A stretch of DNA of 64,000 nucleotides, taken from assembly GCA_048213135.1 (NCBI GenBank), contig PS015088.1, positions 64,180 through 128,179 on the forward strand. The letters run 5' to 3'. Under the pieces are notes generated by a model that was given only the letters and a program-made list of their open reading frames with translations, was not told the origin of the DNA and made no database searches. The stretch's first letter is position 1, and every line of letters starts with the position of its first letter. This DNA comes from Reclinomonas americana ATCC 50394 (Eukaryota). This document shows, one piece after another, positions 1-64,000 of the stretch. The translations under genes were made by a program, and so were the position numbers.

Positions 1-894
1 AGCGTGGGAAGGGGAAGGGGGGTGTGAGGGAGAAGGGAGGAGAGGGAAGGGAGGGAGGGAGGGAGAGGGGGAGGAGCTGTCTCTCTGTGTGCGTTGAAGC
101 GATTGCAGTTGTCTTCAGGCTGTTTGGCAGGTTCTTCTTCTTCTTGTTGTTCTTCTTGTTCTTTCTTGTTCTTTCTTGCTCTTGTTGTTCCTGTTCTTGT
201 TTTTCTTCTTCTTCCTATCCTCCTTCTTCTTCCCCTCCTTCTTCCCCTCCCTCTTCCTCTCCCTCTTCTTCTTCTTCTTCATCCTTCTTGGTCCTGTTCT
301 TGTTCTTGTTCTTCTTCTGTTCTTGTTTTTCGTCTTCCTCTGTCTTCTTGTTGTTCTTGACCTGCTCTTCTTGTTCTTGTTCTTGTTCTTTTCTTCTTCT
401 TGCTGTTCTTCATCTTGTTTTTCTTCGTCTCTGTCGTTCCCCCTCTTCCCCCTGTTCTTCTTCGTCTTTCTTCTTCTCCTCCTCCTGGCCTTCATTTTTC
501 TGTCCATGATCGTCTTGTTCTTCTTCTTTTACCTCTGGCCTTGTTGTTCTTGTCCTTGTTCTTCTTGTTGTTGTTGTTGATGTTCTTCTTCTTCCCTCAC
601 CTCCTGCATCCTCTTTTCCATGATCTTAATCTTCTTCCCCTCTTTTTCTTTTTCTCCTCCTTCTCCCGCTTTTCCCGTCTGTTTTCTTCTGGTTGTTGCT
701 GTTTTTGTTGTTCTTGTTCTTGTTCTTGTTCTTCTTGTTCTTCTTCTCCTTCTTCTTCTTGTTCTTCTCCTTCTTCTTCTTTTCTTCTTCTTGTTCTTCT
801 TCTTCTCTTCTTTCTTCTTCTTCTTCTCTCTCTCTCTCTCCTCCTCCTCCTCCTCCTCCTCCTCCTCCTCCTCCTCCTCCTCCTCCTCCTCCTC

Positions 895-952
<58 letters not shown>

Positions 953-1094
953 TCTCTCTCGCCAGCACTCTCATCCTCTCAGTGCCAGTGGAGTCTCTCG
1001 AAGGTTTCATTCCTTCGTTCTCGTCATCCGCTTCTGTTACCCCCTTTCCTCTCCTCACTCAACTCCCTCACCCCCTCCCTTCCCCTCTTTCCAG

Positions 1095-1722
1095 GTCCTC
1101 GCCGGCGCCAACAAAGAAGCCATTGCCGTCGCGCACGCCGCCGGTGCCGACTTTGTGCGCGTCGAGGGCTTTGTGTTCTCGCACGTGGCCGACGAGGGTC
1201 TCTTTGCGGTCGCCGACGCTGGTCGCCTCTTGCGCTACCGCCGACACATTGGCGCGGAGAATGTGCGAATCTTTGCCGACATTAAGAAGAAGCACTCGTC
1301 GCACGCCATCACCGCCGGTCTGCCATCTCCTCTTTCTGTTTCTCGTAACAGGTCGCCTCACTGTCTCACCCGCAGACGTGGACATCGGCGAAATGGCCAA
1401 GGCCGCCGACTTTTTCCTCGCCGACGGCGTCATTGTCACGGGCCTGGCCACGGGCATGGCCGCCGACGAAAAGGCGATTGCGCGCACGGCCACGGCCGCC
1501 GCCTCATCACCCTCGCACATGACGGTGCTGGTGGGCTCCGGTGCGACTCCGGAGAACCTGGCGCAGTACTTTGCCGCCGGTGCCGATGCGGTCATTGTCG
1601 GCTCGTACATCAAGAGCGGCGGTTCGTGGGAGGGTGAGATCGACAAGGCGCGCTGCGAGGCCATTCTGGCCGCACGCGAGGCGTATGTGAAGAAGGGGTC
1701 GCAGATGAGGGCGAAATTGTGA
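1095..1722 (+). CDS. BtpA/SgcQ-family TIM-barrel protein, last two exons (5' part upstream or not resolved)
   Basis: Exon 1095-1317 VLAGANKEAIAVAHAAGADFVRVEGFVFSHVADEG...IFADIKKKHSSHAITA, GT-AG intron 1318-1375, exon 1376-1722 DVDIGEMAKAADFFLADGVIVTGLATG...VLVGSGATPENL...ADAVIVGSYIK, stop TGA. ADIKKKH, DGVIVTG and VGSG are BtpA-family motifs. Confidence 0.85.
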
Positions 1723-2179
1723 GTGAATAGGGGGGCAAGGATGTGGCAAAAGGATCGGAGGTAAAATGATGAACAAGGGGGTCAGAGAAGCAGCACTGAC
1801 ATACACAGAGGAGTGCAATCAGGATCGGGACCGTCATTGCATGACGCTCAGTGACTGCCTGGAAGAATGGAACTGGGCTTGTGGTGATTGAGCGGTCGAC
1901 TGACAACGGCATCGGGTCACTGTTCTTCGACAATCAACGAAGTTTATTTTGATTTGATTTTTTGATCTGGCAGCCTCAATGTTGGCACCACGTGCCTCAC
2001 TCTCTCTCCTCGCACACACAGACACACTTTCTTCCACAGCCCGCCCTCTCTCTTTCCCTTCTCTTTCTCTCTTTCTTTCCATTTCTTCCCCACTCTCCAC
2101 CTCCCCCCTCTCCATGAAATTCCGTTTCATACCTACATTGATTTTTCGCACCCCAACAGCCTAACCGCGGCGCACCCAC

Positions 2180-3725
2180 TTAAGAGTGTGCTGCGGCCCC
2201 TTCCTCTCCCTCACCACCCTCCGCTAATGATGCGGGTACTACCATTTCCTCATCGATTCCACTCTCTGCACCCTCCATCTCCTGCCGTGCCGGTGCGGCG
2301 GGTGGAGCTGGTGGTGGCGGTGGTGGCTCAGCGGGCGAATCCTCCGTCGACGATGGACTCCTCGATGGGTTCGTGGGAGTCGTCACCGACGAGACCACCG
2401 TCGGCGATTTGCCGCCCGTGGCCGCCTGCTGGTGGTGCACGCGCTCCATGATGGCTGCCAGTCGCTGTGCCTCCTCCGTGTCCTCACCATCGCCCGGTAT
2501 ATCACGCAGGTGCACCAGCGAGCCCCAGCGCGGTGGCGCCATTTGCGTTCGCTCACTGTGAGCAGGCGGGTGTTAATTGACTTGCATTTGGAGGGAAGGG
2601 AAGCAAGCGTATGCAACTTGGAGTTTTTGCGAGGCGGTATGATGGGTGCCACAGGTAGAGGGTTGGGTGAGATGAGCTGCGGATTGGGAGACGGAGAGTG
2701 AGAACAGTGGAGTCGTATGGGAGGTAAAGCAGGTCAGAAAGTTACCTTCTCCCACAGCGGCGCATTGTACACCCGGAAACTCTCCGACACGCGCTGCTGC
2801 TCCTCCGGAGTGAACTGGAGGAGGGAGCTGATGACAGGCAGCATGGACTGCAACGGAGAGAGGTGTCAGATATCAAAGGGAAGAAAAGTACGAGAGACCG
2901 AAAAACAAGGCAAGAAAGAAACGAGCACTCTCAGACAGCTGCAGTTAGTCTCATTCAGCAAGAGCTGAATAACTTGCTGTTCTCCACATGCTCCGACTCT
3001 CTGTCTTCTCCGACACGCACTTTGCTGGGTCTCAGTCACCCCTCCTGTCCGTGCGCCTCCTCACACACATCCGATTTCTCTTCACGCTATCCTGTCCTCC
3101 CCTTCCTAAATTCTCATCTCAGTTCCTCTCTACACTCTCTGTGCGTCAGAATGTCGCTCAGGATTACGCTGGTCCTTTCGCTGCACTCTTGACTTCTCAC
3201 TCCTTTTTGTCTCTTCCCATTCTGCAACCTATTCTCAAAACCACATCCATTCACTTCCCTCTGCCTGTCAGACTGCCACTCTCAGTTGTACGTTGTCTCA
3301 ATCTCACTCCCTCTGACGCGCCAAGACTCTCTGCATATCCCAATTCTCATTTCAGTTCTTCTCTCTGCTCTCAGTGCGTCAGAATGTCGCTCAGGATCAC
3401 GCTGGCCCTTTCGATGCACTCTTGACTTCTCACTCCTTTTTGTCTCTTCCCATTCTGCAACCTATTCTCAAAACCACATCCCATCATTTCCCTCTGCCAG
3501 TCAGACTGCCGCTCCCAGTTGTACGATGTCTCATTCCCCCTCCCTCCGACGCACCAAGAGTCTCTGCATATCCCAATACTCATCGCAGTATCTCTGTTTC
3601 TCTCTCTGTTATGAACGCGCTTTCGGTCTCGCGGCATCCTCCTCATTCCCTTTTCTCTTCCTACTCATTCACTTTTTTCTTTCCCCATTCAAATCGGCAT
3701 TCCTCCCCGCTTTCTCTCTCTCCCT

Positions 3726-3785
<60 letters not shown>

Positions 3786-4018
3786 GTCGTCGTCTCGTCG
3801 TCGTACGTACGTACGTACGTACGTCGTACGTCGTACGTACGTACGACGGTACGACGGTACGTAACGGTANNNNNNNNNNNNNNNNNNNNNNNNNNNNNTC
3901 GTTCGTCGTCGCGCGCTCTCCTCCTCTCCTTTCCTTTCCTTCCTTACCTCTACTCTACTTTTCTTTTCCCTTCCTCTAACTACGCGCCTCTCCTCCTCTC
4001 TCTCTCCTCCCTCCCTCC

Positions 4019-4055
<37 letters not shown>

Positions 4056-7000
4056 GTTCCCCTCGTTTCTGGTAAGGTCTACCAGCGCAGCACTCCCTTT
4101 CTGCCGCCGTAGTAATCCTCTTCCCTCCGTATCCAAAATACCATCCCTTCATCGTCTTTCCCACCCTCCCTTCCTTTCCTCCCTTCCCTCTTTCCCCCTC
4201 TTCCCACCTTTCCCAAACAAAATCACACGCCTCTCCCTTTTTCTTTGAACCTTCCCTCTCTCCCTTCCCTCCCTTCCCCTCCCCTCTCTCCCTTTCCTCC
4301 CTTTCCCTTTCCTTTCCCCCCTCACTCACCGCCTGAATATCCGAGTCATTCGCCTCAAAGAACTTGATCATCACATTCTTCAGATACTCCATGTCCACAA
4401 TGTCGCGGTTGATCATCTTCTCCAGCTTGCGAATCTCTGTCTTCAAGAACTTCTCCTGCTCCATGCGCAGCTGATGCATGTGCTCGCTGTCCAGCAGCGC
4501 CCTCCGCAGAATTCTGCAGACACATGGAAGTGAGATGCACGCGCAACAAGCTAGTGATCGTTTTGGCGAGTACGCAACTCGGCCTCCTCCAACGCCTGGC
4601 GCAGCGACTCGTCGCGCTGCGATTGCAGCTGCGCAAAGTACTCCACCTGTTGATCGATGTTACCGTCACCCGCTGCATCGTTGGAACACGGTGAGTGACA
4701 CAAAACAACCACGTGATGGACCAGGCAAAAACGAAACCTGGAGGCGGTCGCGTTCTCGTCGGCGTCGACAACTCGTGCATCCGGCTGACATAGCTCCGAT
4801 CGTGTCCATCAAGCAGACCGCCATCTATTGTCTGTACACCAATGTGCTTGACCTCCACAGTCGGACGCGAGGCACCAGGAGAGCCAAGCGCGGCGGCAGT
4901 CGACAAGCGACGACCTGGAGAGCGGATGAGGGTGGAGGCAGAGAAAATGAAGCAAGATAATTCACACTCACCATCCTCGCTCACTCCACCAGCGCTGCTT
5001 CCTGTAGCCGCGCCACTCCTGCTCGCGCCCTGTTTTAAGTCGTGTGAGTCATGGAGTGCGATCAACTCCACACCTCTCCTCTTTCTCAGCTCACCGCTCG
5101 AGGTTTCTCTCCCTCGCCAGCCGTCGTGCGCGCAGGAATCACACCTGTGGCAATGGAATAAGGATTCTGATGGAGACAGACAAGTGTCTCCTTTGCCAGC
5201 GACTTACCCAATGTCAATCTCTGCATTTCCTCCTCCTCCGTCGGCTTGGCCGGCGGCTCCTCCTCTGGCGACTCCTCGTCGGAGATCACGCCGCCAAGTG
5301 CACGCAATCGCTCGCCATACTTTCGGCGAACACGCGCCACCTCGCGATCTTTGTCGGTCGACGACTTGCGATTGCGTTCGCGCAGCGTGCGAATCTCGGA
5401 GCGGAACTCTTCGCAGCGCAACGCTTGTTGCTGCTGCAGGTCAGTGACCTCTGCGCGAAAAAAAGGAGAAATGAGAAGAAAGCGGACACGTCGTATGAGA
5501 GAGATTTGGAGTGACGAACCCTTCAAATGCACGGCGTGCGCTTCAGTGGCGCGCGTCTCTGCCTCCTCCTTCTGCGCCGCCATGGCACGATCCATGTCGC
5601 GCATTTGTGCTTCCAACTTCTCAGCCTGTCGAAAGATTGATGAGGTTCGACAAGGAATGGGGAAAAGCGATGTGTTCACGACGCACCCGAATGTTCGCCA
5701 GGTCGCGCTCCTGCTCCAACTGACGCTGCTTGGAGAAGTGATCCTCGGTGTGATGTTGCATCTCCTTGGTCAGTGCCTCGTAGTCGTTCAACTGTGCAGA
5801 GGTGAGTGAGACGAGAGATCGCCTACAAAGGGAGGCAACCATTACGTGGCTGCACAAACCGATGCATTGAGCTTGAAGATCTTCTCCTGCGCCAACTGCT
5901 CGGCACGTGTGGCATCATCCAGCTGCTTGGCCAGCGCCGCACAGTCTTCGGTCTTCTGCTTGAGAGCTGCCACTGCGCGGGTCTTGTACCGCTGTCCCTC
6001 CTCGGCAACTTGCGCCGCTCGCGCCTCGGCCTCGTCGATGCGTTTGCGCTGCGAGCGAGAGAGAGAGAAACGAATGAGTGTCCCGCAGGCGCAAGTACGA
6101 GTCCCGTTTCACAACTCAGCTCTCAACCACTCCTCTCTCTCTCTTCTCGCTCACTCTCTCATTTCTCTTATACTCTTTCTCTGTCCAGCACACACACGTT
6201 GCGTTCTCTCTTTTCAATCGGTATCATCCAACTCTTTCTGCCTGCATTCTGCGAAATCTCTCTTTTGCAGAACAAGTATTACGAGAACGGGATCAAGCGC
6301 TCGCTACAAAGATCAATGAGATCATACAGAAGATGGATAGTGAGTACGAGTGGGTCACACTAATAGAGAACAACAGGGAGAGTGCGCACGAGCGAACAAG
6401 AGCAAGTGAGCGCAACAACGCGTATTGGTGCAAGAGCACGATCATGTGTTGCTCTGCCTCCATTTCTCTGTACATCACAGCTTCCTTCTTTCTCTCTCTC
6501 TCTCTCTCTCACTCACTGCCACAGTCCACCTTTCTACATCACAGCTTCCTTCTTATTCTCAGCCCATCCCTATCAGTCTCATTCTTACTTTGCATGAGTT
6601 TCCTCGCCCTCTCATTTCCTTCTCTCTCTCTTTCTCGCCAGAAATCTGTTAATCCTTCTCAGCCCCTTCCCTTCCTCCAACCCCATTCCCTTCTCCCATC
6701 CCCCCATCCCCCATCCCATTCCCCCTATCTCACCATGCGAGCCTCCATGATAATCATGTCCTGCTCGGAGCGCAGGCGCGACACGCCCTGCAGCAAGCTC
6801 TGCATCTGCGCAGGCGTATCCGCGACACCACGGTAATAGTCCTCCGCCAGCACCCAGGCCTCTGGCTGCTGTACTTCGGCGTCAGGCGTCACCAGAATCC
6901 ACGTGCGCTGCTTGAACTCGAAGCAATTCGTCACGTTCCAGCCAGCCTTGCGCGCACTCGGTCGCTCCAGCTGCGACAGGATGAACAAAAGGTAAGTGCG

Positions 7001-7514
7001 GAGGAAGGAGGATTGAGAGAGACTTGTTGCAGTGTGCATGCATCACCTCGCGCTGTCGGAGTGCGGTGAGTTCCTCGGTCAGCTGCGCATGCTCAGTTTC
7101 AAGGCGAGCAATCTCCGTCGCTTGGTCTGCACAAGGAACAGAGCAATAAGCAGCGTGCAAGATGTGAAAACTGATGTTGCACATTAACCAGAGGTGATCT
7201 CCTCCACTTTCTGCTTCCACTGCTGCATGCGCTGCTCGTTGGAGGCAACCTTGCCCCGCAAGTCCGCCAGTTCCACATCTGCAGTGAAGGGAATGAGCAG
7301 TCAGAAACACAAGCACTCTCTCACTTTCTCTCTCACACACACAAGAACACACAAAGTCTCTCTCACAGACACGCACACGAAAGCACACACACCAGAACAC
7401 ACATAATAACACGCAAAAGCCGCCTAACACGCATGATTCAACAAATTCAGATCAAAATCTAGAAGCCCACCGCAAGGTGATGATGATCGAGAGAGCCATG
7501 CACATAGATCCCAC

Positions 7515-7563
<49 letters not shown>

Positions 7564-7606
7564 GTACACGACGACGACGACGTACGNNNNNNNNNNNNNN
7601 NNNNNN

Positions 7607-7640
<34 letters not shown>

Positions 7641-7699
7641 CTTCTTCTTCTTACTTCTCCTCCTCCTCCTCCTCCTCTCTCTCTCTCTCTTCTCTCCTC

Positions 7700-7739
<40 letters not shown>

Positions 7740-10700
7740 TCGTCTCTCTCTCCTCCTCTCTCTCTCTCTTCCAGTCCTCTATCCCTCTCCCTCTCTCCCC
7801 TTCACCCCCCTGCCTCCCTCTCCCTCTCACTTCCCCTTCCCCCCTTCCTACCCTTGGCCTCGTTCTCCGACTTTTCAACAACAAATGCCGCCTGCAGCTG
7901 ATCAAAGTTGGAGCGAATCGACTCCATTTCTGCGGAAGAGACAGGTCATTGGCGATTGAGACCACATCGAGCTCTACAACTGCATCACCTTGGTTCAGCG
8001 AAGCAATCATCGTATCCTTTTCTGAGCCAGCTGAAGCTGCAGCAGAGATATTTGTTCAGTCTCTAATCCCACCACGATGATATTTCAAACCCGACGGAGG
8101 TGTACCTGTCGCAGCGGTCGACTTGAGTGCCTCCACGCGCTGCTCGACAACTTGCACGCGAGCAGCGAGTGCACTCAATTCGGCAGCGGGTGCCTGCAGC
8201 GGTCCACTGACGCTGCCCTCATCTTCGGCAGAGATCACGACCAGTCGCTTGGCGCACTCGCGCACCGCCTTGCTGATCTGCTCCGTCTGCGCCGCCCACG
8301 CCTGAGCAGCAACATCTGCGGCCAACAGTAATGAGCATTCGTCACTCTCGACCACAGAGAGACACCCGTCACCCAACCTTTCTCGTGTGCAAGCGCCGCC
8401 AACTCAGCGTCCTTGTGATCAATCTCCTCACGCGCTCGCGCCTGCCACGACTTGGTCTTTGCACGCAGTGTCTCCAAGGCCTGTGCGGCATCGGCGGACT
8501 CCTTTTGTGCTGCCTCCAGCTGCTGAGACACCTGAAAATCGCAGGAAAGTCAGGAATGGACACGCTACGCTCATTGCAAAATAAAATGCAGTAAACCGCA
8601 CCTCGCTCACTTGCTGTCTGGCTTCGGTGAGCTCCTGTGAGAAGTAGCGGTGAGAATCAGCCACACAAAAGGGCGGTAAAAAATAAACACACCGCCTCGA
8701 GCACGGCCCTCTCCTCGCTCGACACACGGGCCTGCTCTTCGACTTCTGCAAGTCGCGACTTGGCTGCGGACGCCTCCTCGGTCGCACCTCGGACCTCCTC
8801 CTCCAATTGCGCAAGTCGCGCTGCACTGGCACCGCCAGCTTCAGTTGCCAACCGAGCTTGCTGCTCCATTTCCGCCAGTCGCGCCTTGGCCGCCTGCGCT
8901 TCCTCGGCGGCTGACCGAGCCTGTTCCTCCAACTGCGCCAGCCGTGCCGCACTGGCGCCACCAACCTCACTGGCCAGTCGAGCCTGCTCCTCCACCTCCA
9001 CCAACCGCGCCTTGGCAGCCTGCGTTTCCTCCGCAGACAACCGGGCCTGCTCCTCCATCTCCACCAACCGCGCCTTGGCCGCCTGTGCTTCCTCACTGGC
9101 CAGTCGAGCCTGCTCCTCCAAAGCCGCCAATCGTGCCTCACTGGCCCCACCGGCCTCGGTCGCCAGTCGAGCCTGCTCCTCCATCTCCACCAACCGCGCC
9201 TTGGCCACCTGCGCTTCCTCACTGGCCAGTCGAGCCTGCTCCTCCAAAGCCGCCAATCGTGCCTCACTGGCCCCACCGGCCTCTGTCGCCAGTCGAGCCT
9301 GCTGCTCCACCTCCGCGAGCCGCATCTTTGCAGCGCGTGCCTCCTCGCCTGCGGCGTGCACCTGCGCCTCCGCCTCCGCAAGCCGCGCTTCCACCTCCGC
9401 ACGTGCCTCCACCGCCACACGAGCGTGCTCCGCCACGGCGGCCAATTGCGCCTGCGCCGCCTGCTCCATCTCGGCGAGTCGCTCATGCGCTGCACTGGCA
9501 TTCTCCTCGGCCGCCAGCACCTCCTGCTCCAGCGCCGCCACGCGGGCTTGCGCGGCCGCCGTCTCATCGTGCGCGTGCTTCAAATCGCTGCGCAGCGCGT
9601 CGTGCCGGCCCGACATCTCCGACATTTGCTCATGCAACTTGGCCAGCGGCTCGGCGGCGACAACCTGCGCCGCCGCCTCGGCCAGCTGCTGTTCCACTGA
9701 GGCGGAGAGCGCCTGCGCCTCGGCGAGCTCATTCTCCGCCTGCAGTGCTCGCGCAGTGGCGTCCGCCAGCGCCGCATTCAGCTCGTCGACTTGCACCTCA
9801 GCGGCACTCTTGGCGGCCGTCACCTGCGCAATCAGCGCGGCCTGCTCGTGGAGGCGTGCATCCGCATTCTGTCGTGCCTCGATCAATTTCTGCTCCGTCT
9901 CGCGCGCCGCCTCCAACTCGGCCGTCAGGCGAGCCACCTGTTCGGCAGTATCGTGCGCCTCCTTTGCATGGCTCTCCAGTGTCGCGCGCAGCTCCTTGAC
10001 CTCCTTGTTGGCCGCCTTCAACACCTCCACTGCCGCGACGCGTGCGGCGGCGTGTTCCTCGGCCGACGCCAGTGCCGCATCCCGCTGCTGCACCAGCTCC
10101 TGCAGCTCCTCCTTGGCCTTGGCCACGGTGTTGCTGTGCTTGCTCTGCAGCGCCTCCACCTGCGCCGACAGCTCCACCACCTGCTGCTGTGCCTGTGCCA
10201 ACTGCGCCGCCTGCTCGGCCGAGCGTGCTTCGACCGCGGCTGCGCGCGCTGCCGCCTCCCCAGCCTCCGCCTCCTCCGAGTGCATGCGCGAGGCGTAGGA
10301 ATCGCGCTCCGCCACCACGCCGGCCAGTTGCACGTCGAGATCCTTGGTGCGCGTCGCCAGCGCATCGCGCTCCCCACTCAACGCCACCACCTGTGCATTC
10401 AACTGCGCCACCACCGCACTGAGGCGCTCCTGCTCCGCCGCCATCTCGCCCTTGGCGCTGGCCAGCGCATTCTCCAGCTGCGACACGGCCTGTCCGCCCT
10501 GTCGGAGCGTCGCTTGCAGCTGCTCAATGCGTGCGTCGCGCTCCGCCACGGCGGCGTCGCTGCTGGTGGTCAGCTGCGCAAAGTCGCCGCCCAGCACCTC
10601 CAGTCGCGACTGCAGCATGGTGCGCTCGGCGGCCAGCGTGTCCCGCTCGCGATTCGCCGCTTCCAGTTGCTCGCGCAACTCGCCGTGCGCCCCCAGCAGC

Positions 10701-11860
10701 TGGCGAATCTCCTCCTCGGCCGACGATTTTTCCTGCGCCGTCTGCTCCAGCTCCTCCTGCAGCGCCGCCAACTCAGACTTGTCGCCGGCCTGCTGCTGCT
10801 GCAGCAGACGTTGCAGCTCGGCTTGCAGATCGGCCAGTTGGCGGGCGTGCGCCTCGCGGGCGGCGTTGCCCTCGGCCACCAGGCGCTCCACTTCGGAGTC
10901 GCGGTCGGCGGTGACTTGCACGAGGCGTTCGAGGCGGGAGCGGAGTTTGATGTTGGCTTGGTCGAGTTCTTGGGATTTTTCGGTGGCCTGTGGGAGGGGA
11001 GGGAGGAAGGGGAAGGGTGGGTGGGGGAAGGGGGGAAGGGGGAAGGGGGAAGGGGGTAAGGGGGAAGGGGAAGGAGGAGTGAAGGAGGAAGGGAAATGGA
11101 GATGAAAGGGAAAGGGAGAGAAAGACGAAGGGAAACTACGGATGAGAGAAGCGGATGAAGAGAGGAAAGGCTGATAACAATAAGATCCAGAAGAGTGCGA
11201 AAGCATGCTGCCGAGTAACATGGCAACAATCATTAAACTGAGCAATGAGAGAGAGGAGGGAAGAATAAGAATGACAGCGAAAATATGCGACAGGAAGTGA
11301 GGAGCGTCAAAAGATAGCACGGAGAGATGAAGAGCGAGAAATAAGATTGTGATTGGAGAGGTAACACAACTCAAGTGGTGGCGAGTCAGTGGGGTGCCTG
11401 TGTGAGCAAGCAAGAAGGGAAAGATGAGGTGGAGAAAAGGACTGCATGTTAGTAAGTTTTGCAAGAGGAGTGGGAGAGAAAACAAGTACAGAGGAAGAGC
11501 ATGAGTGAGTAACAGTGTGGGACAGGTGATTACGGGTGAGACAGAGGCGGCAAGAATGAGAGTAAGAAAACAAGAGTGGAGAACAGCAGAGGTGAAAAAA
11601 GAGAGGGTACGGAAATAAGGAGAGGAGAGGGAAACTGACCGGACAGGACAGTGATGCAAGAGGAACACGACAAGGGGTGAGCAAGACAGAAAGACAGACA
11701 GACAGACAGAGAGACAGAGGGAGAGAAAGAGAGAGAGAGCAACAATGAAGAGTGGAAGAAGTCGGCTGGAGGGAAGAATTACCAACACGAGGGAAACCTC
11801 TGTAAATTCCAGAGAGATAGTTAAAATCGCAAGTGAAAGAGAGAGAGAGAGAGTGTGTGT

Positions 11861-11908
<48 letters not shown>

Positions 11909-14900
11909 AAGCGCAGCAGCAGAGGAATGCGGAACCAGATCACAACTCGAGAGTAGTATAATGCGAGTGGTCAGGGAGTGAGAGAAAGTGACGCAGAGTC
12001 GAACCTGTGGATAGCCGAAGCAAGCCCCTTGACCATGAAACAAGACCCTATCTTCCCTCCCTCCCTTCCCCATTTCTACGCACCACCTGCAACTCATCGC
12101 GCAGCGACCTCTCCGTCTGCTCACACAATTTCGACAACTCCTCCTGTGCCAGCGACGCACGTCGCGACGAGGCAGTCACCTCCTGCGCCAGTCGCTCAAC
12201 TTGCGACTGCAGCCGGTCGATACGCTCATGTGCCTCCCTCAACTCGGTCTGCGCCGCGTCACGCTCTGCCAGCGTGCGAGTGTGCTCGCGTTGCATGTCC
12301 TGCAGTGCGGCCTTGGTGCTCTCGTATTGTTGTGTCAGCGCCGCCAGCTCCTCTGCGACACACGTGAGCAATCAAGACAGAAGAGCGATCATTTTCCGCT
12401 CACAAACCGTGGGCGACTTGCACACTGGACGAAGACTTGGCGTTGGACTGCTCGAGCTCCGACAGTGCGCGACGGGATTCTTCGTGCGCCACCTCCAGTC
12501 GTGATTTGATCTCTGCATGACGCAGAGGGTGAGACGAAACACACTCAACCTTGTGAAAAACGCGAGAAGGCTTTCTCGCTAATCGGCTGCGCACTGTTCA
12601 ACTCATGCTCCTCTAACAAGGACACCACAGTCGCCGATGGCGGAGCACTCTCGAGCAGTGCCATGCGCTGATTGGCATCCTCCAGCTCTCTCACGCACGC
12701 CGCGTGGCGTCCTGGGGCGGTGGTAAGTTCGACCACCACGGCCACCAGTAGGGGGGAAGAGAGGGAAGAGAGGGAAGAGAGGGAAGAGAGGGAAGAGAGG
12801 NNNNNNNNNNNNNNNNNNNNNNNNNNNNNNNNNNNNNNNNNNNNNNNNNNNNNNNNNNNNNNNNNNNNNNNNNNNNNNNNNNNNNNNNNNNNNNNNNNNN
12901 NNNNNNNNNNNNNNNNNNNNNNNNNNNNNNNNNNNNNNNNNNNNNNNNNNNNNNNNNNNNNNNNNNNNNNNNNNNNNNNNNNNNNNNNNNNNNNNNNNNN
13001 NNNNNNNNNNNNNNNNNNNNNNNNNNNNNNNNNNNNNNNNNNNNNNNNNNNNNNNNNNNNNNNNNNNNNNNNNNNNNNNNNNNNNNNNNNNNNNNNNNNN
13101 NNNNNNNNNNNNNNNNNNNNNNNNNNNNNNNNNNNNNNNNNNNNNNNNNNNNNNNNNNNNNNNNNNNNNNNNNNNNNNNGAAGAGAGGGAAGAGAGGGAA
13201 GAGAGGGAAGAGAGGGAAGAGAGAGGGAAGAGAGGGAAGAGAGGGAAGAGGGGGAAGAGGGGGAAGAGGGGGAAGAGAAGGGAAGAGAGAGGGAAGAGAG
13301 AAAGAGGGAGTGAATGAGAGAGTGGGAGACAGAGGGAGGAACCAGCCCCTTTCTTGCTCTCTCTCTATCACTCATTCTTGCAAAGTGTATCACTGTGCGT
13401 ACGCGCCGCAAGCCTGCCTTCTTCTGTCACTCGTCGGAAGGAGGAGAGGAGTGTGGAAGTGCTCAGTTTCTCTCCCTTTCTTGATCTCTAATCACGTGGA
13501 TCTGCTGAGCTGCCTTTTCCCCTCTTTGAGAGAGACACACAAACCTCGCAGCTCTTCGAGTTCGGCGACCAGCGCTGTTGGGAGGGGAAGGGAGTCAGCG
13601 AGAGGGAAAGACAAGAAAGAGATCAGCGAGCGCTGCTCACCTTGCTTGGCCTCTGACGACTGCTGAGCATCCAAGCGCGCTCCACTCAATTCGTGTTGGA
13701 GGGTTGCTGTCATGCGCAGTGTCAGTGGTCGTTGACGATACGAGAAACGAGATGAATTGGACGCACCGATTTGCGCGCGCAGAGTGTCCTGCAGCGACGC
13801 GTCGGCCGACGCACCGCCGGCAGATGCAGACTATGGATAGATGTGAGTAACTCACAGTGCATTCGCTCAGGTGGGCAGCTCGCTCACCAATTGCGCCTCG
13901 AGTTCGGCGATGCGCTGACGATCGGCGTCGCTTGTTTGCTGCACGCGCTGTTTCCCTTCCGCGGCTTTGGATTTGAAGGATTCGAATTCGTCGCGGACGT
14001 TGGTGAGCTCTTGGAGTTGGGTGGCGCTGGCGGCCAGGCGCTGATGACATAGGGAAGGGGGTGAGAAGTAGGAAGAAAAGGGAGAGAAAGGGGAAGCGAA
14101 GGGGGGAAGCGAAGGGGGGAAGCGAAGGGGGGAAGCGATGGGGGGAAGCGATGGGGGGAAGCGAAGGGGGGGAAGCGATGGGGGGGAAGCGAAGGGGGAA
14201 GCGAAGGGGGNNNNNNNNNNNNNNNNNNNNNNNNNNNNNNNNNNNNNNNNNNNNNNNNNNNNNNNNNNNNNNNNNNNNNNNNNNNNNNNNNNNNNNNNNN
14301 NNNNNNNNNNNNNNNNNNNNNNNNNNNNNNNNNNNNNNNNNNNNNNNNNNNNNNNNNNNNNNNNNNNNNNNNNNNNNNNNNNNNNNNNNNNNNNNNNNNN
14401 NNNNGAAGCGAAGGGGGAAGCGAAGGGGGAAGCGAAGGAGGGAAGCGAAGGAGGGAAGCAAAGGGGGGAAGCGAAGGGGGAAGCGAAGGGGGAGGAGAAG
14501 GGGGAAGCGAAGGGGAAGCGAAGGGGGAAGCACGAGGGGAAAGCGAAGGGGGTGAGAAGTAGGAAGAAAAGGGAGAGAACGGGGAAGCGAAGGGGGAAGA
14601 CGAAGGGAAGACGGAAGGGGGAGACGAAGGGGGAGGAGAAGGGGGGAAGAGATGGGTGAAGCGAAGAAGGGGGAAGGAGAAGAAGGGGAAGGAGAAGGGG
14701 AAGAGAAGGGGAAGAGCAGGGGGTAGAGAAGGGGGAAGCAAAGTGAAGAGAAGGAACAGTAATTCTGGGAATGGAACGGCAAAGCGAGAAAGGAACTGGT
14801 TGGTCAAGCCAAACGGGCAGCACATCACCAGCAAATGCAAGAAGAGAGAGGACAAATAGACACGTGAAAGCACTGGCAAGAAAGTTGAACGAATTTGAGG

Positions 14901-15515
14901 AGACCCTTCTCCTCCATCTCCCTCGCCCGCAACACACCGCCTCCAACGCATCACGATCCTGCGCGACCTTCTCGAACTCTCCACGCAGATCGAGCACACT
15001 CTGCTGCATTGTCNNNNNNNNNNNNNNNNNNNNTGTGAGTGAGTGAGTGAGTGAGTGAGTGAGTGAGTGAGTGAGTGAGTGTGTGAGTGAGTGAGTGAGT
15101 GAGTGAGTGAGTGAGTGAGTGAGTGTGTGTGTGTGTGAGTGAGTGTGTGTGTGTGTTTGTGTGACAACTGTCATCCCGCGACAGATGAGATGAGGCACAC
15201 ACACACACACACTCTCTCACACACACACTCTCTCTCTCTCTCTCTCAAAAACGCAACTCTTATACTTTGCAAAGACATCGCGCAATTGTGTGCTCTGCTT
15301 CTTGGTGAACTCAATGAGCTCTTCCCGCGAGGCAGTCGCAATTTGAAGCTTGGGCGCAGCTGCTTGTGCCTGTGAGAGAAAGAGAGTGAGTGAGCGATCA
15401 CACAACACACACACACACGCGCGACACGTGTGTGAGAGCATCTGTGTGTCTGTGTGAGAGAGTGTGTGGTGGTGTGCGTAACTGCAGAGCCCGAGGCTCC
15501 CACAGAGTCGCCCAT
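2180..15515 (-). CDS. Large multi-exon coiled-coil golgin with GRIP domain (GCC2/GCC185-like)
   Basis: Probable ATG at 15515 (MGDSVGASGSA), then exon KLQIATASREELIEFTKKQSTQLRD. Many A/E/Q/L-rich heptad exons follow, including a ~2.3 kb exon at ~8692-10988. The GRIP domain is split over two exons: VDMEYLKNVMIKFFEANDSDIQA (~4330-4400) and SMLPVISSLLQFTPEEQQRV (2746-2847). The final exons splice in frame to the stop at 2180. N gaps mean some exons may be missing. Confidence 0.85.
3060..3600. repeat. Intronic tandem duplication, ~233-bp period, in the intron that splits the GRIP domain
   Basis: gtgcgtcagaatgtcgctcagga...cttgacttctcactcctttttgtctcttcccattctgcaacc occurs at 3141 and 3374. Confidence 0.85.
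8700..9350 (-). repeat. Coding tandem repeat in golgin: alternating 63-bp (21-aa) units with a 126-bp higher-order period
   Basis: EEQARLATEAGGASEARLAAL alternates with EEQARLASEEAQAAKARLVEM; the string cctcactggccagtcgagcc recurs at 9091 and 9217. Confidence 0.9.
12801..13179. other. Assembly gap, one of several N runs (others include 14211-14404, 41503-41750, 43007-43513 and 56079-56264)
   Basis: Runs of n, mostly flanked by purine or pyrimidine microsatellites. Confidence 0.98.
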
Positions 15516-17220
15516 GTGTGAGCGTGTGTGTGTGTGTGCGACTTTGAAGTTTTTCGACCGTTGCACTTCGCGGGACAAGAGTGAAGTTGCGGTGTTTTCT
15601 TCCGTAGCGATCAGTCACCAACAAACGGGGGCTTTTCACTTGCTTTGCTTACAATCAAAAGACCGAAGGCAGATCAGAGCACAGGCAAAAGGGAAACACA
15701 CCCAAAAAGGTATGAACTATCACCAGTAGAGTCCGCTGTCAACAAGAAGACCGAAGATGTAGGAGAAAATCATAATCAACAATAGAATATTAAACCAGCG
15801 TGGACAATCGTGCCAACGCGCGGAATGAAAAGATGACGAGGAGAGACAAAGAGAATGCTGCTGTGGGTGATGAAGGTCCCAGGCGAAGTGAGCGTCTGTG
15901 TGCCGTAATGTGGCCAGGTGGTTCATAACTCTCGGTTGGAGCCACACCGAGGAGGGGGAGGAGGCACCCCATAAATGATGCCGCTTCATGCACGGTCATC
16001 GAACCACCCAACCGGCCGACACACTCAACTCACAATCACTTAAAGACCATACCACTACATACAACACACCTCTGCTCTGACGACACCCCTCACTCACACC
16101 CAACCAGACGCACATCGAATCACATGCCACGCACACACCAGAACCAAACGAAAAACAGTCGTTGCACCTGAGAAACACACCAAAACACGACTCATACCCA
16201 AACACGCCACTGCCCTACCAACCAACTTCTCCACAACACACATCCAACACTCACAGCCAACCACACTCGCATGCCCCACACCCCACACACATTACAAAGG
16301 AAAACGCTGACCGAACGGTCGACAGAACTATTAAGAGGTCGTAGCAGACGCAGATTGCTCCACGCCCACTATCCACGTGCGCAGGCGCGAACGACTCGTC
16401 AAGGCTCCTGTCGTCGTCTAATGGCAGCATCTGGCGCCGCACGCTGACTCCTAGTACGGGACCAAAAGGGGAAGGTGCATCACGCCAAGGCTAACGACAC
16501 GGACACACGGGGGAGAAGTGAGGACCGACCGTGCCGAGTGAAACACGACACGACCAAATAAGAGGAAACGGTATGTGTGACTGGAGTACGAGAAGAAAGG
16601 TAAAGTGTGAGTAGCGAGAAATAGGAAGAAGGGAGGGAGGGCGGGGAACAAGCAAATAAAAGTAGAACGATTGGAGGAAGAAGGGAGGGAGGGCGGGGAA
16701 CAAGCAAATAAAAGTAGAACGATTGGAGACGACGAATTTGAAATGAGTTGGCTCCTGATCGTTCTACTCCAGAAACCTCAGTATGTCTAACAACAACTAT
16801 CACTTGTGAGGTTTCGTTGTGAGCGATGAAAAGCCAGGTGGCGAATCTTTTGTGTGGCGATCAGCTGTTTGAATGGGCGTGCTTTGTTTTGGCGTGTGGA
16901 TTGCAAGTCGAGGAATTGAATTGGCGATCGATTTTGTGCCAATTGCAAGGTCATTGTCGGCAAGGGATTTGTGGGCGTTTGTCGCATTATTGGATTGTGG
17001 TGAATCAAGTGTTGTTGGTTGGCCATGGCTTTGCAATTGAATCCTTGGCCTCAAAGGGAAGATGACAGCACAACAATGTTTTTGTACAACGTTGGGGAAG
17101 AGGTGAATGAGAGCAAGCACACTACACTGTTGGCGGTCACCGGTTGATGCATATTGTTGCTCATGGGACCCTTGACCTCTTCTGTTCCACCACACCGCCA
17201 ATGACGACGCTGCTTGCCTG

Positions 17221-17458
17221 CTTCACGGATCCGGACCGGTACCCGGCTTTGCTTTGTTTGCCTGGCTTTGGCCTTTTCCCGAATTCGATGTGCCGTGTAT
17301 GATCGCAGAAAACGCTATGCGTCTATGCAAGTGTGTCAAATCCACTGGTCAACCACGCTTATGCGGTGAAGATCGCAGTTCTCGACTTGTTCGGAGCTCC
17401 GAGAGCGAACATGTACACACACACAAGGAACCTGCTGCTGCCTCAAGATTGGTGTCTG
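17221..17458 (+). repeat. Dispersed ~230-bp repeat, copy 1 (possible SINE/MITE-like element or gene relic)
   Basis: cttcacggatccggac...cccggctttgctttgtttgcctggct...gatcgcagttctcgacttgttcg...cctgctgctgcctcaagattggtgtctg is found again as the reverse complement at 35224-35445 and partly at 35566-35742. Confidence 0.85.
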
Positions 17459-17689
17459 TGTCGATGTTTTGGATACGGTTGAACTCAATCCAGACAGCTG
17501 ATGCGGTTGTTGCAGATCGCGCGAATCGATGTCGTCCTTGCGGACAACGAAGCTGCAATAACAACAACAATCCATTCACCAACAAGCTGTCTTGATGACC
17601 AAGTCCAACACAAACACCAGTCTTGGTGGCAGCAGCAGCGTGCACACCAAGTCCATGATACGTAACAGATCTTCCCTTTGCCCTACGAT

Positions 17690-20600
17690 TCACTCCACCA
17701 GATACACCTCATAGTCCGCCACCATAAAGTACGGCGCACCCATCAACGTCTTGCTATTGCACGCCCCACCATCCGTGCTCTGGTACGACTCGGGTGCACT
17801 GCTGCTCTGCCCGTTACTGTTGCACGCGTCCGCCACGGACAGGCACCCAGAGCCCGAGATCAGACTGGAGACGGATCCACCGCCGCCAAAGATCGGCCCG
17901 TGTCTGCCGAGATGAAACACGGCATGCTGTTTGCGCTCCTCTTTCAGCGCGAATCGTCGCGCACCTCCATCGCTCCACGATGCCGAGAAGAGGAAGCTGG
18001 AACAGGATGGGTCGCCGGCACGATCGCCCGACGACTGCCACGGGACAGGCGTGTATCCGCCACACACGCGCCCCTTGGATGACTTGATCACAACCAGTGT
18101 TGCTCTGTACGCCGGAAGTCAATCATCTCCTTCTTTCTCTCTCACTCCCTCCCATTCTCACTCTCTTTCTCTCTTCTTTCTTTCTTTCTCTCTTTCTTTC
18201 TCTCTCCCTCCCTCTCTTTCTCTCTCTCTCTTTCTTTCTTATCCCCTCTCTTTCTCTCTCTTTTTCTCTCTCACTCTCTATTTCTTTCTTTCTTCTTTCA
18301 TTTTGTTTCTTTCTTTTCTTTCTTGCTCTCTTTCTTTCATTCTTTCTTCTTTCTTTCTCTCATTTTCTCTCTCTCTCTGTTTTTCTTTCTTCTTTCTGCT
18401 GTCTTTCTTTCTCTCTGTCTGTCTGTCTACCTGTCCTTCTCTCTTTTCTGTTTCTCTCTTTTTCTGTCTCTCTTTTTCTCTCATTTTTCTTTCTCTCCTC
18501 TCACTCGCTGTCATTCTTTCTTTCTTTCTCTTCCTCTCCACTCTCCACAGCACTTCCTCTTGCCTCTCTAAACCTCATTTCCTTCTTTGTTTCCCTCAAT
18601 CTGACATTCTCATCTCTCTCTTTCTCCCTCTCTTGCCCTCTCTTTCTTTCTTTCTTAGTTTTTTCTTTTTCTTTCCTTCAATCTGTCTTTCTTCTCTCCC
18701 TCTGTCTGTCTGTCTGCCTGTCCTTCTCTCTTTCCTTCTTACTTCTTCTACTTTCTGCTTTATTTCTCTCTTTCTCTCTCTCTTCCTCTCCTTCTCCTTC
18801 TCCCTTTCCTTCCCTCCCCCTCCCCCTCTCCCTCACCCTCCCCCTCCCCCTCCCCCTCCCCCTCCCCCTCTCCACACTCACCCACGATCGTCGCACCGCT
18901 GATGGAATGCGTGCGCCGAATAGCCATCCCGACTGGCCTTGAACAGCAACGTCAACCGCAGTGCATTCTTGCCGCCACGCGCCTGCTGCACCCACTGCAT
19001 CACCACTCGCGCATCGGCCGCACTCAGCAGGCCGTCGGCAGAACTCAGCAGCTCGAAGCTGCGCTCGTGCTCCTCCCGTGCTCTGATCTGCCGCTCTCGC
19101 TCCTCTCGCTCTCTGGCCTGCCGCTCGCGTTCCGCAGCTTCGCGTTCTTGCAGTGCGCGTTCGCGCATCTCCAGGGGCTCGAGACGGGCGAGCAGCTGCG
19201 TAAAGGGAAGGAGGATAAGGGGAGGAGTACAAGAATAAGTTGAGGACGCTAAATGCAGAACAAACCTCGGCAACACCTCTCTCGAGAGTTTCGCGCATGC
19301 GACGCTCTGCAGCAAGTTGCTCCCTGCTTTCCACAAGCTGCCGGGAGAGTTCGTGCACTCGGCCATGCAGCTGTGCATGTAAAATGTGAGGCACAACGTG
19401 TGCATCAGTGCCAGAACCCAATCACGCATACCTCACGCAGTGGTCGTTCCACTCGCAACACATCGCACACTCGCTCATGCTCCTCCCGCTCACCAACGAC
19501 GCCATGCCATTCGCATCCCAGTTCGTTGCCACGGCACGCTGTCTGCAGGAGGCGGCACTCCGTTTCTGCAACACAGGATAAATTAGTGTCACACGACGCA
19601 CTCCGTTACAAAGCACACTCACCAAGATGTCGTTGCATCTCAGCCAATGAACATTGCTGTTGACATCCACGCGGACACGCTCGCATGCACCCGGTTCTGC
19701 TGTGCTCCACCATCTCGTTCAATGCCAGTTGCATTCCGCATCCGAGAGGGCACTCGCGCAAGCATCCGCTCCACGCATGTTCCGCCGTGCGGTCCAGAGT
19801 CATCTGCTGTCCACATCTGTCGCACGTGTGCAAACACTGCGAGGGGCCATGCGTGCGGTAATAATCGCCCACCGTCTGTTTTCATCCACAGTGATCAGGA
19901 GAAGAGAAAGATTGAGTGGAAGGAAGTTGGGGACAGCAAACCGTCGGTACATGGCATCGTGGGCATGTTACCTGTGGCCTCCATCATGTCAGCATTTTTG
20001 GCGATGCACAGCGAGGACAGTCAGACGAAACGTTCATGTTGCTGTACATGAGCTGCAGTCGTCGTGGTGCCTCCTTCAATGTGGCCAAAGATGTGGCTCC
20101 GTCGCCACAAAGATCAGAGCCAGCCGCTGTCACGTGTTCACTGTGAAGCACGAGTCAGTAAAAGGGAAAGGAAGTGCTGGAGAAAGAGAGAAACAGAGAG
20201 GGGAGGTAGAAGAGACGGATTTGGGATGCTCAGTGCAGTGAGAGGTAGAGAGAGACACACACAAATGCACAAAGAGAGAGAGATACACAAAGAGAGGGCG
20301 AAGATGAGAGAGGTACGTGTTAGAGGAGACTCTAAGACTGCAAGATGAAGAGTGACGAAAAGGCGGAGAGTGTGCAAGAGAAAGAACAGACTTGGGATGC
20401 AACTGAAGACAGAACGCCAGAGACCAAGTGAGAAAGACAGTGTAGAAAGAGTGTGAGGGAGACGAAGGAGACGAGGGAGAGGCGAGAGAAGTCGGAGTCG
20501 AGAGAGGAGAGCATACAACGAGACGCTGAAAGTCGTGTGAAGTAATAAACCATGCAGAGAATGATGAAGAGTAAAAGAGAGACAACGGAGGAGGCCGAGG

Positions 20601-21605
20601 GAAGAGAGACAGACTTGAGATGCAACTGAAGACAGAACGCCAGAGACCAAGTGAGAAAGACAGTGTAGAAAGAGTGTGAGGGAGACGAAGGAGACGAGGG
20701 AGAGGCGAGAGAAGTCGGAGTCGAGAGAGAAGAGCATACAACGAGACGCTGAAGGTCGTGTGAAGAAACAAATCATGCAGAGAAAGATGAAGAGTAAAAG
20801 AGAGACAACGGAGGAGGCCGAGGGAAAAGACAGACTTGGGATGCAACTGAACACAGACAGGATTCAGTGGAAGAAACGGAGAGACATTGAACGAGAAATG
20901 AAACCGAGACAGACGGGAAGTGAGATAAGATGCAACTGAGTGGAGATCCACAGAGACCAAGTGAGGAAGACAGTGGCGAGGATGGCAGATCGTGAGACAG
21001 AGGGAAGAGACAGAGTTGCGACGGAACTGGACAACACCAGAGACCGAGCGACAAAAACGAATGCACAAGAATTGAGAGACATATGCAAACAGGCACTACG
21101 CTGCCTCGTTCCACTCACCGACACAAGTGATGCAGCTCGCTGGCACACAGAACAAAGTCTGGAGTGCACAAATCCTGGTCCAGAAAATGAAGTCATTCAA
21201 TGCGAACACACACACGCACAGAGAGAGAGAGAGAGAGCATGAGTGTGTGCGACAGAGAGAGCATGAGTGTGTCTGTGTGTATGAGAGAAAGAAGAGCGAG
21301 TGGACACTAACCATGCACACTGGACACTTGTATTCTTCCGCCAATGCCCGCGACTCTTGCACGACTTGTTCCATCCACAATCGTGGTGGATGCACATCCT
21401 CACCTGCTGCCTCTGATGGCTGGCGACGATTCACAGCGCGCACCACGCGGAACTCATACTGTTCCTCAGAGTCAGCAAGTCGCAAGATGTGTTGCTCGAG
21501 AACGATCTCGCTGGCACAGTCGGTGATAGGGGGAGCGGGTGGAAGAGGATGAGGAGCGGAGGCTGATCCACTGCCTTTGCCGCTGTTTGCGTCCTCGAAA
21601 CCCAT
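17690..21605 (-). CDS. Variant RING + TRAF-type zinc fingers + coiled coil + TLDc protein, paralogue A
   Basis: ATG 21605 (MGFEDA). Spliced RING-like CPVCM|DLCTPDFVLCASELHHLC|REHVTAAGSDLCGDG. Zinc fingers CDRCGQQMTLDRTAEHAWSGC, CPLGCGMQLALNEMVEHSRTGC, CPRGC...QRHL and CRGNELGCEWHGVVGEREEHERVC. E/R-rich coil. TLDc LTLLFKASRDGYSAHAFHQRCDDR|...IKSSKGRVCGGYTPVPW...DPSCSSFLFS...GPIFGGG...DYEVYLVE, stop 17690. Confidence 0.85.
20387..20960. repeat. Intronic tandem repeat, ~222-bp period, about 2.5 copies
   Basis: cagacttg(g/a)gatgcaactgaa starts at 20387, 20610 and 20831; the first two copies are near-identical over their length. Confidence 0.85.
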
Positions 21606-21712
21606 TCGCGGCCAGGTGTACGACGGAACAGAGTTTTGCGTCCTTCGCCTAAGCGGCGACGTTGACGACGAGTGGCGAGAAGACAAAAGCAGGCTGTAAC
21701 TTCATTATTCAT

Positions 21713-23342
21713 TTACTCCACGAGAAACACTTCGTAGTCTGCTACTTTGAAAAGCTTCGACCCGACGAACGTCGTGTCATCGCACGCTCCACCGTCGGCG
21801 CTCTGGTACGAATACGGGTTGCCGCCGTCACTGTTGCTGTTGCTGTTGCAGTTGTCGGTCAAGAAAAGAGCGCCTGAGGATCCTCCGAATGTCGGTCCAT
21901 TGGCAGAGTTGTGCTGAACGGCAGACTGTTTCTGATCGGCCTTTAGCGCGAAGCGTCGCGCACTTGCACCACTCCACGATGCGGAGAACAGGAAGGTGGT
22001 GCCTGACGGATCGGCGACATAAACTCCTCCCAACGTGCCAGCCTGCCACGAGATACGTGTGTACCCGCCGCACACTCGTCCTGTCGACGACTTGACCACC
22101 GTCAGAGTCGCTCTGCGCGCCACCACTCGTTAACAAGTCACCGAGAAGTCTCCCCCTCTTCACTCACTCACCCTCGATTGTCACATCGCTTATGGAACGT
22201 GGCTGCTGAAAACCCATCTCGACTGCCCTTGAACAACAGCGTCAACTTGGGCACACTTCCACCACCACCTCGCGCTTGCTGCACCCACTGCAGCACCACC
22301 CGTCCATCCGCCGCACTCAGCAGATCGCTGTCAATCTTCCTCTCCGCTCGCTCGCGCTCCTCTCGTTCCCTGGCCTCGCGCTCTCGTTCCTCCCGCTCTC
22401 TGGCCTGCCGCTCTCTCTCCTCCTGCTCCCTGGCCAGCCTTTCTCGTTTAGCCGCCTCCCGTTCCTGGATCGCTCGTTCACGCATCTCCAGTGGCTCGAG
22501 ACGAGCGAGCAGCTGCAGTACAAGAGTCGGAATGAAGGGAGAAGAACAAGTAACCGGCATTCTCATCACAGACCTCAGTAAAGCCTCTCTCGAGAGCTTC
22601 TCGCATGCGACGCTCGGATCCAAGTTGCTCAGTGCATAAAGCAAGTCGGTCATCAGTGCCTTGCCTTGCTCGTTGCTCAGCGATCAATCGCTCCTCCACA
22701 GCTTGCCTCGCCTCTCTCTCTCGAGCAAGCTGCTCCCTGCTCTCAGCCACCAACTGTGAAAGTTCACGCACTTGCATGTGAAGCTGTGGAAGCTCTCGCA
22801 CTCGATCATGCAGCTGCACGCACAATTAAGTCAGTGCAGAAACAAGAGTTTCACTTCTCATCATCCCAAAACTCACCTCACGCAGCGGTCGCTCCACTCG
22901 CAGCACATCGCACACTCGCTCATGCTCCTCCCTCTGCCCAAGGACACCCCGCCACTCACACCCCAGTTCACCACCGCGACACGCAGTGTATTGCAGTCGG
23001 CACTCCGTTTCTGTCACGAGGACACCATATCAGTGTCATGACACATGCACTCTCCTTCCAAGCACACTTACCAAGATGCCGCTGCATCTCCGCCAGTGGA
23101 CAAAGCTGCTGACATCCACGTGGACATGCTCGCATGCACCCACTCCAGCTGTGCTCCACCATCTCACTCAGTGCCATCCTCGCTCCACACCCCAGTGGAC
23201 ACTCCCGCAAGCACCCACTCCACTTATGCTCCGCAGTGCGATCGAGTGTCATCTGCTGTCCACACCTCTCGCAGGTATACGAACACTGCGATGGGCCATG
23301 TGTGCGGTAATAGTCGCCGACCGTCTGTTCAACAACAGTGAG

Positions 23343-23382
<40 letters not shown>

Positions 23383-24789
23383 CTGAGAAGGAAGACTAGA
23401 GACTGAGAATGAGAGAGAGCGAAGAGAACGAGAGAAGACACCAAGACTGAGAGGCGCAAGTGTGGTAGAGGGAGATATAAAGAGAGGATGATAGGGAGCG
23501 AAGAGAACGAGAGAAGACACCAAGAATGAGAGGACATGGGGAGAGACAGAGATGGCATGTTTGTGTGTGTGTGAGAGAGAGAGAGAACACAACACACGAC
23601 ACAAACCATGGGCGCGTGACACAATGGACATTCAATCTACTTTCATCATCTCGGCATGAGTACTCCAAAAAGAACACACACACGTGAAAGAGAAAGCAGC
23701 AACCTTCAAGTTCTCATACGTCAAGCGCAGTCGGCGCTGCACCTCATGCGCCGTGGCACGAGTCGTGACTCCATCGCCGCACAGATCCACTTCCGCGTCG
23801 GTAATATGCTCACTGGCGACGCATGCTGCTCGTCAGCGTGAACGCACGCCACAGACACGGACAGCTACCAACTCACCGACACAAGTGATGCAACTCGCTG
23901 GCGCACAACATGAATTCCGGAGCGCACAGATCCTACGTAGTTCAAGGAAACGTGAGGAAGAGAGAAGAGGGACAGAGAGGAAAGCGGGAAAAGGAGAAAC
24001 AAGAAAGCAAGATGAGGAAGAGTGTGTGAGAGAGAGGGAGGAAGAGAGACGGAAGGGAGGAGCGAGAGGAGAGAGCAAGAGTGAGAAGGAGAAGGAACAG
24101 GAAGCAGACGACAAGGATGATATGTGCGTGATACGACAGAGACGGAGAGTGTGACAGAGTGAGAGAGTGCTGTGACAGAGTGAGAGAGTGCTGCGATTGA
24201 GTGGGAGAGATAGAGAAAAGAGTGCAGTGAGAGGAGGAGAGGAGGAAGAAGAATAAGAGGCGAAACAAGGAGAGGAGGATGTGGAATACGACAGGGAAAG
24301 TGGGTGACTGAGGCAGAGAGGATGAGAGAAGCGAGAGTGTGCTGAGGTATCAGGAGAACACAAGAGTCAAGAAATGCCCTCGACGTCTCTCTTTGTCTCA
24401 AACATACTCACACCGCGCGCAAACAAGGAGAGTAACTGTCCATGCATCGGAGAAACTTTCCTGCGATGTGTGTGTGTCTCGCTCACTCACTCTCCCTCTC
24501 TCTCTCCTTCACACACACACACACACACAAGCACAAACGCGTAATGAAGAAAGCTGCACTGTTGTGACATCCAGAGAAACACAAGAGTCATGACACTCCA
24601 TTTCTCTCTTTCTTCTTCTCTCACTCTCTCTCTCACACACACACACATACACATACACACATACAAACATACACACACACACGCGCGCGCATACACACAC
24701 ACACACGAACGCACAAACGCGCAAAGAGGGAGAGCAGCAAAGTTCTGACATCAGGGGAAACACAAGAGTCATGGCGAAAACTTCATCTC

Positions 24790-24821
<32 letters not shown>

Positions 24822-25279
24822 ACACACACACACAAATGCGCAATTATATGCTGCACTGTTGTGACATCCGGAGAAACACAAGAGTCATGCACATATGACT
24901 CAATAATGTTTCCTCTCTCTCTCTCCTCTCCTCCCCCTTCCCCCTCCCCCTCCCCCTCTCCCTCCCCCTTCTACCTCCCCCTCACCATGCACACTGAACA
25001 CAAATACTCTCCCGCCATCGCCCTCGACTCCTCCGCGACATGCTCCATCCACGGACGCGGCGGCTGCACATCCAACAACGGTCGACGATGCACAGCGCGC
25101 ACCACACAAAACTCAAACTGTTCCTCCTCTCGCTCGCCACTCGCACACAGTCGCATCACTTGCTGCTCGAGAACAACCTCGCCGTGATCATCATCTGCAG
25201 CGGGAGGTGGTGGAGGAGGAGGAGGAGCAGCTGCGCCTGAGCCGCTGCCTCCGCCACCTTCAGCGCCCTCGAAACCCAT
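21713..25279 (-). CDS. Variant RING + TRAF-type zinc fingers + coiled coil + TLDc protein, paralogue B
   Basis: ATG 25279 (MGFEGA). CSVCM|DLCAPEFMLCASELHHLC|REHITDAEVDLCGDG...ENLK|IECPLCHAPM|TVGDYYRTHGPSQC..., with the same intron positions as paralogue A. TLDc LTLLFKGSRDGFSAATFHKRCDNR|...VKSSTGRVCGGYTRISW...GPTFGG...DYEVFLVE, stop 21713. Confidence 0.85.
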
Positions 25280-25370
25280 GTCTCCGTTAGGGAAAACGTG
25301 AGGAGTGATGGTTTCTGACAGGACGGTAAATAGCGACGTTGGTGGGGACCCCGTTGGTGAGTGTGTTGGT

Positions 25371-25860
25371 GAGAACAGGTGGTGCAAGTGCCAGGACTGC
25401 CAGACAAGACTCGCCGTGGTGACAAGAGAGTGTCATAATCATCTTCATGGCGGATGTCGACGTCGACATCGACAGCCTGCAACAACAACATGAATAATCC
25501 AACCAGCAACACAGATGCATGGAGACTGCCATGTTGAGTGGAAGATGAGATGTCAAAGGTGAGAAACAATCGATGGATAACGCCAGCGTTTCGAATTTCG
25601 AATTTTGATTCAAGGCTAAAATGCAAGCGTGGATTGAGCTCGAGTCACAAATCGTGGGGTGGTGGCGAGAACAGGTGGTGCAAGTGCCATGACTGCCAGA
25701 CAAGACTCGCCGTGATGACAAGAGAGTGTCATGATCATCTTCATGGAAGATTATGACGTCGCGGACAGCTTTCATCAACAACAACTCCACGAAGCCAACG
25801 AGCAACACTGCTGCATGAAGATCGCCATGTTGATGGTGACAAGAGAGTGTCATGATCATG
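25371..25860. repeat. Local direct repeats upstream of TLDc paralogue B
   Basis: gagaacaggtggtgcaagtgcca(g/t)gactgccagacaagactcgccgtg(g/a)tgacaagagagtgtcat occurs at 25371 and 25668, with a partial third copy near 25835. Confidence 0.8.
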
Positions 25861-26965
25861 CCGTCGACGTCATGGACAGCGGTAGCCGCAGCTGCACTCA
25901 CGTTCCAGAAGCAAGTCCATTGCCGACAATAACCTTATCGCAGACAATCGTTCTTCTCCAACAGTCATCTTCCCTTTCAGGAGGCAAAGCCAATCAAACG
26001 CGTGTTGGCCTCGAAAGGATTTCGTTGCGCATTGATGTCAGCGGCTTACGTATACGGAGCGCTCGAGACGCTGAACTCGTTGAAGCTGGGTGCTGCAGTA
26101 GCGACGCTAGGGTTCTAATTGCCCTGAGGCTGCGGCGCAGCTGCTGCGGGTGGGGGGCTGTTTGCTTTAGCCTGGTTGCCACCAGCACAGCGGAAAGCTA
26201 ACATTGCGTGTCCGCCTGCAGGATCTCCACGCAGCATCTGTCCACCAGTCGACGCCCATCTTCTTCAACGACGCCCGAGTAGTCTGCGCACACGATCCCA
26301 CTTGAGTGAACTGTGCAGCTGCGCCTCGCGTCACGACCGTNNNNNNNNNNNNNNNNNNNNGCCGGCTTCTTTTTGCAAGGGAGTGGGTGGTGCACAGGTT
26401 CAGGCCGGAGTGCAACTTGACAATGGTGGCGCGGTTTGAGAGAAGTAACAGTTTCCCAATGCTTGCCCCACTGTTCTTCTTGATATGATCAATTTTTCTC
26501 TGTCATCTTCGTAGTTACTGCGATGGACGTCTTCTGGTGGTCACTGCTGACGAAGTCTTCTTCCTGGCCTGGAGGCTGTGTGTCCTGAATAGGGCTTTAT
26601 TCTCAACATCGACAACACACTTAAAACAGTTTTAGTTGTAGAAGGAAAGCACACGAGACTTGTTGGCGATCACTGGTAGATGCTCATTGTTGTGTATGGA
26701 TCAGTGAAGTTTCTATTATTATTTCGACAACAACAACAGCAGCAACAGCAACAGCAAGAACACAATTACTCTTCTCCAAAAAACAACCACTCGAGTGCCT
26801 GCGGACGTCCGTTCCCACCCAGACTCGTTGCTCCTGCTTTTGCACAGCGAGGTGAAATGCAAACAGTAACACTTTATAATTACCACATGCGACATTCCTC
26901 ATCTATCCACTTTCCACAGGACGACGAAGCAACACCTCCAGCTAACAACAAGCTCCACATCACGC

Positions 26966-29900
26966 TCACTCATCCTTGGGCCGGTAGAACTGCAAACAAA
27001 CGCATGAGCTTCTCTCCTCCCACACCGCTCCCCCTTCTTCTCACCCTGGCGCTGACTCACCAACAAGCCCAGATAGGTCAAGCCACGGAACGTCACAAAG
27101 ATGCCGAGAATAATGGCCACGGCGATACCCGGTGAAAACGTGCCAATGTTGATGCGGAAGAGGATCTCCTCGCCGGTGAGGGCCGGGCACGCGCCCTTCA
27201 CCAGCTCCTTCTCCAAACAGAACCTGCGCGGCAGATGAGTGCATGCAGAATCCAAAGGAGATTGCACACAGAAACGTACCAGCCAGTCGAGTCCTTGAAG
27301 GTGACATACTCGAGTAGCTGGAAGCCCCACCGCAAGTACGACACATCTTGGATCCAGCGGAGGAACACCGGCACGAGGTCGGTGGTCACGAAGAAGCCTG
27401 CAGGGGGAGAGGAGGAGAAGGATGAGAAGAAGGGGAAGAAAAGAGAAAGCGGAGAGAGAGGAGGAGAGGGGGGGACGAGAATAAGGGGACAGAGAGAGAG
27501 GTGGAGGAGAGGGAGAAGGAGAGAGAAGAGAGAAGAGACGCGAGTGAGAAGAGAAGTGAAAACAAGAGAGAGAGAGACAGAGAGTGCGAAAGTGAGAGAC
27601 GGAGAGAGAGACTGAAAGAGACAGAGAGACAGAGAGAGAGAGGCTGCGAGAGACTGAGAGAGACTGTCAGACATAGAGAGACAGAGAGAACGAAGCAAGA
27701 CAGGAGGCGAGAGCACGAGTGACAGAGATAGAGACTAACAGGGAAATGAGGCAGAATAACCGAGAGAGACGCGGGAATCGAGGCAGACCAAGGAGAGTGA
27801 AAAAATAAAAGGAAACAGAAGGGAGGAGAGAGAAGAACGGAGAGACGAGAGCAGAGAAGAGAGAAGAGAGGATAGGCAAACACAAAAAAGAGACGACGAG
27901 TGAGAGGAGAAGTGAAAACAAGTGTGAGGGAGAGAGAGAGAACGAAAAAAGGATGAAGCGAGAACAAAAGAGAGCAAGAGACCGCAATGGAGAGAATGAC
28001 GCAAGACAACAGACGAGAGCACGAGTGACAGAGAGTATGGATGAGAGAGAAACTGAGGAAGCGGGAGAATAGCGAGAGAGGCGAGGGAAGCGAGGCAGAC
28101 CAAGGAAAGAGAATAGGGACGAAGGAAGGCAGACGAACTTGAGAAAGGGAGACGATGAGTGCGGGCATGGAAATCAAAGCAAGTGGGACAGAGACAGACA
28201 AAGAGAGTGAGAGAGACAGCAAGCGAGAACAAAAGAGAGCAAGAGAGCGAATTGTAGAGAATGAAGCAAGACAACAGGCGAGAGCACGAGTGACACAGAG
28301 TAAGGGTGAGAGAGAAACTGAGGAAGCGGGAGGAAAACAGAGGATGGCAGTATTGAGGGACACCAAGACAGAAAGGGAAGAGAACATGTAAGAGGTAACA
28401 CGAGAAAGGTGGTGATCATGAGAAGACGAAATGAATTGACAAAAAAGTAAAAGAACTGAGAGAGGGTAACAGCATGAGAAACATGGACAGAGGTTGAAGA
28501 CCGAAGATAAGAACACACGAGACTGACACGAGATCGAGAGGGACAGAAAATGAGAGAGAGGAGAGAGAATGAACAACTGGGAGAACAAGAGAAGAATGAA
28601 CGACAATGCTCTCTGTCTCCCTCTTTCCTCCTTTCCCCTTCTCACGCACCAGATGTGAGCATCAGAATAATGAGGACAATGCCTCCAAAGATGGCCGCCA
28701 CTGTTCCGTTGGGAGTGGTGGCGGCGAGGCAGAGAGCGACCGATGTCGAGCACAGCATGAGGATGATCAGCGTGCCGAGATACTGCAGGAACACCACGAA
28801 TGACGGGTTGATGTCGACCATCCTGTGGGGCGTGAGAAAAAAGTGAGCACAAGGTGCGAAGCAACATCCCCAATTTCTGCATGCTTTGCTAGCCCTCACT
28901 TCACCCTTCCCCGCACACGCACCAGTACGAAATCGTCACGTAGATCAACGTGGGAATCATCGACATCGGGATCTCGACCAGTGACTTGCCGAGGAAGTAC
29001 GGAAACACGCCGTACCTAGCGCAGGCATAGTGATGAGTTCGGCACTGAGGACAAGGGGTTAGTGCGATCAACTCACCAGCCACCTGCGATCAAAACATAA
29101 AAAACGATTGAGAATGCAGGACGAAAAAGCATTGTCAGCAACACGGCACTCGCCATCACGTTCGTGGTACACAATGCGTCGCTCCAAGAAGTCTGTGAGT
29201 GAAACAGAAATGTAAATAGTGAGCGACACTCTCAGGTCGTGGCAGCAGCACACCGGCAACGCAACAGGTGTGCAGCAACTGCATGAAAGGTCCTGCGCAG
29301 ACAGGATCATCAGTACATGTCACGAGGTCACAGCACGCCAAAACAACAGACTCTCAATCCGAGGACACGCGTCATGAAGAAGAGGAGGAAGAAGAAAAGC
29401 ACAACAGGCGGAAGACGTGCAAGCTGACATGTAACACAGCAACATATCAACCCCCTTCCTCTTCCTGTCACATCCGCCACCAGATGTACACAGAAGAAGA
29501 GCACAGCAACACAGAGTGAAGATGAGCAGTAATCATCAACCGCCCTTCCTCTTCCTTCTCACATCCGCCACCACATGTAGACGAAGATGAGCACAGCAAC
29601 ACAAAATAAAGGGAGAAGAATACAACGACCCCCCTTCCTCTACCTCCACCACCAGATGTAGATGAAGATGAGCACAGCAACACAGAGTGAAGATGAACAG
29701 TAATAATCAACCGCCCTTCCTCCTCCTTCTCACATCCACCACCACATGTAGACGAAGATGAGCACAGCAACACAGAATAAAGGGAGAAGAATACAACGAC
29801 CCCCCTTCCTCTTCCTTCTCACATCCACCACCAGATGTTACAGCACAGCAACACAGAGTAAAGGGAGAGGAAAACAACAACCGCCCTTCCTCTTCCTTCT

Positions 29901-30715
29901 CACATCCACCACCAGATGCAGACAGAAGAAGAGCAATACAGAGTAAGGGGAGAAGAAAACAACAACCTCTATCACCAAAGACACGAACACCCAGCGCCAT
30001 AACAAACGACAAAGCACCGTGCACTCCTTCTCCTTCCCCGCTTACCGCACTCACCAATCGCACTTTGCATCTGTTTCAAATCGACAGCAACGCAATCAGT
30101 TCACCATCGCTCACCGTCGGCAATAACTTCCACCGCCCCAACAAACCAGCATGAAGAAAACTGCGCCCTGCCGACTGGCGATGCCCGCCTGACTCCGATC
30201 GATGCGCAGGAAAATGAGACCGACCAGGAGACCCATGATGGTGCTCTGTGTGCACCGTGCAGCGTGCGTCAACGACTCGCCTCTCTCAAACAGCAAATGC
30301 GAAATCCAACACCAACCTGCATGATGTTGGCGACAATGCCCTTCTTGTCGCGGAAGACGTTGAGGAACTGACGACGCATCAACACCACTGTAACCACGGC
30401 GTGAGACACATTGAGAGAGAGGAAGGAAGAGACAGACAGATAGACGGACAGACACCGAGAGACAGCGAGACCGAGAGACAGACAGACCGAGAGACAGCGA
30501 GACTGAGAGACAGACAGACAGAGAGACAGACGGACAGACAGACAGAGGGAGAGAGACAGCGAGAACGAGAGACAGCGACACCGAGAGACAGCGACACCGA
30601 GAGACAGAGGGAGAGAGAGAGAGAGAGGAAGAGAGAGACAGCGAGATTGAGAGACTGGGAGACCGAAAGACAGCGAGACCGAGAGACAGCGACATCAAGT
30701 GACAGCGACACAGAC

Positions 30716-30776
<61 letters not shown>

Positions 30777-33700
30777 GCTGGGTACGACGACGCAACTGCT
30801 CTGGTGCCATCGCCCCGTGGCAAATCGAGACGGGCCACTGATACCCGCGCCACAGCATCGTCTCTTCTCCTCCGCCGCTGGAATATTGTCCAGCGTGCCC
30901 TCCTCGACGACCTCCGGAGCCAGCGGCAACTCTGCACAGAGGTGTCAACAAGGTGATACTCGCCAGAGAATGCTGAGCGGCACGCACCGTACTCCTGCCG
31001 CGTCTCCAGCATCAGCCGTCCACCGACGTCTTCGTACTTGTCAATGGCCTTGGCCCACGTGATGCTGCCGGCCTCCACACCGAGATCGACGGTGGCGTGC
31101 AGGTGCAGCGAGCAAATGTCGAGGAAGAATTCGCAAGGGTTGGTGAAGCGAGGGCACTGTGGGGAAGGGAAAGAGAAAGGGAAGGAGAGGAGAGAGCATG
31201 GAGAGGGTGAGAAACCGAAGAAGAACGCAGAATGAGAAGGGATACTGAAAGGAGAGGAGAGCATGGAGAGGGTGAGAGACCGAAGAAGAACGCAGAATGA
31301 GAAGGGATACTGAAAGGAGAGGAGAGCACGGAGAGGGTGAGAGACCAACGAAGAACGCAGAATGAGAAGGGATACTGAAAGGAGAGGAGAGCATGGAGAG
31401 GGTGAGAGACCAAAGAAGAACGCAGAATGAGAGGGTGATACAGGGGCAAGATGTCAACAGTAATCATGCAGAAGAGGAGCAGCGAATGAAACACGTAGCG
31501 CACGACAACAGAGGGAACAAAACAGAATTAGAACAACAGGAGATGGCACACAAGCGGAGCACAGTGATTTTCGACGAACACCTGATTGGCCCTTACTGCG
31601 ATCAACAAGCAAACCCACGCAACTCGCAGTCCCAAGTGCGTCCCAAAGTACTCGACCGCCTTTTGCGCAGATCCAAAGTACACTGTCACGCCCACACGTA
31701 AGCAGAATACACTAGCAAACACGACCTACGAGGAGGGATGAACACACCAACGCGACCCTCCGACATCAGAAGCATAAGGTCAAAGATCTCGAACAACTGT
31801 GGTGATGTGAAGTGAGCGAGATGTACAAGCACAGAGCAACAAAGCAACACCGACCCGAGAGGACGGTTGATCTGCACGCTCAAGTGTCAGCTTGGAGTGC
31901 AAGCACGCAGAGATGCCGCCAATCAACGCAACGAATGGTGGTGACAATGGCCCTTCCGCTATCGCGCTTGAGCTCGTCCAGCTTTTCAAACAGCGTCAGC
32001 GCCATGTGGCTGTCGAGGCCACTCGTTGGCTCCTACATTCATTCACGCATGAGGGTCACATAAACCCCTGAAGGCAACTCAATGCTCAACGCAACATCGA
32101 GAAATATGATCTTCGGGTCGGTGATCATTTCCACCGCACACGACAGTCGCTTCTTCTCGCCGCCCGAGATGCCGCGCACCAGCTCGCCGCCGACAAAAGA
32201 GTTGCGACACTTTTCCAGGCCGAGGTCACTGATCAGACGATTCACCTTGTGTTGCCGAACAGGGTGTGTGAGACAGGCGCACACACACAAGGGCAGTGCG
32301 GGCGGTTGCGAACCTTCTCGCTACGCTGCTCCTTAGTGAACGAGGATGGCAAACGGAGGCTCGCCGACTGTGTTGCGGTGTGAGTAAAGAGAATAAACCA
32401 CCAGCCACAATAGTCATCAGCACGCAACAATTTCCAGCACTTCTTGCACCTACAACAAGGAAGGGGCTAGTCAGAAAAACAATGGCAATGGAAAGGAACA
32501 AAGGGCACGCAACTGTCAGCGAGGCAAAATGCGAGTCGTGCTGGCGCACGTAGCCGAGAATGCGCTTGGTGTTCTTGTTGGCAATGCGGCGATTGACGAG
32601 GATGCGGCCGGTGATGCCGCCGGCGACGCGCTGGGCCAGGACGTTGAGGAGGCTGGTTTTGCCGCTGCCTGTGGGAGGGGGAAGGGGTAAGAGAAAGTGA
32701 AGGGGGGAAAGGGGAAAGGGAATGGGAAAGGGGGGAGGAAAGGGGGAGGGAAGGGGGGAAGCGAAGGGGAAAGGGGAGAAGCGAAGGGGTAAAGCAAAGG
32801 GGGAAGCAAAGGGGGGAGCAAAGGGAAGCAAAGGGGGAAGCAAAGGGGGAGTGGAGTGGGCGGAACGAAACGGGGAAGCAAAGGGGGAAGCGAAGGGGAG
32901 CAGCAAGGGGCAGAAGCAATTGGCAGAAGCAAAAGGCAGAAGCGAAGGGGGGAAGCGAAGGGGGGAAGCGAAGGGGGGAAGCGAAGGGGAGCAGCAAAGG
33001 GCAGAAGCGAAGGGGGAAGCGATGGGGGGAAGCGAAGGGGGAAGCGATGGGGGAAGCGAAGGGGGAAGCAAAAGGGAGAAGACTGAAGGGGGAAGAGCAT
33101 GGGGGAAGAGCAAAGGGGGAAGCAAAAGGGGGCGCAAAGAGTTGCATCCACAACGCACCACTGGGCCCCATGATCGCCTGCGATAGTGCACTCCAAGTGA
33201 GCAATGGAGGCGAACTACAACGCTGCTGCCAAGCAAGGAAAACGCACCAGCATCTGGCCTGGATAACAAAAGCCAGACACGTGCTGAAGAATGTCCTTCT
33301 GGATCATCTTGGGTTGGCCGACTTCCTTGGCTTTCGGGTTGCGAATGGAGACCTTGCAGGTGGAAGAGGGAGAGAGTGAATAAATGAGAAGAGAACTCTT
33401 GGATGCATCTCTATTACTCTGCCCCCTCACAGTCGGCAATCTGCTTGTTCACATTCCTGGGGCGCAGTTTGCATCATTCTGATTCTCTCTCAGCATCATA
33501 GCCCTCTCTCTCACTCACATGCCCTGGTCACAGATACGATTCTCTTCTCTCAGCCTGCAGAGAGCTCCCTGATTTCGTCTCCGTGCACCGCTTGCCACAG
33601 ATCGGATTCTCTCAGTCACAGCTTGCAGACTCCCCTTCGTCTCATTCCATGTTCGTGCATTCGATCTATATATGGCAGTGAAGGTCTATGACAGAGAGAG

Positions 33701-34385
33701 ACAAGGAGAGCTCTATGTCTGAGAGGGAGAGATGGCAAGCTGTGCGCTAACGTGAACTGCGACAAAGAGGAGCTCTATCTGAGATGAGAGAAATCGATCT
33801 GCAGCAAGCGATGCACAGAGAAGCAGCGCTCTGAGGCTGCGACCGAGAGAATCCGATCGGTGGCAGTGCAGGGCTACTGCTTGAGAGTGTGAGAGCTCTG
33901 AGGCTGAGTTTGAGAGAGCTCCTTGTCGCAGCCTGCATAGCGCTTACCTCTGTCTCTCTCCCCCATAGATAGGATACTCTCTGTCTCAGCCTGTACAGAG
34001 CTCCTCTTTATCTCTCTCTCCCTGCCACAGATCGGGTTCTCTCTGTCTCAGCCTGCACTGAGCTCCTCTTTGTCTCTCTCCCTGCCACAGATCTGATTCT
34101 CTCCAACTCAGCCTGCAGAACCAACACAATCCATCCTCTCCCATTCATCCAATATCGCGCCAATCCAGCAGCTCAAAAACCGACTTGTCTGCCCAATACT
34201 CTCTCTCGCCAGCACAATCACTCACCGAGTACGACACATCATCAAACTCCAACGGTACACCGCACACTCCGCCCGACATGGCCCGCTGCATCGCCAGAGT
34301 CGATTGCGCACGACGCACACTGGCCGCCCGTTGCAGCGCCAATTCATACTCGTCGACTGTGAGAGAATGAGAGAGAGATGAGAGA

Positions 34386-34429
<44 letters not shown>

Positions 34430-34694
34430 GAGGAGGAGAGAGAGGAGGAGGAGGAAGGGAAGGGAAGGGAAGGAGAGAGACGACGACGACGACGACGANN
34501 NNNNNNNNNNNNNNNNNNNNNNNNNNNNNNNNNNNNNNNNNNNNNNNNNNNNNNNNNNNNNNNNNNNNNNNNNNNNNNNNNNNNNNNNNNNNNNNNNNNN
34601 NNNNNNNNNNNNNNNNNNNNNNNNNNNNNNNGCTGCCTTGCGCTGCCACGTCCACTGCGACGTCGACGTCGGTGTGATCGTGGTGTTGAAGCAT
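26966..34694 (-). CDS. ABCG (White-like) half transporter, NBD followed by TMD, many exons
   Basis: LEFDDVSYS|...ILQHVSGFCYPGQML|AIMGPSG|SGKTSLLNVLAQR (Walker A), GYVRQHD, VRGISGGEKKRLSCAVEM...IIFLD|EPTSGLDS, HQPSS, TVYFG, TNPCEFFLD, ERRIVYHER, PYFLGKSLVEIP, GFFVTTDLVPVFLRWIQDVSYLRWGF, last exon FYRPKDE stop 26966. The start at 34694 is tentative because it lies beside an N gap. Confidence 0.92.
29440..29965. repeat. Intronic minisatellite, ~90-bp units, in the ABCG gene
   Basis: ccttcctcttccttctcacatcc(a/g)ccacc...gatgagcacagcaacacaga recurs about six times. Confidence 0.85.
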
Positions 34695-35223
34695 GCTTCT
34701 TCTCTCTCCTCTCTCCTCTCACGACAACAATCTATCAATAACTCACTGTCGCCGACGGAACCGGATCTCCGCGGGCCTCGCTTGCCTTTTTGGGCGAGCT
34801 GTGTGGGAAATGTGAGCGTGCGGAGAGTGGCGGGGTTGGGAGAGTGTTGCGGAGTGCGGCGTTGAGGGGTTCCGGCGTGCGCAAGGTCAAGCGGGGCCTC
34901 CGTGTGAGCTCGGGAAGTGGAGTTCGAACACCGGCACCGGTATGTGCAATCCGTCAGTTCGATCTTTGCGGTCGGGCTCTCCGGTACGCAGCGGCGTGTG
35001 GTCGATGTACGTGGAGTAGTAGTTCACCCGACTGGTGTTGTCCAGCCTGAAAGCGAGGTCCGAGCGCCGCGGGTTCGTGATCTGCGATCGTGATCCAATG
35101 CATTTGCGATTGGTCAATTAAACGGTGCAGGTCGACGCAGCAAAGCAGCAACAATTCATTCACCTACAAACAAGCAACAGCTGTCTTGATGACCAAGTCC
35201 AGCCATATCTAGAACATCAGCTC

Positions 35224-35742
35224 AGACACCAATCTTGAGGCAGCAGCAGGTTTCTTGTGTGTTCGAATTCGCTCTCGAAGCTTCGAACAAGTCGAGAACT
35301 GCGATCTTCACCGCGCGCATAAGCGTGGTTGACCAGTGGATATGACGCACTTGCATAGACGCCATAGCGTTTTCTGCGATCGTACACATTCGGGAAAAGG
35401 CCATAAGCCAGGCAAACAAAGCAAAGCCGGGTCCGGATCCGTGAAGCAACAACAAATTCATTCACCAACNNNNNNNNNNNNNNNNNNNNNNNNNNNNNNN
35501 NNNNNNNNNNNNNNNNNNNNNNNNNNNNNNNNNNNNNNNNNNNNNNNNNNNNNNNNNNNNNNNNNTGAGCTCGGAGCTCCGAACAAGTCGAGAATTGCGA
35601 TTTTCAAGGAATTGGTAGAACAGTGGATTTGACGCACTTGCATAGACGCATAGCGATTTCTGCGATCGTACACGGCACATCGAATTCGGGAAAAGGCCAT
35701 AAGCCAGGCAAACAAAGCAAAGCCGGGTCCGGATCCCTGAAG
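35224..35742 (-). repeat. Dispersed repeat, copies 2 and 3 (inverted relative to 17221-17458), separated by an N gap
   Basis: The reverse complement matches 17221-17458 with small indels. Confidence 0.85.
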
Positions 35743-35868
35743 CAGGCAAAGCACAAGTGGTGGTGTCGTTGGTGGCGTGGTTGAACGAAAGAGAGCATGT
35801 CGAATTGTGGGGAGGCTCATATCGGTGGTGGCTTGAGCAGGCGGAACGGGATACGTGTTGTCACAGCG

Positions 35869-36468
35869 TCAGGGAAACGACTCGAATTCGAGTGCTGCCG
35901 ACAGGAAATTGCCATCTATGGCGTCGTGACACCCAGCTTTGTCGTGATGGTACACCTCCGCAACTGTTACATGGCCAGTGCGATAAGCAGCAATGAATTC
36001 AAAGGCACCACACATCTGCAGAGCGTAACTTCCAGACCCCCTCCAACTCTCCATCGTCAGCAATCGATCCAGATTCTGCTTGAGCTGGAGAAGGAATTCC
36101 AGTCGACGCTCTCCGTGCGGCCGTTGCGCACCTGGTGACAGAAGTGACATGTTGTGCGCAAAGACGTCTATCGATGTCAGCCAGCTGTTCAGAAGACTGG
36201 ACACATCCAGCTGGCACGTGCACGCAGCGCACGATAAGAGTGAAGGACAAGAAAGATCGATTTGTGGAACTCGTCTCACCTTCCCCGAGGTCATATGCGC
36301 TTCCAGAACGACCACACGACAGACTTCATCGTTCACGTGGTCGGGAACCGTCGTCATGTCCTCACAGAGGGCGCACTCTTTGCAGGGCTCCACAACATCA
36401 TGCTCGCCGAGCGGCCGTGCTGCACCCGACGAGCCGCCAGCAGAGCTCGCCGTGGGAAAGGTCGCCAT
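35869..36468 (-). CDS. Hypothetical protein of ~175-200 aa, head-to-head with the SDR gene
   Basis: Non-repetitive open frame from ATG 36468 (MATFPTASS...PCKECALCED...). There is a plausible in-frame GT-AG intron at ~36211-36279 and a stop at 35869. No family recognised. Confidence 0.5.
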   Translation of the reverse strand: MATFPTASSAGGSSGAARPLGEHDVVEPCKECALCEDMTTVPDHVNDEVCRVVVLEAHMTSGKVRRVPQIDLSCPSLLSCAACTCQLDVSSLLNSWLTSIDVFAHNMSLLSPGAQRPHGERRLEFLLQLKQNLDRLLTMESWRGSGSYALQMCGAFEFIAAYRTGHVTVAEVYHHDKAGCHDAIDGNFLSAALEFESFP

Positions 36469-36567
36469 GAACAAGTGTGTGCGTGTGCGTGTGCGGAGAG
36501 GGCTCGACGTCGTAGACCCTTTCTAATTCTTCCGATTGTCCTTGTCCTCTCCTCTTCGTTGCCATCG

Positions 36568-39277
36568 ATGAGCATCCGCAGCCTCCTCCACTACCTCTGG
36601 TTTCTCCTCGACTTTCTCCTCTTCGGTGCATCCATTCCCACCCTCCCTCTCATCCTCCCCCACCATCTCACACCCCCTCCTCTCTCTCTCCCCGCAGTCA
36701 TCAAGCTGGCACTATTCACCGGCCTCCCATCTCTCCTCAAACAACTCCGTCGCGGCAAACGCACACAGCTCAAGTCCGTCACTCCCCTCTCCTCTCTCCT
36801 CACTCTTTCTCCCATCTCATTACCCACATTCACAGATGTGATCCGATCTATCAAGGCGCCTGTGCCATTGTCACCGGCGGTGCTGGCGGCATTGGCTGTT
36901 TCGTCATAAGACCAGCCACGCATACATTCTCTACACTCACTCAACCAATCATGCACAGGCGAAACGAGTTGCGCACTGGCCAAGCTCGGATTGCAAGTGA
37001 TTATCGGTCCGCTGTCGATCGCCTCCTACACGTGCTTGGTGGTGGCAGAGGAGTCTCACCTCTTCTTCTTCTCCCGCGCAGCGTGTCGCAATGTGGAGGC
37101 TGGACAGGCGGTCGCTGCACGCATCCGCGAGGAGACTCCGCAGGCGCAGGTCCGAGTCATGCACCTCAATCTGCTGTCGCTGCGCAGTGTCAATCGTTTT
37201 GCCGATGAGGTTTGATGTCTGCTCCATCTCCACCGTGTGCTTCTTCTTGTGCTGATATCGCGCTCTTCGACAAGATAATTCGCAGTCAGCTGCCTGTGCG
37301 CATTCTCATCAACAACGCAGGTGAGTTGTCTCGCTCCATTTCTCCGTCAGTTTCCTTCTTTTCGTGTCTTCTTCACCTTTCCATCGCTCTATTTTTCTCG
37401 CCTTCTTTCCATTCTCTCTCTCTCTCTCTCTCTTGGTCTTTTTTCTACGTCTGTCTCATCCGTCTCTCCCTGCCAATCTCTCTCCTTTGCTCGTCTTATC
37501 CATCGTCTCTCTCTGCTCTGCCTCCTTTTCTCCATCTGCTTTACCCCTCGCCTCTCTCTCTCTCTTGCTCCCTTTATCTTGCTCCCCTGTCTCTGTCTTG
37601 TATTTTCTCCGCCTCACCATTCTCTCTTCTGTTTATCTCTCTGTTGCTCCGTCTCTGTATTCACTCTCCTGTTTCTCTTGTCTTCCGCTGCCTATATTAT
37701 TCTCTGCGTTTTCCTCCGCCACACTTGTCTCTTCCTTGTTCACCCTTGTCTCTTCCTTTTCTCTCTCCCCTCCCTTTCTGTCTCTCGCTCACACCCTTCT
37801 CTCACCTGTTTCTCTCTCTCTCACTCGCTTCTGGATCTCTTTCTCTGTCTGTCTTTGCTTCCTTGCCATCTCTTCCACTGCATCTCTCCCCTTTTCTTCC
37901 TGTTTCTTCGTCCTTTCCTTTCTTTCGTTCCCTTCTCTTTTGTGCTTGTCATCTCATGTCCTTTCTGTTTCTCTCTCTCTCTTTCGTTCCTCTCTCTCTC
38001 TCTCGCTTCTGGATCTCTTTCTCTGTCTGTCTTTGCTTCCTTGCCATCTCTTCCACTGCATCTTTCCCTTTTCTTCTTGTTTCTGCGTCCTTTCCTTTCT
38101 TTCGTCCCCTTCTCTTTTGTGCTTGTCATCTCATGTCCTTTCTCTCTCTCTCTCTCTTTCGTCCCTCTCCCTCACCTCCTTCCCTTGAATTCCCTCTCAC
38201 AGGCATCATGGCCCACCCCTACCAACTCACTGAGGACGGCTTCGAATCACAAATGGGCACCAACCACCTCGCCCACTTCCACCTCACCAACCGTCTGCTC
38301 CCCGTACTCACGGCGAACGCCCCGTCGCGCGTCATTAGCGTCAGCAGCGTTGCGCATTTCCAGGGCGCGCTGCTGGCCGACGACTCACGCGTCTTGTCGC
38401 CCACCGCCAAGTCATGTTGCGCCCGACAGCGTGGTGAGAATGAAGGCGAGAGGTTGCTGCTCACACTCTCGCCGCCACAGATAACCGGTGGAAGGCGTAC
38501 TGCGACAGCAAGATGGCCAATGTGCTGTTCACGTTTGCGCTGAATCGCCGCTATAAGGATCAGGGTGTCACGGCGGATGTGTTGCATCCGGGCATGTGAG
38601 TGGTGGTGGCGGCGGTGGGGGGAGCGGGCGGGTGGGGGGAATCGAAGCCTCAGTGACCCATGCCATCTTCTTTTACTGTCGCTTGGCTGTTCTCTTCGTT
38701 CTCATCGCGACTCTTCGTGCTCCCATATCTGGTCTTCGACGCCTTGCTCTGCTTCTTGGTCATTTCGTCATGCGACTCGTGACCTGCCTTGTGTCTCTTA
38801 CTCCATCTTGCTTGTCATTCGGGAGTTGTCAGTCTCCTCGCTCAACTTTATCTCATGCTGACCATTGCATCACTCGGCACAAGGACTTCCTCCTCGCACT
38901 CTTCGTTCTTTCTTTCTCTCTCTCTCTCGCCGCCTCTCCAACCAGGTGCTTTTTGCCCCTCATCCCTCTGGCCTTCCATTCGAGGCTTGTCAGTCGCCTT
39001 GAACCCAGGTTGTTCACTTTGTTGCCTCCATCCTAAACGCTGACCACTCCATCACCTGCCTTCACTTTACTCAATCCCCCCAACTTTATGACTCGCTGCC
39101 TATCCCTTCAGCCAATTCTTCCTTTCTTTCTCTCTCTCTCNNNNNNNNNNNNNNNNNNNNNCGTACGTACGTTACGTACGTCGTCTCTCTCTCTACTACT
39201 ACACTACACCTACCTCCTCTCTCTCTACTACTACTACCTACCTACCTACTACTCTCTCTCTCTCTCTCTCTCTCTCT

Positions 39278-39337
<60 letters not shown>

Positions 39338-40021
39338 ACACTGCTTCTTGCCCCTCTTTTCTCCCAGACCTTGCATCTCCGACTCGCAGTCACTTTCTGT
39401 TGAGAGGGTGCTCTTTTGGCGCTTCTCGGTGCATCGCGACCTTTCTGTATCCTTCGACGGCACAAGGACTTTCCTTCGTCACTCAATTCCCCGACTTCCC
39501 TGCTCGCATGCACTCACCCTTGCCTGTGCCATCGTCGAGCCACGACGGCAGTGTGTGCTTCTGGGAGCCCACATTGCTTCGCAACGTGTTCATGACTCTC
39601 AGGCTCTGTCCCTCAAACCGCTGCACTCGCTCTCTCTCTCTCTCTCTCTTGTTTTCATTCTCACCCTGTCTATTATTCTCACTCTCCCTTAAAAGCTACT
39701 GCTTTCTTTCTCACTCCGTGACCCATCTGTCTTCCCCCTCGACCCCTTCTCCCCCCTTTGCGCAGCATCAACTCCAACCTCGCCGTCCACATCAACCCCC
39801 TCGCCAAACCCGTCATGCGCATCATGTGCATTGACGCCTCCGAGGGCTCCGACTGCTCCGTGTTCTGCGCCGTGCACCCCGACGCCGTGCACCGCGGCGG
39901 CGGCGAGTACTACGAGCACTGCCGTGTTGCGCAGCCCAACCCACTCACCGAGCGGCGCGATTTGCAAGACCGCCTGTGGGCCGAGAGCGAAAAGGCGGTG
40001 GCAAAGGCACTTGGCCACTGA
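36568..40021 (+). CDS. Short-chain dehydrogenase/reductase (RDH11-14/WWOX-like)
   Basis: Hydrophobic N-terminus MSIRSLLHYLWFLLDFLLF; AIVTGGAGGIG (TGxxxGxG); ACRN; ILINNA|GIM; TEDGFESQMGTNHLAHF; VSSVAH; catalytic YCDSK; HPG; RLWAESEK; stop 40021. Confidence 0.92.
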
Positions 40022-40117
40022 ATAAAACCCAAATGTTGTTGACGAACAGATTGGGAGAGAGAGACGACTGCATTTTCTCAAACGCCTCATTCAACAACCA
40101 CAACTACCACCAAGAGC

Positions 40118-41249
40118 TCATGCCGAGGCGCCAAACTGGCCACACGCTCGCACAAACGCCTCCTCCTTGGCTGTGTAATCGCGCACCCACTGGTGATTCG
40201 GCACGGAGCTCTTCAGTTGTCTGCGCGCGGGAAGGGATGAGGAAGGCGAAGAGAGAGACGGGCGAGGGAGAGGAGATATGTACGCAACGCGACGTAGCGG
40301 CCAATCAATTCCTGCGGTTTTTGCAAGTGCTGCGCGCACACGGCCAGGTTGATCAGCGTTTCGGGATCGCTTGAACGCTGTGCGTACACAAGAAAGAGAG
40401 TGAGTGAGTGCCGCTCTTCGCTAGTCATCCCTTTCATCGAGATACGGACCTTGTTGAGTGCCTCCATCAGAATCTTCTCCGCCTCGGCATACTCGCCCTG
40501 TGCCATCTTGCTGAGCGCCATGCCGTTGAGCAGCAGCACCGTTTGGCCGTGCTTCTGCGCCAGCTCCTCGTACATGGAGTGCGCCTCGGAGGCGGCCTGC
40601 GAGCCGCCCTTGGCAAGAAGGATCTGCGAGAGGAGAAGGGGGTGAGGGGGGAAAAGGGGGAAGGGGGGAAGGGGGGATAAGGGGAGGGGAAAGGGAGAGG
40701 CATACAAATGCGCACCAGTACATCCACTCTCATTCTCATCAACATATACACACTCCATATCTCACGCGCGTCGTCACTCACTCTCGCTCTCTTGCACACA
40801 GGTAGACGTGCGCTCTCACTGCCTCACACGCACCCAATGGCACTCCCACACACACGCCATTGCTGAATCTCGAGGCGCCATAGTCGATTGCCCAGTCGCT
40901 GCCTTTCTTTCTTTCTTTCTCTCGATCTATCACTCCCACGTCCACGCACACACGTAGACGTGCGCTCTCGCTCTCACACACGCGCCTTCACTCCCATCAA
41001 CACATGCACTCACTGGCACTCCATAACACACACCATCTTTGACTGTGGAGTCGCCTTTCCACGCCAAGGTGCTGCCGTTCTCTCAGTCTCTCTATCTATC
41101 ACTCTCGCTCTCACGCAGACACGTAGTCGTACGCTCTCACACGCGCTTTCACACACGCGTCAACACACGCACTCACTGGCATTCCCGCACACACCCCATC
41201 ATTGACTCTTGAGGCGCCTTGGTCAACACCAGGGAGACTTCAGCATCGC

Positions 41250-41295
<46 letters not shown>

Positions 41296-41377
41296 GGCCA
41301 ATGCTGACTCAAGAGACCGCTAAAGGCGTCGCCCGGTCGTTGACTTTCTCGATATCTCTCTCACACACCCGTCCACC

Positions 41378-41415
<38 letters not shown>

Positions 41416-41850
41416 GTACCGTACTACTCCGTCCGTCGGTACCGTACGACGACGCGTCGTTCGTTTCGGTCGTCGTTCCGTCGGTCGACTACTCGTCCGT
41501 TANNNNNNNNNNNNNNNNNNNNNNNNNNNNNNNNNNNNNNNNNNNNNNNNNNNNNNNNNNNNNNNNNNNNNNNNNNNNNNNNNNNNNNNNNNNNNNNNNN
41601 NNNNNNNNNNNNNNNNNNNNNNNNNNNNNNNNNNNNNNNNNNNNNNNNNNNNNNNNNNNNNNNNNNNNNNNNNNNNNNNNNNNNNNNNNNNNNNNNNNNN
41701 NNNNNNNNNNNNNNNNNNNNNNNNNNNNNNNNNNNNNNNNNNNNNNNNNNGACGTACGTACGTACGTACGTACGACGACGACCGACGTACGTACGTACGT
41801 CGTCCGTCGTCGTTCTCTACTACTACTCTCTCTACCTACCTACCTCCACC

Positions 41851-41916
<66 letters not shown>

Positions 41917-41979
41917 GTGTGTGTGTGTGCGTGTGTCACCTACAATGTAGACGTGCGCTCTCACGACGACTCACGCTAA

Positions 41980-42010
<31 letters not shown>

Positions 42011-42847
42011 AACGCACTCACTCGCACTAACACACGCCATCGTTGACTTGTGAGGCGCTGACGCTCAGGCAGCTTTCAGGTCGTGCCATTCTCTCCCCCT
42101 CTCTCACTCACATCAACGCACTCACTCGCACTAACACACGCCATGCTGACCATGGACGGCGTTAGGTGTCGCCTCTTCTCTCTCTCTCCCCCTCCCTCCT
42201 TCTCCCTGTCCGACTCAACTTGCGCTCCAACCAACTGCGACACCACCGAATCCTCGTCCAGCGTCTTCAGCACCTGCTCCGCCAAATCCACACGGTTCAT
42301 CCGCAGATACACCTCCGCCAGCAGCGCCGCCATCTCCGGCGTGTCTCGCGTGTGCAGGTACTTGATCGCCGTGTCAAAATCTTGCTCATGGATGCAAATG
42401 ATGCCCATCATGGTCGACACCACGGCACTTCGGCCGGGAGCGAACTCCTGTGGATCCGAGGGAAGTGAGGGAAGGGAGAGGGGAGGGAAAAGAGGGAGGG
42501 AAAAGAGGGAGGGAGGAGAGGGAGGGGCAAGAGGGAGGGACAAGAGAGAGGGAAGAGATAGGGGAAGAGAAAGAGAGAGAGAGTGTGTGTGTGAGAAAGG
42601 GAATGGAAAGTACATGCGACAAGCTGACTACAGCGCGAAAATCTCTGGAAACTACTGCTCAGCGGCGCCATCGCTGTGCGATGCAATCCTGTGACCTCTT
42701 GCACTATCTTGCAGAATTCAATCAGACTTTGTTGCGCAATGACCTCTCTCACTCGTTAAGAATCTCAGTGAGCTTAGCGATGCACGCTGCGCCTCTCGTT
42801 CCATCTCGCAGTTTTCGTTTAGTCTTGGCGGTGCGATATCCTTTTTT

Positions 42848-42888
<41 letters not shown>

Positions 42889-44661
42889 CTCTCTCTTCTT
42901 ACTACTACTCTCTCTTCTTCTCTCTCTCTCTACTACTACTACTACGTACGTACGTACGTACGTACGTCGTCGTCCTCCGTCCTCCGACCGACCGACCGAC
43001 GACCGANNNNNNNNNNNNNNNNNNNNNNNNNNNNNNNNNNNNNNNNNNNNNNNNNNNNNNNNNNNNNNNNNNNNNNNNNNNNNNNNNNNNNNNNNNNNNN
43101 NNNNNNNNNNNNNNNNNNNNNNNNNNNNNNNNNNNNNNNNNNNNNNNNNNNNNNNNNNNNNNNNNNNNNNNNNNNNNNNNNNNNNNNNNNNNNNNNNNNN
43201 NNNNNNNNNNNNNNNNNNNNNNNNNNNNNNNNNNNNNNNNNNNNNNNNNNNNNNNNNNNNNNNNNNNNNNNNNNNNNNNNNNNNNNNNNNNNNNNNNNNN
43301 NNNNNNNNNNNNNNNNNNNNNNNNNNNNNNNNNNNNNNNNNNNNNNNNNNNNNNNNNNNNNNNNNNNNNNNNNNNNNNNNNNNNNNNNNNNNNNNNNNNN
43401 NNNNNNNNNNNNNNNNNNNNNNNNNNNNNNNNNNNNNNNNNNNNNNNNNNNNNNNNNNNNNNNNNNNNNNNNNNNNNNNNNNNNNNNNNNNNNNNNNNNN
43501 NNNNNNNNNNNNNGGGAGGGAGGGAGGGAGGGAGAGAGAAGCAAAGGGGAGGGAAAGAGAAGCAAAGGGAGAGAGAGAAGCAAAGGGAGGGAGGGGATGG
43601 GAACAGCAAAATGAGAGAGAAAGACCTCAGAGGGGACAGAAATGAGAGTGACTGCACCAACGCATCTCTCAACTTAGACAACATACAAGTACACATGCAC
43701 ACACATACCCATGCGTGTATGCGAGCGACACAGAGACAAGAAAGGGACATCATCCAGGAGAGCGCAAATTGGTTGACACGCGTCACACACACAAACGCAC
43801 ACACACACAACAACAACACTCTCCACACATACACATGATCAGCCACACACACACACAACAAGCAAGGAAACGACTGCGAAAGACTCAGAAACGCAATCGC
43901 GCGCGCAATTTCTCTCTCACACACATGCACTCTCTCTCTCTCTCTCGTGTTGCACATGTGCAGGCATGTGCATGCAGACATGACAATGACAGTGTGCGTG
44001 TGTGTGAGAGAGGAGAGGAGAGAGAGAGACGGTGTCTGTGCGTGCGTGCGTGCGTGTGTGTGTGCGAGTGTGAGAGAAAGGCAGAGTAACTCTCTTCTCT
44101 CTCCACACTCTCTCACACTCACTCACACTCACTGTGCAAGTGCGCAGGCAACCTGTGACACAGTGCATGTGCATGTGCGTGAGAGAGAGGGAGACAGAGA
44201 GACAGAGACAGACAGTGCCAGAGAGCGCGTTTCTTACCTCTCTCCTCTCTCATGCATACTCTCTCTCTCTCACACACACACTCTCCCTCTCTCACACACA
44301 CGCACCGTCTCATAGCGTACCACAGCGCAGAGCGAGAGAGTCACTCTTATCTCCTCACTCCCTACCCCTTCCCCTCCCTTCCCCCTTCTCCCCCTTCTCC
44401 CTTCTCCCCCTTCTCCCTTCCTTCCCCCTTCCCCTCCCTCCTCCTTCTCCTTCTCCCCCCACCGACCTCCCCCAACACCAAATCCAGCTGCCCGAGGCCC
44501 ACATGCGAGCGGAAGACCAGCACCGAGGCCGCCGACTCACCGCCCGCCGAGGGCGAGGCGGGAGTGCTGCTGGGCAGTGAGAGCGCGTCGTTGAGCGCCT
44601 GCGAGAAGTTGCCCACGAGAAGCTCTTCGAGAACTTCTTGAAACTCGGCGCGGTGTGTCAT
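40118..44661 (-). CDS. COPE: Coatomer subunit epsilon (COPI)
   Basis: Exons MTHRAEFQEVLEELLVGNFSQALNDA...FRSHVGLGQLDLVLGE; YLRMNRVDLAEQVLKTLDEDSVVSQL; LAKGG...YEELAQKHGQTVLLLNGMA...EAEKILMEALNK; DPETLINL; QLKSSVPNHQWVRDYTAKEEAF, stop 40118. A middle exon probably lies in the 43007-43513 gap. Confidence 0.88.
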
Positions 44662-45202
44662 CTCTCTGCTGGTGAAGGGAAGATTGATGGAGCGGGACAC
44701 AGGCGACTTCGCTTCCGTGTGTCGCTCGCTCGCTCTCTGCTGCAGATGCTGTACTGTGTAGTTATACGCCTTACTCAACTGTGCATGCTTGCTTTGAGCG
44801 GCTTCGTGAGACTTGTCTCTATAATTCGATATCAGTATCGATATCGCGAATTATAGTGTTTCACTTTCTTTCCTGTTGAAAACCGATGGGTTGAAAAGAG
44901 GTTGCCCACGAGAAGCTGTTCAAGAACTTCTTGGAACTCGGCGCGGTGTGCAATTGCTCTGCAGATGAAGGGAATATTGATGGAGCGGGACAGGCGACTT
45001 CGCTGTTGTGTGTCACTCTCTTGCTCTCTGCTGCAGATGCTGTGCGGTGTAGTTATACGCCTTGCTTTACTGTGCATGCTTGCTTTGAGCAACTTCGTGA
45101 GAGTTATCTTTGATAATTCGATATCAGTATCGCGAATTCGAAATGCACGCTTCTGTCTCGTTTTTCACTTACTTTCCTGTTGAGAACCGATGGCTTGAAG
45201 AG
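44608..45202. repeat. 293-bp tandem duplication of the COPE 5' end and upstream region; the distal copy lacks the ATG
   Basis: gttgcccacgagaagct...ttcctgttga(a/g)aaccgatgg starts at 44608 and 44901. The distal copy reads ATT GCA CAC CGC where the gene reads ATG ACA CAC CGC. Confidence 0.88.
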
Positions 45203-46584
45203 AAACCAAGTGAACGCGTTACCTCCCGTCATTGTGTTTTCTCTGATCATTCACTGTTGATCATGAAAACGACGAAGACTAAAAAACGGATTCGTGTATT
45301 TTTAGCATTTTCGTACAACTCTCTCTCTTCCTCCCTCTCCTCTCTCCCTCCCTCTCCCTCCCTCTCTCCCTCCCTCTGTGCGCCTCGGCTTCACCTCAGT
45401 GCTCCCAGTGAGTCGAGACGTCTGTGCTCAACACGACGCCACAGTCGGCGCACTGCAGCCTGTTCCAGTTGCACGCGACGCCATACGATGTGTGCCAGTG
45501 ACTGGTCTTGTGTGCACACACGGCCTTCTCTGCCTCTCCATCGTCTGTGCGAGCAGCAGGCCTCTTGTTGACTCCGTGATCACCGTGAGCGGGAGAGCCC
45601 GTGTCGGAGGCCATGCGAGGCAAATGATGCGTGTCTGCCTCTTGACGTGCTGATTCGTCTATCCTCCTCTCTGCGGCGACGATGGAGTTGGCGGTGGGGC
45701 GTTGCACGACCTTGGAGCAGTGCGGGCACATTTCGAATTCGAGTCGGGCGCGGAAGGGCACCTGTATGTGGTGTTGTGGTGAGCTGCGGCTCTGAGCAGC
45801 AGGGCGTGGCGCGGGATGCGTACCATGGTGTGGCAGGAGTTGCACGGGAAGGCCTCTCTTCTCTCCGCCGCCATTTGCTGATTAGATTACGATCAGATTG
45901 GATGATTGTGAACGAGTGCGGTTACTGTCCTCGTGAGTCCTTCTTCCGCCACCGGCGCCTGCTTGTGAGCTGCTTCGCTAGAGCGGTGCATCTGTTGCTG
46001 GCGCTCGTATTGATCTCGACCGCGTTTGATACACCTCCCCGGCACCCGCAGAGCCAATTGCCTGGCGCGCAGAATCGTGTGCGGCACTGTTCTGCTGCGT
46101 TGTTCCAGGAGCCAGCTTGGTCTGGCAGTAGCGAAGGGGGTGGCGATCCACGCCCACAATCGACAAGTACACGAGATGAGGCGGAGGAGGGCCTGCCGTC
46201 TTCTCAAGTGCGTCACTGAGACCTTCACATCCGTGGAGAAGCCGCGCGATTGGAAGCCAAGTACCGCAGCTTGTCTTTTCTTCTGCAAGTCATTCGCACG
46301 CTTATGTTTCCGCCCTCCCCCTCTCCCCCAGCTTTCCCCTCTGGCGCTTCAATGCTCTGGCACGGATACATTGCCCTTCCCTTCGCCCTCTCCCCGCTTT
46401 CCCCTCTTCCTCACCAGTGGGTATTGGTGCTTTAAAATGCTCGGCACGCATATATTTCCCTTCCCTGCGCCCTCCCCCTCTCCCCCAGCACCAATGGGTA
46501 TTGGTGCTTTAAAATGCTCGGCACGCATACATTGCCCTTCTCTTCACCCTCACCCTCTCTCCCCTCCTCTCCTCCCTTCCCCCT

Positions 46585-49500
46585 TCAAGTCGAAAACGCC
46601 TTGTTCAACTGCTTCTCCAACGTCTTGCGCATACCCGCATTGAAGACACTGCTGGGGAAGTTGTCCTCGTTCGTCGAATCCTCACGCCACGCCTCGCACA
46701 AACTCTGCATCCGCACGACGGATTCAGGCAAGCTCTCAATTGCAACACCTCCCTCATTTCCACGCTGCCCTCACCTCCGCATCATAGATTCCCTTGCTGC
46801 GCAGATGCTGAGCCACTTGCGCGCACGTCTCCGGCTCCCACAAGTGCTGCAGGTACTGGCGAAGGAAATCTGCAAGCACACGAAAGGTCAGTACTGTTAC
46901 TTCCTCTTCTTCTCTTCCGCGTCCATCTTTTCTTCTCCTCTGTCTCCTTCATCTTCTCCTTGTTCCTTTTCTTCTCTTCCACGTCCGCCTTTTCTTCTCC
47001 TCTGTCTCCTTCATCTTCTCCTTGTTCCTTTTCTTCTTTTCCTTCTGCTTCATCTCCTTCTTCCTCTTCTTCTTCTACTTCTCCTTCTCCTTCTCCTCCT
47101 TCTCCTCCTCCCTTTTTCTGTTCTTTATTTTCTTCTTCTTCTTCTCCTTCTCCTCCTTCTCCACCTCCTCCTCCTCCTCCTCCTCTTTTTCTTCTTCTCC
47201 TCCTTCCCCTCTTTCCCCTCCTTCCCCTCCTCCCCCTCCGGATCCCCTTCTCCTCTTCCGCCTTCTCCTCTTCCCCCCTCCTCCTTCTCCTCGCCACTCA
47301 CCCGCCACCGGCACATCACCCGGCCCATTGGGATTCACCCACGCACTGACTGGCTGCGGCACCGGCACCGCAGATCCACTCCCAGAGGCCACAGACTGCG
47401 GAGAGATCACAGCGCTGGTGCTGTGGGCGCTCGAGCTGAGCGGCGAGTGTCCACTGTCATGCTCGACTTCCGAGCCGGCGGCGTAGGCTTGCTCCAGAGT
47501 CGGGAAGCGACCACTGGAGCCGAGAGCGGCGGGATTCTCTTCCATCTGCTCGGCCAGCGTCTCGAGGTTGTTGAGTGCGAGGAGGTAGGCTTCGTGAATG
47601 GCACGCAGCACCGACACCTCCACGTCGAGGTCTTGGAGTCGCTCGTCGCGGTACGTGCGGATGAAACGCACGCGCTGCACACCGTAGCCACCGTCACCCG
47701 ATGCGCACATGCGGTCGCGCATGGCAATGGTGTCGGCGTGCGCCTCGGCCAGCAACGCATTGCCGGTAAACTCGCCGCCCAGCAGGTCGACCTTGGAGAC
47801 GAGAATCATCGTTGGGATGCCATCTACAAGAAAGTGAGTGGTGAGACGATGCGCTGAACAGAACACTTCGCAGTCGACGAACCAGGTGGCAGAGCATCGC
47901 GGGCACGCGAGATAAAGGTCAGCATCTTCTCGCGGGTGGCACCGTTGCCGACATTGTCGGCCGGGATGATGAGCAGCAGGCAGTGCACCTGCATTGACAC
48001 AATGTAAGTCAACCCCAAACCTGAATGAACAGTCGGCAGAAGAGTGACATAGGGAAAGAGAACAAGAGGGTGGCTGCTGAACGCTGTGAATTCGCCTGTC
48101 GCACAAGTCTCACCTCGTCACAAACAGTTGGGTTGGGATTGAAGCACGTCGGGTCTTCGCGGCCCATGCGGCGGAAGTCCCAACCGGCTTTGGCCTTGCC
48201 TTGCACAATGTACGCAAGCTCGTCTGCACAGCACTCTGTCAACATCACAAATTGCTTCCACTTCGAGAACACAGATGGGTCTCACCGCGCTCATACAGTC
48301 CCTTTTGCCAGCCCATCATGTCCAAGAACGCCAAGTGCTGGAACCGAGGGTCGCGCAGCGCCTTGTGCACCATCAGTCGCTGCGTCAGGCTCGTGGAGGA
48401 GTCACCGGAGCAAGCCACACGTTCGCCCTGTGATGTTGTAGACCGCGAGATGAGAACGAGCTCTTACGATGCCTCTCGGGCACCAATCTCACCGGCGAGT
48501 TCAGCCCAATGCTCTTCAGGGTGTTCAGCAGCGACGTTTTGCCGGCCTTGACCTCGCCGGCCACCAAGAAATTGATGCGCAGCTTGGGGCCAAACACCTG
48601 GCGCAGATACTCCAGGCGCGTGGTGTTGGCCAGCTTTTGCAGCAGTTGCTCACGTCTGCCACGATAGGGAAGTCAGCAGACAATGAAACACAACTCACGG
48701 GTGACATACTCAACTCGTCCACTAGTCCTCCACCGGGCGCCTCGTGCTGCGCCTGTAGCAGAATGCGAGCTGCAACCTCCTTGTGGCGGCGCTGCAGCTC
48801 CTCAGCTACAGCATCGGCAATGGGCTGTTGGATGGCATCCGGGAGAGTGTCGTCCAGAGCGGCGGACAGTGCGGCAGGCAGGTCTCGCTGCACGGCCTGC
48901 GGCAATGCGCGTGCAAGGCCGTCGGCAAGTTGTCGCTGCATCGCCGGCGGCAGCTTCTGGTCTACGAGGCCATTGATCGTGTTGGGCAGCAGCTCGTTCA
49001 GCACCGGCGGCAGTGCCGCGGGCAGCGCTGCGGGGAGCACAGATTTGATGGCCTCCGGCAGGATGGTGCGCAGGGCGTCGGGGAGAACGCGATGCACAAT
49101 CTCATCCACCCGCTCGCCGAGTCGCTCCTCCAAGAAGCGCTCGAACGCACCAATGTCGACCGTGGTGTCTGCAGACGCGGAAACGGATCAGTGTTTTGAC
49201 ACGAGAAGCTGCATACGAAGAGATTTACCGATGATCTCGTGCACCTCCAGTTCCGTCCAGGCCATGTTTGCGTTGCCGCCCAGCATCCAGTACTCATTCA
49301 AACCCTGTGGGCTGTATGTTCCGCCAACATTGCTGCACGAGGGGAGTAGAGACACGTTAACAAGGATGGACAGCATGGTCCAAGTAAGTGAGACACTCAC
49401 ACGTAGACGTTGTTGTTGCTGTTGAAGTACAAATCCTACAAACATGCGACAGCATGCGCAAGGTGAGAATTTCTCCTGCTGACTGCAAACGCACGAGCTG

Positions 49501-50160
49501 GCAACTGTAGCGCAACGTGGTTGCTCCCCCAGGCACCGTAGTAGCTGTTTTGATGGTATACTGCACTCTCCTTGCTCTGGTACTGGTCAAAACGACGCTC
49601 ATCGCGCTTGCCTTGCACAATCAACTGTGCATTCAAGAAGACAGATGAGAACGAGCAACACCAATCAACGACTGCACCGAGACAGCAACTCACGGAGAAG
49701 ATGAACGCCTCCGAGTCGTAGTGGTACTGCCCGTTAGTGCCCCACTAATGGAACACACAAAATCAGATCAAATTACATTTGTACATGACGGATGGATTGA
49801 CGCAACGTGTGTGGTCTTGAAGCCACCAAGCAGGAACTGCGACCCACCACTGCCACCTCCGGCAATGGTGATGGTGTTGCGCAGGCCAGAGGCATCCGTC
49901 TTTTGATGGAATGTCGAATACGATGAACCATCTCGTGTGTACCGGTACACCAGACGCAGACGACTGATGCACACATGCACACGCAGCGAGAGGTTAGAAG
50001 AGGTAAGAAAAAAAGAAGAAGAGAGTGTGTGTTGCGAGACATGAGCGCACCACGACGAGTATCCGAGAAAGTTCTGAATGGCCGTCACATCGGCCTCAGT
50101 CAACAGAGCGCTCTCCACCACAGGCAGAATCTGGCGACGAGGACGAGATCCGCTTGCCAT
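46585..50160 (-). CDS. IFI44/IFI44L-like protein: TLDc + helical LP-repeat linker + P-loop GTPase-like domain + SAM-like tail
   Basis: ATG 50160. TLDc: RLVYRYTRDGSSYSTFHQKTD, LLGGFKTT, YDSEAFIFS, GAWGSNH|DLYF, TELEVHEI. GTPase part: REQLLQKL, INFLVAGEVKAGKTSLLNTLKSI (G1 at 48535-48558), SGDSSTSLTQR, FLDMMGW (G3), CADELAYIVQG, NPNPTVCDE|VHCLLLII, GIPTMILVSKVD (G4), TYRDE...EVSVLRAI. Tail VA|DFLRQYL...HLRSKGIYDAE|SLCE...AGMRKTLEKQL, stop 46585. GT-AG junctions that keep the frame were found throughout. Confidence 0.8.
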
Positions 50161-50396
50161 GGCTCTCACACACAAATGAGAAAATTGTGATTCCGTTTGC
50201 ATGCGACAGGACATGCATTCCCGTCTTGGTGGATATTGACAGGACTGTTTCGAAACGCGACAGAATTGCAGTGCGTCTCGTTGCCGCTGGTGGTGTGTGT
50301 TGTAGTCTGAGAGACTGTGAGTGAGAGTGCGTCTTTGAGAAGCGCGCCAACTGCCCAGCTGCAGCAGACAGGACGCAATATCCCGTTTCCTATCCA

Positions 50397-52546
50397 ATGC
50401 TCTCTGACGAGCAACAGTTGCAGCTGCTGTGCTGGATTGGCCGCGATGGGTACGCATGCACACACATGCCACTCTTCTGCACCACTGCATGCTCACTTGT
50501 GTTCCCAGGCAACGACTTCGTCTTCACGAGTTGCATTCGTCGCGGAGTGGTCGCTCGGGGTTCTCCACTGCTGAGGTGGCCAATGTGGCCGAGCGATACG
50601 CTTCCTCGTCGTTGTTTGTGGTGTTGTGGACGGCCAATCAGTCGATTGTGGGCGCATACACAACGCGTTCGTGGAAAGCCGCGCGATGTGACCCGCATGC
50701 GTTCTTGTTTGCAGTTGCGCACTCGTGTGAAAGCAGAAGCTTTTGTGAGTCTCTGACGTGGGGACTCCAGCTGGCAGTGGGCGGTCAACCAGTGGCGTGT
50801 GTGCTGGAGAATGCAGGTGTCGCGAGGCATCAAGATTATGTGTGCGGATTGGTTCGGAAGCATCCACAGGTGGACTCGAGAGTGATCAGCTTTGGCGCTG
50901 GTCCGGTGAGTGTCTACTATATGCACTGTCATGGCCGTCTCTTCCTCGCGCGTGCTGAGTGCAGTGGTGCAGGATCTCGCGTTGCAGCACGGTGTGTTGC
51001 TTGTTCCATCGCGTAGTATGTTTTCCAGTGCTGCGACGTATCAAGCACAAGACACACTGCGAGTGGTGTGGTGAGCATGCTGTGCTGTGCATCCACCACG
51101 ACTCGGCACTCAATGACACTGTTTGCGTGCCACAGCAACCCTGGCCACTCATTCGAACCCTTTGACGATCACACTAGGCGACTCGATCCCGAGCTCTTCA
51201 GCAGCACCGGCTCGCAAGTGGTGCAACTCGCAGTGTATGCCGTGGTCGCAGGTTCGTTGCACTCTCTCTTTTGTCTGCGTCGTGCTTCTAATTCTGTGCC
51301 ACAGGGGGCGAGCCACTTCGAAAACCTGCTGCGCACTCCACTGCAGCCGCACCTCCACCGTCACTGCCTGCACACCGCCTGTCTGAACTGCAGGCGTTGA
51401 GCGGGCAGAGCGACCAGTGTGTCAGTGCACTGCGGCAGCTGCCGAATGTGGATGACCTGTTGGCAAAGCTGCACACCGTGCTATGTTACCAGCAGGATTC
51501 CATCCAGAGCCTGTGCGCTGAGAACTCCGCCTTTCGCCAGCTGCATGCCGTGCCATCGCTGCTGGTGCGTCTGTCCACCTGCACTCTTGCATTGATGCCT
51601 TCTCTTGTTTTCACCACGCCAATCTCCAGCAGGTTACAGTTGGAGGCACTGGCGCAGCACCGAGCGCGACCGGAAGACCATTACCACCGCCAGCACGTCA
51701 GCCTGTTGTACAACCACCACCACCACCACCGCCTCCTCCACCTCCACCCTCGCCACCTCTCCCACCACTTCCGCCACCTGCTGAATCTGTGGACCACGTG
51801 AATCGCACTCGAGCACCCGACATGGAGTTTGCACTCGACGACGACGACAGGCATGCCGAGCGTGCCATAATGTCGCCAGTGCCGCGGATGATGTACGTTC
51901 CGCGGATTGTTGTGGTGTGCTCACAAATTGCAGAGCGTGACTTTACGTCGGCCTACTGCCTGCCCGAGGTGTGCCGAGCGTTGCAAGTTGCAGGTACGTC
52001 AGGAGACAACACAGAGAGGATTGGAGGTGGTGTGAGTGTGCTCAACACGAAGAATCGTCTCAGGTGCCTTCCGAGTGGTCTCCCTGGCCGATCGTCCTCG
52101 CCACATCGACGGTGTTTTGGTTGCTCTGCGCGTGTCGGGACGGATAGAGACTGACGAGATTCGCACCTTCTTTCGTCGGGTGCTCGGCAGTGGTGGTGGT
52201 GCGTTGCAGTCATACCGATAAGTGGCTTCTCCTTTGCAACTCATGATCGCTGTGTGGTGCAGCAGGCTCTTCGTCGTCATCATCATCATCATCGAGAGAA
52301 CCCGTGCGACAGGTGCTGTTGTCGTTCATGAATGAGCCGAGCAAGCCGTGTGACTCGGATGACGAGCTGAAGACCGGTATCCCGGCCTCGGAGCTGGCAC
52401 GCAGCGGGATTGCATGCATCGACATGCGCTTCGTGGAAAAGTTCCCCAGTCCGTCGCGCTTTGTCACAGACCGCGGATTCAACCGCCAGCAGCTGGCGAG
52501 ATTGGACGAGGCGCTGGGTGGCACGGGTGACGAGTGGAGCGAGTGA
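50397..52546 (+). CDS. Divergent TLDc protein with coiled coil, poly-Pro linker and an unassigned C-terminal alpha/beta domain
   Basis: MLSDEQQLQLLCWIG, LFVVLWTANQSIVGAYTTRSW, DPHAFLFAV, ISFGAG and QLAVYAV follow the TLDc motif order. A helical exon, a PPPPPPPP linker and RIVVVCSQ...IDGVLVALRVSGRIETDE...VLLSF...IDMRFVE follow, stop 52546. The start and some junctions are tentative. Confidence 0.62.
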
Positions 52547-53508
52547 AGCGCGCGAACTGTTTTGAATGGCGAGAGGCCGGCGCCGGCATTGATTTTTCTG
52601 CCACAACGGCCGACTTTTTCCCTGCAACCACCAGTGACCGGTTGTCGACACACTTCCCCAAAGCGCTATGAACGCATGGGCGCCAGCGCATTTGAAGGGA
52701 AAGGCGCGCGCCAATCATCATCAATACACATGCATGCGCAAATTCGAACACGGAAGGACTCTGTCGATGCCTTGCGCGGCCACACGTGCAAGTCGACACG
52801 CTCGCACTGCAAACGGCAGCGTGTGGGATACACAAGAGAAGAAGAAGACTTTCTGTATTCCCAGCGCGGCTTTTGGACATTCCAATTGTCGGCGGAGTCA
52901 CACATTGTCGTTGTGCGCACGAGAGAAAGACGAAACACAAACACCACACTCACACTCACACTGTTGTCATTTTCTCTGTTTGCGCAAGTGAGTGAGCGTG
53001 AGCGTGCGAGTGAGTGAACACAAGAAAGAGAGCGACGTCATCGCACAAGTGTGTGTGCGCGCGAGAGTGGGAAAATGTCCGCGGCCATGTCCACAGGGTG
53101 AGCTAAACACACCGCTCTCTCTCTCTCTCTCTCTTTCTTCCTCCCTCTGTCACACACACGCACATGCACCACACCACATCCTCTCTGCTCTCCCACAGCG
53201 AGAGCAACACATTCCTTTCGCACCCTCAGGCATATTCGCCACTGTGTGATGGCGATGGATATTCTGCTCAGCCCAAATGAGACATTCTCTCCTCTCAAAA
53301 ATCGTTTGTACACGCTCTCTTTCCCTCACACACTTGTCTCTGCGCACATGCGCCTGTGAGCGCGCGCACGAGAGAGACAATGAGTCGCGCGTGTGCGTGA
53401 GTGGGGGCACAGACCGTGTGAGACCATATTTGAGTGTTAGACACGCCCACTCGCTTTTCACTCCGTATGTGTTCTCTGGCACACTCACTCGCTTTGCCTC
53501 AAATACAG

Positions 53509-56500
53509 AACTGAGGTCGATGCCGCACCTCCACCTCCACCACCAGCAGCAGCAGTGGAGAAAGTCGCCACTGACTCCTCCTCATCATCGACGTCATCAT
53601 CAGTTGGTGTGGTGCGCATCTCGCCCTCCACACTCGTGCTCCCGCAGCATTACTCGTCCGAGGAGGCGGCCGCCCTCAGCGTGGCCATTGCCAAGGGCGA
53701 CATTGAAGAGGCGCGACTCATCCTCTACCGCAACCGCGCGCTCTTCAAAGCCGACTTACCCGACGCCGCCATGTCGAGTGAGGTGCGCCAGTTGGCCTCG
53801 CAGCGACGCCTGCTCAAGGCCATGATGCTGCGCGCGAATGGAGTCCCGGTCGAGTCGCTGCTGGCCTACCTCCACCAGGACGAGAAACAAGCGGACGGCG
53901 ACGCTGCTGTGCCTGTGCCGCCGCACGTTGCCGGGACGACGCCGTTGCATTTGGCGGCGCAGCTCGACGAGACCGACATGATACGGTACACACAAAGAAA
54001 AAGAGCGTTTCCTTGTGTAAGTCGCCGCCGTTTTCTGACTTAGATGATGATGGCAGGTGGCTGGTGAATGAGCAACCGTGGTTGTTGGTGGTGCGAGACG
54101 CGCACGAGCGAACGCCGGCGGATGTGGCGCGCGCCATGGGAAATCGAATGGCGGGCGAGGTGTTGCAGCAGTTGCTGATGGAGCACTTGTCTGCTGGTCA
54201 GTCTTCTTCTTCGTCGTCTGCAGAAGATCATCAAAAACACGGTGGTTTGTTGTTTGGTTTTGGGCGGCGGGCGTCGTGAGTGGTTGCGGTGGTGGTGGGC
54301 GGGTTGATGTCGTCCTCCTGCTTCTCCTACTCCCACGTCACGTACGCACACACACGCGCGCGCTCGTGCCTGCCACTTGCCACCTTGTTGTGCCTGTTTC
54401 TCCACACTGCAGAGCACATTCTCCTCTTTTCCTCTTTCGAATATACCCTCATTCGTTTCCCCTCTTCTCTCTCTCATTCCCTTCTTTTGCCTCTCTCTCT
54501 CTCTCCCTCTCTGTGTGTGCGTGCATGGCATTCTCCTTTTTCTTTCTTTTTGTCGTCAGGCTCAATGGGGATGGTGCATCACTCCGCTGCCGCCGGTCGC
54601 AAAACTCCCTCTTTCCCCTTTGCTCATTTCCTCCCGTTACTCTTTTTTTTCCCTTCTGTTGCGCGTTCATGCACACCTCCCACCTTCACTTTATTCTCTT
54701 CTCTACTGATGCTGCCACCCGCCCTGCTATCACCGCCTTTCTCCGATACCATTGGCGACCACTATTCCTCTTTATTCGAACACTCCTATTCTGGTCGCAT
54801 ATGATTCACGTGTTCCCATCTCCTATCCTCCCGTCTCCTCCCTATCTTTTCCCCTCTCCCAGTACTCTCATTCACCTCGTTTCTCATTCTAATCGATGTT
54901 ATTCACCCTCACCCCATTAAGATTCTTCGTGTTCGAATGTCCAACAATTTGTGCGCCACACAGGCTCGCAAGATGTCGTTCAATTGCAACGTGCATTGCA
55001 AGAACACGAGACGGCGCTCATCCAGGCGCGCATGATCCTGGAGAGCTCCGATGCCGCCGCACGCGCTGCTCGCGAGGAGCTGCAAGCGAATTTCATTCAG
55101 ATACTGACCACGGAACGGGAGGCGCATGAGCGCAATGAGCTCGTGCATCGCCAGCGCGAGGAGCAGCTGCGGTCGCGACAGCAGGAGTTGGAGAAGCGGA
55201 ACAGTGAGTCACGGAAGATGGCCGACGAGGCGCGCGCGGAGTTGCGGAGAGAGCGGGATGCGCGGTTGCGAGCCGAGGCCGAGCTGGCGCAATTACGGCA
55301 GCGCTACGATCCGTTGTCGGGCGGTTCCGGCAGTTGCGTTCTGTCGCCAAGAAAAGGGGATAGTATTATTATTGTGGTGGCCTGACACACTGCTCATTAG
55401 GCGACTCGTCGTCGGGGAATGGGGATCGCGAGTCGAGTCCACCGCAGGGCAGCTCCAGTGCCGACGCCCAGAGCAGCCCGATTGCGGAGATGCACCGCAA
55501 GGTGGTGGAAATGCGGCGGCAGCTGCATTCGTTGTGCATTCCGTCGGTGTTGCGGGCTGTCAGTGTGGTCACGGAGGTGCGTTGTGGGAGCACAGGGAGG
55601 AAGAGAGGGAAAGAGGGACAGAGAGGATGAGGAGGGGGGCACTGTCAGTGTAGTCACGGAGGATTGTCGTGGGAGCACAGGGAGGAAGAGAGGATTCTCG
55701 TCGCTTCTTGCTACCTTTTCTTCTTTACTCCCCCTTCCTTANNNNNNNNNNNNNNNNNNNNTTCCTCATCCTTCCCTTTCCCCTTCTCCCCCTCACCTTC
55801 CCCCCCCTCCACCGACAGGCCCGCGAGGTCCAACGAAGTGCCAAATTCGCCGAGCAATTCACCACCAGCTCAGCGTACCGCGCCGCCGCCGGCTGCCGAC
55901 AGCTGGTGGACACGGCGAGCGGATCGTTGAGTCGATTCACTCTTCCTCCCGCCCTCTCTCCCCTCTCCAGTCCCTCACCAGCACACAGATGGAATGACAC
56001 GCTGGAGAGGGCCACCAACGACCGCCTCATGCGTACCGAACTGGCGGTGCGCACTCTGCGCTCCATCATTGAGAAAACNNNNNNNNNNNNNNNNNNNNNN
56101 NNNNNNNNNNNNNNNNNNNNNNNNNNNNNNNNNNNNNNNNNNNNNNNNNNNNNNNNNNNNNNNNNNNNNNNNNNNNNNNNNNNNNNNNNNNNNNNNNNNN
56201 NNNNNNNNNNNNNNNNNNNNNNNNNNNNNNNNNNNNNNNNNNNNNNNNNNNNNNNNNNNNNNNNACAGGCGCTGCTGTCGGAACACGAGTCGCTGGCCGG
56301 CTCTCTGCAGGCACAAGCCAGCACTCCCACCATCAATGGCTCCTCGTCGCCGGACTCGGTCGACGACGAGTCGAGCAACTCGAATTCATCGAGCGGTGCG
56401 TTTTCCCTCCTATCCTCCCAGTCTCCCATCAATCTGCCCTCACACACATTCTCCCCTCTCTGCAGACTTGTCGTCCAACGCCGTCGAAGTCGTCAGCCCG

Positions 56501-59500
56501 GCGTTGATTGCTCAGTTGCACCGATGGATGGAGACTCACTGGGCGCGCATCGAAGCCGCCGTGCTGGCCACGGACGGTAGCGTCGTGTCACACGGACTCA
56601 ATGGCAACATTCACCACGAGGCCGACGCACTGTCGCAGGCCCTCGATGCTGTGCCGGTCACCGCCGAACACGTCGGCCTCATTCGCTCCATTCTGGTGCG
56701 TGCGTGGGTGGAGAAAGGGGGCGAAGGGACTGTCATATTAAGAGTCTCACACGCGCGTGTGCAGGGCAAGAGCGCGCGTTCGTGCAGCTCCGTCCTGGCC
56801 CTGCTCGTCACCGAGTGCAATCGCCTCTCGCGTGGCCTGGACGTGCAACGGCGCTCCATCCACGTGTGCGACGAGGTCACCGAGGCCTCGCACGAGGCGC
56901 GTGTGGCCGACCGCGCACTGCGACGAGCACTGGTGCGGGGAAGGAGATCTTTTTTTCTTCTTGCGCATATCGGCTCACCACCACATGCAGGTCGACTTGG
57001 AGGAGCAGCAAGACGACGGCGCCAGCCAACCGGTGCTTGCCATGCTGGCCACCACTGTGGAGGAACGCCGCGAGGCACTCGGCAAGGCGCAGGAGAGATT
57101 AGCCCTGTGCAGTCACGCCCTGACGCTGCTGGAGAACGAGGAGTGGGTGCCGGAGCTCACGCTGCGGTCTCAGCGTGCTGTCGAGGCACTTGGTCAGCAG
57201 GTTTGTGAAAGGAAGGGAGAGGGGAAGGGAGGGAGAGAGAGAGAGAGAGAGGAGGAAGGGGGAACGATAGAGGTTGGTGGTGATCTTAACAAAAGGATCT
57301 GGAGGAGAATTTGGAAAAGGGGGAAACAGAGAACAGGATGAGGAAGAGAAGAGGCAGAGAGTATGAGTGTGCATTGCGCAGAAGTAGCCACGAGGCCGCG
57401 AGCAGGTCATGACTTCGGCCCTGCTTTTATGTACTTCTCTCCCATTCAATACTCGCCCCTCCGTTTTCTGTATATCGCCCTCCACTCCTGTCTCCCGTTT
57501 CTGTCTTCTTCCATCTCCCTTCTCTTCTTTCTGTCTCCATTTTCTACCGTTTCACCTTACTTCTCCCACCCACTCGTCTCCATTCGCGCTTCTCCCAAGT
57601 CGCACTTTTCATTCCCTTACCCACCCTTGACGCCCTTCACGTCCTTCCTTTTCGCACTCTTCCTCTCCATGCTTCTCGCTCTCCGCCCTCCCTCCTTCCC
57701 AATCCTTCCCCCTTGATTACTTCCCCCTTCATCTTCTCCCTTTTTTTCCCCTTTCCCCCTCTGCCCCTTCCGTCTTCCCCCTTCGTCTTCCCCCCTTCGG
57801 TCTTTCCCCTTCACCTTCCCCCTTCACCTTCCCCCTTCACCTTCCCCCTTCACCTTCCCCCTTCACCTTCCCCCTTCACCTTCCCCCTTCACCGTCCCCC
57901 TTCACCTTCCTCTTCCACCTTTCCCCTTCCCCCTTCCCCCCCTTTTCCTCACCCGCGCTCTTGTCCACCACCGCAGCACGTCATCCCCACCGTCCTACTG
58001 CGAAGCCCCTTCCTGATGCCGACGGTACGCGAGGACGCATTTGTCGACGTGGAGGAGGTGGCGGGTCGGAGAAACGTGTATCGCGCAAGGTGCGTCACCT
58101 CACTCGTCTCTTTTCTTGCTTCGCAGCGCTAACTCCTGTCATGCAGGTTGCGAGAGGACGGCAGCCGGTGGATTCTCAAGCGATACACGCTCGGCGATGA
58201 GCAGGCACGCCACCGCTTCCTTCGCGAAGTCAGCATTCTTCGACAGGTTTGTTTCATTGTTTCTTTTTGTCTGTCTCTTCTCTCCCTCTCACTCTCTCTT
58301 GCAGGTACAACACCCGAACGTGGTCCGCCTGCGCGGTTACTTTTTGGGCGACAAGAGCGCCGAGGATGTGATTGCCGTGTTCTCCTACCCGGGACTGCGC
58401 TCGTTGACAACATGGTGCCGCGAAAAACAGCGATCGGAGAGCGAGATCCGTGAGGTGTTCTTTGGATTGTTGCAGGTGCGGTTGTTCTTTCACATCGTTG
58501 CCTGTTGTGTGAGAGACCACAACTGAACACACATCGGGGGACTTCGATGCAGGGATTGGTGGCTCTCCATCAGCACGACGTGGTGCATTGCGACTTGAAC
58601 TTTGAGAATGTGATTATCAGTGCCGACGGGCAGCCGCGCATCGTCGACTATGACATTGCCGATGGTCCTCGGCCGCTGACGCGTCGCTTGGCAGTGGCAG
58701 GTGTGTTCTGCTACGCACGCTGCTTCCCCACTATTTGCACTCACCTTTCCCTTCATCCGCACAGCCGAGGGCTCCGACGGCTTCCTCGCACCCGAGGTGA
58801 TCGAGTGCATGGCCCGCCAGCGAAACGGCCTGCTGGCCTCCACGGAGCCGTCCCGTGACCTGTTTGCTCTGGGTGTTATGCTTTTCCAGGCGATGGTCGG
58901 CATGGATCGAGCAGTGTCGGTGGTGCCCGCGGGTGCCAGCGGCGGCTGGGAGGTCCATCTGGATCAGGCCGCCATCACCTCGCCCACGCTTCTGTCACTT
59001 GTTCTGGCACTGGTCAGTGATATGCGCACATGTGTGCGTGTGTTTGTCGTGCGTTGTCTCACTGCCGTGGCACACAGGTTGAACCCGATCCAAAGAAACG
59101 CATTTCGGCGCTCGACGCACTGGCACACCCATTCTTCCGACTCCACTCATTACCGGCGTATGCCGTCGACGCGGCCACTTCACTGGCCGAGCAGCGCGTA
59201 CAGTCGATTCGTGAGCAACTCGCACGCATGAGGACACACGCCGGACCGTACATTATGCCAGTTGCGGGCATGCAGAGATTTTTCTTTGTCGAAGAGGCTG
59301 AGTGACTCAACTGTGGGTGCGCGCACAGATTCAAGTTTCGCGCGAATCACTGGTCACCGACGGCGCCTCGTTCTTCCTGTCCATGGAGCCGTCGAACTGG
59401 ATTGTGCCACTGCGTGTCTCGTTTTTGGGCGAGGAAGGAGTGGATGCGGGCGGCCTCACTGCGGAGTTTTTCGCTCAGGTTTGTGAACACACTGTTCTTC

Positions 59501-61356
59501 TCATCGCCTGTTGATCCTCTTTGTCATCCCAACACGCGATGCTTTCCTCGCATCTCCTTTCTCGTTACCCTTCTCGCTCCTTTCCAACTGTTGCTTTTCT
59601 TGATCCTCTCTGTCATCCCAACACGCGATGCATTCCCCGCATCCCCTTCCCGTTACCCTTCTCACCCCTCTCCAACTCTTGCTATCCTTTTGCCGTCCCA
59701 ACACGCGATCCTTTCCTCACATCTCCTCTCTCGTTACCCTTCTCGCTCCTTTCCAACTGTTGCTTTTCTTGATCCTCTCTGTCGTCCGACTCTTTCCTCC
59801 CATCTCCTTCCCGTTACCCTTCTCGCTCTTCCCCAGCTCTTGCCTTTCTTGATCCTTTTTGTCGTCCCAACACGCAGTTCATTCGTCGCATCTCTTTCCC
59901 TTGTTGCTTTCTTGATCCTCTCCGTCGTCCCAACACACGATCCTTCCACATCCCCTTTGCCCTTCTCACTCTTCCCCAGCTCTTCCCTTTCTTGATCCTT
60001 TTTGTCGTCCCAACACACGATCGTTTCCTCGCATCTCTTTCCCTTGTTGCTTTCTTGATCCTATCTGTCGCCCCAACACGCGATCCTTTCCTCACATCCC
60101 TTTCCCTTTACCCTTCTCGCTCCTCTTCGGCTGTTGCTTCTCGTGATCCTTTCCTCGCGTCTCTTTCCCTTCACCCTTCTCACCCCCTCCGCTCCTCTTG
60201 CAGTTCTTTGAGCAACTGTGCACCAAGTCGAACGCATTCGTGCGGGAGGACGAGCACGACGCGCAGTACTACCACGTGGCGCCGCTGCACGTCATGTCGC
60301 GCGAACACCGAGAGCAAGCGGAGCTGACGTTGCTGGCGTTTGGTCGCGCCCTGGCCAAGTGTCTGTCGGAGGCGCACGCGGCGCTGCCGGCTCCCCTGTA
60401 CTCGGACGTGATCCTGGAGCTGCTCGGCTCGACTCCACGCGCGCGCATGTTTTGCGATCCAAATGATGTGACGGCCGACGCTGCCGAGGCGCTGCTGCGC
60501 GCACTCGAAGTGATTGTGCCGTCGGTGGCCAGGAGCTTGCGCTTCACCCTGGTGCAGTTCGAGGCCTCCATGTTGTTCTTTGACGATGTTGTACCCGAGT
60601 TTTTGCCAAGCACTGTCAGTTGCGTGCGGATAGGGAGAATGGGATTGGCATGGCGAGTGGCTCACGAGATTGCTTTGCAACACAGATGCACGTGATGGCG
60701 TCACGGAGGAGAATCGCTTGTCGTACGTTTGTGCCCGCGCTCGCACGGTGTTGCTGGGTCAGGGCCGGTTGGACGCCATCTCAATAATTAAGCGCGGAGT
60801 CCGGGATTGTCTGGCACCCGCGTTGGGCGATCAGGTGTGTGTGCGCGCGCGTCATGGAATCGTTAGTCGTGGCACTCATTTCTTCTCGAATATGCTGCAG
60901 CTGCTCAACTCCATGGGTGCCTTTGAATGGCTGCGCGCACTGCCGGCAACGCAGGAGTCTGTCGGTGCGTCCTTCTCCTTCATCGTCTCCCCTGTCCCTC
61001 TCACCACCGCATCGCTCACCGCTCGCACAGATGCCGAGGCCCTCATCGACCTGCTGCGCTTTGAGCACTTCCCTGACGCAAGCGAGGCACCCCATGTGCT
61101 GGCCCAGGCGCTGCGCGAATTCACACAAGATGAGTTGCGCCAGTTCCTCAAGTTTGTCACCAATCTGCCGGGGCTGCCGTTCGGACATCCGCGACCGGTG
61201 TTGGTGGTGGCCTCGGCGGCTGGTGTCGAAGAGCTCCCGACGGCGCACACCTGTGTGCCGCAGTTGGATCTCAGCTGGCATCACTCGTCGGCCGAGGTGC
61301 TCGGTCGTGTGCTGCGGACGGCGATTGCGCAGTGTGTTGGCTTTGGATTCGCGTAG
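53509..61356 (+). CDS. Ankyrin repeats + coiled coil + protein kinase (non-RD, DYD) + HECT E3 ubiquitin ligase fusion
   Basis: ANK: GTTPLHLAAQLDETDMI|RWLV, ERTPADVA. Coiled coil ~54964-55310. Kinase 57977-59140: WILKRY, FLREVSILRQ|VQHPNVVRL, VVHCDLNFENV, IVDYDIA, GFLAPE, DLFALGVML, DPKKRISALDALAHPFF. HECT 59329-61356: LRVSFLGEEGVDAGGLTAEFF, VTEENRLSYV, RQFLKFVT, LPTAHTC (Cys codon 61252), GFGFA stop. The true start is not resolved, and the ANK-to-kinase link crosses N gaps. Confidence 0.8.
59510..60175. repeat. Intronic degenerate minisatellite in the HECT region
   Basis: ttcttgatcct...tgtc(a/g)tcccaacacgcgat and cgttacccttctcgctc each recur several times. Confidence 0.8.
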
Positions 61357-61407
61357 TTCTCCTCTTGTGCAGTGTACACTTTGTTTTACCCCCTTGTTTA
61401 TTTCTTC

Positions 61408-63614
61408 TCATCCGGGACACCGACTGCGATACTCTTCCACCAGCTCGGCGTTGAGCGAGGGTGTGACCTTTCGCCGTGCGCTGTCAAAGTCCGCCGTGCA
61501 CTGCGCGTTGTCAACAGTGAGCATGAGTTGGAAGGGAGGTCATGGGCATTGTGTCGCACCACCACTGCCGAATTCATATCTCTCCGGAGCGCAGACATGG
61601 CCGCCTCTGTGCACAGCGCTTTGAGCTCGGCTCCCGTCATGAATTCCGTCTGCACACAACATGTCTCAGTGCACCGAGGAGAGTGATGGCGAAAAAAACG
61701 AGCGTCACACCTGCTCGGCGATCCTGGTGAGGTTCAGCCTGTCGTCGAGCGGCATGCCACGCGTGTGCACTCTCAAGATGGCGACACGAGCCTCCAGATC
61801 GGGTGGTGGCACAAACAGCAGGCGATCGAAGCGCCCGGGGCGCAACAGTGCGGCGTCCACCATCTCGGGTCGATTGGTCGCCGCCATCACCAGCACATCT
61901 CGCCGCAGCGCACCGACGCCGTCCATTTCGTTCAACAGCGCCGTGAGAATGCGGTCTCGTACGGCATCTGAGCCCCCACTTTCACCACCATCTCCACGCT
62001 TGCCGACCAGTGCATCGATTTCGTCGAGGAAAATGACGGACGGTGCGGCCAGGGCGGCCTTCTTGAACAGCTCGCGAATGTACCGCTCGGCGTCGCCGAC
62101 ATATGGCGAGTACACGGTGGCACCACTGGTGTGGAGAAAGGTGAGCGACGCAGAGGCCGCGACAGCCCGCGCCAAACTGGTCTTTGCGCAACCCGGCGGT
62201 CCGTGCAGGAGAATGCCGCGCGGTGGCGACAGACCCATGCGCTCAAACGTGTGCCGGTACCGCAGCGGCCACTGGATCGCCTGCGCCAGTGCCAGTTTCA
62301 CGTCCTCCAGGCCACCAATGTCGTCAAACGACGCCACCGGTGCCGACACGCCGACTTCGGCGGCCTCTCGATGCAGCGATGGACGCACCACCGACCGTGC
62401 ATGCTCAAAGTGCGACCGCCCGACGCGCACATTGGCGGCGGCGGCAGCGACAGCCTCTGCGTCGGCGGCCAGAAACGCGACGCGACACAACTCGGCCAGA
62501 TCCGCCCCCACGAATCCAGCGCACGACTCGGCAATCGTCACTGAAGGAAAACAATAGTGAGAGGAGACAAGGACGATGATGGAAAAGCAAGCAATCCATG
62601 CAAACCAAGATCAACATCGTCTGCCAGTCGCATGCGGGAGGTGCGCGCACGCAGGATGGCCACCTTGCCGTCGAGTGACGGTGGCGGTATCTCGATCTCG
62701 CGATCAAAACGACCGGGCCTGCGCAGAGCGGGATCCAACCGTGATGCGGCATTGGTGGCCGCCAGCACCACTACTCCCGATGATTGTTCGCCGGGCGCGT
62801 GATCGAGGTCGTCCATCAGCGTCTGCAATTGCGCGACGATGCGTGCGCCGTAATGACTGCCGACAGAGTCGCGCCGCTGACACAACGCGTCGATCTCATC
62901 CATGAAAATCACCACGGGCCGATTGCGCGATGCTATTTCGCGTGCTTCTGCAAACGCCTCACGCAACCGGCGCTCCGTCTCACCCATGGTGTCGTCGGTG
63001 ACCGACGCACAGTCGATGCACACCACATGCGCGCCGCACTCGCGCGCCACAGCACGCGCAGCACTGGTCTTGCCGACGCCTGGAGGCCCCGTGAGCAGAG
63101 CACCACGCGGTGGACGCACACCCAGTCGAGTGAACACTTCGGGGACGCGGTGCGGCAGCACCACCAGTTCGCGCAGGGAGCGGAGGACGGAGTCGAGCCC
63201 TCCAAGCAACTCTCCCTCCTCTTCCTCCTCCTCCTCTTCGTCCTTGTCATCCTCCGACAGAGGGGAAGGAGACCTCCCTGGTGACGACTGCTGCTGTAAC
63301 CGCAGCCGTGTGTTGGCGGTGACGAAAAAGAAGCGATCGGGCGGAGCACTGGCCTCGGCTGCCACCGCCGTCGAGAAGCGCACATTTGCCACATGCAGTG
63401 GAAGCACGTCGGTCGCTGCCTTATCGTCATCACCGACCGGCATCAACACTGTGACACCGACCTCCAACAGCGGAAAGCGACGCAGGAATGCTTGCACGCG
63501 GGCGGCGTCGACGGGTGATCGAGAAGAAGATGACGACGACGAAGGGCAGTGCACTGTGACGGAGCTGGCGCGGCGAGGGATGGGGCGGCCAGATGTGAGC
63601 ACGTCAATGGTGGC
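61408..63614 (-). CDS. SPATA5L1: Two-domain AAA+ ATPase, SPATA5L1/AFG2B-like (5' end outside the window)
   Basis: D1: PRGALLTGPPGVGKT, IFMDEID, LDPALRRPGRFDRE. D2: PRGILLHGPPGCAKT, YSPYVGDAE, IFLDEID, VDAALLRPGRFDR. Last exon ...KVTPSLNAELVEEYRSRCPG, stop 61408. The GVGKT/GCAKT pair fits AFG2B better than AFG2A or Cdc48 (recalled sequences). Confidence 0.8.
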
Positions 63615-63942
63615 CTGCGAGAGAGGGATGAGAGAAGGGGAAAGGGAGAGGGGAAGGGAGGAAGGGGAAGGGAAAGGGAAGGACAGAGGAGGAGGAGGAG
63701 GAGGAGGAGGAGGAGGAGGAGGAGGAGGAGGAGGAGGAGGAAGAGGAAGAGGAAGAGGAAGACGAAGAGGAAGAAGAAGAAGAAGAAGAAGATGATGAAG
63801 GTGGAAGGGACGTGGAGAAGAAGAAGAGAAGAAGATGATGATGAAGAAGAAGGAAAAGGAGAAGGAGAAGAAGAAGGAGAAGAAGAAGAAGAAGAAGAAG
63901 AAGAACAACAACAACAACAACAAGCAGAACAACACCAAATCC

Positions 63943-64000
<58 letters not shown>

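Follow-up and report, generated by a model that had tools for sequence, protein, structure and literature searches.

Two tandem paralogous genes on the minus strand of Reclinomonas americana ATCC 50394 contig PS015088.1 are predicted to encode proteins of TRAF architecture in which a TLDc domain replaces the C-terminal MATH/TRAF-C domain (Table 1). We give a probability of roughly 60% to the reading that both genes are functional and that their products are coiled-coil oligomers with a ubiquitin-linked zinc head. The genes, g1 and g2, lie in the 64,000-nt stretch of DNA that was analysed (the window). Both proteins open with a conserved N-terminal region. A Cys/His cluster, four CCHC zinc fingers, a coiled coil, a Glu/Arg-rich helix and TLDc follow in this order.

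Table 1. Positions of the two genes and of their predicted features in the window.
Feature	Position	Strand	Details
g1 (gene 1)	17690..21605	-	8 exons, 559 aa; stop codon 17692-17690; frame open across all joins
g1 exons 1-4	21605-21312, 21174-21119, 20140-20032, 19875-19623	-	
g1 exons 5-8	19565-19432, 19370-19266, 19195-18882, 18104-17690	-	
g1 Cys/His cluster	20101..21326	-	aa 94-130, split over exons 1, 2 and 3
g1 four predicted CCHC TRAF-type fingers	19465..19836	-	exons 4 and 5; aa 171-191, 195-216, 220-241, 248-271
g1 helical region	19031..19370	-	aa 283-372; exon 6 and first part of exon 7
g1 predicted TLDc	17693..19030	-	split by intron 7: N-terminal part at end of exon 7, rest on exon 8
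Spacer, g2 stop codon to g1 start codon	21606..21712	-	107 nt
g2 (gene 2)	21713..25279	-	8 exons, 608 aa; ATG 25277-25279; stop codon 21715-21713
g2 exons 1-4	25279-24986, 23932-23877, 23812-23704, 23324-23072	-	
g2 exons 5-8	23010-22877, 22813-22574, 22512-22172, 22112-21713	-	open frame across all joins
g2 four predicted CCHC TRAF-type fingers	22910..23285	-	residue numbers as in g1
g2 helical region	22324..22813	-	aa 283-425; exon 6 (22813-22574) is 80 aa
g2 predicted TLDc	21716..22323	-	split by intron 7

Both g1 and g2 are intact genes, with the same predicted splicing, under purifying selection. All 14 introns are of the GT-AG type (seven in each gene), and all seven positions and phases are common to the two copies, as the initial annotation had claimed when it described tandem paralogues with identical intron positions; the coordinates it gave are exact, on the minus strand. 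Exons 1 to 5 have the same lengths in the two genes (294, 56, 109, 253 and 134 nt), and intron 7 of g2, which splits its TLDc domain, is 59 nt long. The proteins share 71% amino acid identity (385/543 aligned positions), with exons 4 and 5 each 86% identical between the copies. The dS between g1 and g2 is approximately 1.05, with a dN/dS of 0.20 overall and 0.076 in the finger region. The stop codon of g2 and the start codon of g1 are only 107 nt apart, unusually tight for independent eukaryotic genes and a point in favour of a gene-model artefact, in which fingers and TLDc belong to different transcripts, or of decaying duplicates, one of which is a pseudogene. Such an explanation is highly improbable, given that a single open frame runs through the same seven joins in both copies despite a dS of about 1, that the exon 7 translation includes the helix as well as the beginning of TLDc, and that the alignments to Pfam TLD and to finger relatives are continuous across the joins.

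In a blastn comparison of the gene regions, the exons alone align, in six collinear matches of 67–84% identity. A further 20-nt match between them is trivial and comes from the overlap of the two query slices. Two alternative exon choices were rejected. Another reading frame of exon 2 also encodes a Cys-rich peptide, but it cannot link exon 1 to exon 3 without a frame break and shows lower conservation between g1 and g2. An extension of g1 exon 3 to a downstream C-x2-C meets a stop codon, is not conserved in g2 and would throw exon 4 out of frame. A tblastn search with the spliced g1 and g2 proteins found no further finger copy within the window, and no Rfam family reached its gathering score across the whole window.

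The middle of both proteins is, as judged from sequence relatives and structural models, an array of four TRAF-type CCHC fingers with the spacing C-x2-6-C-x11-H-x3-4-C. This pattern has five overlapping matches per protein, against shuffle means of 0.09 (g1) and 0.05 (g2) over 2000 shuffles each, and His162 and Cys167 upstream of the g1 array align with the His...Cys half of one more finger. When exon 4 was searched with phmmer against 1.84 billion representative proteins, 11 matches were found at E ≤ 1e-3 (best 9e-12), against which its Cys/His columns are invariant or nearly so; local alignments span the exon 4/5 join (e.g., aa 168–272). Pfam zf-TRAF is present in 10 of these 11 nearest proteins, and single-exon translations of g1 and g2 gave no direct zf-TRAF match. 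The AlphaFold2 model of exon 4 (pLDDT 84.4) matches the N-terminal domain of TRAF6 best in Foldseek (3hcs_A; probability 1.00, E 1.3e-3), with TRAF6, Cep104 fingers and TRAF4 next in rank; these TRAF matches are on top but weak, with nothing at E ≤ 0.001. In VIA, the best matches of the model are TRAF4 fingers, one at Z 3.9 with 62 aligned at rmsd 5.5 A and the other at Z 3.6 with 59 aligned at rmsd 3.6 A, and no match reaches Z 5. A PDB sequence search with exons 4 and 5 and with two-row profiles returned no TRAF entry, but chance matches alone (E ≥ 0.079). Two loci from a metagenome scan with the exon 4 alignment, L001 and L002, both of 39% identity over 41 residues, were discarded. The first is a chance pattern match in a 116-aa ORF beside bacterial-looking genes, and the second is presumed to be alike from its equal identity and matched range.

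Upstream of the fingers, both proteins contain a cluster with the pattern C-x2-C-x10-C-x4-H-x2-C-x2-H-x8-C-x-D, together with one extra Cys and one extra His. Nine Cys/His residues of the cluster, at aa 94–128, are kept in both paralogues. Compared with the RING consensus, the cluster deviates in the four-residue loop before the His, in having His at ligand 6 and in ending in C-x-D instead of C-x2-C/D. No RING family matched any exon translation, which is a weak test for a cluster spread over three exons. The cluster may be RING-derived or RING-like.

Its departure from RING spacing also suits a reading of the proteins as oligomeric adaptors or regulators with no catalytic activity, either stoichiometric like Oxr1 and Rtc5 or acting as a scaffold, with the cluster serving as a structural or ubiquitin-binding zinc module, as in TRAFD1/XAF1-like proteins that have TRAF fingers but no RING. 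RING families were found at E ≤ 0.01 in none of the 11 nearest finger relatives, and zf_UBZ scores below threshold on exon 4 (19.3 and 20.1 bits; cut-off 25.6). Among the Atlas feature matches of exon 4 are clusters of TRAFD1/XAF1-type and of ubiquitin-binding zinc fingers, although these leads are weak because their recognition values are low (1831). The cluster nevertheless sits exactly at the RING place of TRAFs, and all nine of its Cys/His residues have been kept between old paralogues, with a dN/dS of 0.23 over the cluster region (aa 93–153). An adaptor role is a tentative possibility, to which we give clearly less than even odds.

The preferred reading, of oligomers with a ubiquitin-linked zinc head, also involves the helical region that follows the fingers. 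In g1 this region has 22 E and 20 R among its 90 aa and comprises a heptad-type stretch and then a helix rich in Glu and Arg. The g2 region, with 34 E and 33 R among 143 aa, likewise passes from the exon 6 coil into a Glu/Arg-rich helix. Modelled as a complex of three copies with no alignment, g2 exon 6 has an ipSAE of 0.82 (best control 0.01). In the calibration, which used two copies, 21 of 30 solved homomers but none of 23 single chains reach the mark. Amphipathic helices may score highly from their likeness to solved coiled coils, and the oligomer may be a dimer or a trimer. Contacts agree to at least 98% between runs, and partner pLDDT is at least 88. The contacts with the least error join the same residues of different chains (43-43, 57-57 and 46-46), which argues for a parallel in-register arrangement. 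The helix after the fingers is accordingly modelled as a self-associating, parallel in-register coiled coil.

As its Pfam coverage shows, the C-terminus of both proteins is a complete TLDc domain (Pfam PF07534). Exon 8 scores 55.5 bits in g1 and 41.6 bits in g2 against Pfam TLD (cut-off 24.5), over profile positions 54–169 of 170 and 53–169, respectively, while exon 7 covers positions 7–51/52 in g1 (14.8–15.8 bits) and 26–52 in g2 (16.8 bits). All 30 Atlas feature matches of g2 exon 8 are TLD clusters. An AlphaFold2 model of exon 8 alone, which represents two-thirds of TLDc with two alignment rows, is unusable (pLDDT 30). No exon translation matched MATH (at E ≤ 0.1 or E ≤ 0.05), BTB or pentapeptide repeats. 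The initial annotation had proposed TRAF-type zinc fingers, a self-associating coiled coil and TLDc in place of MATH/TRAF-C. The last of these is borne out by Pfam TLD scores above the cut-off together with the lack of a MATH match in any exon, the fingers agree with zf-TRAF in most of the nearest proteins and, weakly, with TRAF6 and TRAF4 as top folds, and the coil is upheld at the level of the three-chain model.

To our knowledge, the V-ATPase is the only established TLDc ligand. The proteins could be read, in line with the initial annotation, as active E3 ligases aimed at the V-ATPase and with an Asp-terminated RING of the TRAF kind, in which TLDc would dock on V1 of the assembled V-ATPase at acidic organelles and the ligase would ubiquitinate the V-ATPase or its neighbours. 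The architecture is that of TRAF-type E3s except for the C-terminal domain, and nine conserved Cys/His residues stand where TRAFs carry the RING. By eye, motifs of critical Ncoa7 residues also seem to be present (a D-G-x-S loop, G-G after the first strand and an F-G-G stretch). All five mouse TLDc proteins co-precipitate with the V-ATPase (PMC8608904), and yeast Oxr1 and Rtc5 affect V-ATPase assembly (PMC11066047). However, the mouse study also reports that isolated Tbc1d24 and Tldc1 TLDc failed to pull down the V-ATPase, so binding is not automatic for TLDc (PMC8608904). The RING pattern is non-canonical, and the window contains neither a V-ATPase gene nor another link. A PDB search with exon 8 and a two-row profile detected no sequence match between the g1/g2 TLDc and solved TLDc structures (E ≥ 0.079 for all rows), and by sequence this TLDc is distant from that of V-ATPase-binding proteins. 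Targeting to the V-ATPase or phagolysosome may be proposed by analogy alone, from likeness to the class of OXR1, NCOA7, mEAK7 and Rtc5, and we regard the V-ATPase-directed ligase as unlikely. A bolder proposal would have trimeric TRAF-style ubiquitin ligases that arose separately from the TRAFs of animals. Their three TLDc domains would read the V1 head of the assembled V-ATPase, which has three-fold symmetry, and so couple acidification state directly to ubiquitin signalling on phago-lysosomal membranes. This is very unlikely. Its TLDc output would be unlike that of the known stoichiometric disassembly factors.

TRAF-like fingers and a coiled coil ending in TLDc form a rare new domain combination. 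No close relative was found among the 1.84 billion representatives, and TLDc is absent from all 11 of the nearest finger relatives. Word-index searches of longer proteins, for which the queries were exon 4, exon 8 and the part of exon 7 where TLDc begins, found nothing, which is weak evidence. The searched literature contains no description of TLDc combined with zf-TRAF, nor of TLDc and RING as a ubiquitin ligase architecture. This agrees with the earlier statement that the combination is not a described family, but that statement needs softening, since some protists have very large numbers of TLDc genes, as many as 210 in Entamoeba invadens (PMC4053983).

Under the preferred reading, the protein would act as a coiled-coil oligomer whose TLDc domains, clustered at the end of the stiff Glu/Arg-rich helix, would recognise the target with avidity. 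The zinc-finger head, with its putative RING-derived or RING-like cluster, would give a ubiquitin-linked output, whether by acting as an E3 or by serving as a ligase-like scaffold. The TLDc domain is ancient in eukaryotes and has undergone large expansions in protists and invertebrates. Its presence in the recognition slot of a TRAF-style chassis suggests that evolution treats it as a module for target binding, open to multimerisation and to connection with ubiquitin-type signalling. If the head is an active E3 and TLDc binds the V-ATPase, the proteins would allow ubiquitin control of organelle acidification to be approached directly; otherwise, they would still widen the range of TRAF-like scaffolds outside animals.

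Among known systems, TRIM proteins are similar in general plan, with a RING-type head, then a coiled coil and, at the C-terminus, a recognition domain that varies. The TRIM coiled coil is an antiparallel dimer, whereas that of g1/g2 is modelled as parallel; the fingers are TRAF-type, and zf-B_box matched no exon translation. The nearest sequence relatives of the fingers are RING-less TRAF-finger arrays (TRAFD1/FLN29, XAF1, Cep104, and ankyrin with zf-TRAF). Ankyrin repeats and zf-TRAF occur together in four of the nearest relatives (P0001, P0004, P0005 and P0007), Cep104 and FLN29 are among the fold matches of the exon 4 model, and the Pfam content of the 11 nearest proteins consists of zf-TRAF or other zinc-finger families, ankyrin repeats or unrelated domains alone. 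The TRAF family itself has an N-terminal Cys/His module, TRAF-type CCHC fingers, a parallel coiled coil and a C-terminal recognition domain in common with g1/g2. The latter differ in having TLDc instead of MATH/TRAF-C, a non-canonical RING spacing, and a Glu/Arg-rich helix between the coil and the C-terminal domain, and sequence searches of the PDB detected no match between them and TRAFs. A C-terminal TLDc is shared with the V-ATPase-binding proteins OXR1, NCOA7, TLDC2, mEAK7/TLDC1 and TBC1D24, and with yeast Oxr1 and Rtc5. As in Rtc5 and mEAK7, which are N-myristoylated (PMC11066047), g1 and g2 have Gly at position 2. The N-terminal partners of TLDc in these V-ATPase-binding proteins are LysM/GRAM, TBC, EF-hand-like or none, whereas a zinc-finger and coiled-coil head is a feature of g1 and g2.

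The two genes examined here (gene 1 and gene 2) both lie on the minus strand in head-to-tail order, in a eukaryotic window that contains spliceosomal introns, assembly gaps (N runs) and microsatellite-rich non-coding DNA. The gene 1 stop codon and the gene 2 start codon coincide exactly with the ends of the interval flagged in the initial annotation, and its description of tandem paralogues with the same intron positions holds, as all seven intron positions and phases are common to both genes. All 14 introns are of the GT-AG type (13 CAG acceptors and one TAG), and exons 1–5 are of equal length in the two genes. Nine introns are 57–70 nt long, and the great length of the long ones is due to repeats. 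Intron 2 of gene 1 carries a 223-bp unit in 2.1 copies (94% matches) and intron 7 approximately 400 nt of TC-rich microsatellite; the matching introns of gene 2 are merely 64 and 59 nt, respectively. Two alternative readings, exon 2 in its other frame and a longer exon 3 reaching a Cys pair further downstream, were rejected as frame-breaking or unconserved.

When the two gene regions were compared by blastn, only exons aligned (six collinear matches, 67–84% identity); the introns did not, nor did the sequences 5′ of the two ATGs. The proteins share 385 identical residues over 543 aligned. At a dS of approximately 1.05 the duplication is old, and the genes are neither alleles nor an assembly duplicate. 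The dN/dS ratio is 0.20 overall, 0.076 in the zinc fingers, 0.23 in both the Cys/His cluster and the TLDc domain, and 0.35 over the first 92 residues. The gene 2 stop and gene 1 start codons are 107 nt apart, a spacing very tight for independent eukaryotic genes; the two may be co-transcribed, or a promoter may lie within gene 2. The neighbours are ordinary housekeeping genes (see the table). The pair of AAA domains at the window's right end suggests a Cdc48/NSF-type protein. The 1172-aa open frame matched no Pfam family at E ≤ 0.001.

Features of the two TLDc genes and their surroundings (window coordinates)
Feature	Position	Strand	Details
Gene 1	21605 to 17690	-	8 exons, 559 aa; open pieces joined at GT...AG sites
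Gene 2	25279 to 21713	-	8 exons, 608 aa; open pieces joined at GT...AG sites
Gene 1 intron 2 repeat	20381-20857		
Gene 1 intron 7 microsatellite	18132-18531		
Gene 2 stop to gene 1 start	21606-21712		
First four codons, gene 1	21594-21605	-	
First four codons, gene 2	25268-25279	-	
Direct repeat	25363-25846		Two copies, 296-bp spacing, starting ~85 nt upstream of the gene 2 start codon; 103-nt block 90% identity, 71-nt block 75%
Open frame	8657-12175	-	1172 aa, inside GC-rich stretch (59-65% GC)
Candidate third TLDc gene	49436-50523	-	
Upstream ORF of candidate	49768-50523	-	Pfam TLD 18.1 bits (below 24.5 cut-off), profile positions 24-60
Downstream ORF of candidate	49436-49744		
HECT ubiquitin ligase, C-terminal part	60634-61353	+	68.8 bits; right end of window
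Double AAA ATPase	61708-63998	-	Two domains, 132 bits each; right end of window
BtpA-family gene; GRIP-domain ORF; ABCG-type transporter; coatomer epsilon			Window neighbours of genes 1 and 2

The C-terminal TLDc domain was correctly recognised in both genes. Exon 8 matches Pfam TLD at 55.5 bits in gene 1 and 41.6 bits in gene 2 (cut-off 24.5) over profile positions 53/54–169 of 170, and the ends of exon 7 match positions 7–52 (14.8–16.8 bits), supplying the missing profile start, so that splicing restores one complete TLDc. In the Atlas, a language-model resource of protein clusters, all 30 matches to gene 2 exon 8 were TLD clusters (score 0.96), a result of low recognition value. Neither phmmer nor a two-row profile matched solved TLDc structures, from which the domain is, judged by sequence, distant; a model of exon 8 alone was unusable (pLDDT 30). 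A third TLDc gene, an unrelated one, may be present elsewhere in the window: its upstream ORF aligned weakly in tblastn with the beginning of the TLDc domain of genes 1 and 2 (E 0.002–0.005), and its downstream ORF had no Pfam match.

Each protein contains four CCHC units (aa 171–191, 195–216, 220–241 and 248–271) with the spacing C-x2-6-C-x11-H-x3-4-C, a pattern matched five times per protein, counting overlaps, against shuffle means of 0.09 (gene 1) and 0.05 (gene 2; 2000 shuffles each). No single exon reached Pfam zf-TRAF; zf_UBZ and Sina_ZnF alone appeared, below cut-off. A HMMER search with exon 4 of 1.84 billion representative proteins returned 11 at E ≤ 1e-3 (best 9e-12; 37–38% identity), ten of which carry multiple zf-TRAF units, and none of the 11 has a TLD or RING family domain. 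The exon 4 Cys and His columns are invariant or nearly so against nine of these relatives (P0003 and P0010 were excluded from the alignment). In local phmmer comparisons with the relatives, alignments of the spliced proteins cross the exon 4/5 join and cover approximately aa 139–309, with the exception of four marginal stretches outside this range (domain E 3–11). An AlphaFold2 model of exon 4, built with the alignment of relatives, had a pLDDT of 84.4. Its top Foldseek match was the TRAF6 N-terminal domain (3hcs_A; E 1.3e-3, probability 1.00, TM 0.40), followed by a second TRAF6 entry, Cep104 fingers, TRAF4 and TRAF5/6, with no match at E ≤ 0.001. VIA, a structure search independent of Foldseek, placed two TRAF4 finger structures on top (Z 3.9 and 3.6), and none of 48,161 chains attained Z 5. 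Structural support by itself is weak; with all evidence combined, the fingers are of the TRAF type, as initially proposed.

The eleventh relative, P0003 (2127 aa), is of bacterial type, has SpvB and FG-GAP domains and matched the exon 4 query at E 1.9e-6. In local phmmer, nine evenly spaced stretches of it align to aa ~145–209, just before and within the first finger, and may represent a Cys/His repeat of a separate kind.

The N-terminal Cys/His cluster (aa 94–130), split over three exons, comprises nine Cys/His residues kept in both proteins, in the pattern C-x2-C-x10-C-x4-H-x2-C-x2-H-x8-C-x-D. In the RING consensus, 1–3 residues precede the His, ligand 6 is Cys and the pattern closes with C-x2-C, and TRAF RINGs end in C-x2-D. 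In position and overall order the RING-like head of the initial annotation therefore stands, with three departures from the consensus. The cluster was unmatched in local phmmer of the spliced proteins against the 11 relatives. Further along, His162 and Cys167 are aligned with what in relatives is the His...Cys half of a finger, and that alignment contained no Cys pair at finger spacing upstream of them.

The helical region after the fingers is 90 aa long in gene 1 and 143 aa in gene 2, whose exon 6 is 45 residues longer. Its first part has heptad-type hydrophobic residues; in its second part Glu and Arg are exceptionally abundant (up to 86% charged in a 28-aa window, with 21 and 36 opposite-charge i/i+4 pairs in the two proteins), and this part is possibly a single alpha-helix spacer. 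Three copies of gene 2 exon 6 (80 aa), folded without an alignment, gave an ipSAE of 0.82 in three runs, whereas the highest value among three controls was 0.01. In the calibration, made with two copies, 21 of 30 solved homomers attained that mark and none of 23 single chains did. The modelled contacts are parallel and in register and agree by at least 98% between runs, with partner pLDDT of at least 88. Given the two-copy calibration, the lack of an alignment and the resemblance of coiled coils to many solved structures, the model supports self-association of the predicted coiled coil rather than a trimer as such.

Together these parts would make up a TRAF-style chassis, in which a zinc head, a rod of TRAF fingers, a parallel coiled coil and a spacer would lead to clustered C-terminal TLDc domains acting as the recognition domain. 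Our main reading, to which we give a probability of about 0.6, is that the proteins are oligomeric scaffolds whose multimerised TLDc binds a target while the zinc head signals. That this putative head is an active E3 is less likely than not, and the V-ATPase, a putative target by analogy, is an unlikely one. Precedent for such a target exists. In mouse, each of the five TLDc proteins co-precipitates with the V-ATPase; Ncoa7 needs conserved Gly residues in its TLDc, and the TLDc domains of Tbc1d24 and Tldc1, when isolated, failed to bind (PMC8608904). Yeast Oxr1 and Rtc5 promote V-ATPase disassembly (PMC11066047). The TLDc of genes 1 and 2 is of a class distant from these mouse and yeast precedents, and the window contains no link between the two genes and the V-ATPase. 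Both proteins begin with the same four residues, with Gly at position 2 and Phe at residue 3. Phe at this residue is disfavoured by the usual N-myristoylation pattern. Vacuole arrival of the TLDc proteins Rtc5 and mEAK7 needs Gly2 N-myristoylation (PMC11066047).

The searched literature contained no description of TLDc combined with either a RING architecture or fingers of the TRAF type. The view that the combination is not a described family should be put with some caution. Massive TLDc expansion is recorded for at least one amoeba, Entamoeba invadens, with 210 genes carrying PF07534 (PMC4053983). Within the reach of protein and metagenome searches, the architecture of genes 1 and 2 is lineage-restricted. 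Classified by domain, the predicted proteins are TLDc-family members. They are not TRAFs, because the MATH domain that is C-terminal in TRAFs is absent and TLDc stands in its position, and they are not TRIMs, because they lack the B-box. We regard the products of genes 1 and 2 as a TRAF/TRIM-like modular scaffold bearing a new recognition module.

Follow-up and report, generated by a model that had tools for sequence, protein, structure and literature searches.

Few human genes are induced as strongly by interferon as IFI44 and IFI44L, and the biochemical mechanism of their products is not known. These animal proteins (TLDC5) consist of an N-terminal TLDc domain followed by a G domain, with a G1 motif of the form GxxxxGK[ST]; passages of the Busse et al. 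preprint and of PMC5614904 further describe a DxxG motif (G3) that precedes a hydrophobic residue, and a G4 motif of the [T/S]KxD type. The TLDc domain of IFI44 shows 15% identity to other TLDc proteins (PMC5614904). The need of nucleotide binding by IFI44 and IFI44L is disputed in passages of the Busse et al. preprint, which report that deletion of the G1 region did not abolish the antiviral effect of human IFI44, so that nucleotide dependence is uncertain even within the IFI44 family. Our search of the literature, which covered main texts and mostly journals without subscription, retrieved no paper on IFI44 outside animals, and a search with IFI44 motif strings likewise returned no relevant paper.

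In the mammalian proteins OXR1, NCOA7, TBC1D24, TLDC1/mEAK7 and TLDC2 the TLDc domain is C-terminal; they have this domain in common with the gene described here but lack a G domain. The legend to Figure 1 of PMC5614904 names the domains of TLDc proteins, their order not being given there, and Oxr1 and Ncoa7 are presented as proteins that may bind the V-ATPase in parts of PMC8294626.

The gene described here lies on the minus strand of a 64,000-nt stretch of DNA (the window), where it extends from 50160 to 46585, with its ATG at 50160 and a TGA at 46587–46585 (Table 1). The earlier note on this DNA had spliced it by hand into a gene for a TLDc domain followed by a GTPase, and an independent reconstruction from the sequence arrived at the same gene: 14 exons and 13 introns, every one of the latter with GT...AG borders (13/13), whose exon phases are compatible with a single frame of 2,289 nt (762 codons plus the stop). 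Twelve introns measure 50–125 nt and the remaining one, which is GA-rich, 432 nt; reading through from the upstream frame meets a stop in nine of the 13. The GC content at codon positions 1, 2 and 3 is 0.64, 0.44 and 0.74, against 0.50 in the introns, and in every one of the 14 exons GC3 is higher than GC2, with a margin of 0.02 in exon 2, 0.10 in exon 1 and at least 0.19 in the other twelve. Two placements are possible for intron 7, either 48714–48656 (GTTGAG..CAG) or 48698–48649 (GTGAGT..GAG), and the choice alters only three to six residues of the spacer. If intron 12 is left unspliced, the frame continues for 75 further codons, rich in Gly, Arg, Lys and Glu, and then reaches a stop. Exons 13 and 14 display coding periodicity (GC3 of 0.75–0.78) and, since exon 13 contains no Met, the best reading is that both are 3′ exons belonging to this same gene.

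Table 1. Coordinates, in the window, of the exons, protein domains and motifs of the TLDc-GTPase gene and of the adjoining intergenic gap.
Feature	Position	Strand	Basis
Exon 1	50160-50051	-	Splicing and translation
Exon 2	49963-49807	-	Splicing and translation
Exon 3	49744-49694	-	Splicing and translation
Exon 4	49624-49517	-	Splicing and translation
Exon 5	49435-49401	-	Splicing and translation
Exon 6	49332-49229	-	Splicing and translation
Exon 7, spacer	49168-48715	-	Splicing and translation
Exon 8, holds G1	48655-48493	-	Splicing and translation
Exon 9, holds G3	48427-48286	-	Splicing and translation
Exon 10	48235-48114	-	Splicing and translation
Exon 11	47988-47883	-	Splicing and translation
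Exon 12, holds G4	47823-47302	-	Splicing and translation
Exon 13	46869-46775	-	Splicing and translation
Exon 14	46704-46585	-	Splicing and translation
Intron 12, 432 nt, GA-rich low complexity	46870-47301	-	Splice model, read-through
TLDc domain, exons 1-6, aa ~10-188	49229-50160	-	Pfam TLD matches, paralogue similarity
P-loop G domain, exons 8-11 and first ~85 codons of exon 12, aa ~341-600	47577-48655	-	Motifs
G1 (Walker A), GEVKAGKT, aa 373-380	48535-48558	-	Translation
G3, DMMG, aa 430-433, then Trp rather than Gln	48311-48322	-	Translation
Exon 10 segment, ~40 aa between G3 and the next strand (DELAYIVQG ... FNPNP ... CDE)	48114-48235	-	Translation
G4, SKVD, aa 527-530	47786-47797	-	Translation
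Ser/Pro/Ala/Val-rich stretch, rest of exon 12, aa ~601-691	47302-47576	-	Composition
C-terminal module, ~70 aa, exons 13-14	46585-46869	-	Coding periodicity
Gap of 236 bp between the ATGs of the TLDc-GTPase gene and the divergent TLDc-like gene	50161-50396	.	Coordinates

Judged from splice-site logic alone, a single transcript would carry both the TLDc and the G domain. Hand-splicing might instead have merged two genes, one for the TLDc domain (exons 1–6) and another for the GTPase (exons 7/8–14), in which case no fused protein would exist. Read-through of intron 6 stops after 13 codons, making a TLDc-only product possible; there is also an internal Met within exon 7, and the donor of intron 6 (GTAAAT) is not the commonest form in the gene. 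However, starting at its CAG acceptor, exon 7 is an open frame with a strong coding periodicity (GC1/2/3 of 0.83/0.41/0.74), and it is in phase with exons 6 and 8 across introns whose lengths, 60 and 59 nt, are typical. Nor does the region contain low-complexity DNA of the intergenic type that separates other genes in the window, and the fused layout is one that defines a known family. We consider a pair of separate genes quite improbable.

The TLDc domain is present at the N-terminus of the product, as seen from exon-level Pfam matches, each of them under the cut-off, and from an alignment with a paralogue. When exon 1, intron 1 and exon 2 are read through in frame, the product matches the Pfam TLD profile (PF07534) with an E-value of 8.2e-4 (19.8 bits, profile positions 24–60), as does exon 2 by itself with an E-value of 0.0014; every single TLD match falls below the Pfam cut-off of 24.5 bits because the exons were scanned one by one. 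Additionally, residues 15–63 and 81–163 match two exons of a paralogue situated in the window at 22335–21803 (tblastn, E-value 4.5e-5), and these two exons in turn match positions 26–52 and 67–139 of the TLD profile, so that the similarity to TLD-bearing paralogues of the window is collinear. A Pfam scan of the read-through of exons 3–4 found nothing, and a PDB sequence search with the exon 1–2 read-through returned antibody noise only. The domain looks more canonical here than the very divergent TLDc of IFI44. Upstream of the gene, the gap that separates it from the divergent TLDc-like gene is a candidate bidirectional promoter.

Between the TLDc and the G domains, exon 7 encodes a spacer of around 150 aa that is rich in Ala, Leu and Pro (16, 16 and 9%, respectively) and contains repeated motifs of the LPxxL type. 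Single-sequence AlphaFold2 models it as two long helices (residues 5–59 and 74–141 of the exon product; mean pLDDT of 71.4), and in Pfam it matched only DUF445, weakly and below the cut-off (E-value 0.0017). About 160 residues extend past the G domain. The first part of them, the rest of exon 12, is probably disordered, with residues 620–692 comprising 22% Ser and 12% each of Pro, Ala and Val. It is followed by the module encoded by exons 13 and 14, for which Pfam gave nothing above noise.

The motifs of the G domain follow the canonical order G1, G3 and G4, C-terminal to the TLDc domain and within one gene model; the gene model, this domain order and the intact state of the nucleotide-binding motifs are direct observations. 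All seven motif strings quoted in the earlier note were found in the spliced product: exon 8 encodes INFLVAGEVKAGKT; exon 9, GDSSTSLT and DMMG; exon 10, DELAYIVQG; and exon 12, VSKVD and TYRDE...VLRAI, with PTVCDE|VHC spanning the junction of exons 10 and 11. Their counterparts in IFI44 would be those that the note assigned to them, and the exon 10 segment would, on the note's reading, correspond to an insert specific to IFI44. This exon had no match in Pfam, NCBIfam, PADLOC or PDB.

The gene thus has the domain order of IFI44 and IFI44L, and its G1, its G3 with the ensuing hydrophobic residue and its G4 conform to the motifs given above for these proteins. It also differs from them in several respects. 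The G1 motif is located at residues 373–380, after the helical spacer, versus residues 193–201 in human IFI44 according to a passage of the Busse et al. preprint, and the disordered stretch and terminal module past the G domain are additional with respect to human IFI44. Moreover, exon 12 is too dissimilar to IFI44 for detection with phmmer: the search with this exon (107 aa) against 1.84 billion representatives produced three matches at E ≤ 0.001, to repeat proteins (TPR, HCBP and cadherin), which we discarded as spurious, and hence any similarity to animal IFI44 lies below that reporting threshold. Word-seeded searches with exon 12 among longer proteins retrieved no relative at E ≤ 0.001 from 3,933 candidates and none at E ≤ 10 from 706 candidates, and of 144 pattern matches in a scan of JGI metagenomes none was confirmed. 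Searching PDB by sequence yielded one noise match for exon 12 (E-value 1.3) and none for exon 9, and the single-sequence AlphaFold2 prediction for exon 12 (107 aa) was all-helical and not usable (mean pLDDT of 63.6; of five models, four stayed under 47).

A feature search of the ESM Atlas with exon 12 gave top scores of 0.92, 0.91 and 0.91, with 175–182 of 256 features in common, although according to the tool itself 4–10% of shuffled proteins reach a score of 0.9. The first two are unnamed clusters of hypothetical proteins, and the third is a cluster of 279 members designated "Interferon-induced protein 44-like family protein" (0.91; 175/256 features). None of the 30 Atlas matches of exon 12 carries a Pfam GTPase family; exon 9 gave no usable match in the same resource. 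It is unlikely that a cluster of the very family named beforehand would arise by chance among 7.7 million Atlas clusters. This match is the single positive test of an IFI44 kinship of the G domain, and we treat it as a lead only. From the proposal that the gene has the full IFI44/IFI44L architecture we can retain the layout, TLDc and then G domain, whereas kinship with IFI44 is suggested by the Atlas match of exon 12 and finds no echo in the alignment searches with the same exon.

The G domain was also compared with other GTPase families, using scans run exon by exon, which lowers their sensitivity. Exon 8 matched Pfam IIGP (PF05049) with an E-value of 0.073 (profile positions 34–60 of 375) and Septin (PF00735) with an E-value of 0.12 (positions 4–26 of 280), as well as IRG proteins in PDB (E-values 0.12–1.8), in all cases over the P-loop only; the P-loop also matched TIGR00231 (small_GTP) with an E-value of 0.021, at 14.6 bits versus a cut-off of 42.5. 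Exons 9–12 did not match IIGP at E ≤ 1, AIG1 (PF04548) was listed for none of the exons at E ≤ 1, and there was no match of any exon to Ras (PF00071), Roc or Arf at that same level. Beyond the P-loop, no exon matched the IIGP, Septin, AIG1, Ras, Dynamin or MMR_HSR1 models, nor did NCBIfam and PADLOC show anything past the P-loop for exons 7–12. In these exon-wise scans, membership in the IRG, septin, AIG1/GIMAP or Ras families thus finds no support further than the P-loop.

These comparisons bear on a different reading, in which the fusion is real but unites a TLDc domain, independently, with a GTPase that is either an orphan or some other member of TRAFAC (IRG-like, paraseptin-like or lineage-specific), the likeness to IFI44 being due to a convergent architecture and generic G-motifs. 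It would fit with the fact that the P-loop matches are the sole family-level signals with E-values, and that the exon with the P-loop and the helix ahead of it find their best, albeit non-significant, matches in IRG/IIGP proteins (Irga6, Irgb10 and TGTP2). Likewise, IFI44 was recovered by no alignment-based search, and the Atlas was empty for exon 9 and headed by hypothetical proteins for exon 12. Conversely, IRGs have no TLDc domain, the matches to IRG, septin and small GTPases end at the P-loop, with exons 9–12 matching none of them, and even a threshold of E ≤ 1 brings up neither AIG1 nor Ras. Also, the Atlas list for exon 12 includes the named IFI44-like cluster but none that carries IIGP, AIG1 or Septin; the closest cluster with a septin reaches only 0.76. 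On balance, we consider an independent fusion of this kind unlikely.

The affinity of the host was examined through a neighboring gene for an AFG2-like ATPase. Among the 120 best-scoring database proteins for this ATPase, 12 had a legible organism name, corresponding to a jakobid (59% identity), two fungi (54 and 51%), a charophyte (48%) and eight archaea, and none to an animal. The jakobid protein is the best listed relative and is collinear over both AAA domains; the eukaryotic relatives are four among the 120 listed matches, too few for a tree. These results weakly favor the description of the host, in the earlier note, as an apparently non-animal eukaryote.

If the scaffold were from an animal or an animal contaminant, the gene would be an ordinary invertebrate IFI44-like gene. 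The Rfam search of the whole window had no matches and so provided no marker RNA, and IFI44 homologs of cnidarians are immune-expressed or upregulated, as stated in parts of PMC13319465. Against this origin, none of the 12 organism-named relatives of the ATPase, of the 120 best, is from an animal, and the jakobid protein is the collinear one; besides, the lack of a relative of exon 12 at E ≤ 0.001 among the 1.84 billion representatives would be unusual for a sampled animal group. To our knowledge, animals do not typically have introns of 50–125 nt at 55% GC, and we count these against an animal scaffold. We give little credence to an animal source; in contrast to animal IFI44 and IFI44L, the host is probably a non-animal organism, with no implication of an interferon system.

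Our preferred explanation, with a probability of roughly 0.6, is that this is an intron-rich nuclear gene, probably of a non-animal eukaryote, for a cytosolic protein of 762 aa that would comprise, from its N- to its C-terminus, a complete TLDc domain, the helical spacer of ~150 aa, a G domain of the IFI44/IFI44L type, a disordered Ser/Pro-rich stretch and a small helical module. With an intact P-loop (GEVKAGKT), a switch-II motif (DMMG) that has a hydrophobic residue after it, and SKVD as the guanine-specificity motif, the protein is predicted from its sequence to bind guanine nucleotide and may act as a nucleotide-dependent switch or scaffold, in which the TLDc domain would serve as the effector or bind the partner. 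It would be a protist counterpart, related but divergent, of animal IFI44/IFI44L and, as such, plausibly a stress- or infection-responsive protein.

We propose, tentatively and at less than even odds, that the complete IFI44 architecture is not an animal invention and is present in a protist lineage that is distant and possibly related to discobids; the module would be early-eukaryotic or transferred, long before interferon. Here it would be found within an expansion of TLDc genes, with a putative shared promoter region of 236 bp pairing it head-to-head to another TLDc gene, and both the expansion and the head-to-head pair suggest a co-regulated, TLDc-based stress or defense unit. Should the gene be a bona fide member of this family in a non-animal eukaryote, the two-domain TLDc-GTPase module would predate, or be independent of, the interferon system. 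It would also offer a wider comparative set for the identification of the module's invariant residues and its partners, as well as a simpler organism in which to study it.

The TLDc-GTPase gene could be spliced in silico into 14 exons and 13 introns, with GT...AG borders in all 13 introns, donors GTGAGT/GTGAGA (7), GTGAGG, GTTGCG (2), GTTGAG, GTTCGT, GTGCGC and GTAAAT, and acceptors CAG or TAG. Twelve of the introns measure 50–125 nt and the remaining one, of 432 nt, is GA-rich low-complexity DNA; intron phases agree throughout, yielding a single frame of 762 codons from an ATG at 50160 to a TGA at 46587–46585. These two codons coincide exactly with the gene limits assigned in an earlier note made from the sequence alone, and the seven motif strings quoted there all occur in the spliced product, including PTVCDE/VHC, which appears only once exons 10 and 11 are joined. 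The observation of a TLDc domain and a GTPase-like domain in one gene thus holds at the DNA level. The predicted transcript structure is accompanied by a coding GC1/GC2/GC3 of 0.64/0.44/0.74 versus an intron GC of 0.50; GC3 exceeds GC2 in every exon (14/14), also in exon 7, which encodes the spacer, and in exons 13 and 14, with a narrow margin in exons 1 and 2, and read-through of the upstream frame meets a stop in nine of the 13 introns. Intron 7 can be placed at 48714–48656 or at 48698–48649, altering few spacer residues. Because exon 13 lacks a Met and shows good coding periodicity, it is probably part of the gene, and the best reading of the 3′ end is that exons 13–14 belong to it; alternatively, intron 12 would be retained, and the frame would then run into a tail rich in Gly, Arg, Lys and Glu that stops after 75 codons.

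Features of the TLDc-GTPase gene, its product and its surroundings (nucleotide positions in the window; aa, residues of the product)
Feature	Position	Strand	Basis or remarks
BtpA-family protein	361–1722	+	Pfam
Tandem TLDc paralogues	17882–19881, 21803–23636	-	Zinc-finger region (weak zf_UBZ match), Arg/Glu-rich coiled coil, TLDc
Coatomer epsilon subunit, at least two exons	40213–42627	-	Pfam
TLDc-GTPase gene	46585–50160	-	All junctions located, then spliced in silico
TLDc domain	aa ~10–188, exons 1–6	-	Exon-level Pfam and paralogue similarity
Spacer	aa 189–340, exon 7	-	Ala/Leu/Pro-rich, repeated LPxxL-like motifs
G domain	aa ~341–600, exons 8–12	-	G1, G3 and G4 motifs
G1	GEVKAGKT, aa 373–380	-	Motif
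Switch-I candidate	GDSSTSLT	-	Motif, Thr-rich
G3	DMMG, aa 430–433, then Trp	-	Motif
G4	SKVD, aa 527–530	-	Motif
Ser/Pro/Ala/Val-rich stretch	aa ~601–691	-	Composition
C-terminal module	aa 692–762, exons 13–14	-	Helical-looking
Head-to-head TLDc-like gene	50397–50449, 50509–50905, probably further exons downstream	+	Pfam TLD E 0.045, below cut-off
HECT ubiquitin ligase, C-terminal part	60634–61356	+	Pfam
AFG2-type double-AAA ATPase gene	61372–63200	-	Used as probe for relatives

Domain scans of the product were run exon by exon on contiguous DNA, which reduces their sensitivity. Exon 2 alone matches Pfam TLD (E 0.0014), and exons 1 and 2 read in frame through intron 1 match profile positions 24–60 with an E of 8.2e-4 and 19.8 bits, below the cut-off of 24.5 bits. 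Additionally, residues 15–63 and 81–163 resemble two exons of the paralogue at 22335–21803 (joint E 4.5e-5), which match Pfam TLD positions 26–52 and 67–139; combined, these matches cover, in the correct order, the greater part of the profile's 170 positions. The exon 7 spacer forms two long helices in a single-sequence AlphaFold2 model (mean pLDDT 71), and its sole family signal in Pfam is a sub-threshold match to DUF445. Downstream of it, the Walker A, DxxG and (S)KxD motifs are intact and have G-domain spacing, the long helical spacer joining them to the TLDc domain. The G1–G3 distance matches that of classical G domains at 57 residues, and the G3–G4 distance, of 97 residues, is long; G3 is followed by a segment of about 40 aa from exon 10, and the strand VHCLLLII precedes G4. 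The Ser/Pro/Ala/Val-rich stretch after the G domain is probably disordered, and the C-terminal module has no family match in Pfam.

Among the G-domain exons, only exon 8, with the P-loop, was recognised by family profiles: in Pfam it retrieved IIGP (E 0.073), Septin (E 0.12) and further SRPRB, EF-Tu and Dynamin_N, in NCBIfam small_GTP with 14.6 bits (cut-off 42.5), and in PDB the IRG proteins (E 0.12–1.8). No Pfam, NCBIfam or PADLOC model matched exons 9, 10, 11 or 12, no meaningful PDB chain matched exons 9 and 12, and AIG1, Ras, Roc, Arf and MMR_HSR1 were absent from the exon-wise scans even at E ≤ 1. With exons 9–12 matchless and these families absent, the G domain does not, at exon-level sensitivity, show any of the Pfam-modelled GTPase families that had been put forward as alternatives to an IFI44-type domain.

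Exon 12 is the longest of the G-domain exons and served as the query for relatives. A word-seeded search found none at E ≤ 0.001, or even at E ≤ 10, and neither did a metagenome scan; an exhaustive phmmer search of 1.84 billion representatives returned three matches, all repeat proteins by Pfam. These empty searches indicate that the host proteome and its close relatives are absent from the collections searched and that any likeness of this exon to animal IFI44 lies below single-sequence detection. The single positive outcome came from the ESM Atlas feature search, in which exon 12 reached a recognition value of 2347, above the tool's mark of 2300; its best three clusters, all eukaryotic, scored 0.92, 0.91 and 0.91 (182, 176 and 175 of 256 features), and by the tool's own warning 0.9 is attained by 4–10% of shuffled proteins. 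The third of them, with 279 members, bears the name 'Interferon-induced protein 44-like family protein'; that the family named beforehand should turn up among 7.7 million clusters is nonetheless unlikely to be a coincidence. None of the 30 Atlas matches to exon 12 carried a Pfam GTPase family, and the nearest septin-bearing cluster scored 0.76; exon 9 gave no usable Atlas match. The exon 12 look-alike (0.91) is an indirect lead to the kinship with IFI44 proposed in the earlier note; the alignment searches with that exon gave no relative and the Atlas nothing usable for exon 9. We estimate a probability of about 0.6–0.7 that this is a true IFI44-type domain. The finer motif equivalences between this G domain and IFI44 listed in that note are putative.

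The product has the same layout as IFI44/IFI44L. According to the Busse et al. preprint, these proteins have a G1 of the form GxxxxGKS and a G3 of the form DxxG followed by a hydrophobic residue, with a complete G4 in IFI44L only, and such published G1, G3 and G4 features are common to the window protein. The differences are of position and length: G1 lies at 193–201 in human IFI44 (Busse et al. preprint) and at aa 373 here, where there is a spacer of 150 aa, and the window protein has a long C-terminal extension. According to that preprint, human IFI44 without the G1 region still restricts RSV, so that a role for nucleotide binding is open even in IFI44.

IFI44 and IFI44L come from animals, whereas the host of the window protein is probably not an animal. 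The 50–125 nt introns, a GC content of 55%, intergenic and intronic DNA made mostly of CT-, CA- and GA-rich microsatellites, and assembly gaps across the window, seen as N runs that differ in length (e.g., 3900–3930, 12780–13180 and 42990–43500) and interrupt some genes, fit a draft protist assembly; no marker RNA was found in the whole 64 kb. Among the best 120 matches to the AFG2-type ATPase, listed by total score over a capped set of candidates, 12 had a legible organism name, comprising four eukaryotes, eight archaeal CDC48-type proteins and no animals. Of the relatives listed, the best is a protein of the jakobid Seculamonas ecuadoriensis, whose identity in the D2 exon is 59%; the other named eukaryotes are two fungi (54% and 51%) and one charophyte (48%). 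Given how the list was ranked and capped, this speaks weakly against an animal host and gives a hint of a discobid affinity. The S. ecuadoriensis protein is collinear with both AAA domains (E 2.4e-145) and, since the CDC48 N-domain families are missing from its precomputed Pfam list, is the AFG2-type orthologue. Elsewhere in the window, an open frame of 1172 codons (8657–12175, minus strand) consists in its second half of a coiled coil rich in Ala, Glu and Gln, built of repeat units that are almost the same in sequence and roughly 33 residues long.

The window holds four TLDc genes and no second G domain of the TLDc-GTPase type. The start codons of the TLDc-GTPase gene (50160) and of the divergent TLDc-like gene (50397) are 236 bp apart, and both may form a co-regulated head-to-head pair. 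The two tandem paralogues share 57–78% protein identity. Alternating with them are two copies of a duplicated ORF (21096–21701 and 24983–25192, both minus strand), 56% identical, with a CxxC-type motif at the end and no Pfam match.

The product would most likely work as a switch or scaffold that depends on guanine nucleotide, with its TLDc domain engaging a partner; some TLDc proteins, such as Oxr1 and Ncoa7, may bind the V-ATPase, according to a review (PMC8294626). A role in defence or stress is speculative and drawn by analogy, and the clustering of TLDc genes and the candidate shared promoter region are suggestive only in this respect. Cnidarian homologues of IFI44 are described as genes of the antiviral programme in PMC13319465, and we found no report of IFI44 outside animals in the literature searched. 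If the kinship is true, the new element would be that the entire two-domain architecture of TLDc plus G domain occurs outside animals.

Follow-up and report, generated by a model that had tools for sequence, protein, structure and literature searches.

A predicted kinase-HECT protein of Reclinomonas americana as a divergent member of a protist family

A kinase-like domain and a catalytic HECT domain are most likely joined in one polypeptide, encoded by a spliced eukaryotic gene on the + strand of the 64,000-nucleotide stretch of Reclinomonas americana DNA analysed here (the window). The region appears to represent the 3' two-thirds of one multi-exon gene, the predicted product of which ends with a kinase-like domain, a linker and a HECT domain in this order. 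By its sequence the locus would belong to a protist Pkinase-HECT family which includes Leishmania HECT12/TKUL. Taken as a whole, the best explanation is one gene with a kinase-linker-HECT product of this TKUL-like family, in which the HECT domain is licensed in cis; we put the probability of this reading at about 0.8.

Kinase-HECT fusion as such is not new; it is already known from Leishmania, Naegleria and slime moulds. The sequence-only reading of the locus had pointed out that the HECT proteins familiar from humans and yeast carry no kinase domain. For these organisms this is correct, and to our knowledge the combination of kinase and HECT is absent from both. The novelty which the statement implied is contradicted by the examples from Leishmania, Naegleria and Ectocarpus.

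The HECT domain and its relatives

The HECT domain extends over five exons on the + strand (59329-61356; individually 59329-59478, 60204-60618, 60686-60834, 60901-60964 and 61031-61356), which are separated by introns of 725, 67, 66 and 66 nt. The last open reading frame matches Pfam HECT with an E-value of 8e-19. The first exon contains IQVSRESLV (59329-59355) and GEEGVDAGG (59428-59454), the last one PTAHTC (61237-61254) with the codon of the catalytic Cys at 61252-61254, and the C-terminal motif GFGFA (61339-61353) ahead of the stop codon (61354-61356). When compared with a family HECT profile that had been built without the window, the spliced domain scored 205.6 bits and covered profile positions 40-377 of 378. 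The domain thus appears complete with intact catalytic motifs, i.e., it is a predicted catalytic E3. In the PDB the C-lobe has relatives in E6AP, AREL1, HUWE1 and HECTD3, with E6AP as the best match (E 7.6e-07). E6AP/UBE3A, AREL1, HUWE1 and HECTD3 share with the window protein the catalytic Cys of the C-lobe and a Phe at position -4, yet they have no kinase domain; among the 25 PDB matches of the sequence search there was no kinase-HECT chain.

When the HECT C-terminal exon was used as a phmmer query, a library of 1.84 billion proteins yielded 129 matches. Pkinase and HECT occurred together in 21 of the 47 matches scanned (at least 400 aa) and in 10 of the 11 best ranked. These relatives are found in Leishmania (the LmjF.35.4000/HECT12 cluster), Phytomonas, Papus, Naegleria, Willaertia, Dictyostelium, Tieghemostelium and Salpingoeca; the cluster represented by P0108 holds L. 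major XP_003722795.1 (LmjF.35.4000) and L. donovani 'HECT12'. TPR repeats are present in the members P0002, P0009, P0033, P0034, P0035 and P0108. The window protein is very divergent, its identity to library proteins being at most 44%. A neighbouring AAA exon has no close relative either; its highest identity, 59%, is to a jakobid CDC48 entry. Using tblastn, ten family proteins produced collinear matches on the + strand, first kinase and then HECT, and for six of the ten the kinase part reached E <= 0.001. A homologue search with a word prefilter, in which the HECT exon was compared with longer proteins, gave no match at E <= 0.001; this prefilter is too insensitive here.

A HECT tree of 48 rows (IQ-TREE, quick search) contains a split with an SH-aLRT value of 96 which places the window HECT together with all 21 kinase-HECT proteins and six HECT-only rows; 20 HECT-only proteins are on the opposite side. 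The window HECT forms a long branch (1.59), because of which the tree does not settle its place within the kinase-HECT group; the grouping with P0105 as its sister was flagged for long branches.

The Leishmania member has a literature of its own. The respective publications describe a combination of TPR, a unique ePK and HECT in Leishmania major LmjF35.4000 (PMC1266030; 2005), kinase domains on HECTs of Naegleria and Ectocarpus (PMC3673628; 2013), and a loss of fitness of an L. mexicana hect12 null mutant (PMC7647121). A 2026 preprint names the Leishmania protein TKUL/HECT12 and reports that both activities are needed; a single sentence therein, citing another reference, states that TKUL ligase activity requires autophosphorylation (10.64898/2026.05.08.723729).

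Leishmania HECT12/TKUL (LmjF.35.4000, LmxM.34.4000) resembles the window protein in having an atypical ePK without a Gly-rich loop, followed by a linker of approximately 40-45 aa and a C-terminal catalytic HECT domain. Its representative P0108 is among the phmmer matches of the window HECT exon, with an E-value of only 5.5e-4, and is located on the window's side of the SH-aLRT 96 split. The catalytic motifs differ, HGDLKPSN and DFG in TKUL versus HCDLNFEN and DYD in the window. The N-termini differ as well: TKUL possesses TPR repeats (PMC1266030), whereas in the open reading frames scanned at the locus no TPR was detected, and candidate ANK-like and coiled-coil exons are located there instead. 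Trypanosomatid genes are essentially devoid of introns; consequently, the Leishmania kinase-HECT fusion is a single open reading frame. The TKUL gene itself is presumably intron-less, in contrast to the window module with its 10 introns.

A second set of relatives comprises heterolobosean and dictyostelid proteins, i.e., Naegleria lovaniensis XP_044545551.1, Willaertia magna KAL9654662.1, Tieghemostelium lacteum KYQ89671.1 and Dictyostelium discoideum KAM9966213.1. They have the domain order of the window protein and, similarly, HCD or HRD combined with DFD or DFE; local matches to the window show an identity of about 25-40% (tblastn). Unlike the window, these proteins retain the catalytic-loop Lys, and the Tieghemostelium protein carries RCC1 repeats. 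The N-terminal regions of Naegleria, Willaertia and related members are without a Pfam domain. Probably, these are the kinase-bearing HECTs of 'GL-Bikonta' mentioned in an earlier survey (PMC3673628).

The kinase-like domain

The kinase-like domain and the linker are encoded by six exons on the + strand (57977-59260; individually 57977-58089, 58147-58246, 58305-58475, 58553-58700, 58765-59012 and 59078-59260), interrupted by GT-AG introns of 57-77 nt. The catalytic loop reads HCDLNFEN (58586-58609), VDYDIA follows at 58643-58660, and the kinase motif DPKKRISALDALAHPFF is at 59087-59137. Further motifs are WILKRY with the beta3 Lys, FLREV with the alphaC Glu, and LAPEV. In the raw sequence and in the spliced model, the kinase and HECT motifs listed in the sequence-only reading were all located on the + strand. 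The Pfam Pkinase match of a single-exon open reading frame (58454-58858; E 3.2e-07) remained at 30.4 bits just under the gathering score of 31.7, because this one exon spans no more of the profile than positions 107-146. Another kinase exon matched with an E-value of 0.036. Upon splicing, the kinase scored 171 bits against a profile of the 21 family proteins, with 3.8 bits as the best of 200 shuffled sequences.

Is this domain an active kinase? Alignment with the 21 relatives demonstrates that the beta3 Lys, the alphaC Glu, the Asp of HxD, the Mg-binding Asn (FEN), the first Asp of DYD and APE are kept. The catalytic-loop Lys is replaced by Asn (HCDLNFEN instead of HRDLKxxN), hence the kinase may have a reduced or changed activity. 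Apart from the window protein, the only aligned sequences without this Lys are P0105 and four degenerate members. As no Gly-rich loop is recognizable either, kinase catalysis must be considered doubtful from the sequence.

These features raise the possibility of a fusion with a pseudokinase, a domain which has lost phosphotransfer and instead acts as a scaffold, binds substrates or regulates the HECT domain in a nucleotide-dependent manner. We regard this as the less likely reading, though it is the strongest competitor. It would account for the Asn in the catalytic loop, for DYD in place of DFG, and for VAGRRNVYRA at the position at which GxGxxG is expected. Further, clearly degenerate kinase motifs in 4 of the 21 relatives (P0006, P0009, P0050 and P0120) indicate that loss of catalysis recurs in the kinase-HECT family, and P0105 shares the Lys-to-Asn exchange (HRDINWNN). 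Against this reading, the other catalytic residues listed above are preserved; DFD is normal in Naegleria, Dictyostelium and the related subgroup; and the Gly-rich loop is missing in all aligned family members, including the Leishmania protein, which is an active kinase according to the preprint.

The predicted join between kinase and HECT

In the spliced model the kinase-linker-HECT module consists of 688 aa encoded by 11 exons with 10 introns. The 688 codons contain no internal stop, and all introns of the module are GT-AG. The join between the two domains would be made by an intron of 68 nt on the + strand (59261-59328; CCA/GTTGCG ... GCACAG/ATT). In size this intron falls within the range of the module's 9 other short introns (57-77 nt), and its donor hexamer GTTGCG recurs at 60619 and 55333. 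The best model places 41 residues between HPFF and IQVSRES, which together with the 68-nt intron comes close to the approximately 45 aa and one short intron estimated beforehand.

Six in-frame joins were compared using a family junction profile of 121 positions. The alignment behind the family profiles still included the window sequence when it was computed; this row was taken out before hmmbuild, but a mild bias stays in these scores. The 68-nt join ranked first: the joined model of 121 aa scored 78.8 bits as one domain, versus 26.2 and 45.8 bits for the parts apart. Joins by longer introns reached 62.8-65.9 bits and were split into two separate domains. Among these are the donors at 59198 (131-nt intron; 65.9 bits) and 59211 (125-nt intron; 62.8 bits), which were rejected for this splitting despite their GTRAGT-type look, also because the other donors of this gene are not GTRAGT-like. 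The linker alone was dropped as a proof of homology. With a profile of the family linker (41 positions) the window gave no match at E <= 10, and a profile of the pre-kinase motif alone (32 positions) missed it at the same threshold. Linker homology is thus based on the anchors at either side plus some 7-8 additional bits.

Could two adjacent genes be present instead, a kinase gene which stops at TGA 59303 and a HECT gene which starts just downstream? The kinase frame is indeed closed by this TGA (59303-59305), and the HECT domain is read in another frame. The splice signals of the join are not strong either: the donor is weak, a CTNAY branch-like motif present in 9 of 11 short introns is absent, and the 3' tail of the intron is only 45% pyrimidine. 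However, the TGA falls inside the predicted 68-nt intron, and from this stop to the first HECT-domain codon there are only 23 nt. The HECT frame opens at 59302 and has no Met ahead of the domain; the first Met is 18 residues inside the HECT domain, i.e., HECT exon 1 is without a start codon of its own. The closest relatives are fusions with the same order, and the joined model outscores the separate parts. Two genes are accordingly very improbable. An in-frame GT-AG intron of typical size, the lack of a HECT Met and relatives with the order Pkinase-linker-HECT together argue for one polypeptide. Least probable of all is a decaying or mis-assembled locus, be it a pseudogene or a chimeric scaffold of unrelated pieces: the draft assembly contains 13 runs of N within the window, and the low identity and the long HECT branch would fit, but the 11 exons retain an open frame with GT-AG introns throughout and intact catalytic motifs, and no N gap is located within 56265-61356.

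The sequence-only reading had proposed a single-chain sensor-kinase-ligase. Of this the kinase-HECT chain most likely holds; for the sensor we found no evidence.

Upstream exons and possible function

The kinase-HECT module may be positioned behind ANK-like and coiled-coil exons, connected by candidate in-frame splices on the + strand. The first ANK-like candidate exon (53510-53985) matches Pfam Ank with an E-value of 0.0025 and 18.5 bits, below the cut-off of 21.1. It is preceded by an AG acceptor at 53507-53508, and its frame has no Met before about 53770. Ank clusters also come up in a language-model look-alike search (score 0.96, 125 shared features), which we take as a lead only. A second ANK-like candidate exon (54057-54196) follows in frame after a 71-nt intron (53986-54056); its open reading frame gave no Pfam match at E 0.1. 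The donor CTG/GTCAGT at 54197 sits upstream of the stop at 54279, and a predicted in-frame splice from this donor to the acceptor at 54963 would remove that stop. The candidate intron (54197-54963) has 767 nt and is pyrimidine-rich: its C+T content on the + strand is 0.70, that of the other two long introns 0.68 and 0.78, and that of exons 0.41-0.54.

The ensuing coiled-coil-like exon (54964-55332) has weak Pfam matches to coiled-coil families only. Its donor GCA/GTTGCG at 55333 would skip the stop at 55386 via a 68-nt intron leading to 55401. There, a coding-like stretch (55401-56465) is broken by N gaps at 55742-55761 and 56079-56264. A pre-kinase exon (56991-57200) ends with the phase-0 donor CAG/GTTTGT at 57201; the pyrimidine-rich candidate intron of 776 nt (57201-57976) contains a 13-nt tandem repeat and ends with a phase-0 acceptor that matches the frame of the kinase exon. 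At 57000-57179 the pre-kinase exon weakly matches residues 520-580 of P0007, just upstream of the P0007 kinase domain (E 0.004 with tblastn; E 3e-4 with blastp in the 21-protein database).

This was the only match found when the + strand open reading frames between 53 and 58 kb were compared with the 21 family proteins by blastp; the ANK and coiled-coil exons had none. ANK repeats ahead of a kinase were absent from every homologue scanned. In 12 + strand open reading frames of 53441-61356, Pfam detected no TPR at E 0.1 and no C2, WW or RCC1-like domains of the kind that precede the HECT domain in NEDD4-type or HERC-type ligases, with 55401-56465 (N gaps) being covered partly.

How might such a protein operate? 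By analogy with what the preprint reports on TKUL, the kinase domain would act in cis and thereby license HECT activity, either through autophosphorylation or through a conformational control that depends on nucleotide. Substrates would be chosen by an N-terminal protein-binding module which varies among family members; in the window protein this would probably be the coiled coil and perhaps the ANK-like repeats, in relatives TPR, Kelch or RCC1. Retention of the 68-nt join intron would result in a kinase-only product which ends at TGA 59303. A more elaborate version is conceivable, yet we consider it distinctly unlikely: a kinase-HECT protein of an intron-rich, sparsely sampled eukaryote, with an ANK-like and long coiled-coil head, in which the catalytic-loop Lys was lost, the HECT domain is gated by a pseudokinase or ATP-sensing module and not by autophosphorylation, and retention of this intron decides whether the kinase part alone or the complete ligase is made.

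The locus reveals no new kind of system. Kinase-HECT proteins unite phosphorylation and ubiquitin transfer on one chain, and Leishmania HECT12/TKUL is apparently the only member which has been studied. The locus extends this family by a very divergent member, the lineage of which has no close relative in the library of 1.84 billion proteins. Its different N-terminal head and its natural Lys-to-Asn exchange could help to separate those features of the kinase which the ligase needs.

Gene model and the kinase-HECT junction

The window DNA is eukaryotic and contains spliced genes. On the plus strand a gene of 11 exons and 688 codons was modelled at 57977-61356. Its reading frame is free of internal stops, and its ten introns, each GT-AG, measure 57-77 nt in nine cases and 725 nt in one. 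Exons 1-6 code for a protein-kinase-like domain. Pfam Pkinase recognises the single exon ORF 58454-58858 at E 3.2e-07 (30.4 bits), slightly missing the gathering score of 31.7 because this ORF holds only profile positions 107-146; another kinase exon is matched at E 0.036. Exons 7-11 code for a full HECT domain: Pfam HECT is matched at E 8e-19 by the last ORF alone, and the spliced domain scores 205.6 bits against the family HECT profile (positions 40-377 of 378). All motifs quoted in the sequence-only reading are located on the plus strand of the spliced model, i.e., DPKKRISALDALAHPFF at 59087-59137, IQVSRESLV at 59329-59355, GEEGVDAGG at 59428-59454, the catalytic PTAHTC at 61237-61254, and GFGFA, followed by the stop, at 61339-61353.

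The kinase frame ends with a TGA at 59303-59305, and the HECT domain is in another frame. Candidate joins were all GT/GC...AG pairs which restore the frame without a stop. Six were scored against a junction profile of 121 positions comprising the kinase end, the linker and the HECT start, derived from 21 relatives with the window excluded. A 68-nt intron (59261-59328) scored best (78.8 bits; one domain of 121 aa), followed by a 41-nt intron (72.6 bits) and a 32-nt GC-AG intron (69.6 bits), both giving one domain, and by introns of 131, 164 and 125 nt (65.9, 64.7 and 62.8 bits), each giving two. The kinase end alone reached 26.2 bits, HECT exon 1 alone 45.8 bits. Profiles of the linker only and of the pre-kinase motif only did not detect the window at E ≤ 10; thus the linker contributes just a few bits. 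The length of the 68-nt intron matches that of neighbouring introns, and its donor hexamer GTTGCG is seen again at 60619, within the HECT domain, and at 55333. Against it count a 3' tail that is not pyrimidine-rich and lacks CTNAY, which is present in nine of 11 short introns. A stand-alone HECT gene is unlikely because, in the HECT-frame ORF that begins at 59302, the first Met comes 18 residues inside the HECT domain, whichever donor is used. The earlier observation of a kinase and a HECT ligase, probably fused, is upheld; the motifs are present, and the modelled 68-nt in-frame join ranks first by junction profile. We put the probability that both domains reside on one chain at about 0.8-0.9.

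Relatives and precedents

With the HECT C-terminal exon as query, phmmer yielded 129 matches (E ≤ 0.001) in a library of 1.84 billion representatives, just one of them at E ≤ 1e-10. The top identity was 44%, against a 168-aa fragment; therefore the source organism has no close relative in this library. The Pfam scan took in the 47 matches of at least 400 aa, leaving out 82 shorter ones. All 47 contain HECT, and in 21, including ten of the 11 top-ranked, Pkinase is directly upstream. The N-termini of these 21 differ: six carry TPR, two Kelch, one RCC1 and 12 no recognised domain. When ten kinase-HECT proteins were compared with the window by tblastn, all ten aligned collinearly on the plus strand, kinase then HECT, the kinase portion at E ≤ 0.001 in six; a single stray match elsewhere in the window had E 0.48.

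The tree of 48 HECT domains contains a split (SH-aLRT 96) that separates the window, all 21 kinase-HECT proteins and six HECT-only rows from 20 HECT-only proteins. Among the six rows, P0008, P0029 and P0081 at least come from contigs below 2 kb and are probably truncated. The window HECT forms a long branch inside the kinase-HECT group; its pairing with the relative P0105 is flagged by a long-branch warning. Cluster members are from Phytomonas sp. Hart1, Papus ankaliazontas, Naegleria lovaniensis, Willaertia magna, Dictyostelium discoideum, Tieghemostelium lacteum, Salpingoeca macrocollata and, in one cluster with LmjF.35.4000 and an entry named HECT12, Leishmania major, L. donovani, L. infantum and L. 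mexicana.

The kinase-HECT architecture is already known. Parsons et al. (2005, PMC1266030) describe LmjF35.4000 as a unique ePK that also has a HECT domain and three TPR motifs, and Grau-Bové et al. (2013, PMC3673628) report unusual kinase domains in 'GL-Bikonta' HECTs of Naegleria and Ectocarpus. A hect12 null mutant of L. mexicana is reported to lose fitness (Burge et al., 2020, PMC7647121). A 2026 preprint (10.64898/2026.05.08.723729) names the Leishmania protein TKUL, indicates that both activities matter in amastigotes and, citing another source, states that ligase activity requires autophosphorylation. Given these precedents, the novelty implied by the sequence-only reading is not borne out; the absence of a kinase domain, which it stated for HECT families known from human and yeast, is true of those families only.

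Upstream extent and neighbouring features

The kinase exon frame stays open 5' of the first Met (58016) up to an AG at 57975-57976. The donor (57201) of exon 56991-57200 shares the phase of this acceptor, and the exon weakly resembles residues 520-580 of the relative P0007 (E 0.004, tblastn; E 3e-4, blastp in the 21-protein database), which adjoin its kinase domain on the N-terminal side. From the open frame, the in-phase splice and this likeness, the gene very likely extends upstream to at least 56.5-57.2 kb.

Further upstream, candidate plus-strand exons at 53510-53985, 54057-54196, 54964-55332 and 55401 onward can be modelled as an in-frame chain with introns of 71, 767 and 68 nt, by which the stops at 54279 and 55386 are spliced out. 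The pyrimidine share of the 767-nt stretch is 0.70, that of the other two long introns 0.68 and 0.78, and that of exons 0.41-0.54. Two N gaps interrupt 55401-56465, and no continuous model crosses it. For the ankyrin repeats that the earlier reading considered probable ahead of the kinase, the evidence is one sub-threshold Pfam repeat and a lead from Atlas, a language-model look-alike search; ankyrin repeats are absent from all kinase-HECT homologues scanned. Whether the candidate ankyrin exons are joined to the kinase-HECT gene appears evenly balanced. At 55560-55700, just before a 20-N gap at 55742, about 100 nt are duplicated in direct orientation (GTCAGTGT.GTCACGGAGG...GGGAGCACAGGGAGGAAGAG), which may reflect an assembly problem mid-gene.

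The introns fall into two size classes, 57-77 nt (n = 11) and 725-776 nt (n = 3). The long ones (54197-54963, 57201-57976, 59479-60203) show a strong pyrimidine excess on their coding strand, with shares of 0.68-0.78; that within the HECT domain has tandem repeats of about 80, 143 and 169 nt, and another carries about 16.6 copies of the 13-nt repeat CTTCCCCCTTCAC at 57.7-57.9 kb. The unusual GTTGCG donor, preceded by CA, recurs at three modelled introns (55333, 59261, 60619; and at about 55545), and no modelled donor matches GTRAGT. A convergent CDC48/NVL-type gene with two AAA ATPase domains is on the minus strand at 61705-63998 (Pfam AAA E ~2e-38 for each of two ORFs; top named identity 59%, a jakobid CDC48 entry); some 350 nt separate the end of its last coding ORF from the HECT stop. 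At the end of the window (63658-64000) are long microsatellites of GAA/GAGGAA and AAC. Also on the minus strand are an unbroken 1172-aa ORF at 8660-12175 with no Pfam match at E 1e-4, and an ORF at 3979-4659 matching the Golgi-targeting GRIP domain (E 2.4e-05; 24.5 bits, cut-off 24.4).

The kinase-like domain and its possible role

Aligned with the 21 relatives, the window kinase retains the β3 Lys (WILKRY), the αC Glu (FLREV), the HxD Asp and Mg-binding Asn (HCDLNFEN), the first Asp at the DFG position (DYD) and APE. The catalytic-loop Lys, which in Ser/Thr kinases touches the γ-phosphate, is replaced by Asn, an exchange shared with P0105 as the sole other member with intact motifs. The Gly-rich loop is absent from the window protein and likewise from every family member, including that of Leishmania. 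HCD with DFD/DFE is the usual form in the subgroup of Naegleria, Willaertia and related members. That the window copy is catalytically dead seems possible, though less likely than not.

An N-terminal interaction module would bring in targets. The kinase-like domain would control HECT in cis; autophosphorylation, the mode stated for TKUL, would be the simplest means. The HECT Cys would next form the ubiquitin thioester. The closest solved structures are the C-lobes of E6AP, AREL1, HUWE1 and HECTD3, all of which are without a kinase domain.

The domain order, the intact HECT catalytic motifs and the family membership are evident. The window protein is a new, very divergent addition to the known kinase-HECT family with an altered catalytic loop and, possibly, an N-terminal head different from those of its relatives. 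Within this family four relatives (P0006, P0009, P0050 and P0120, one of them from the choanoflagellate Salpingoeca macrocollata) have clearly degenerate kinases which lost the HxD/DFG catalytic motifs. Loss of catalysis thus recurs, and the alignment suggests a repeated drift toward pseudokinase-HECT forms.
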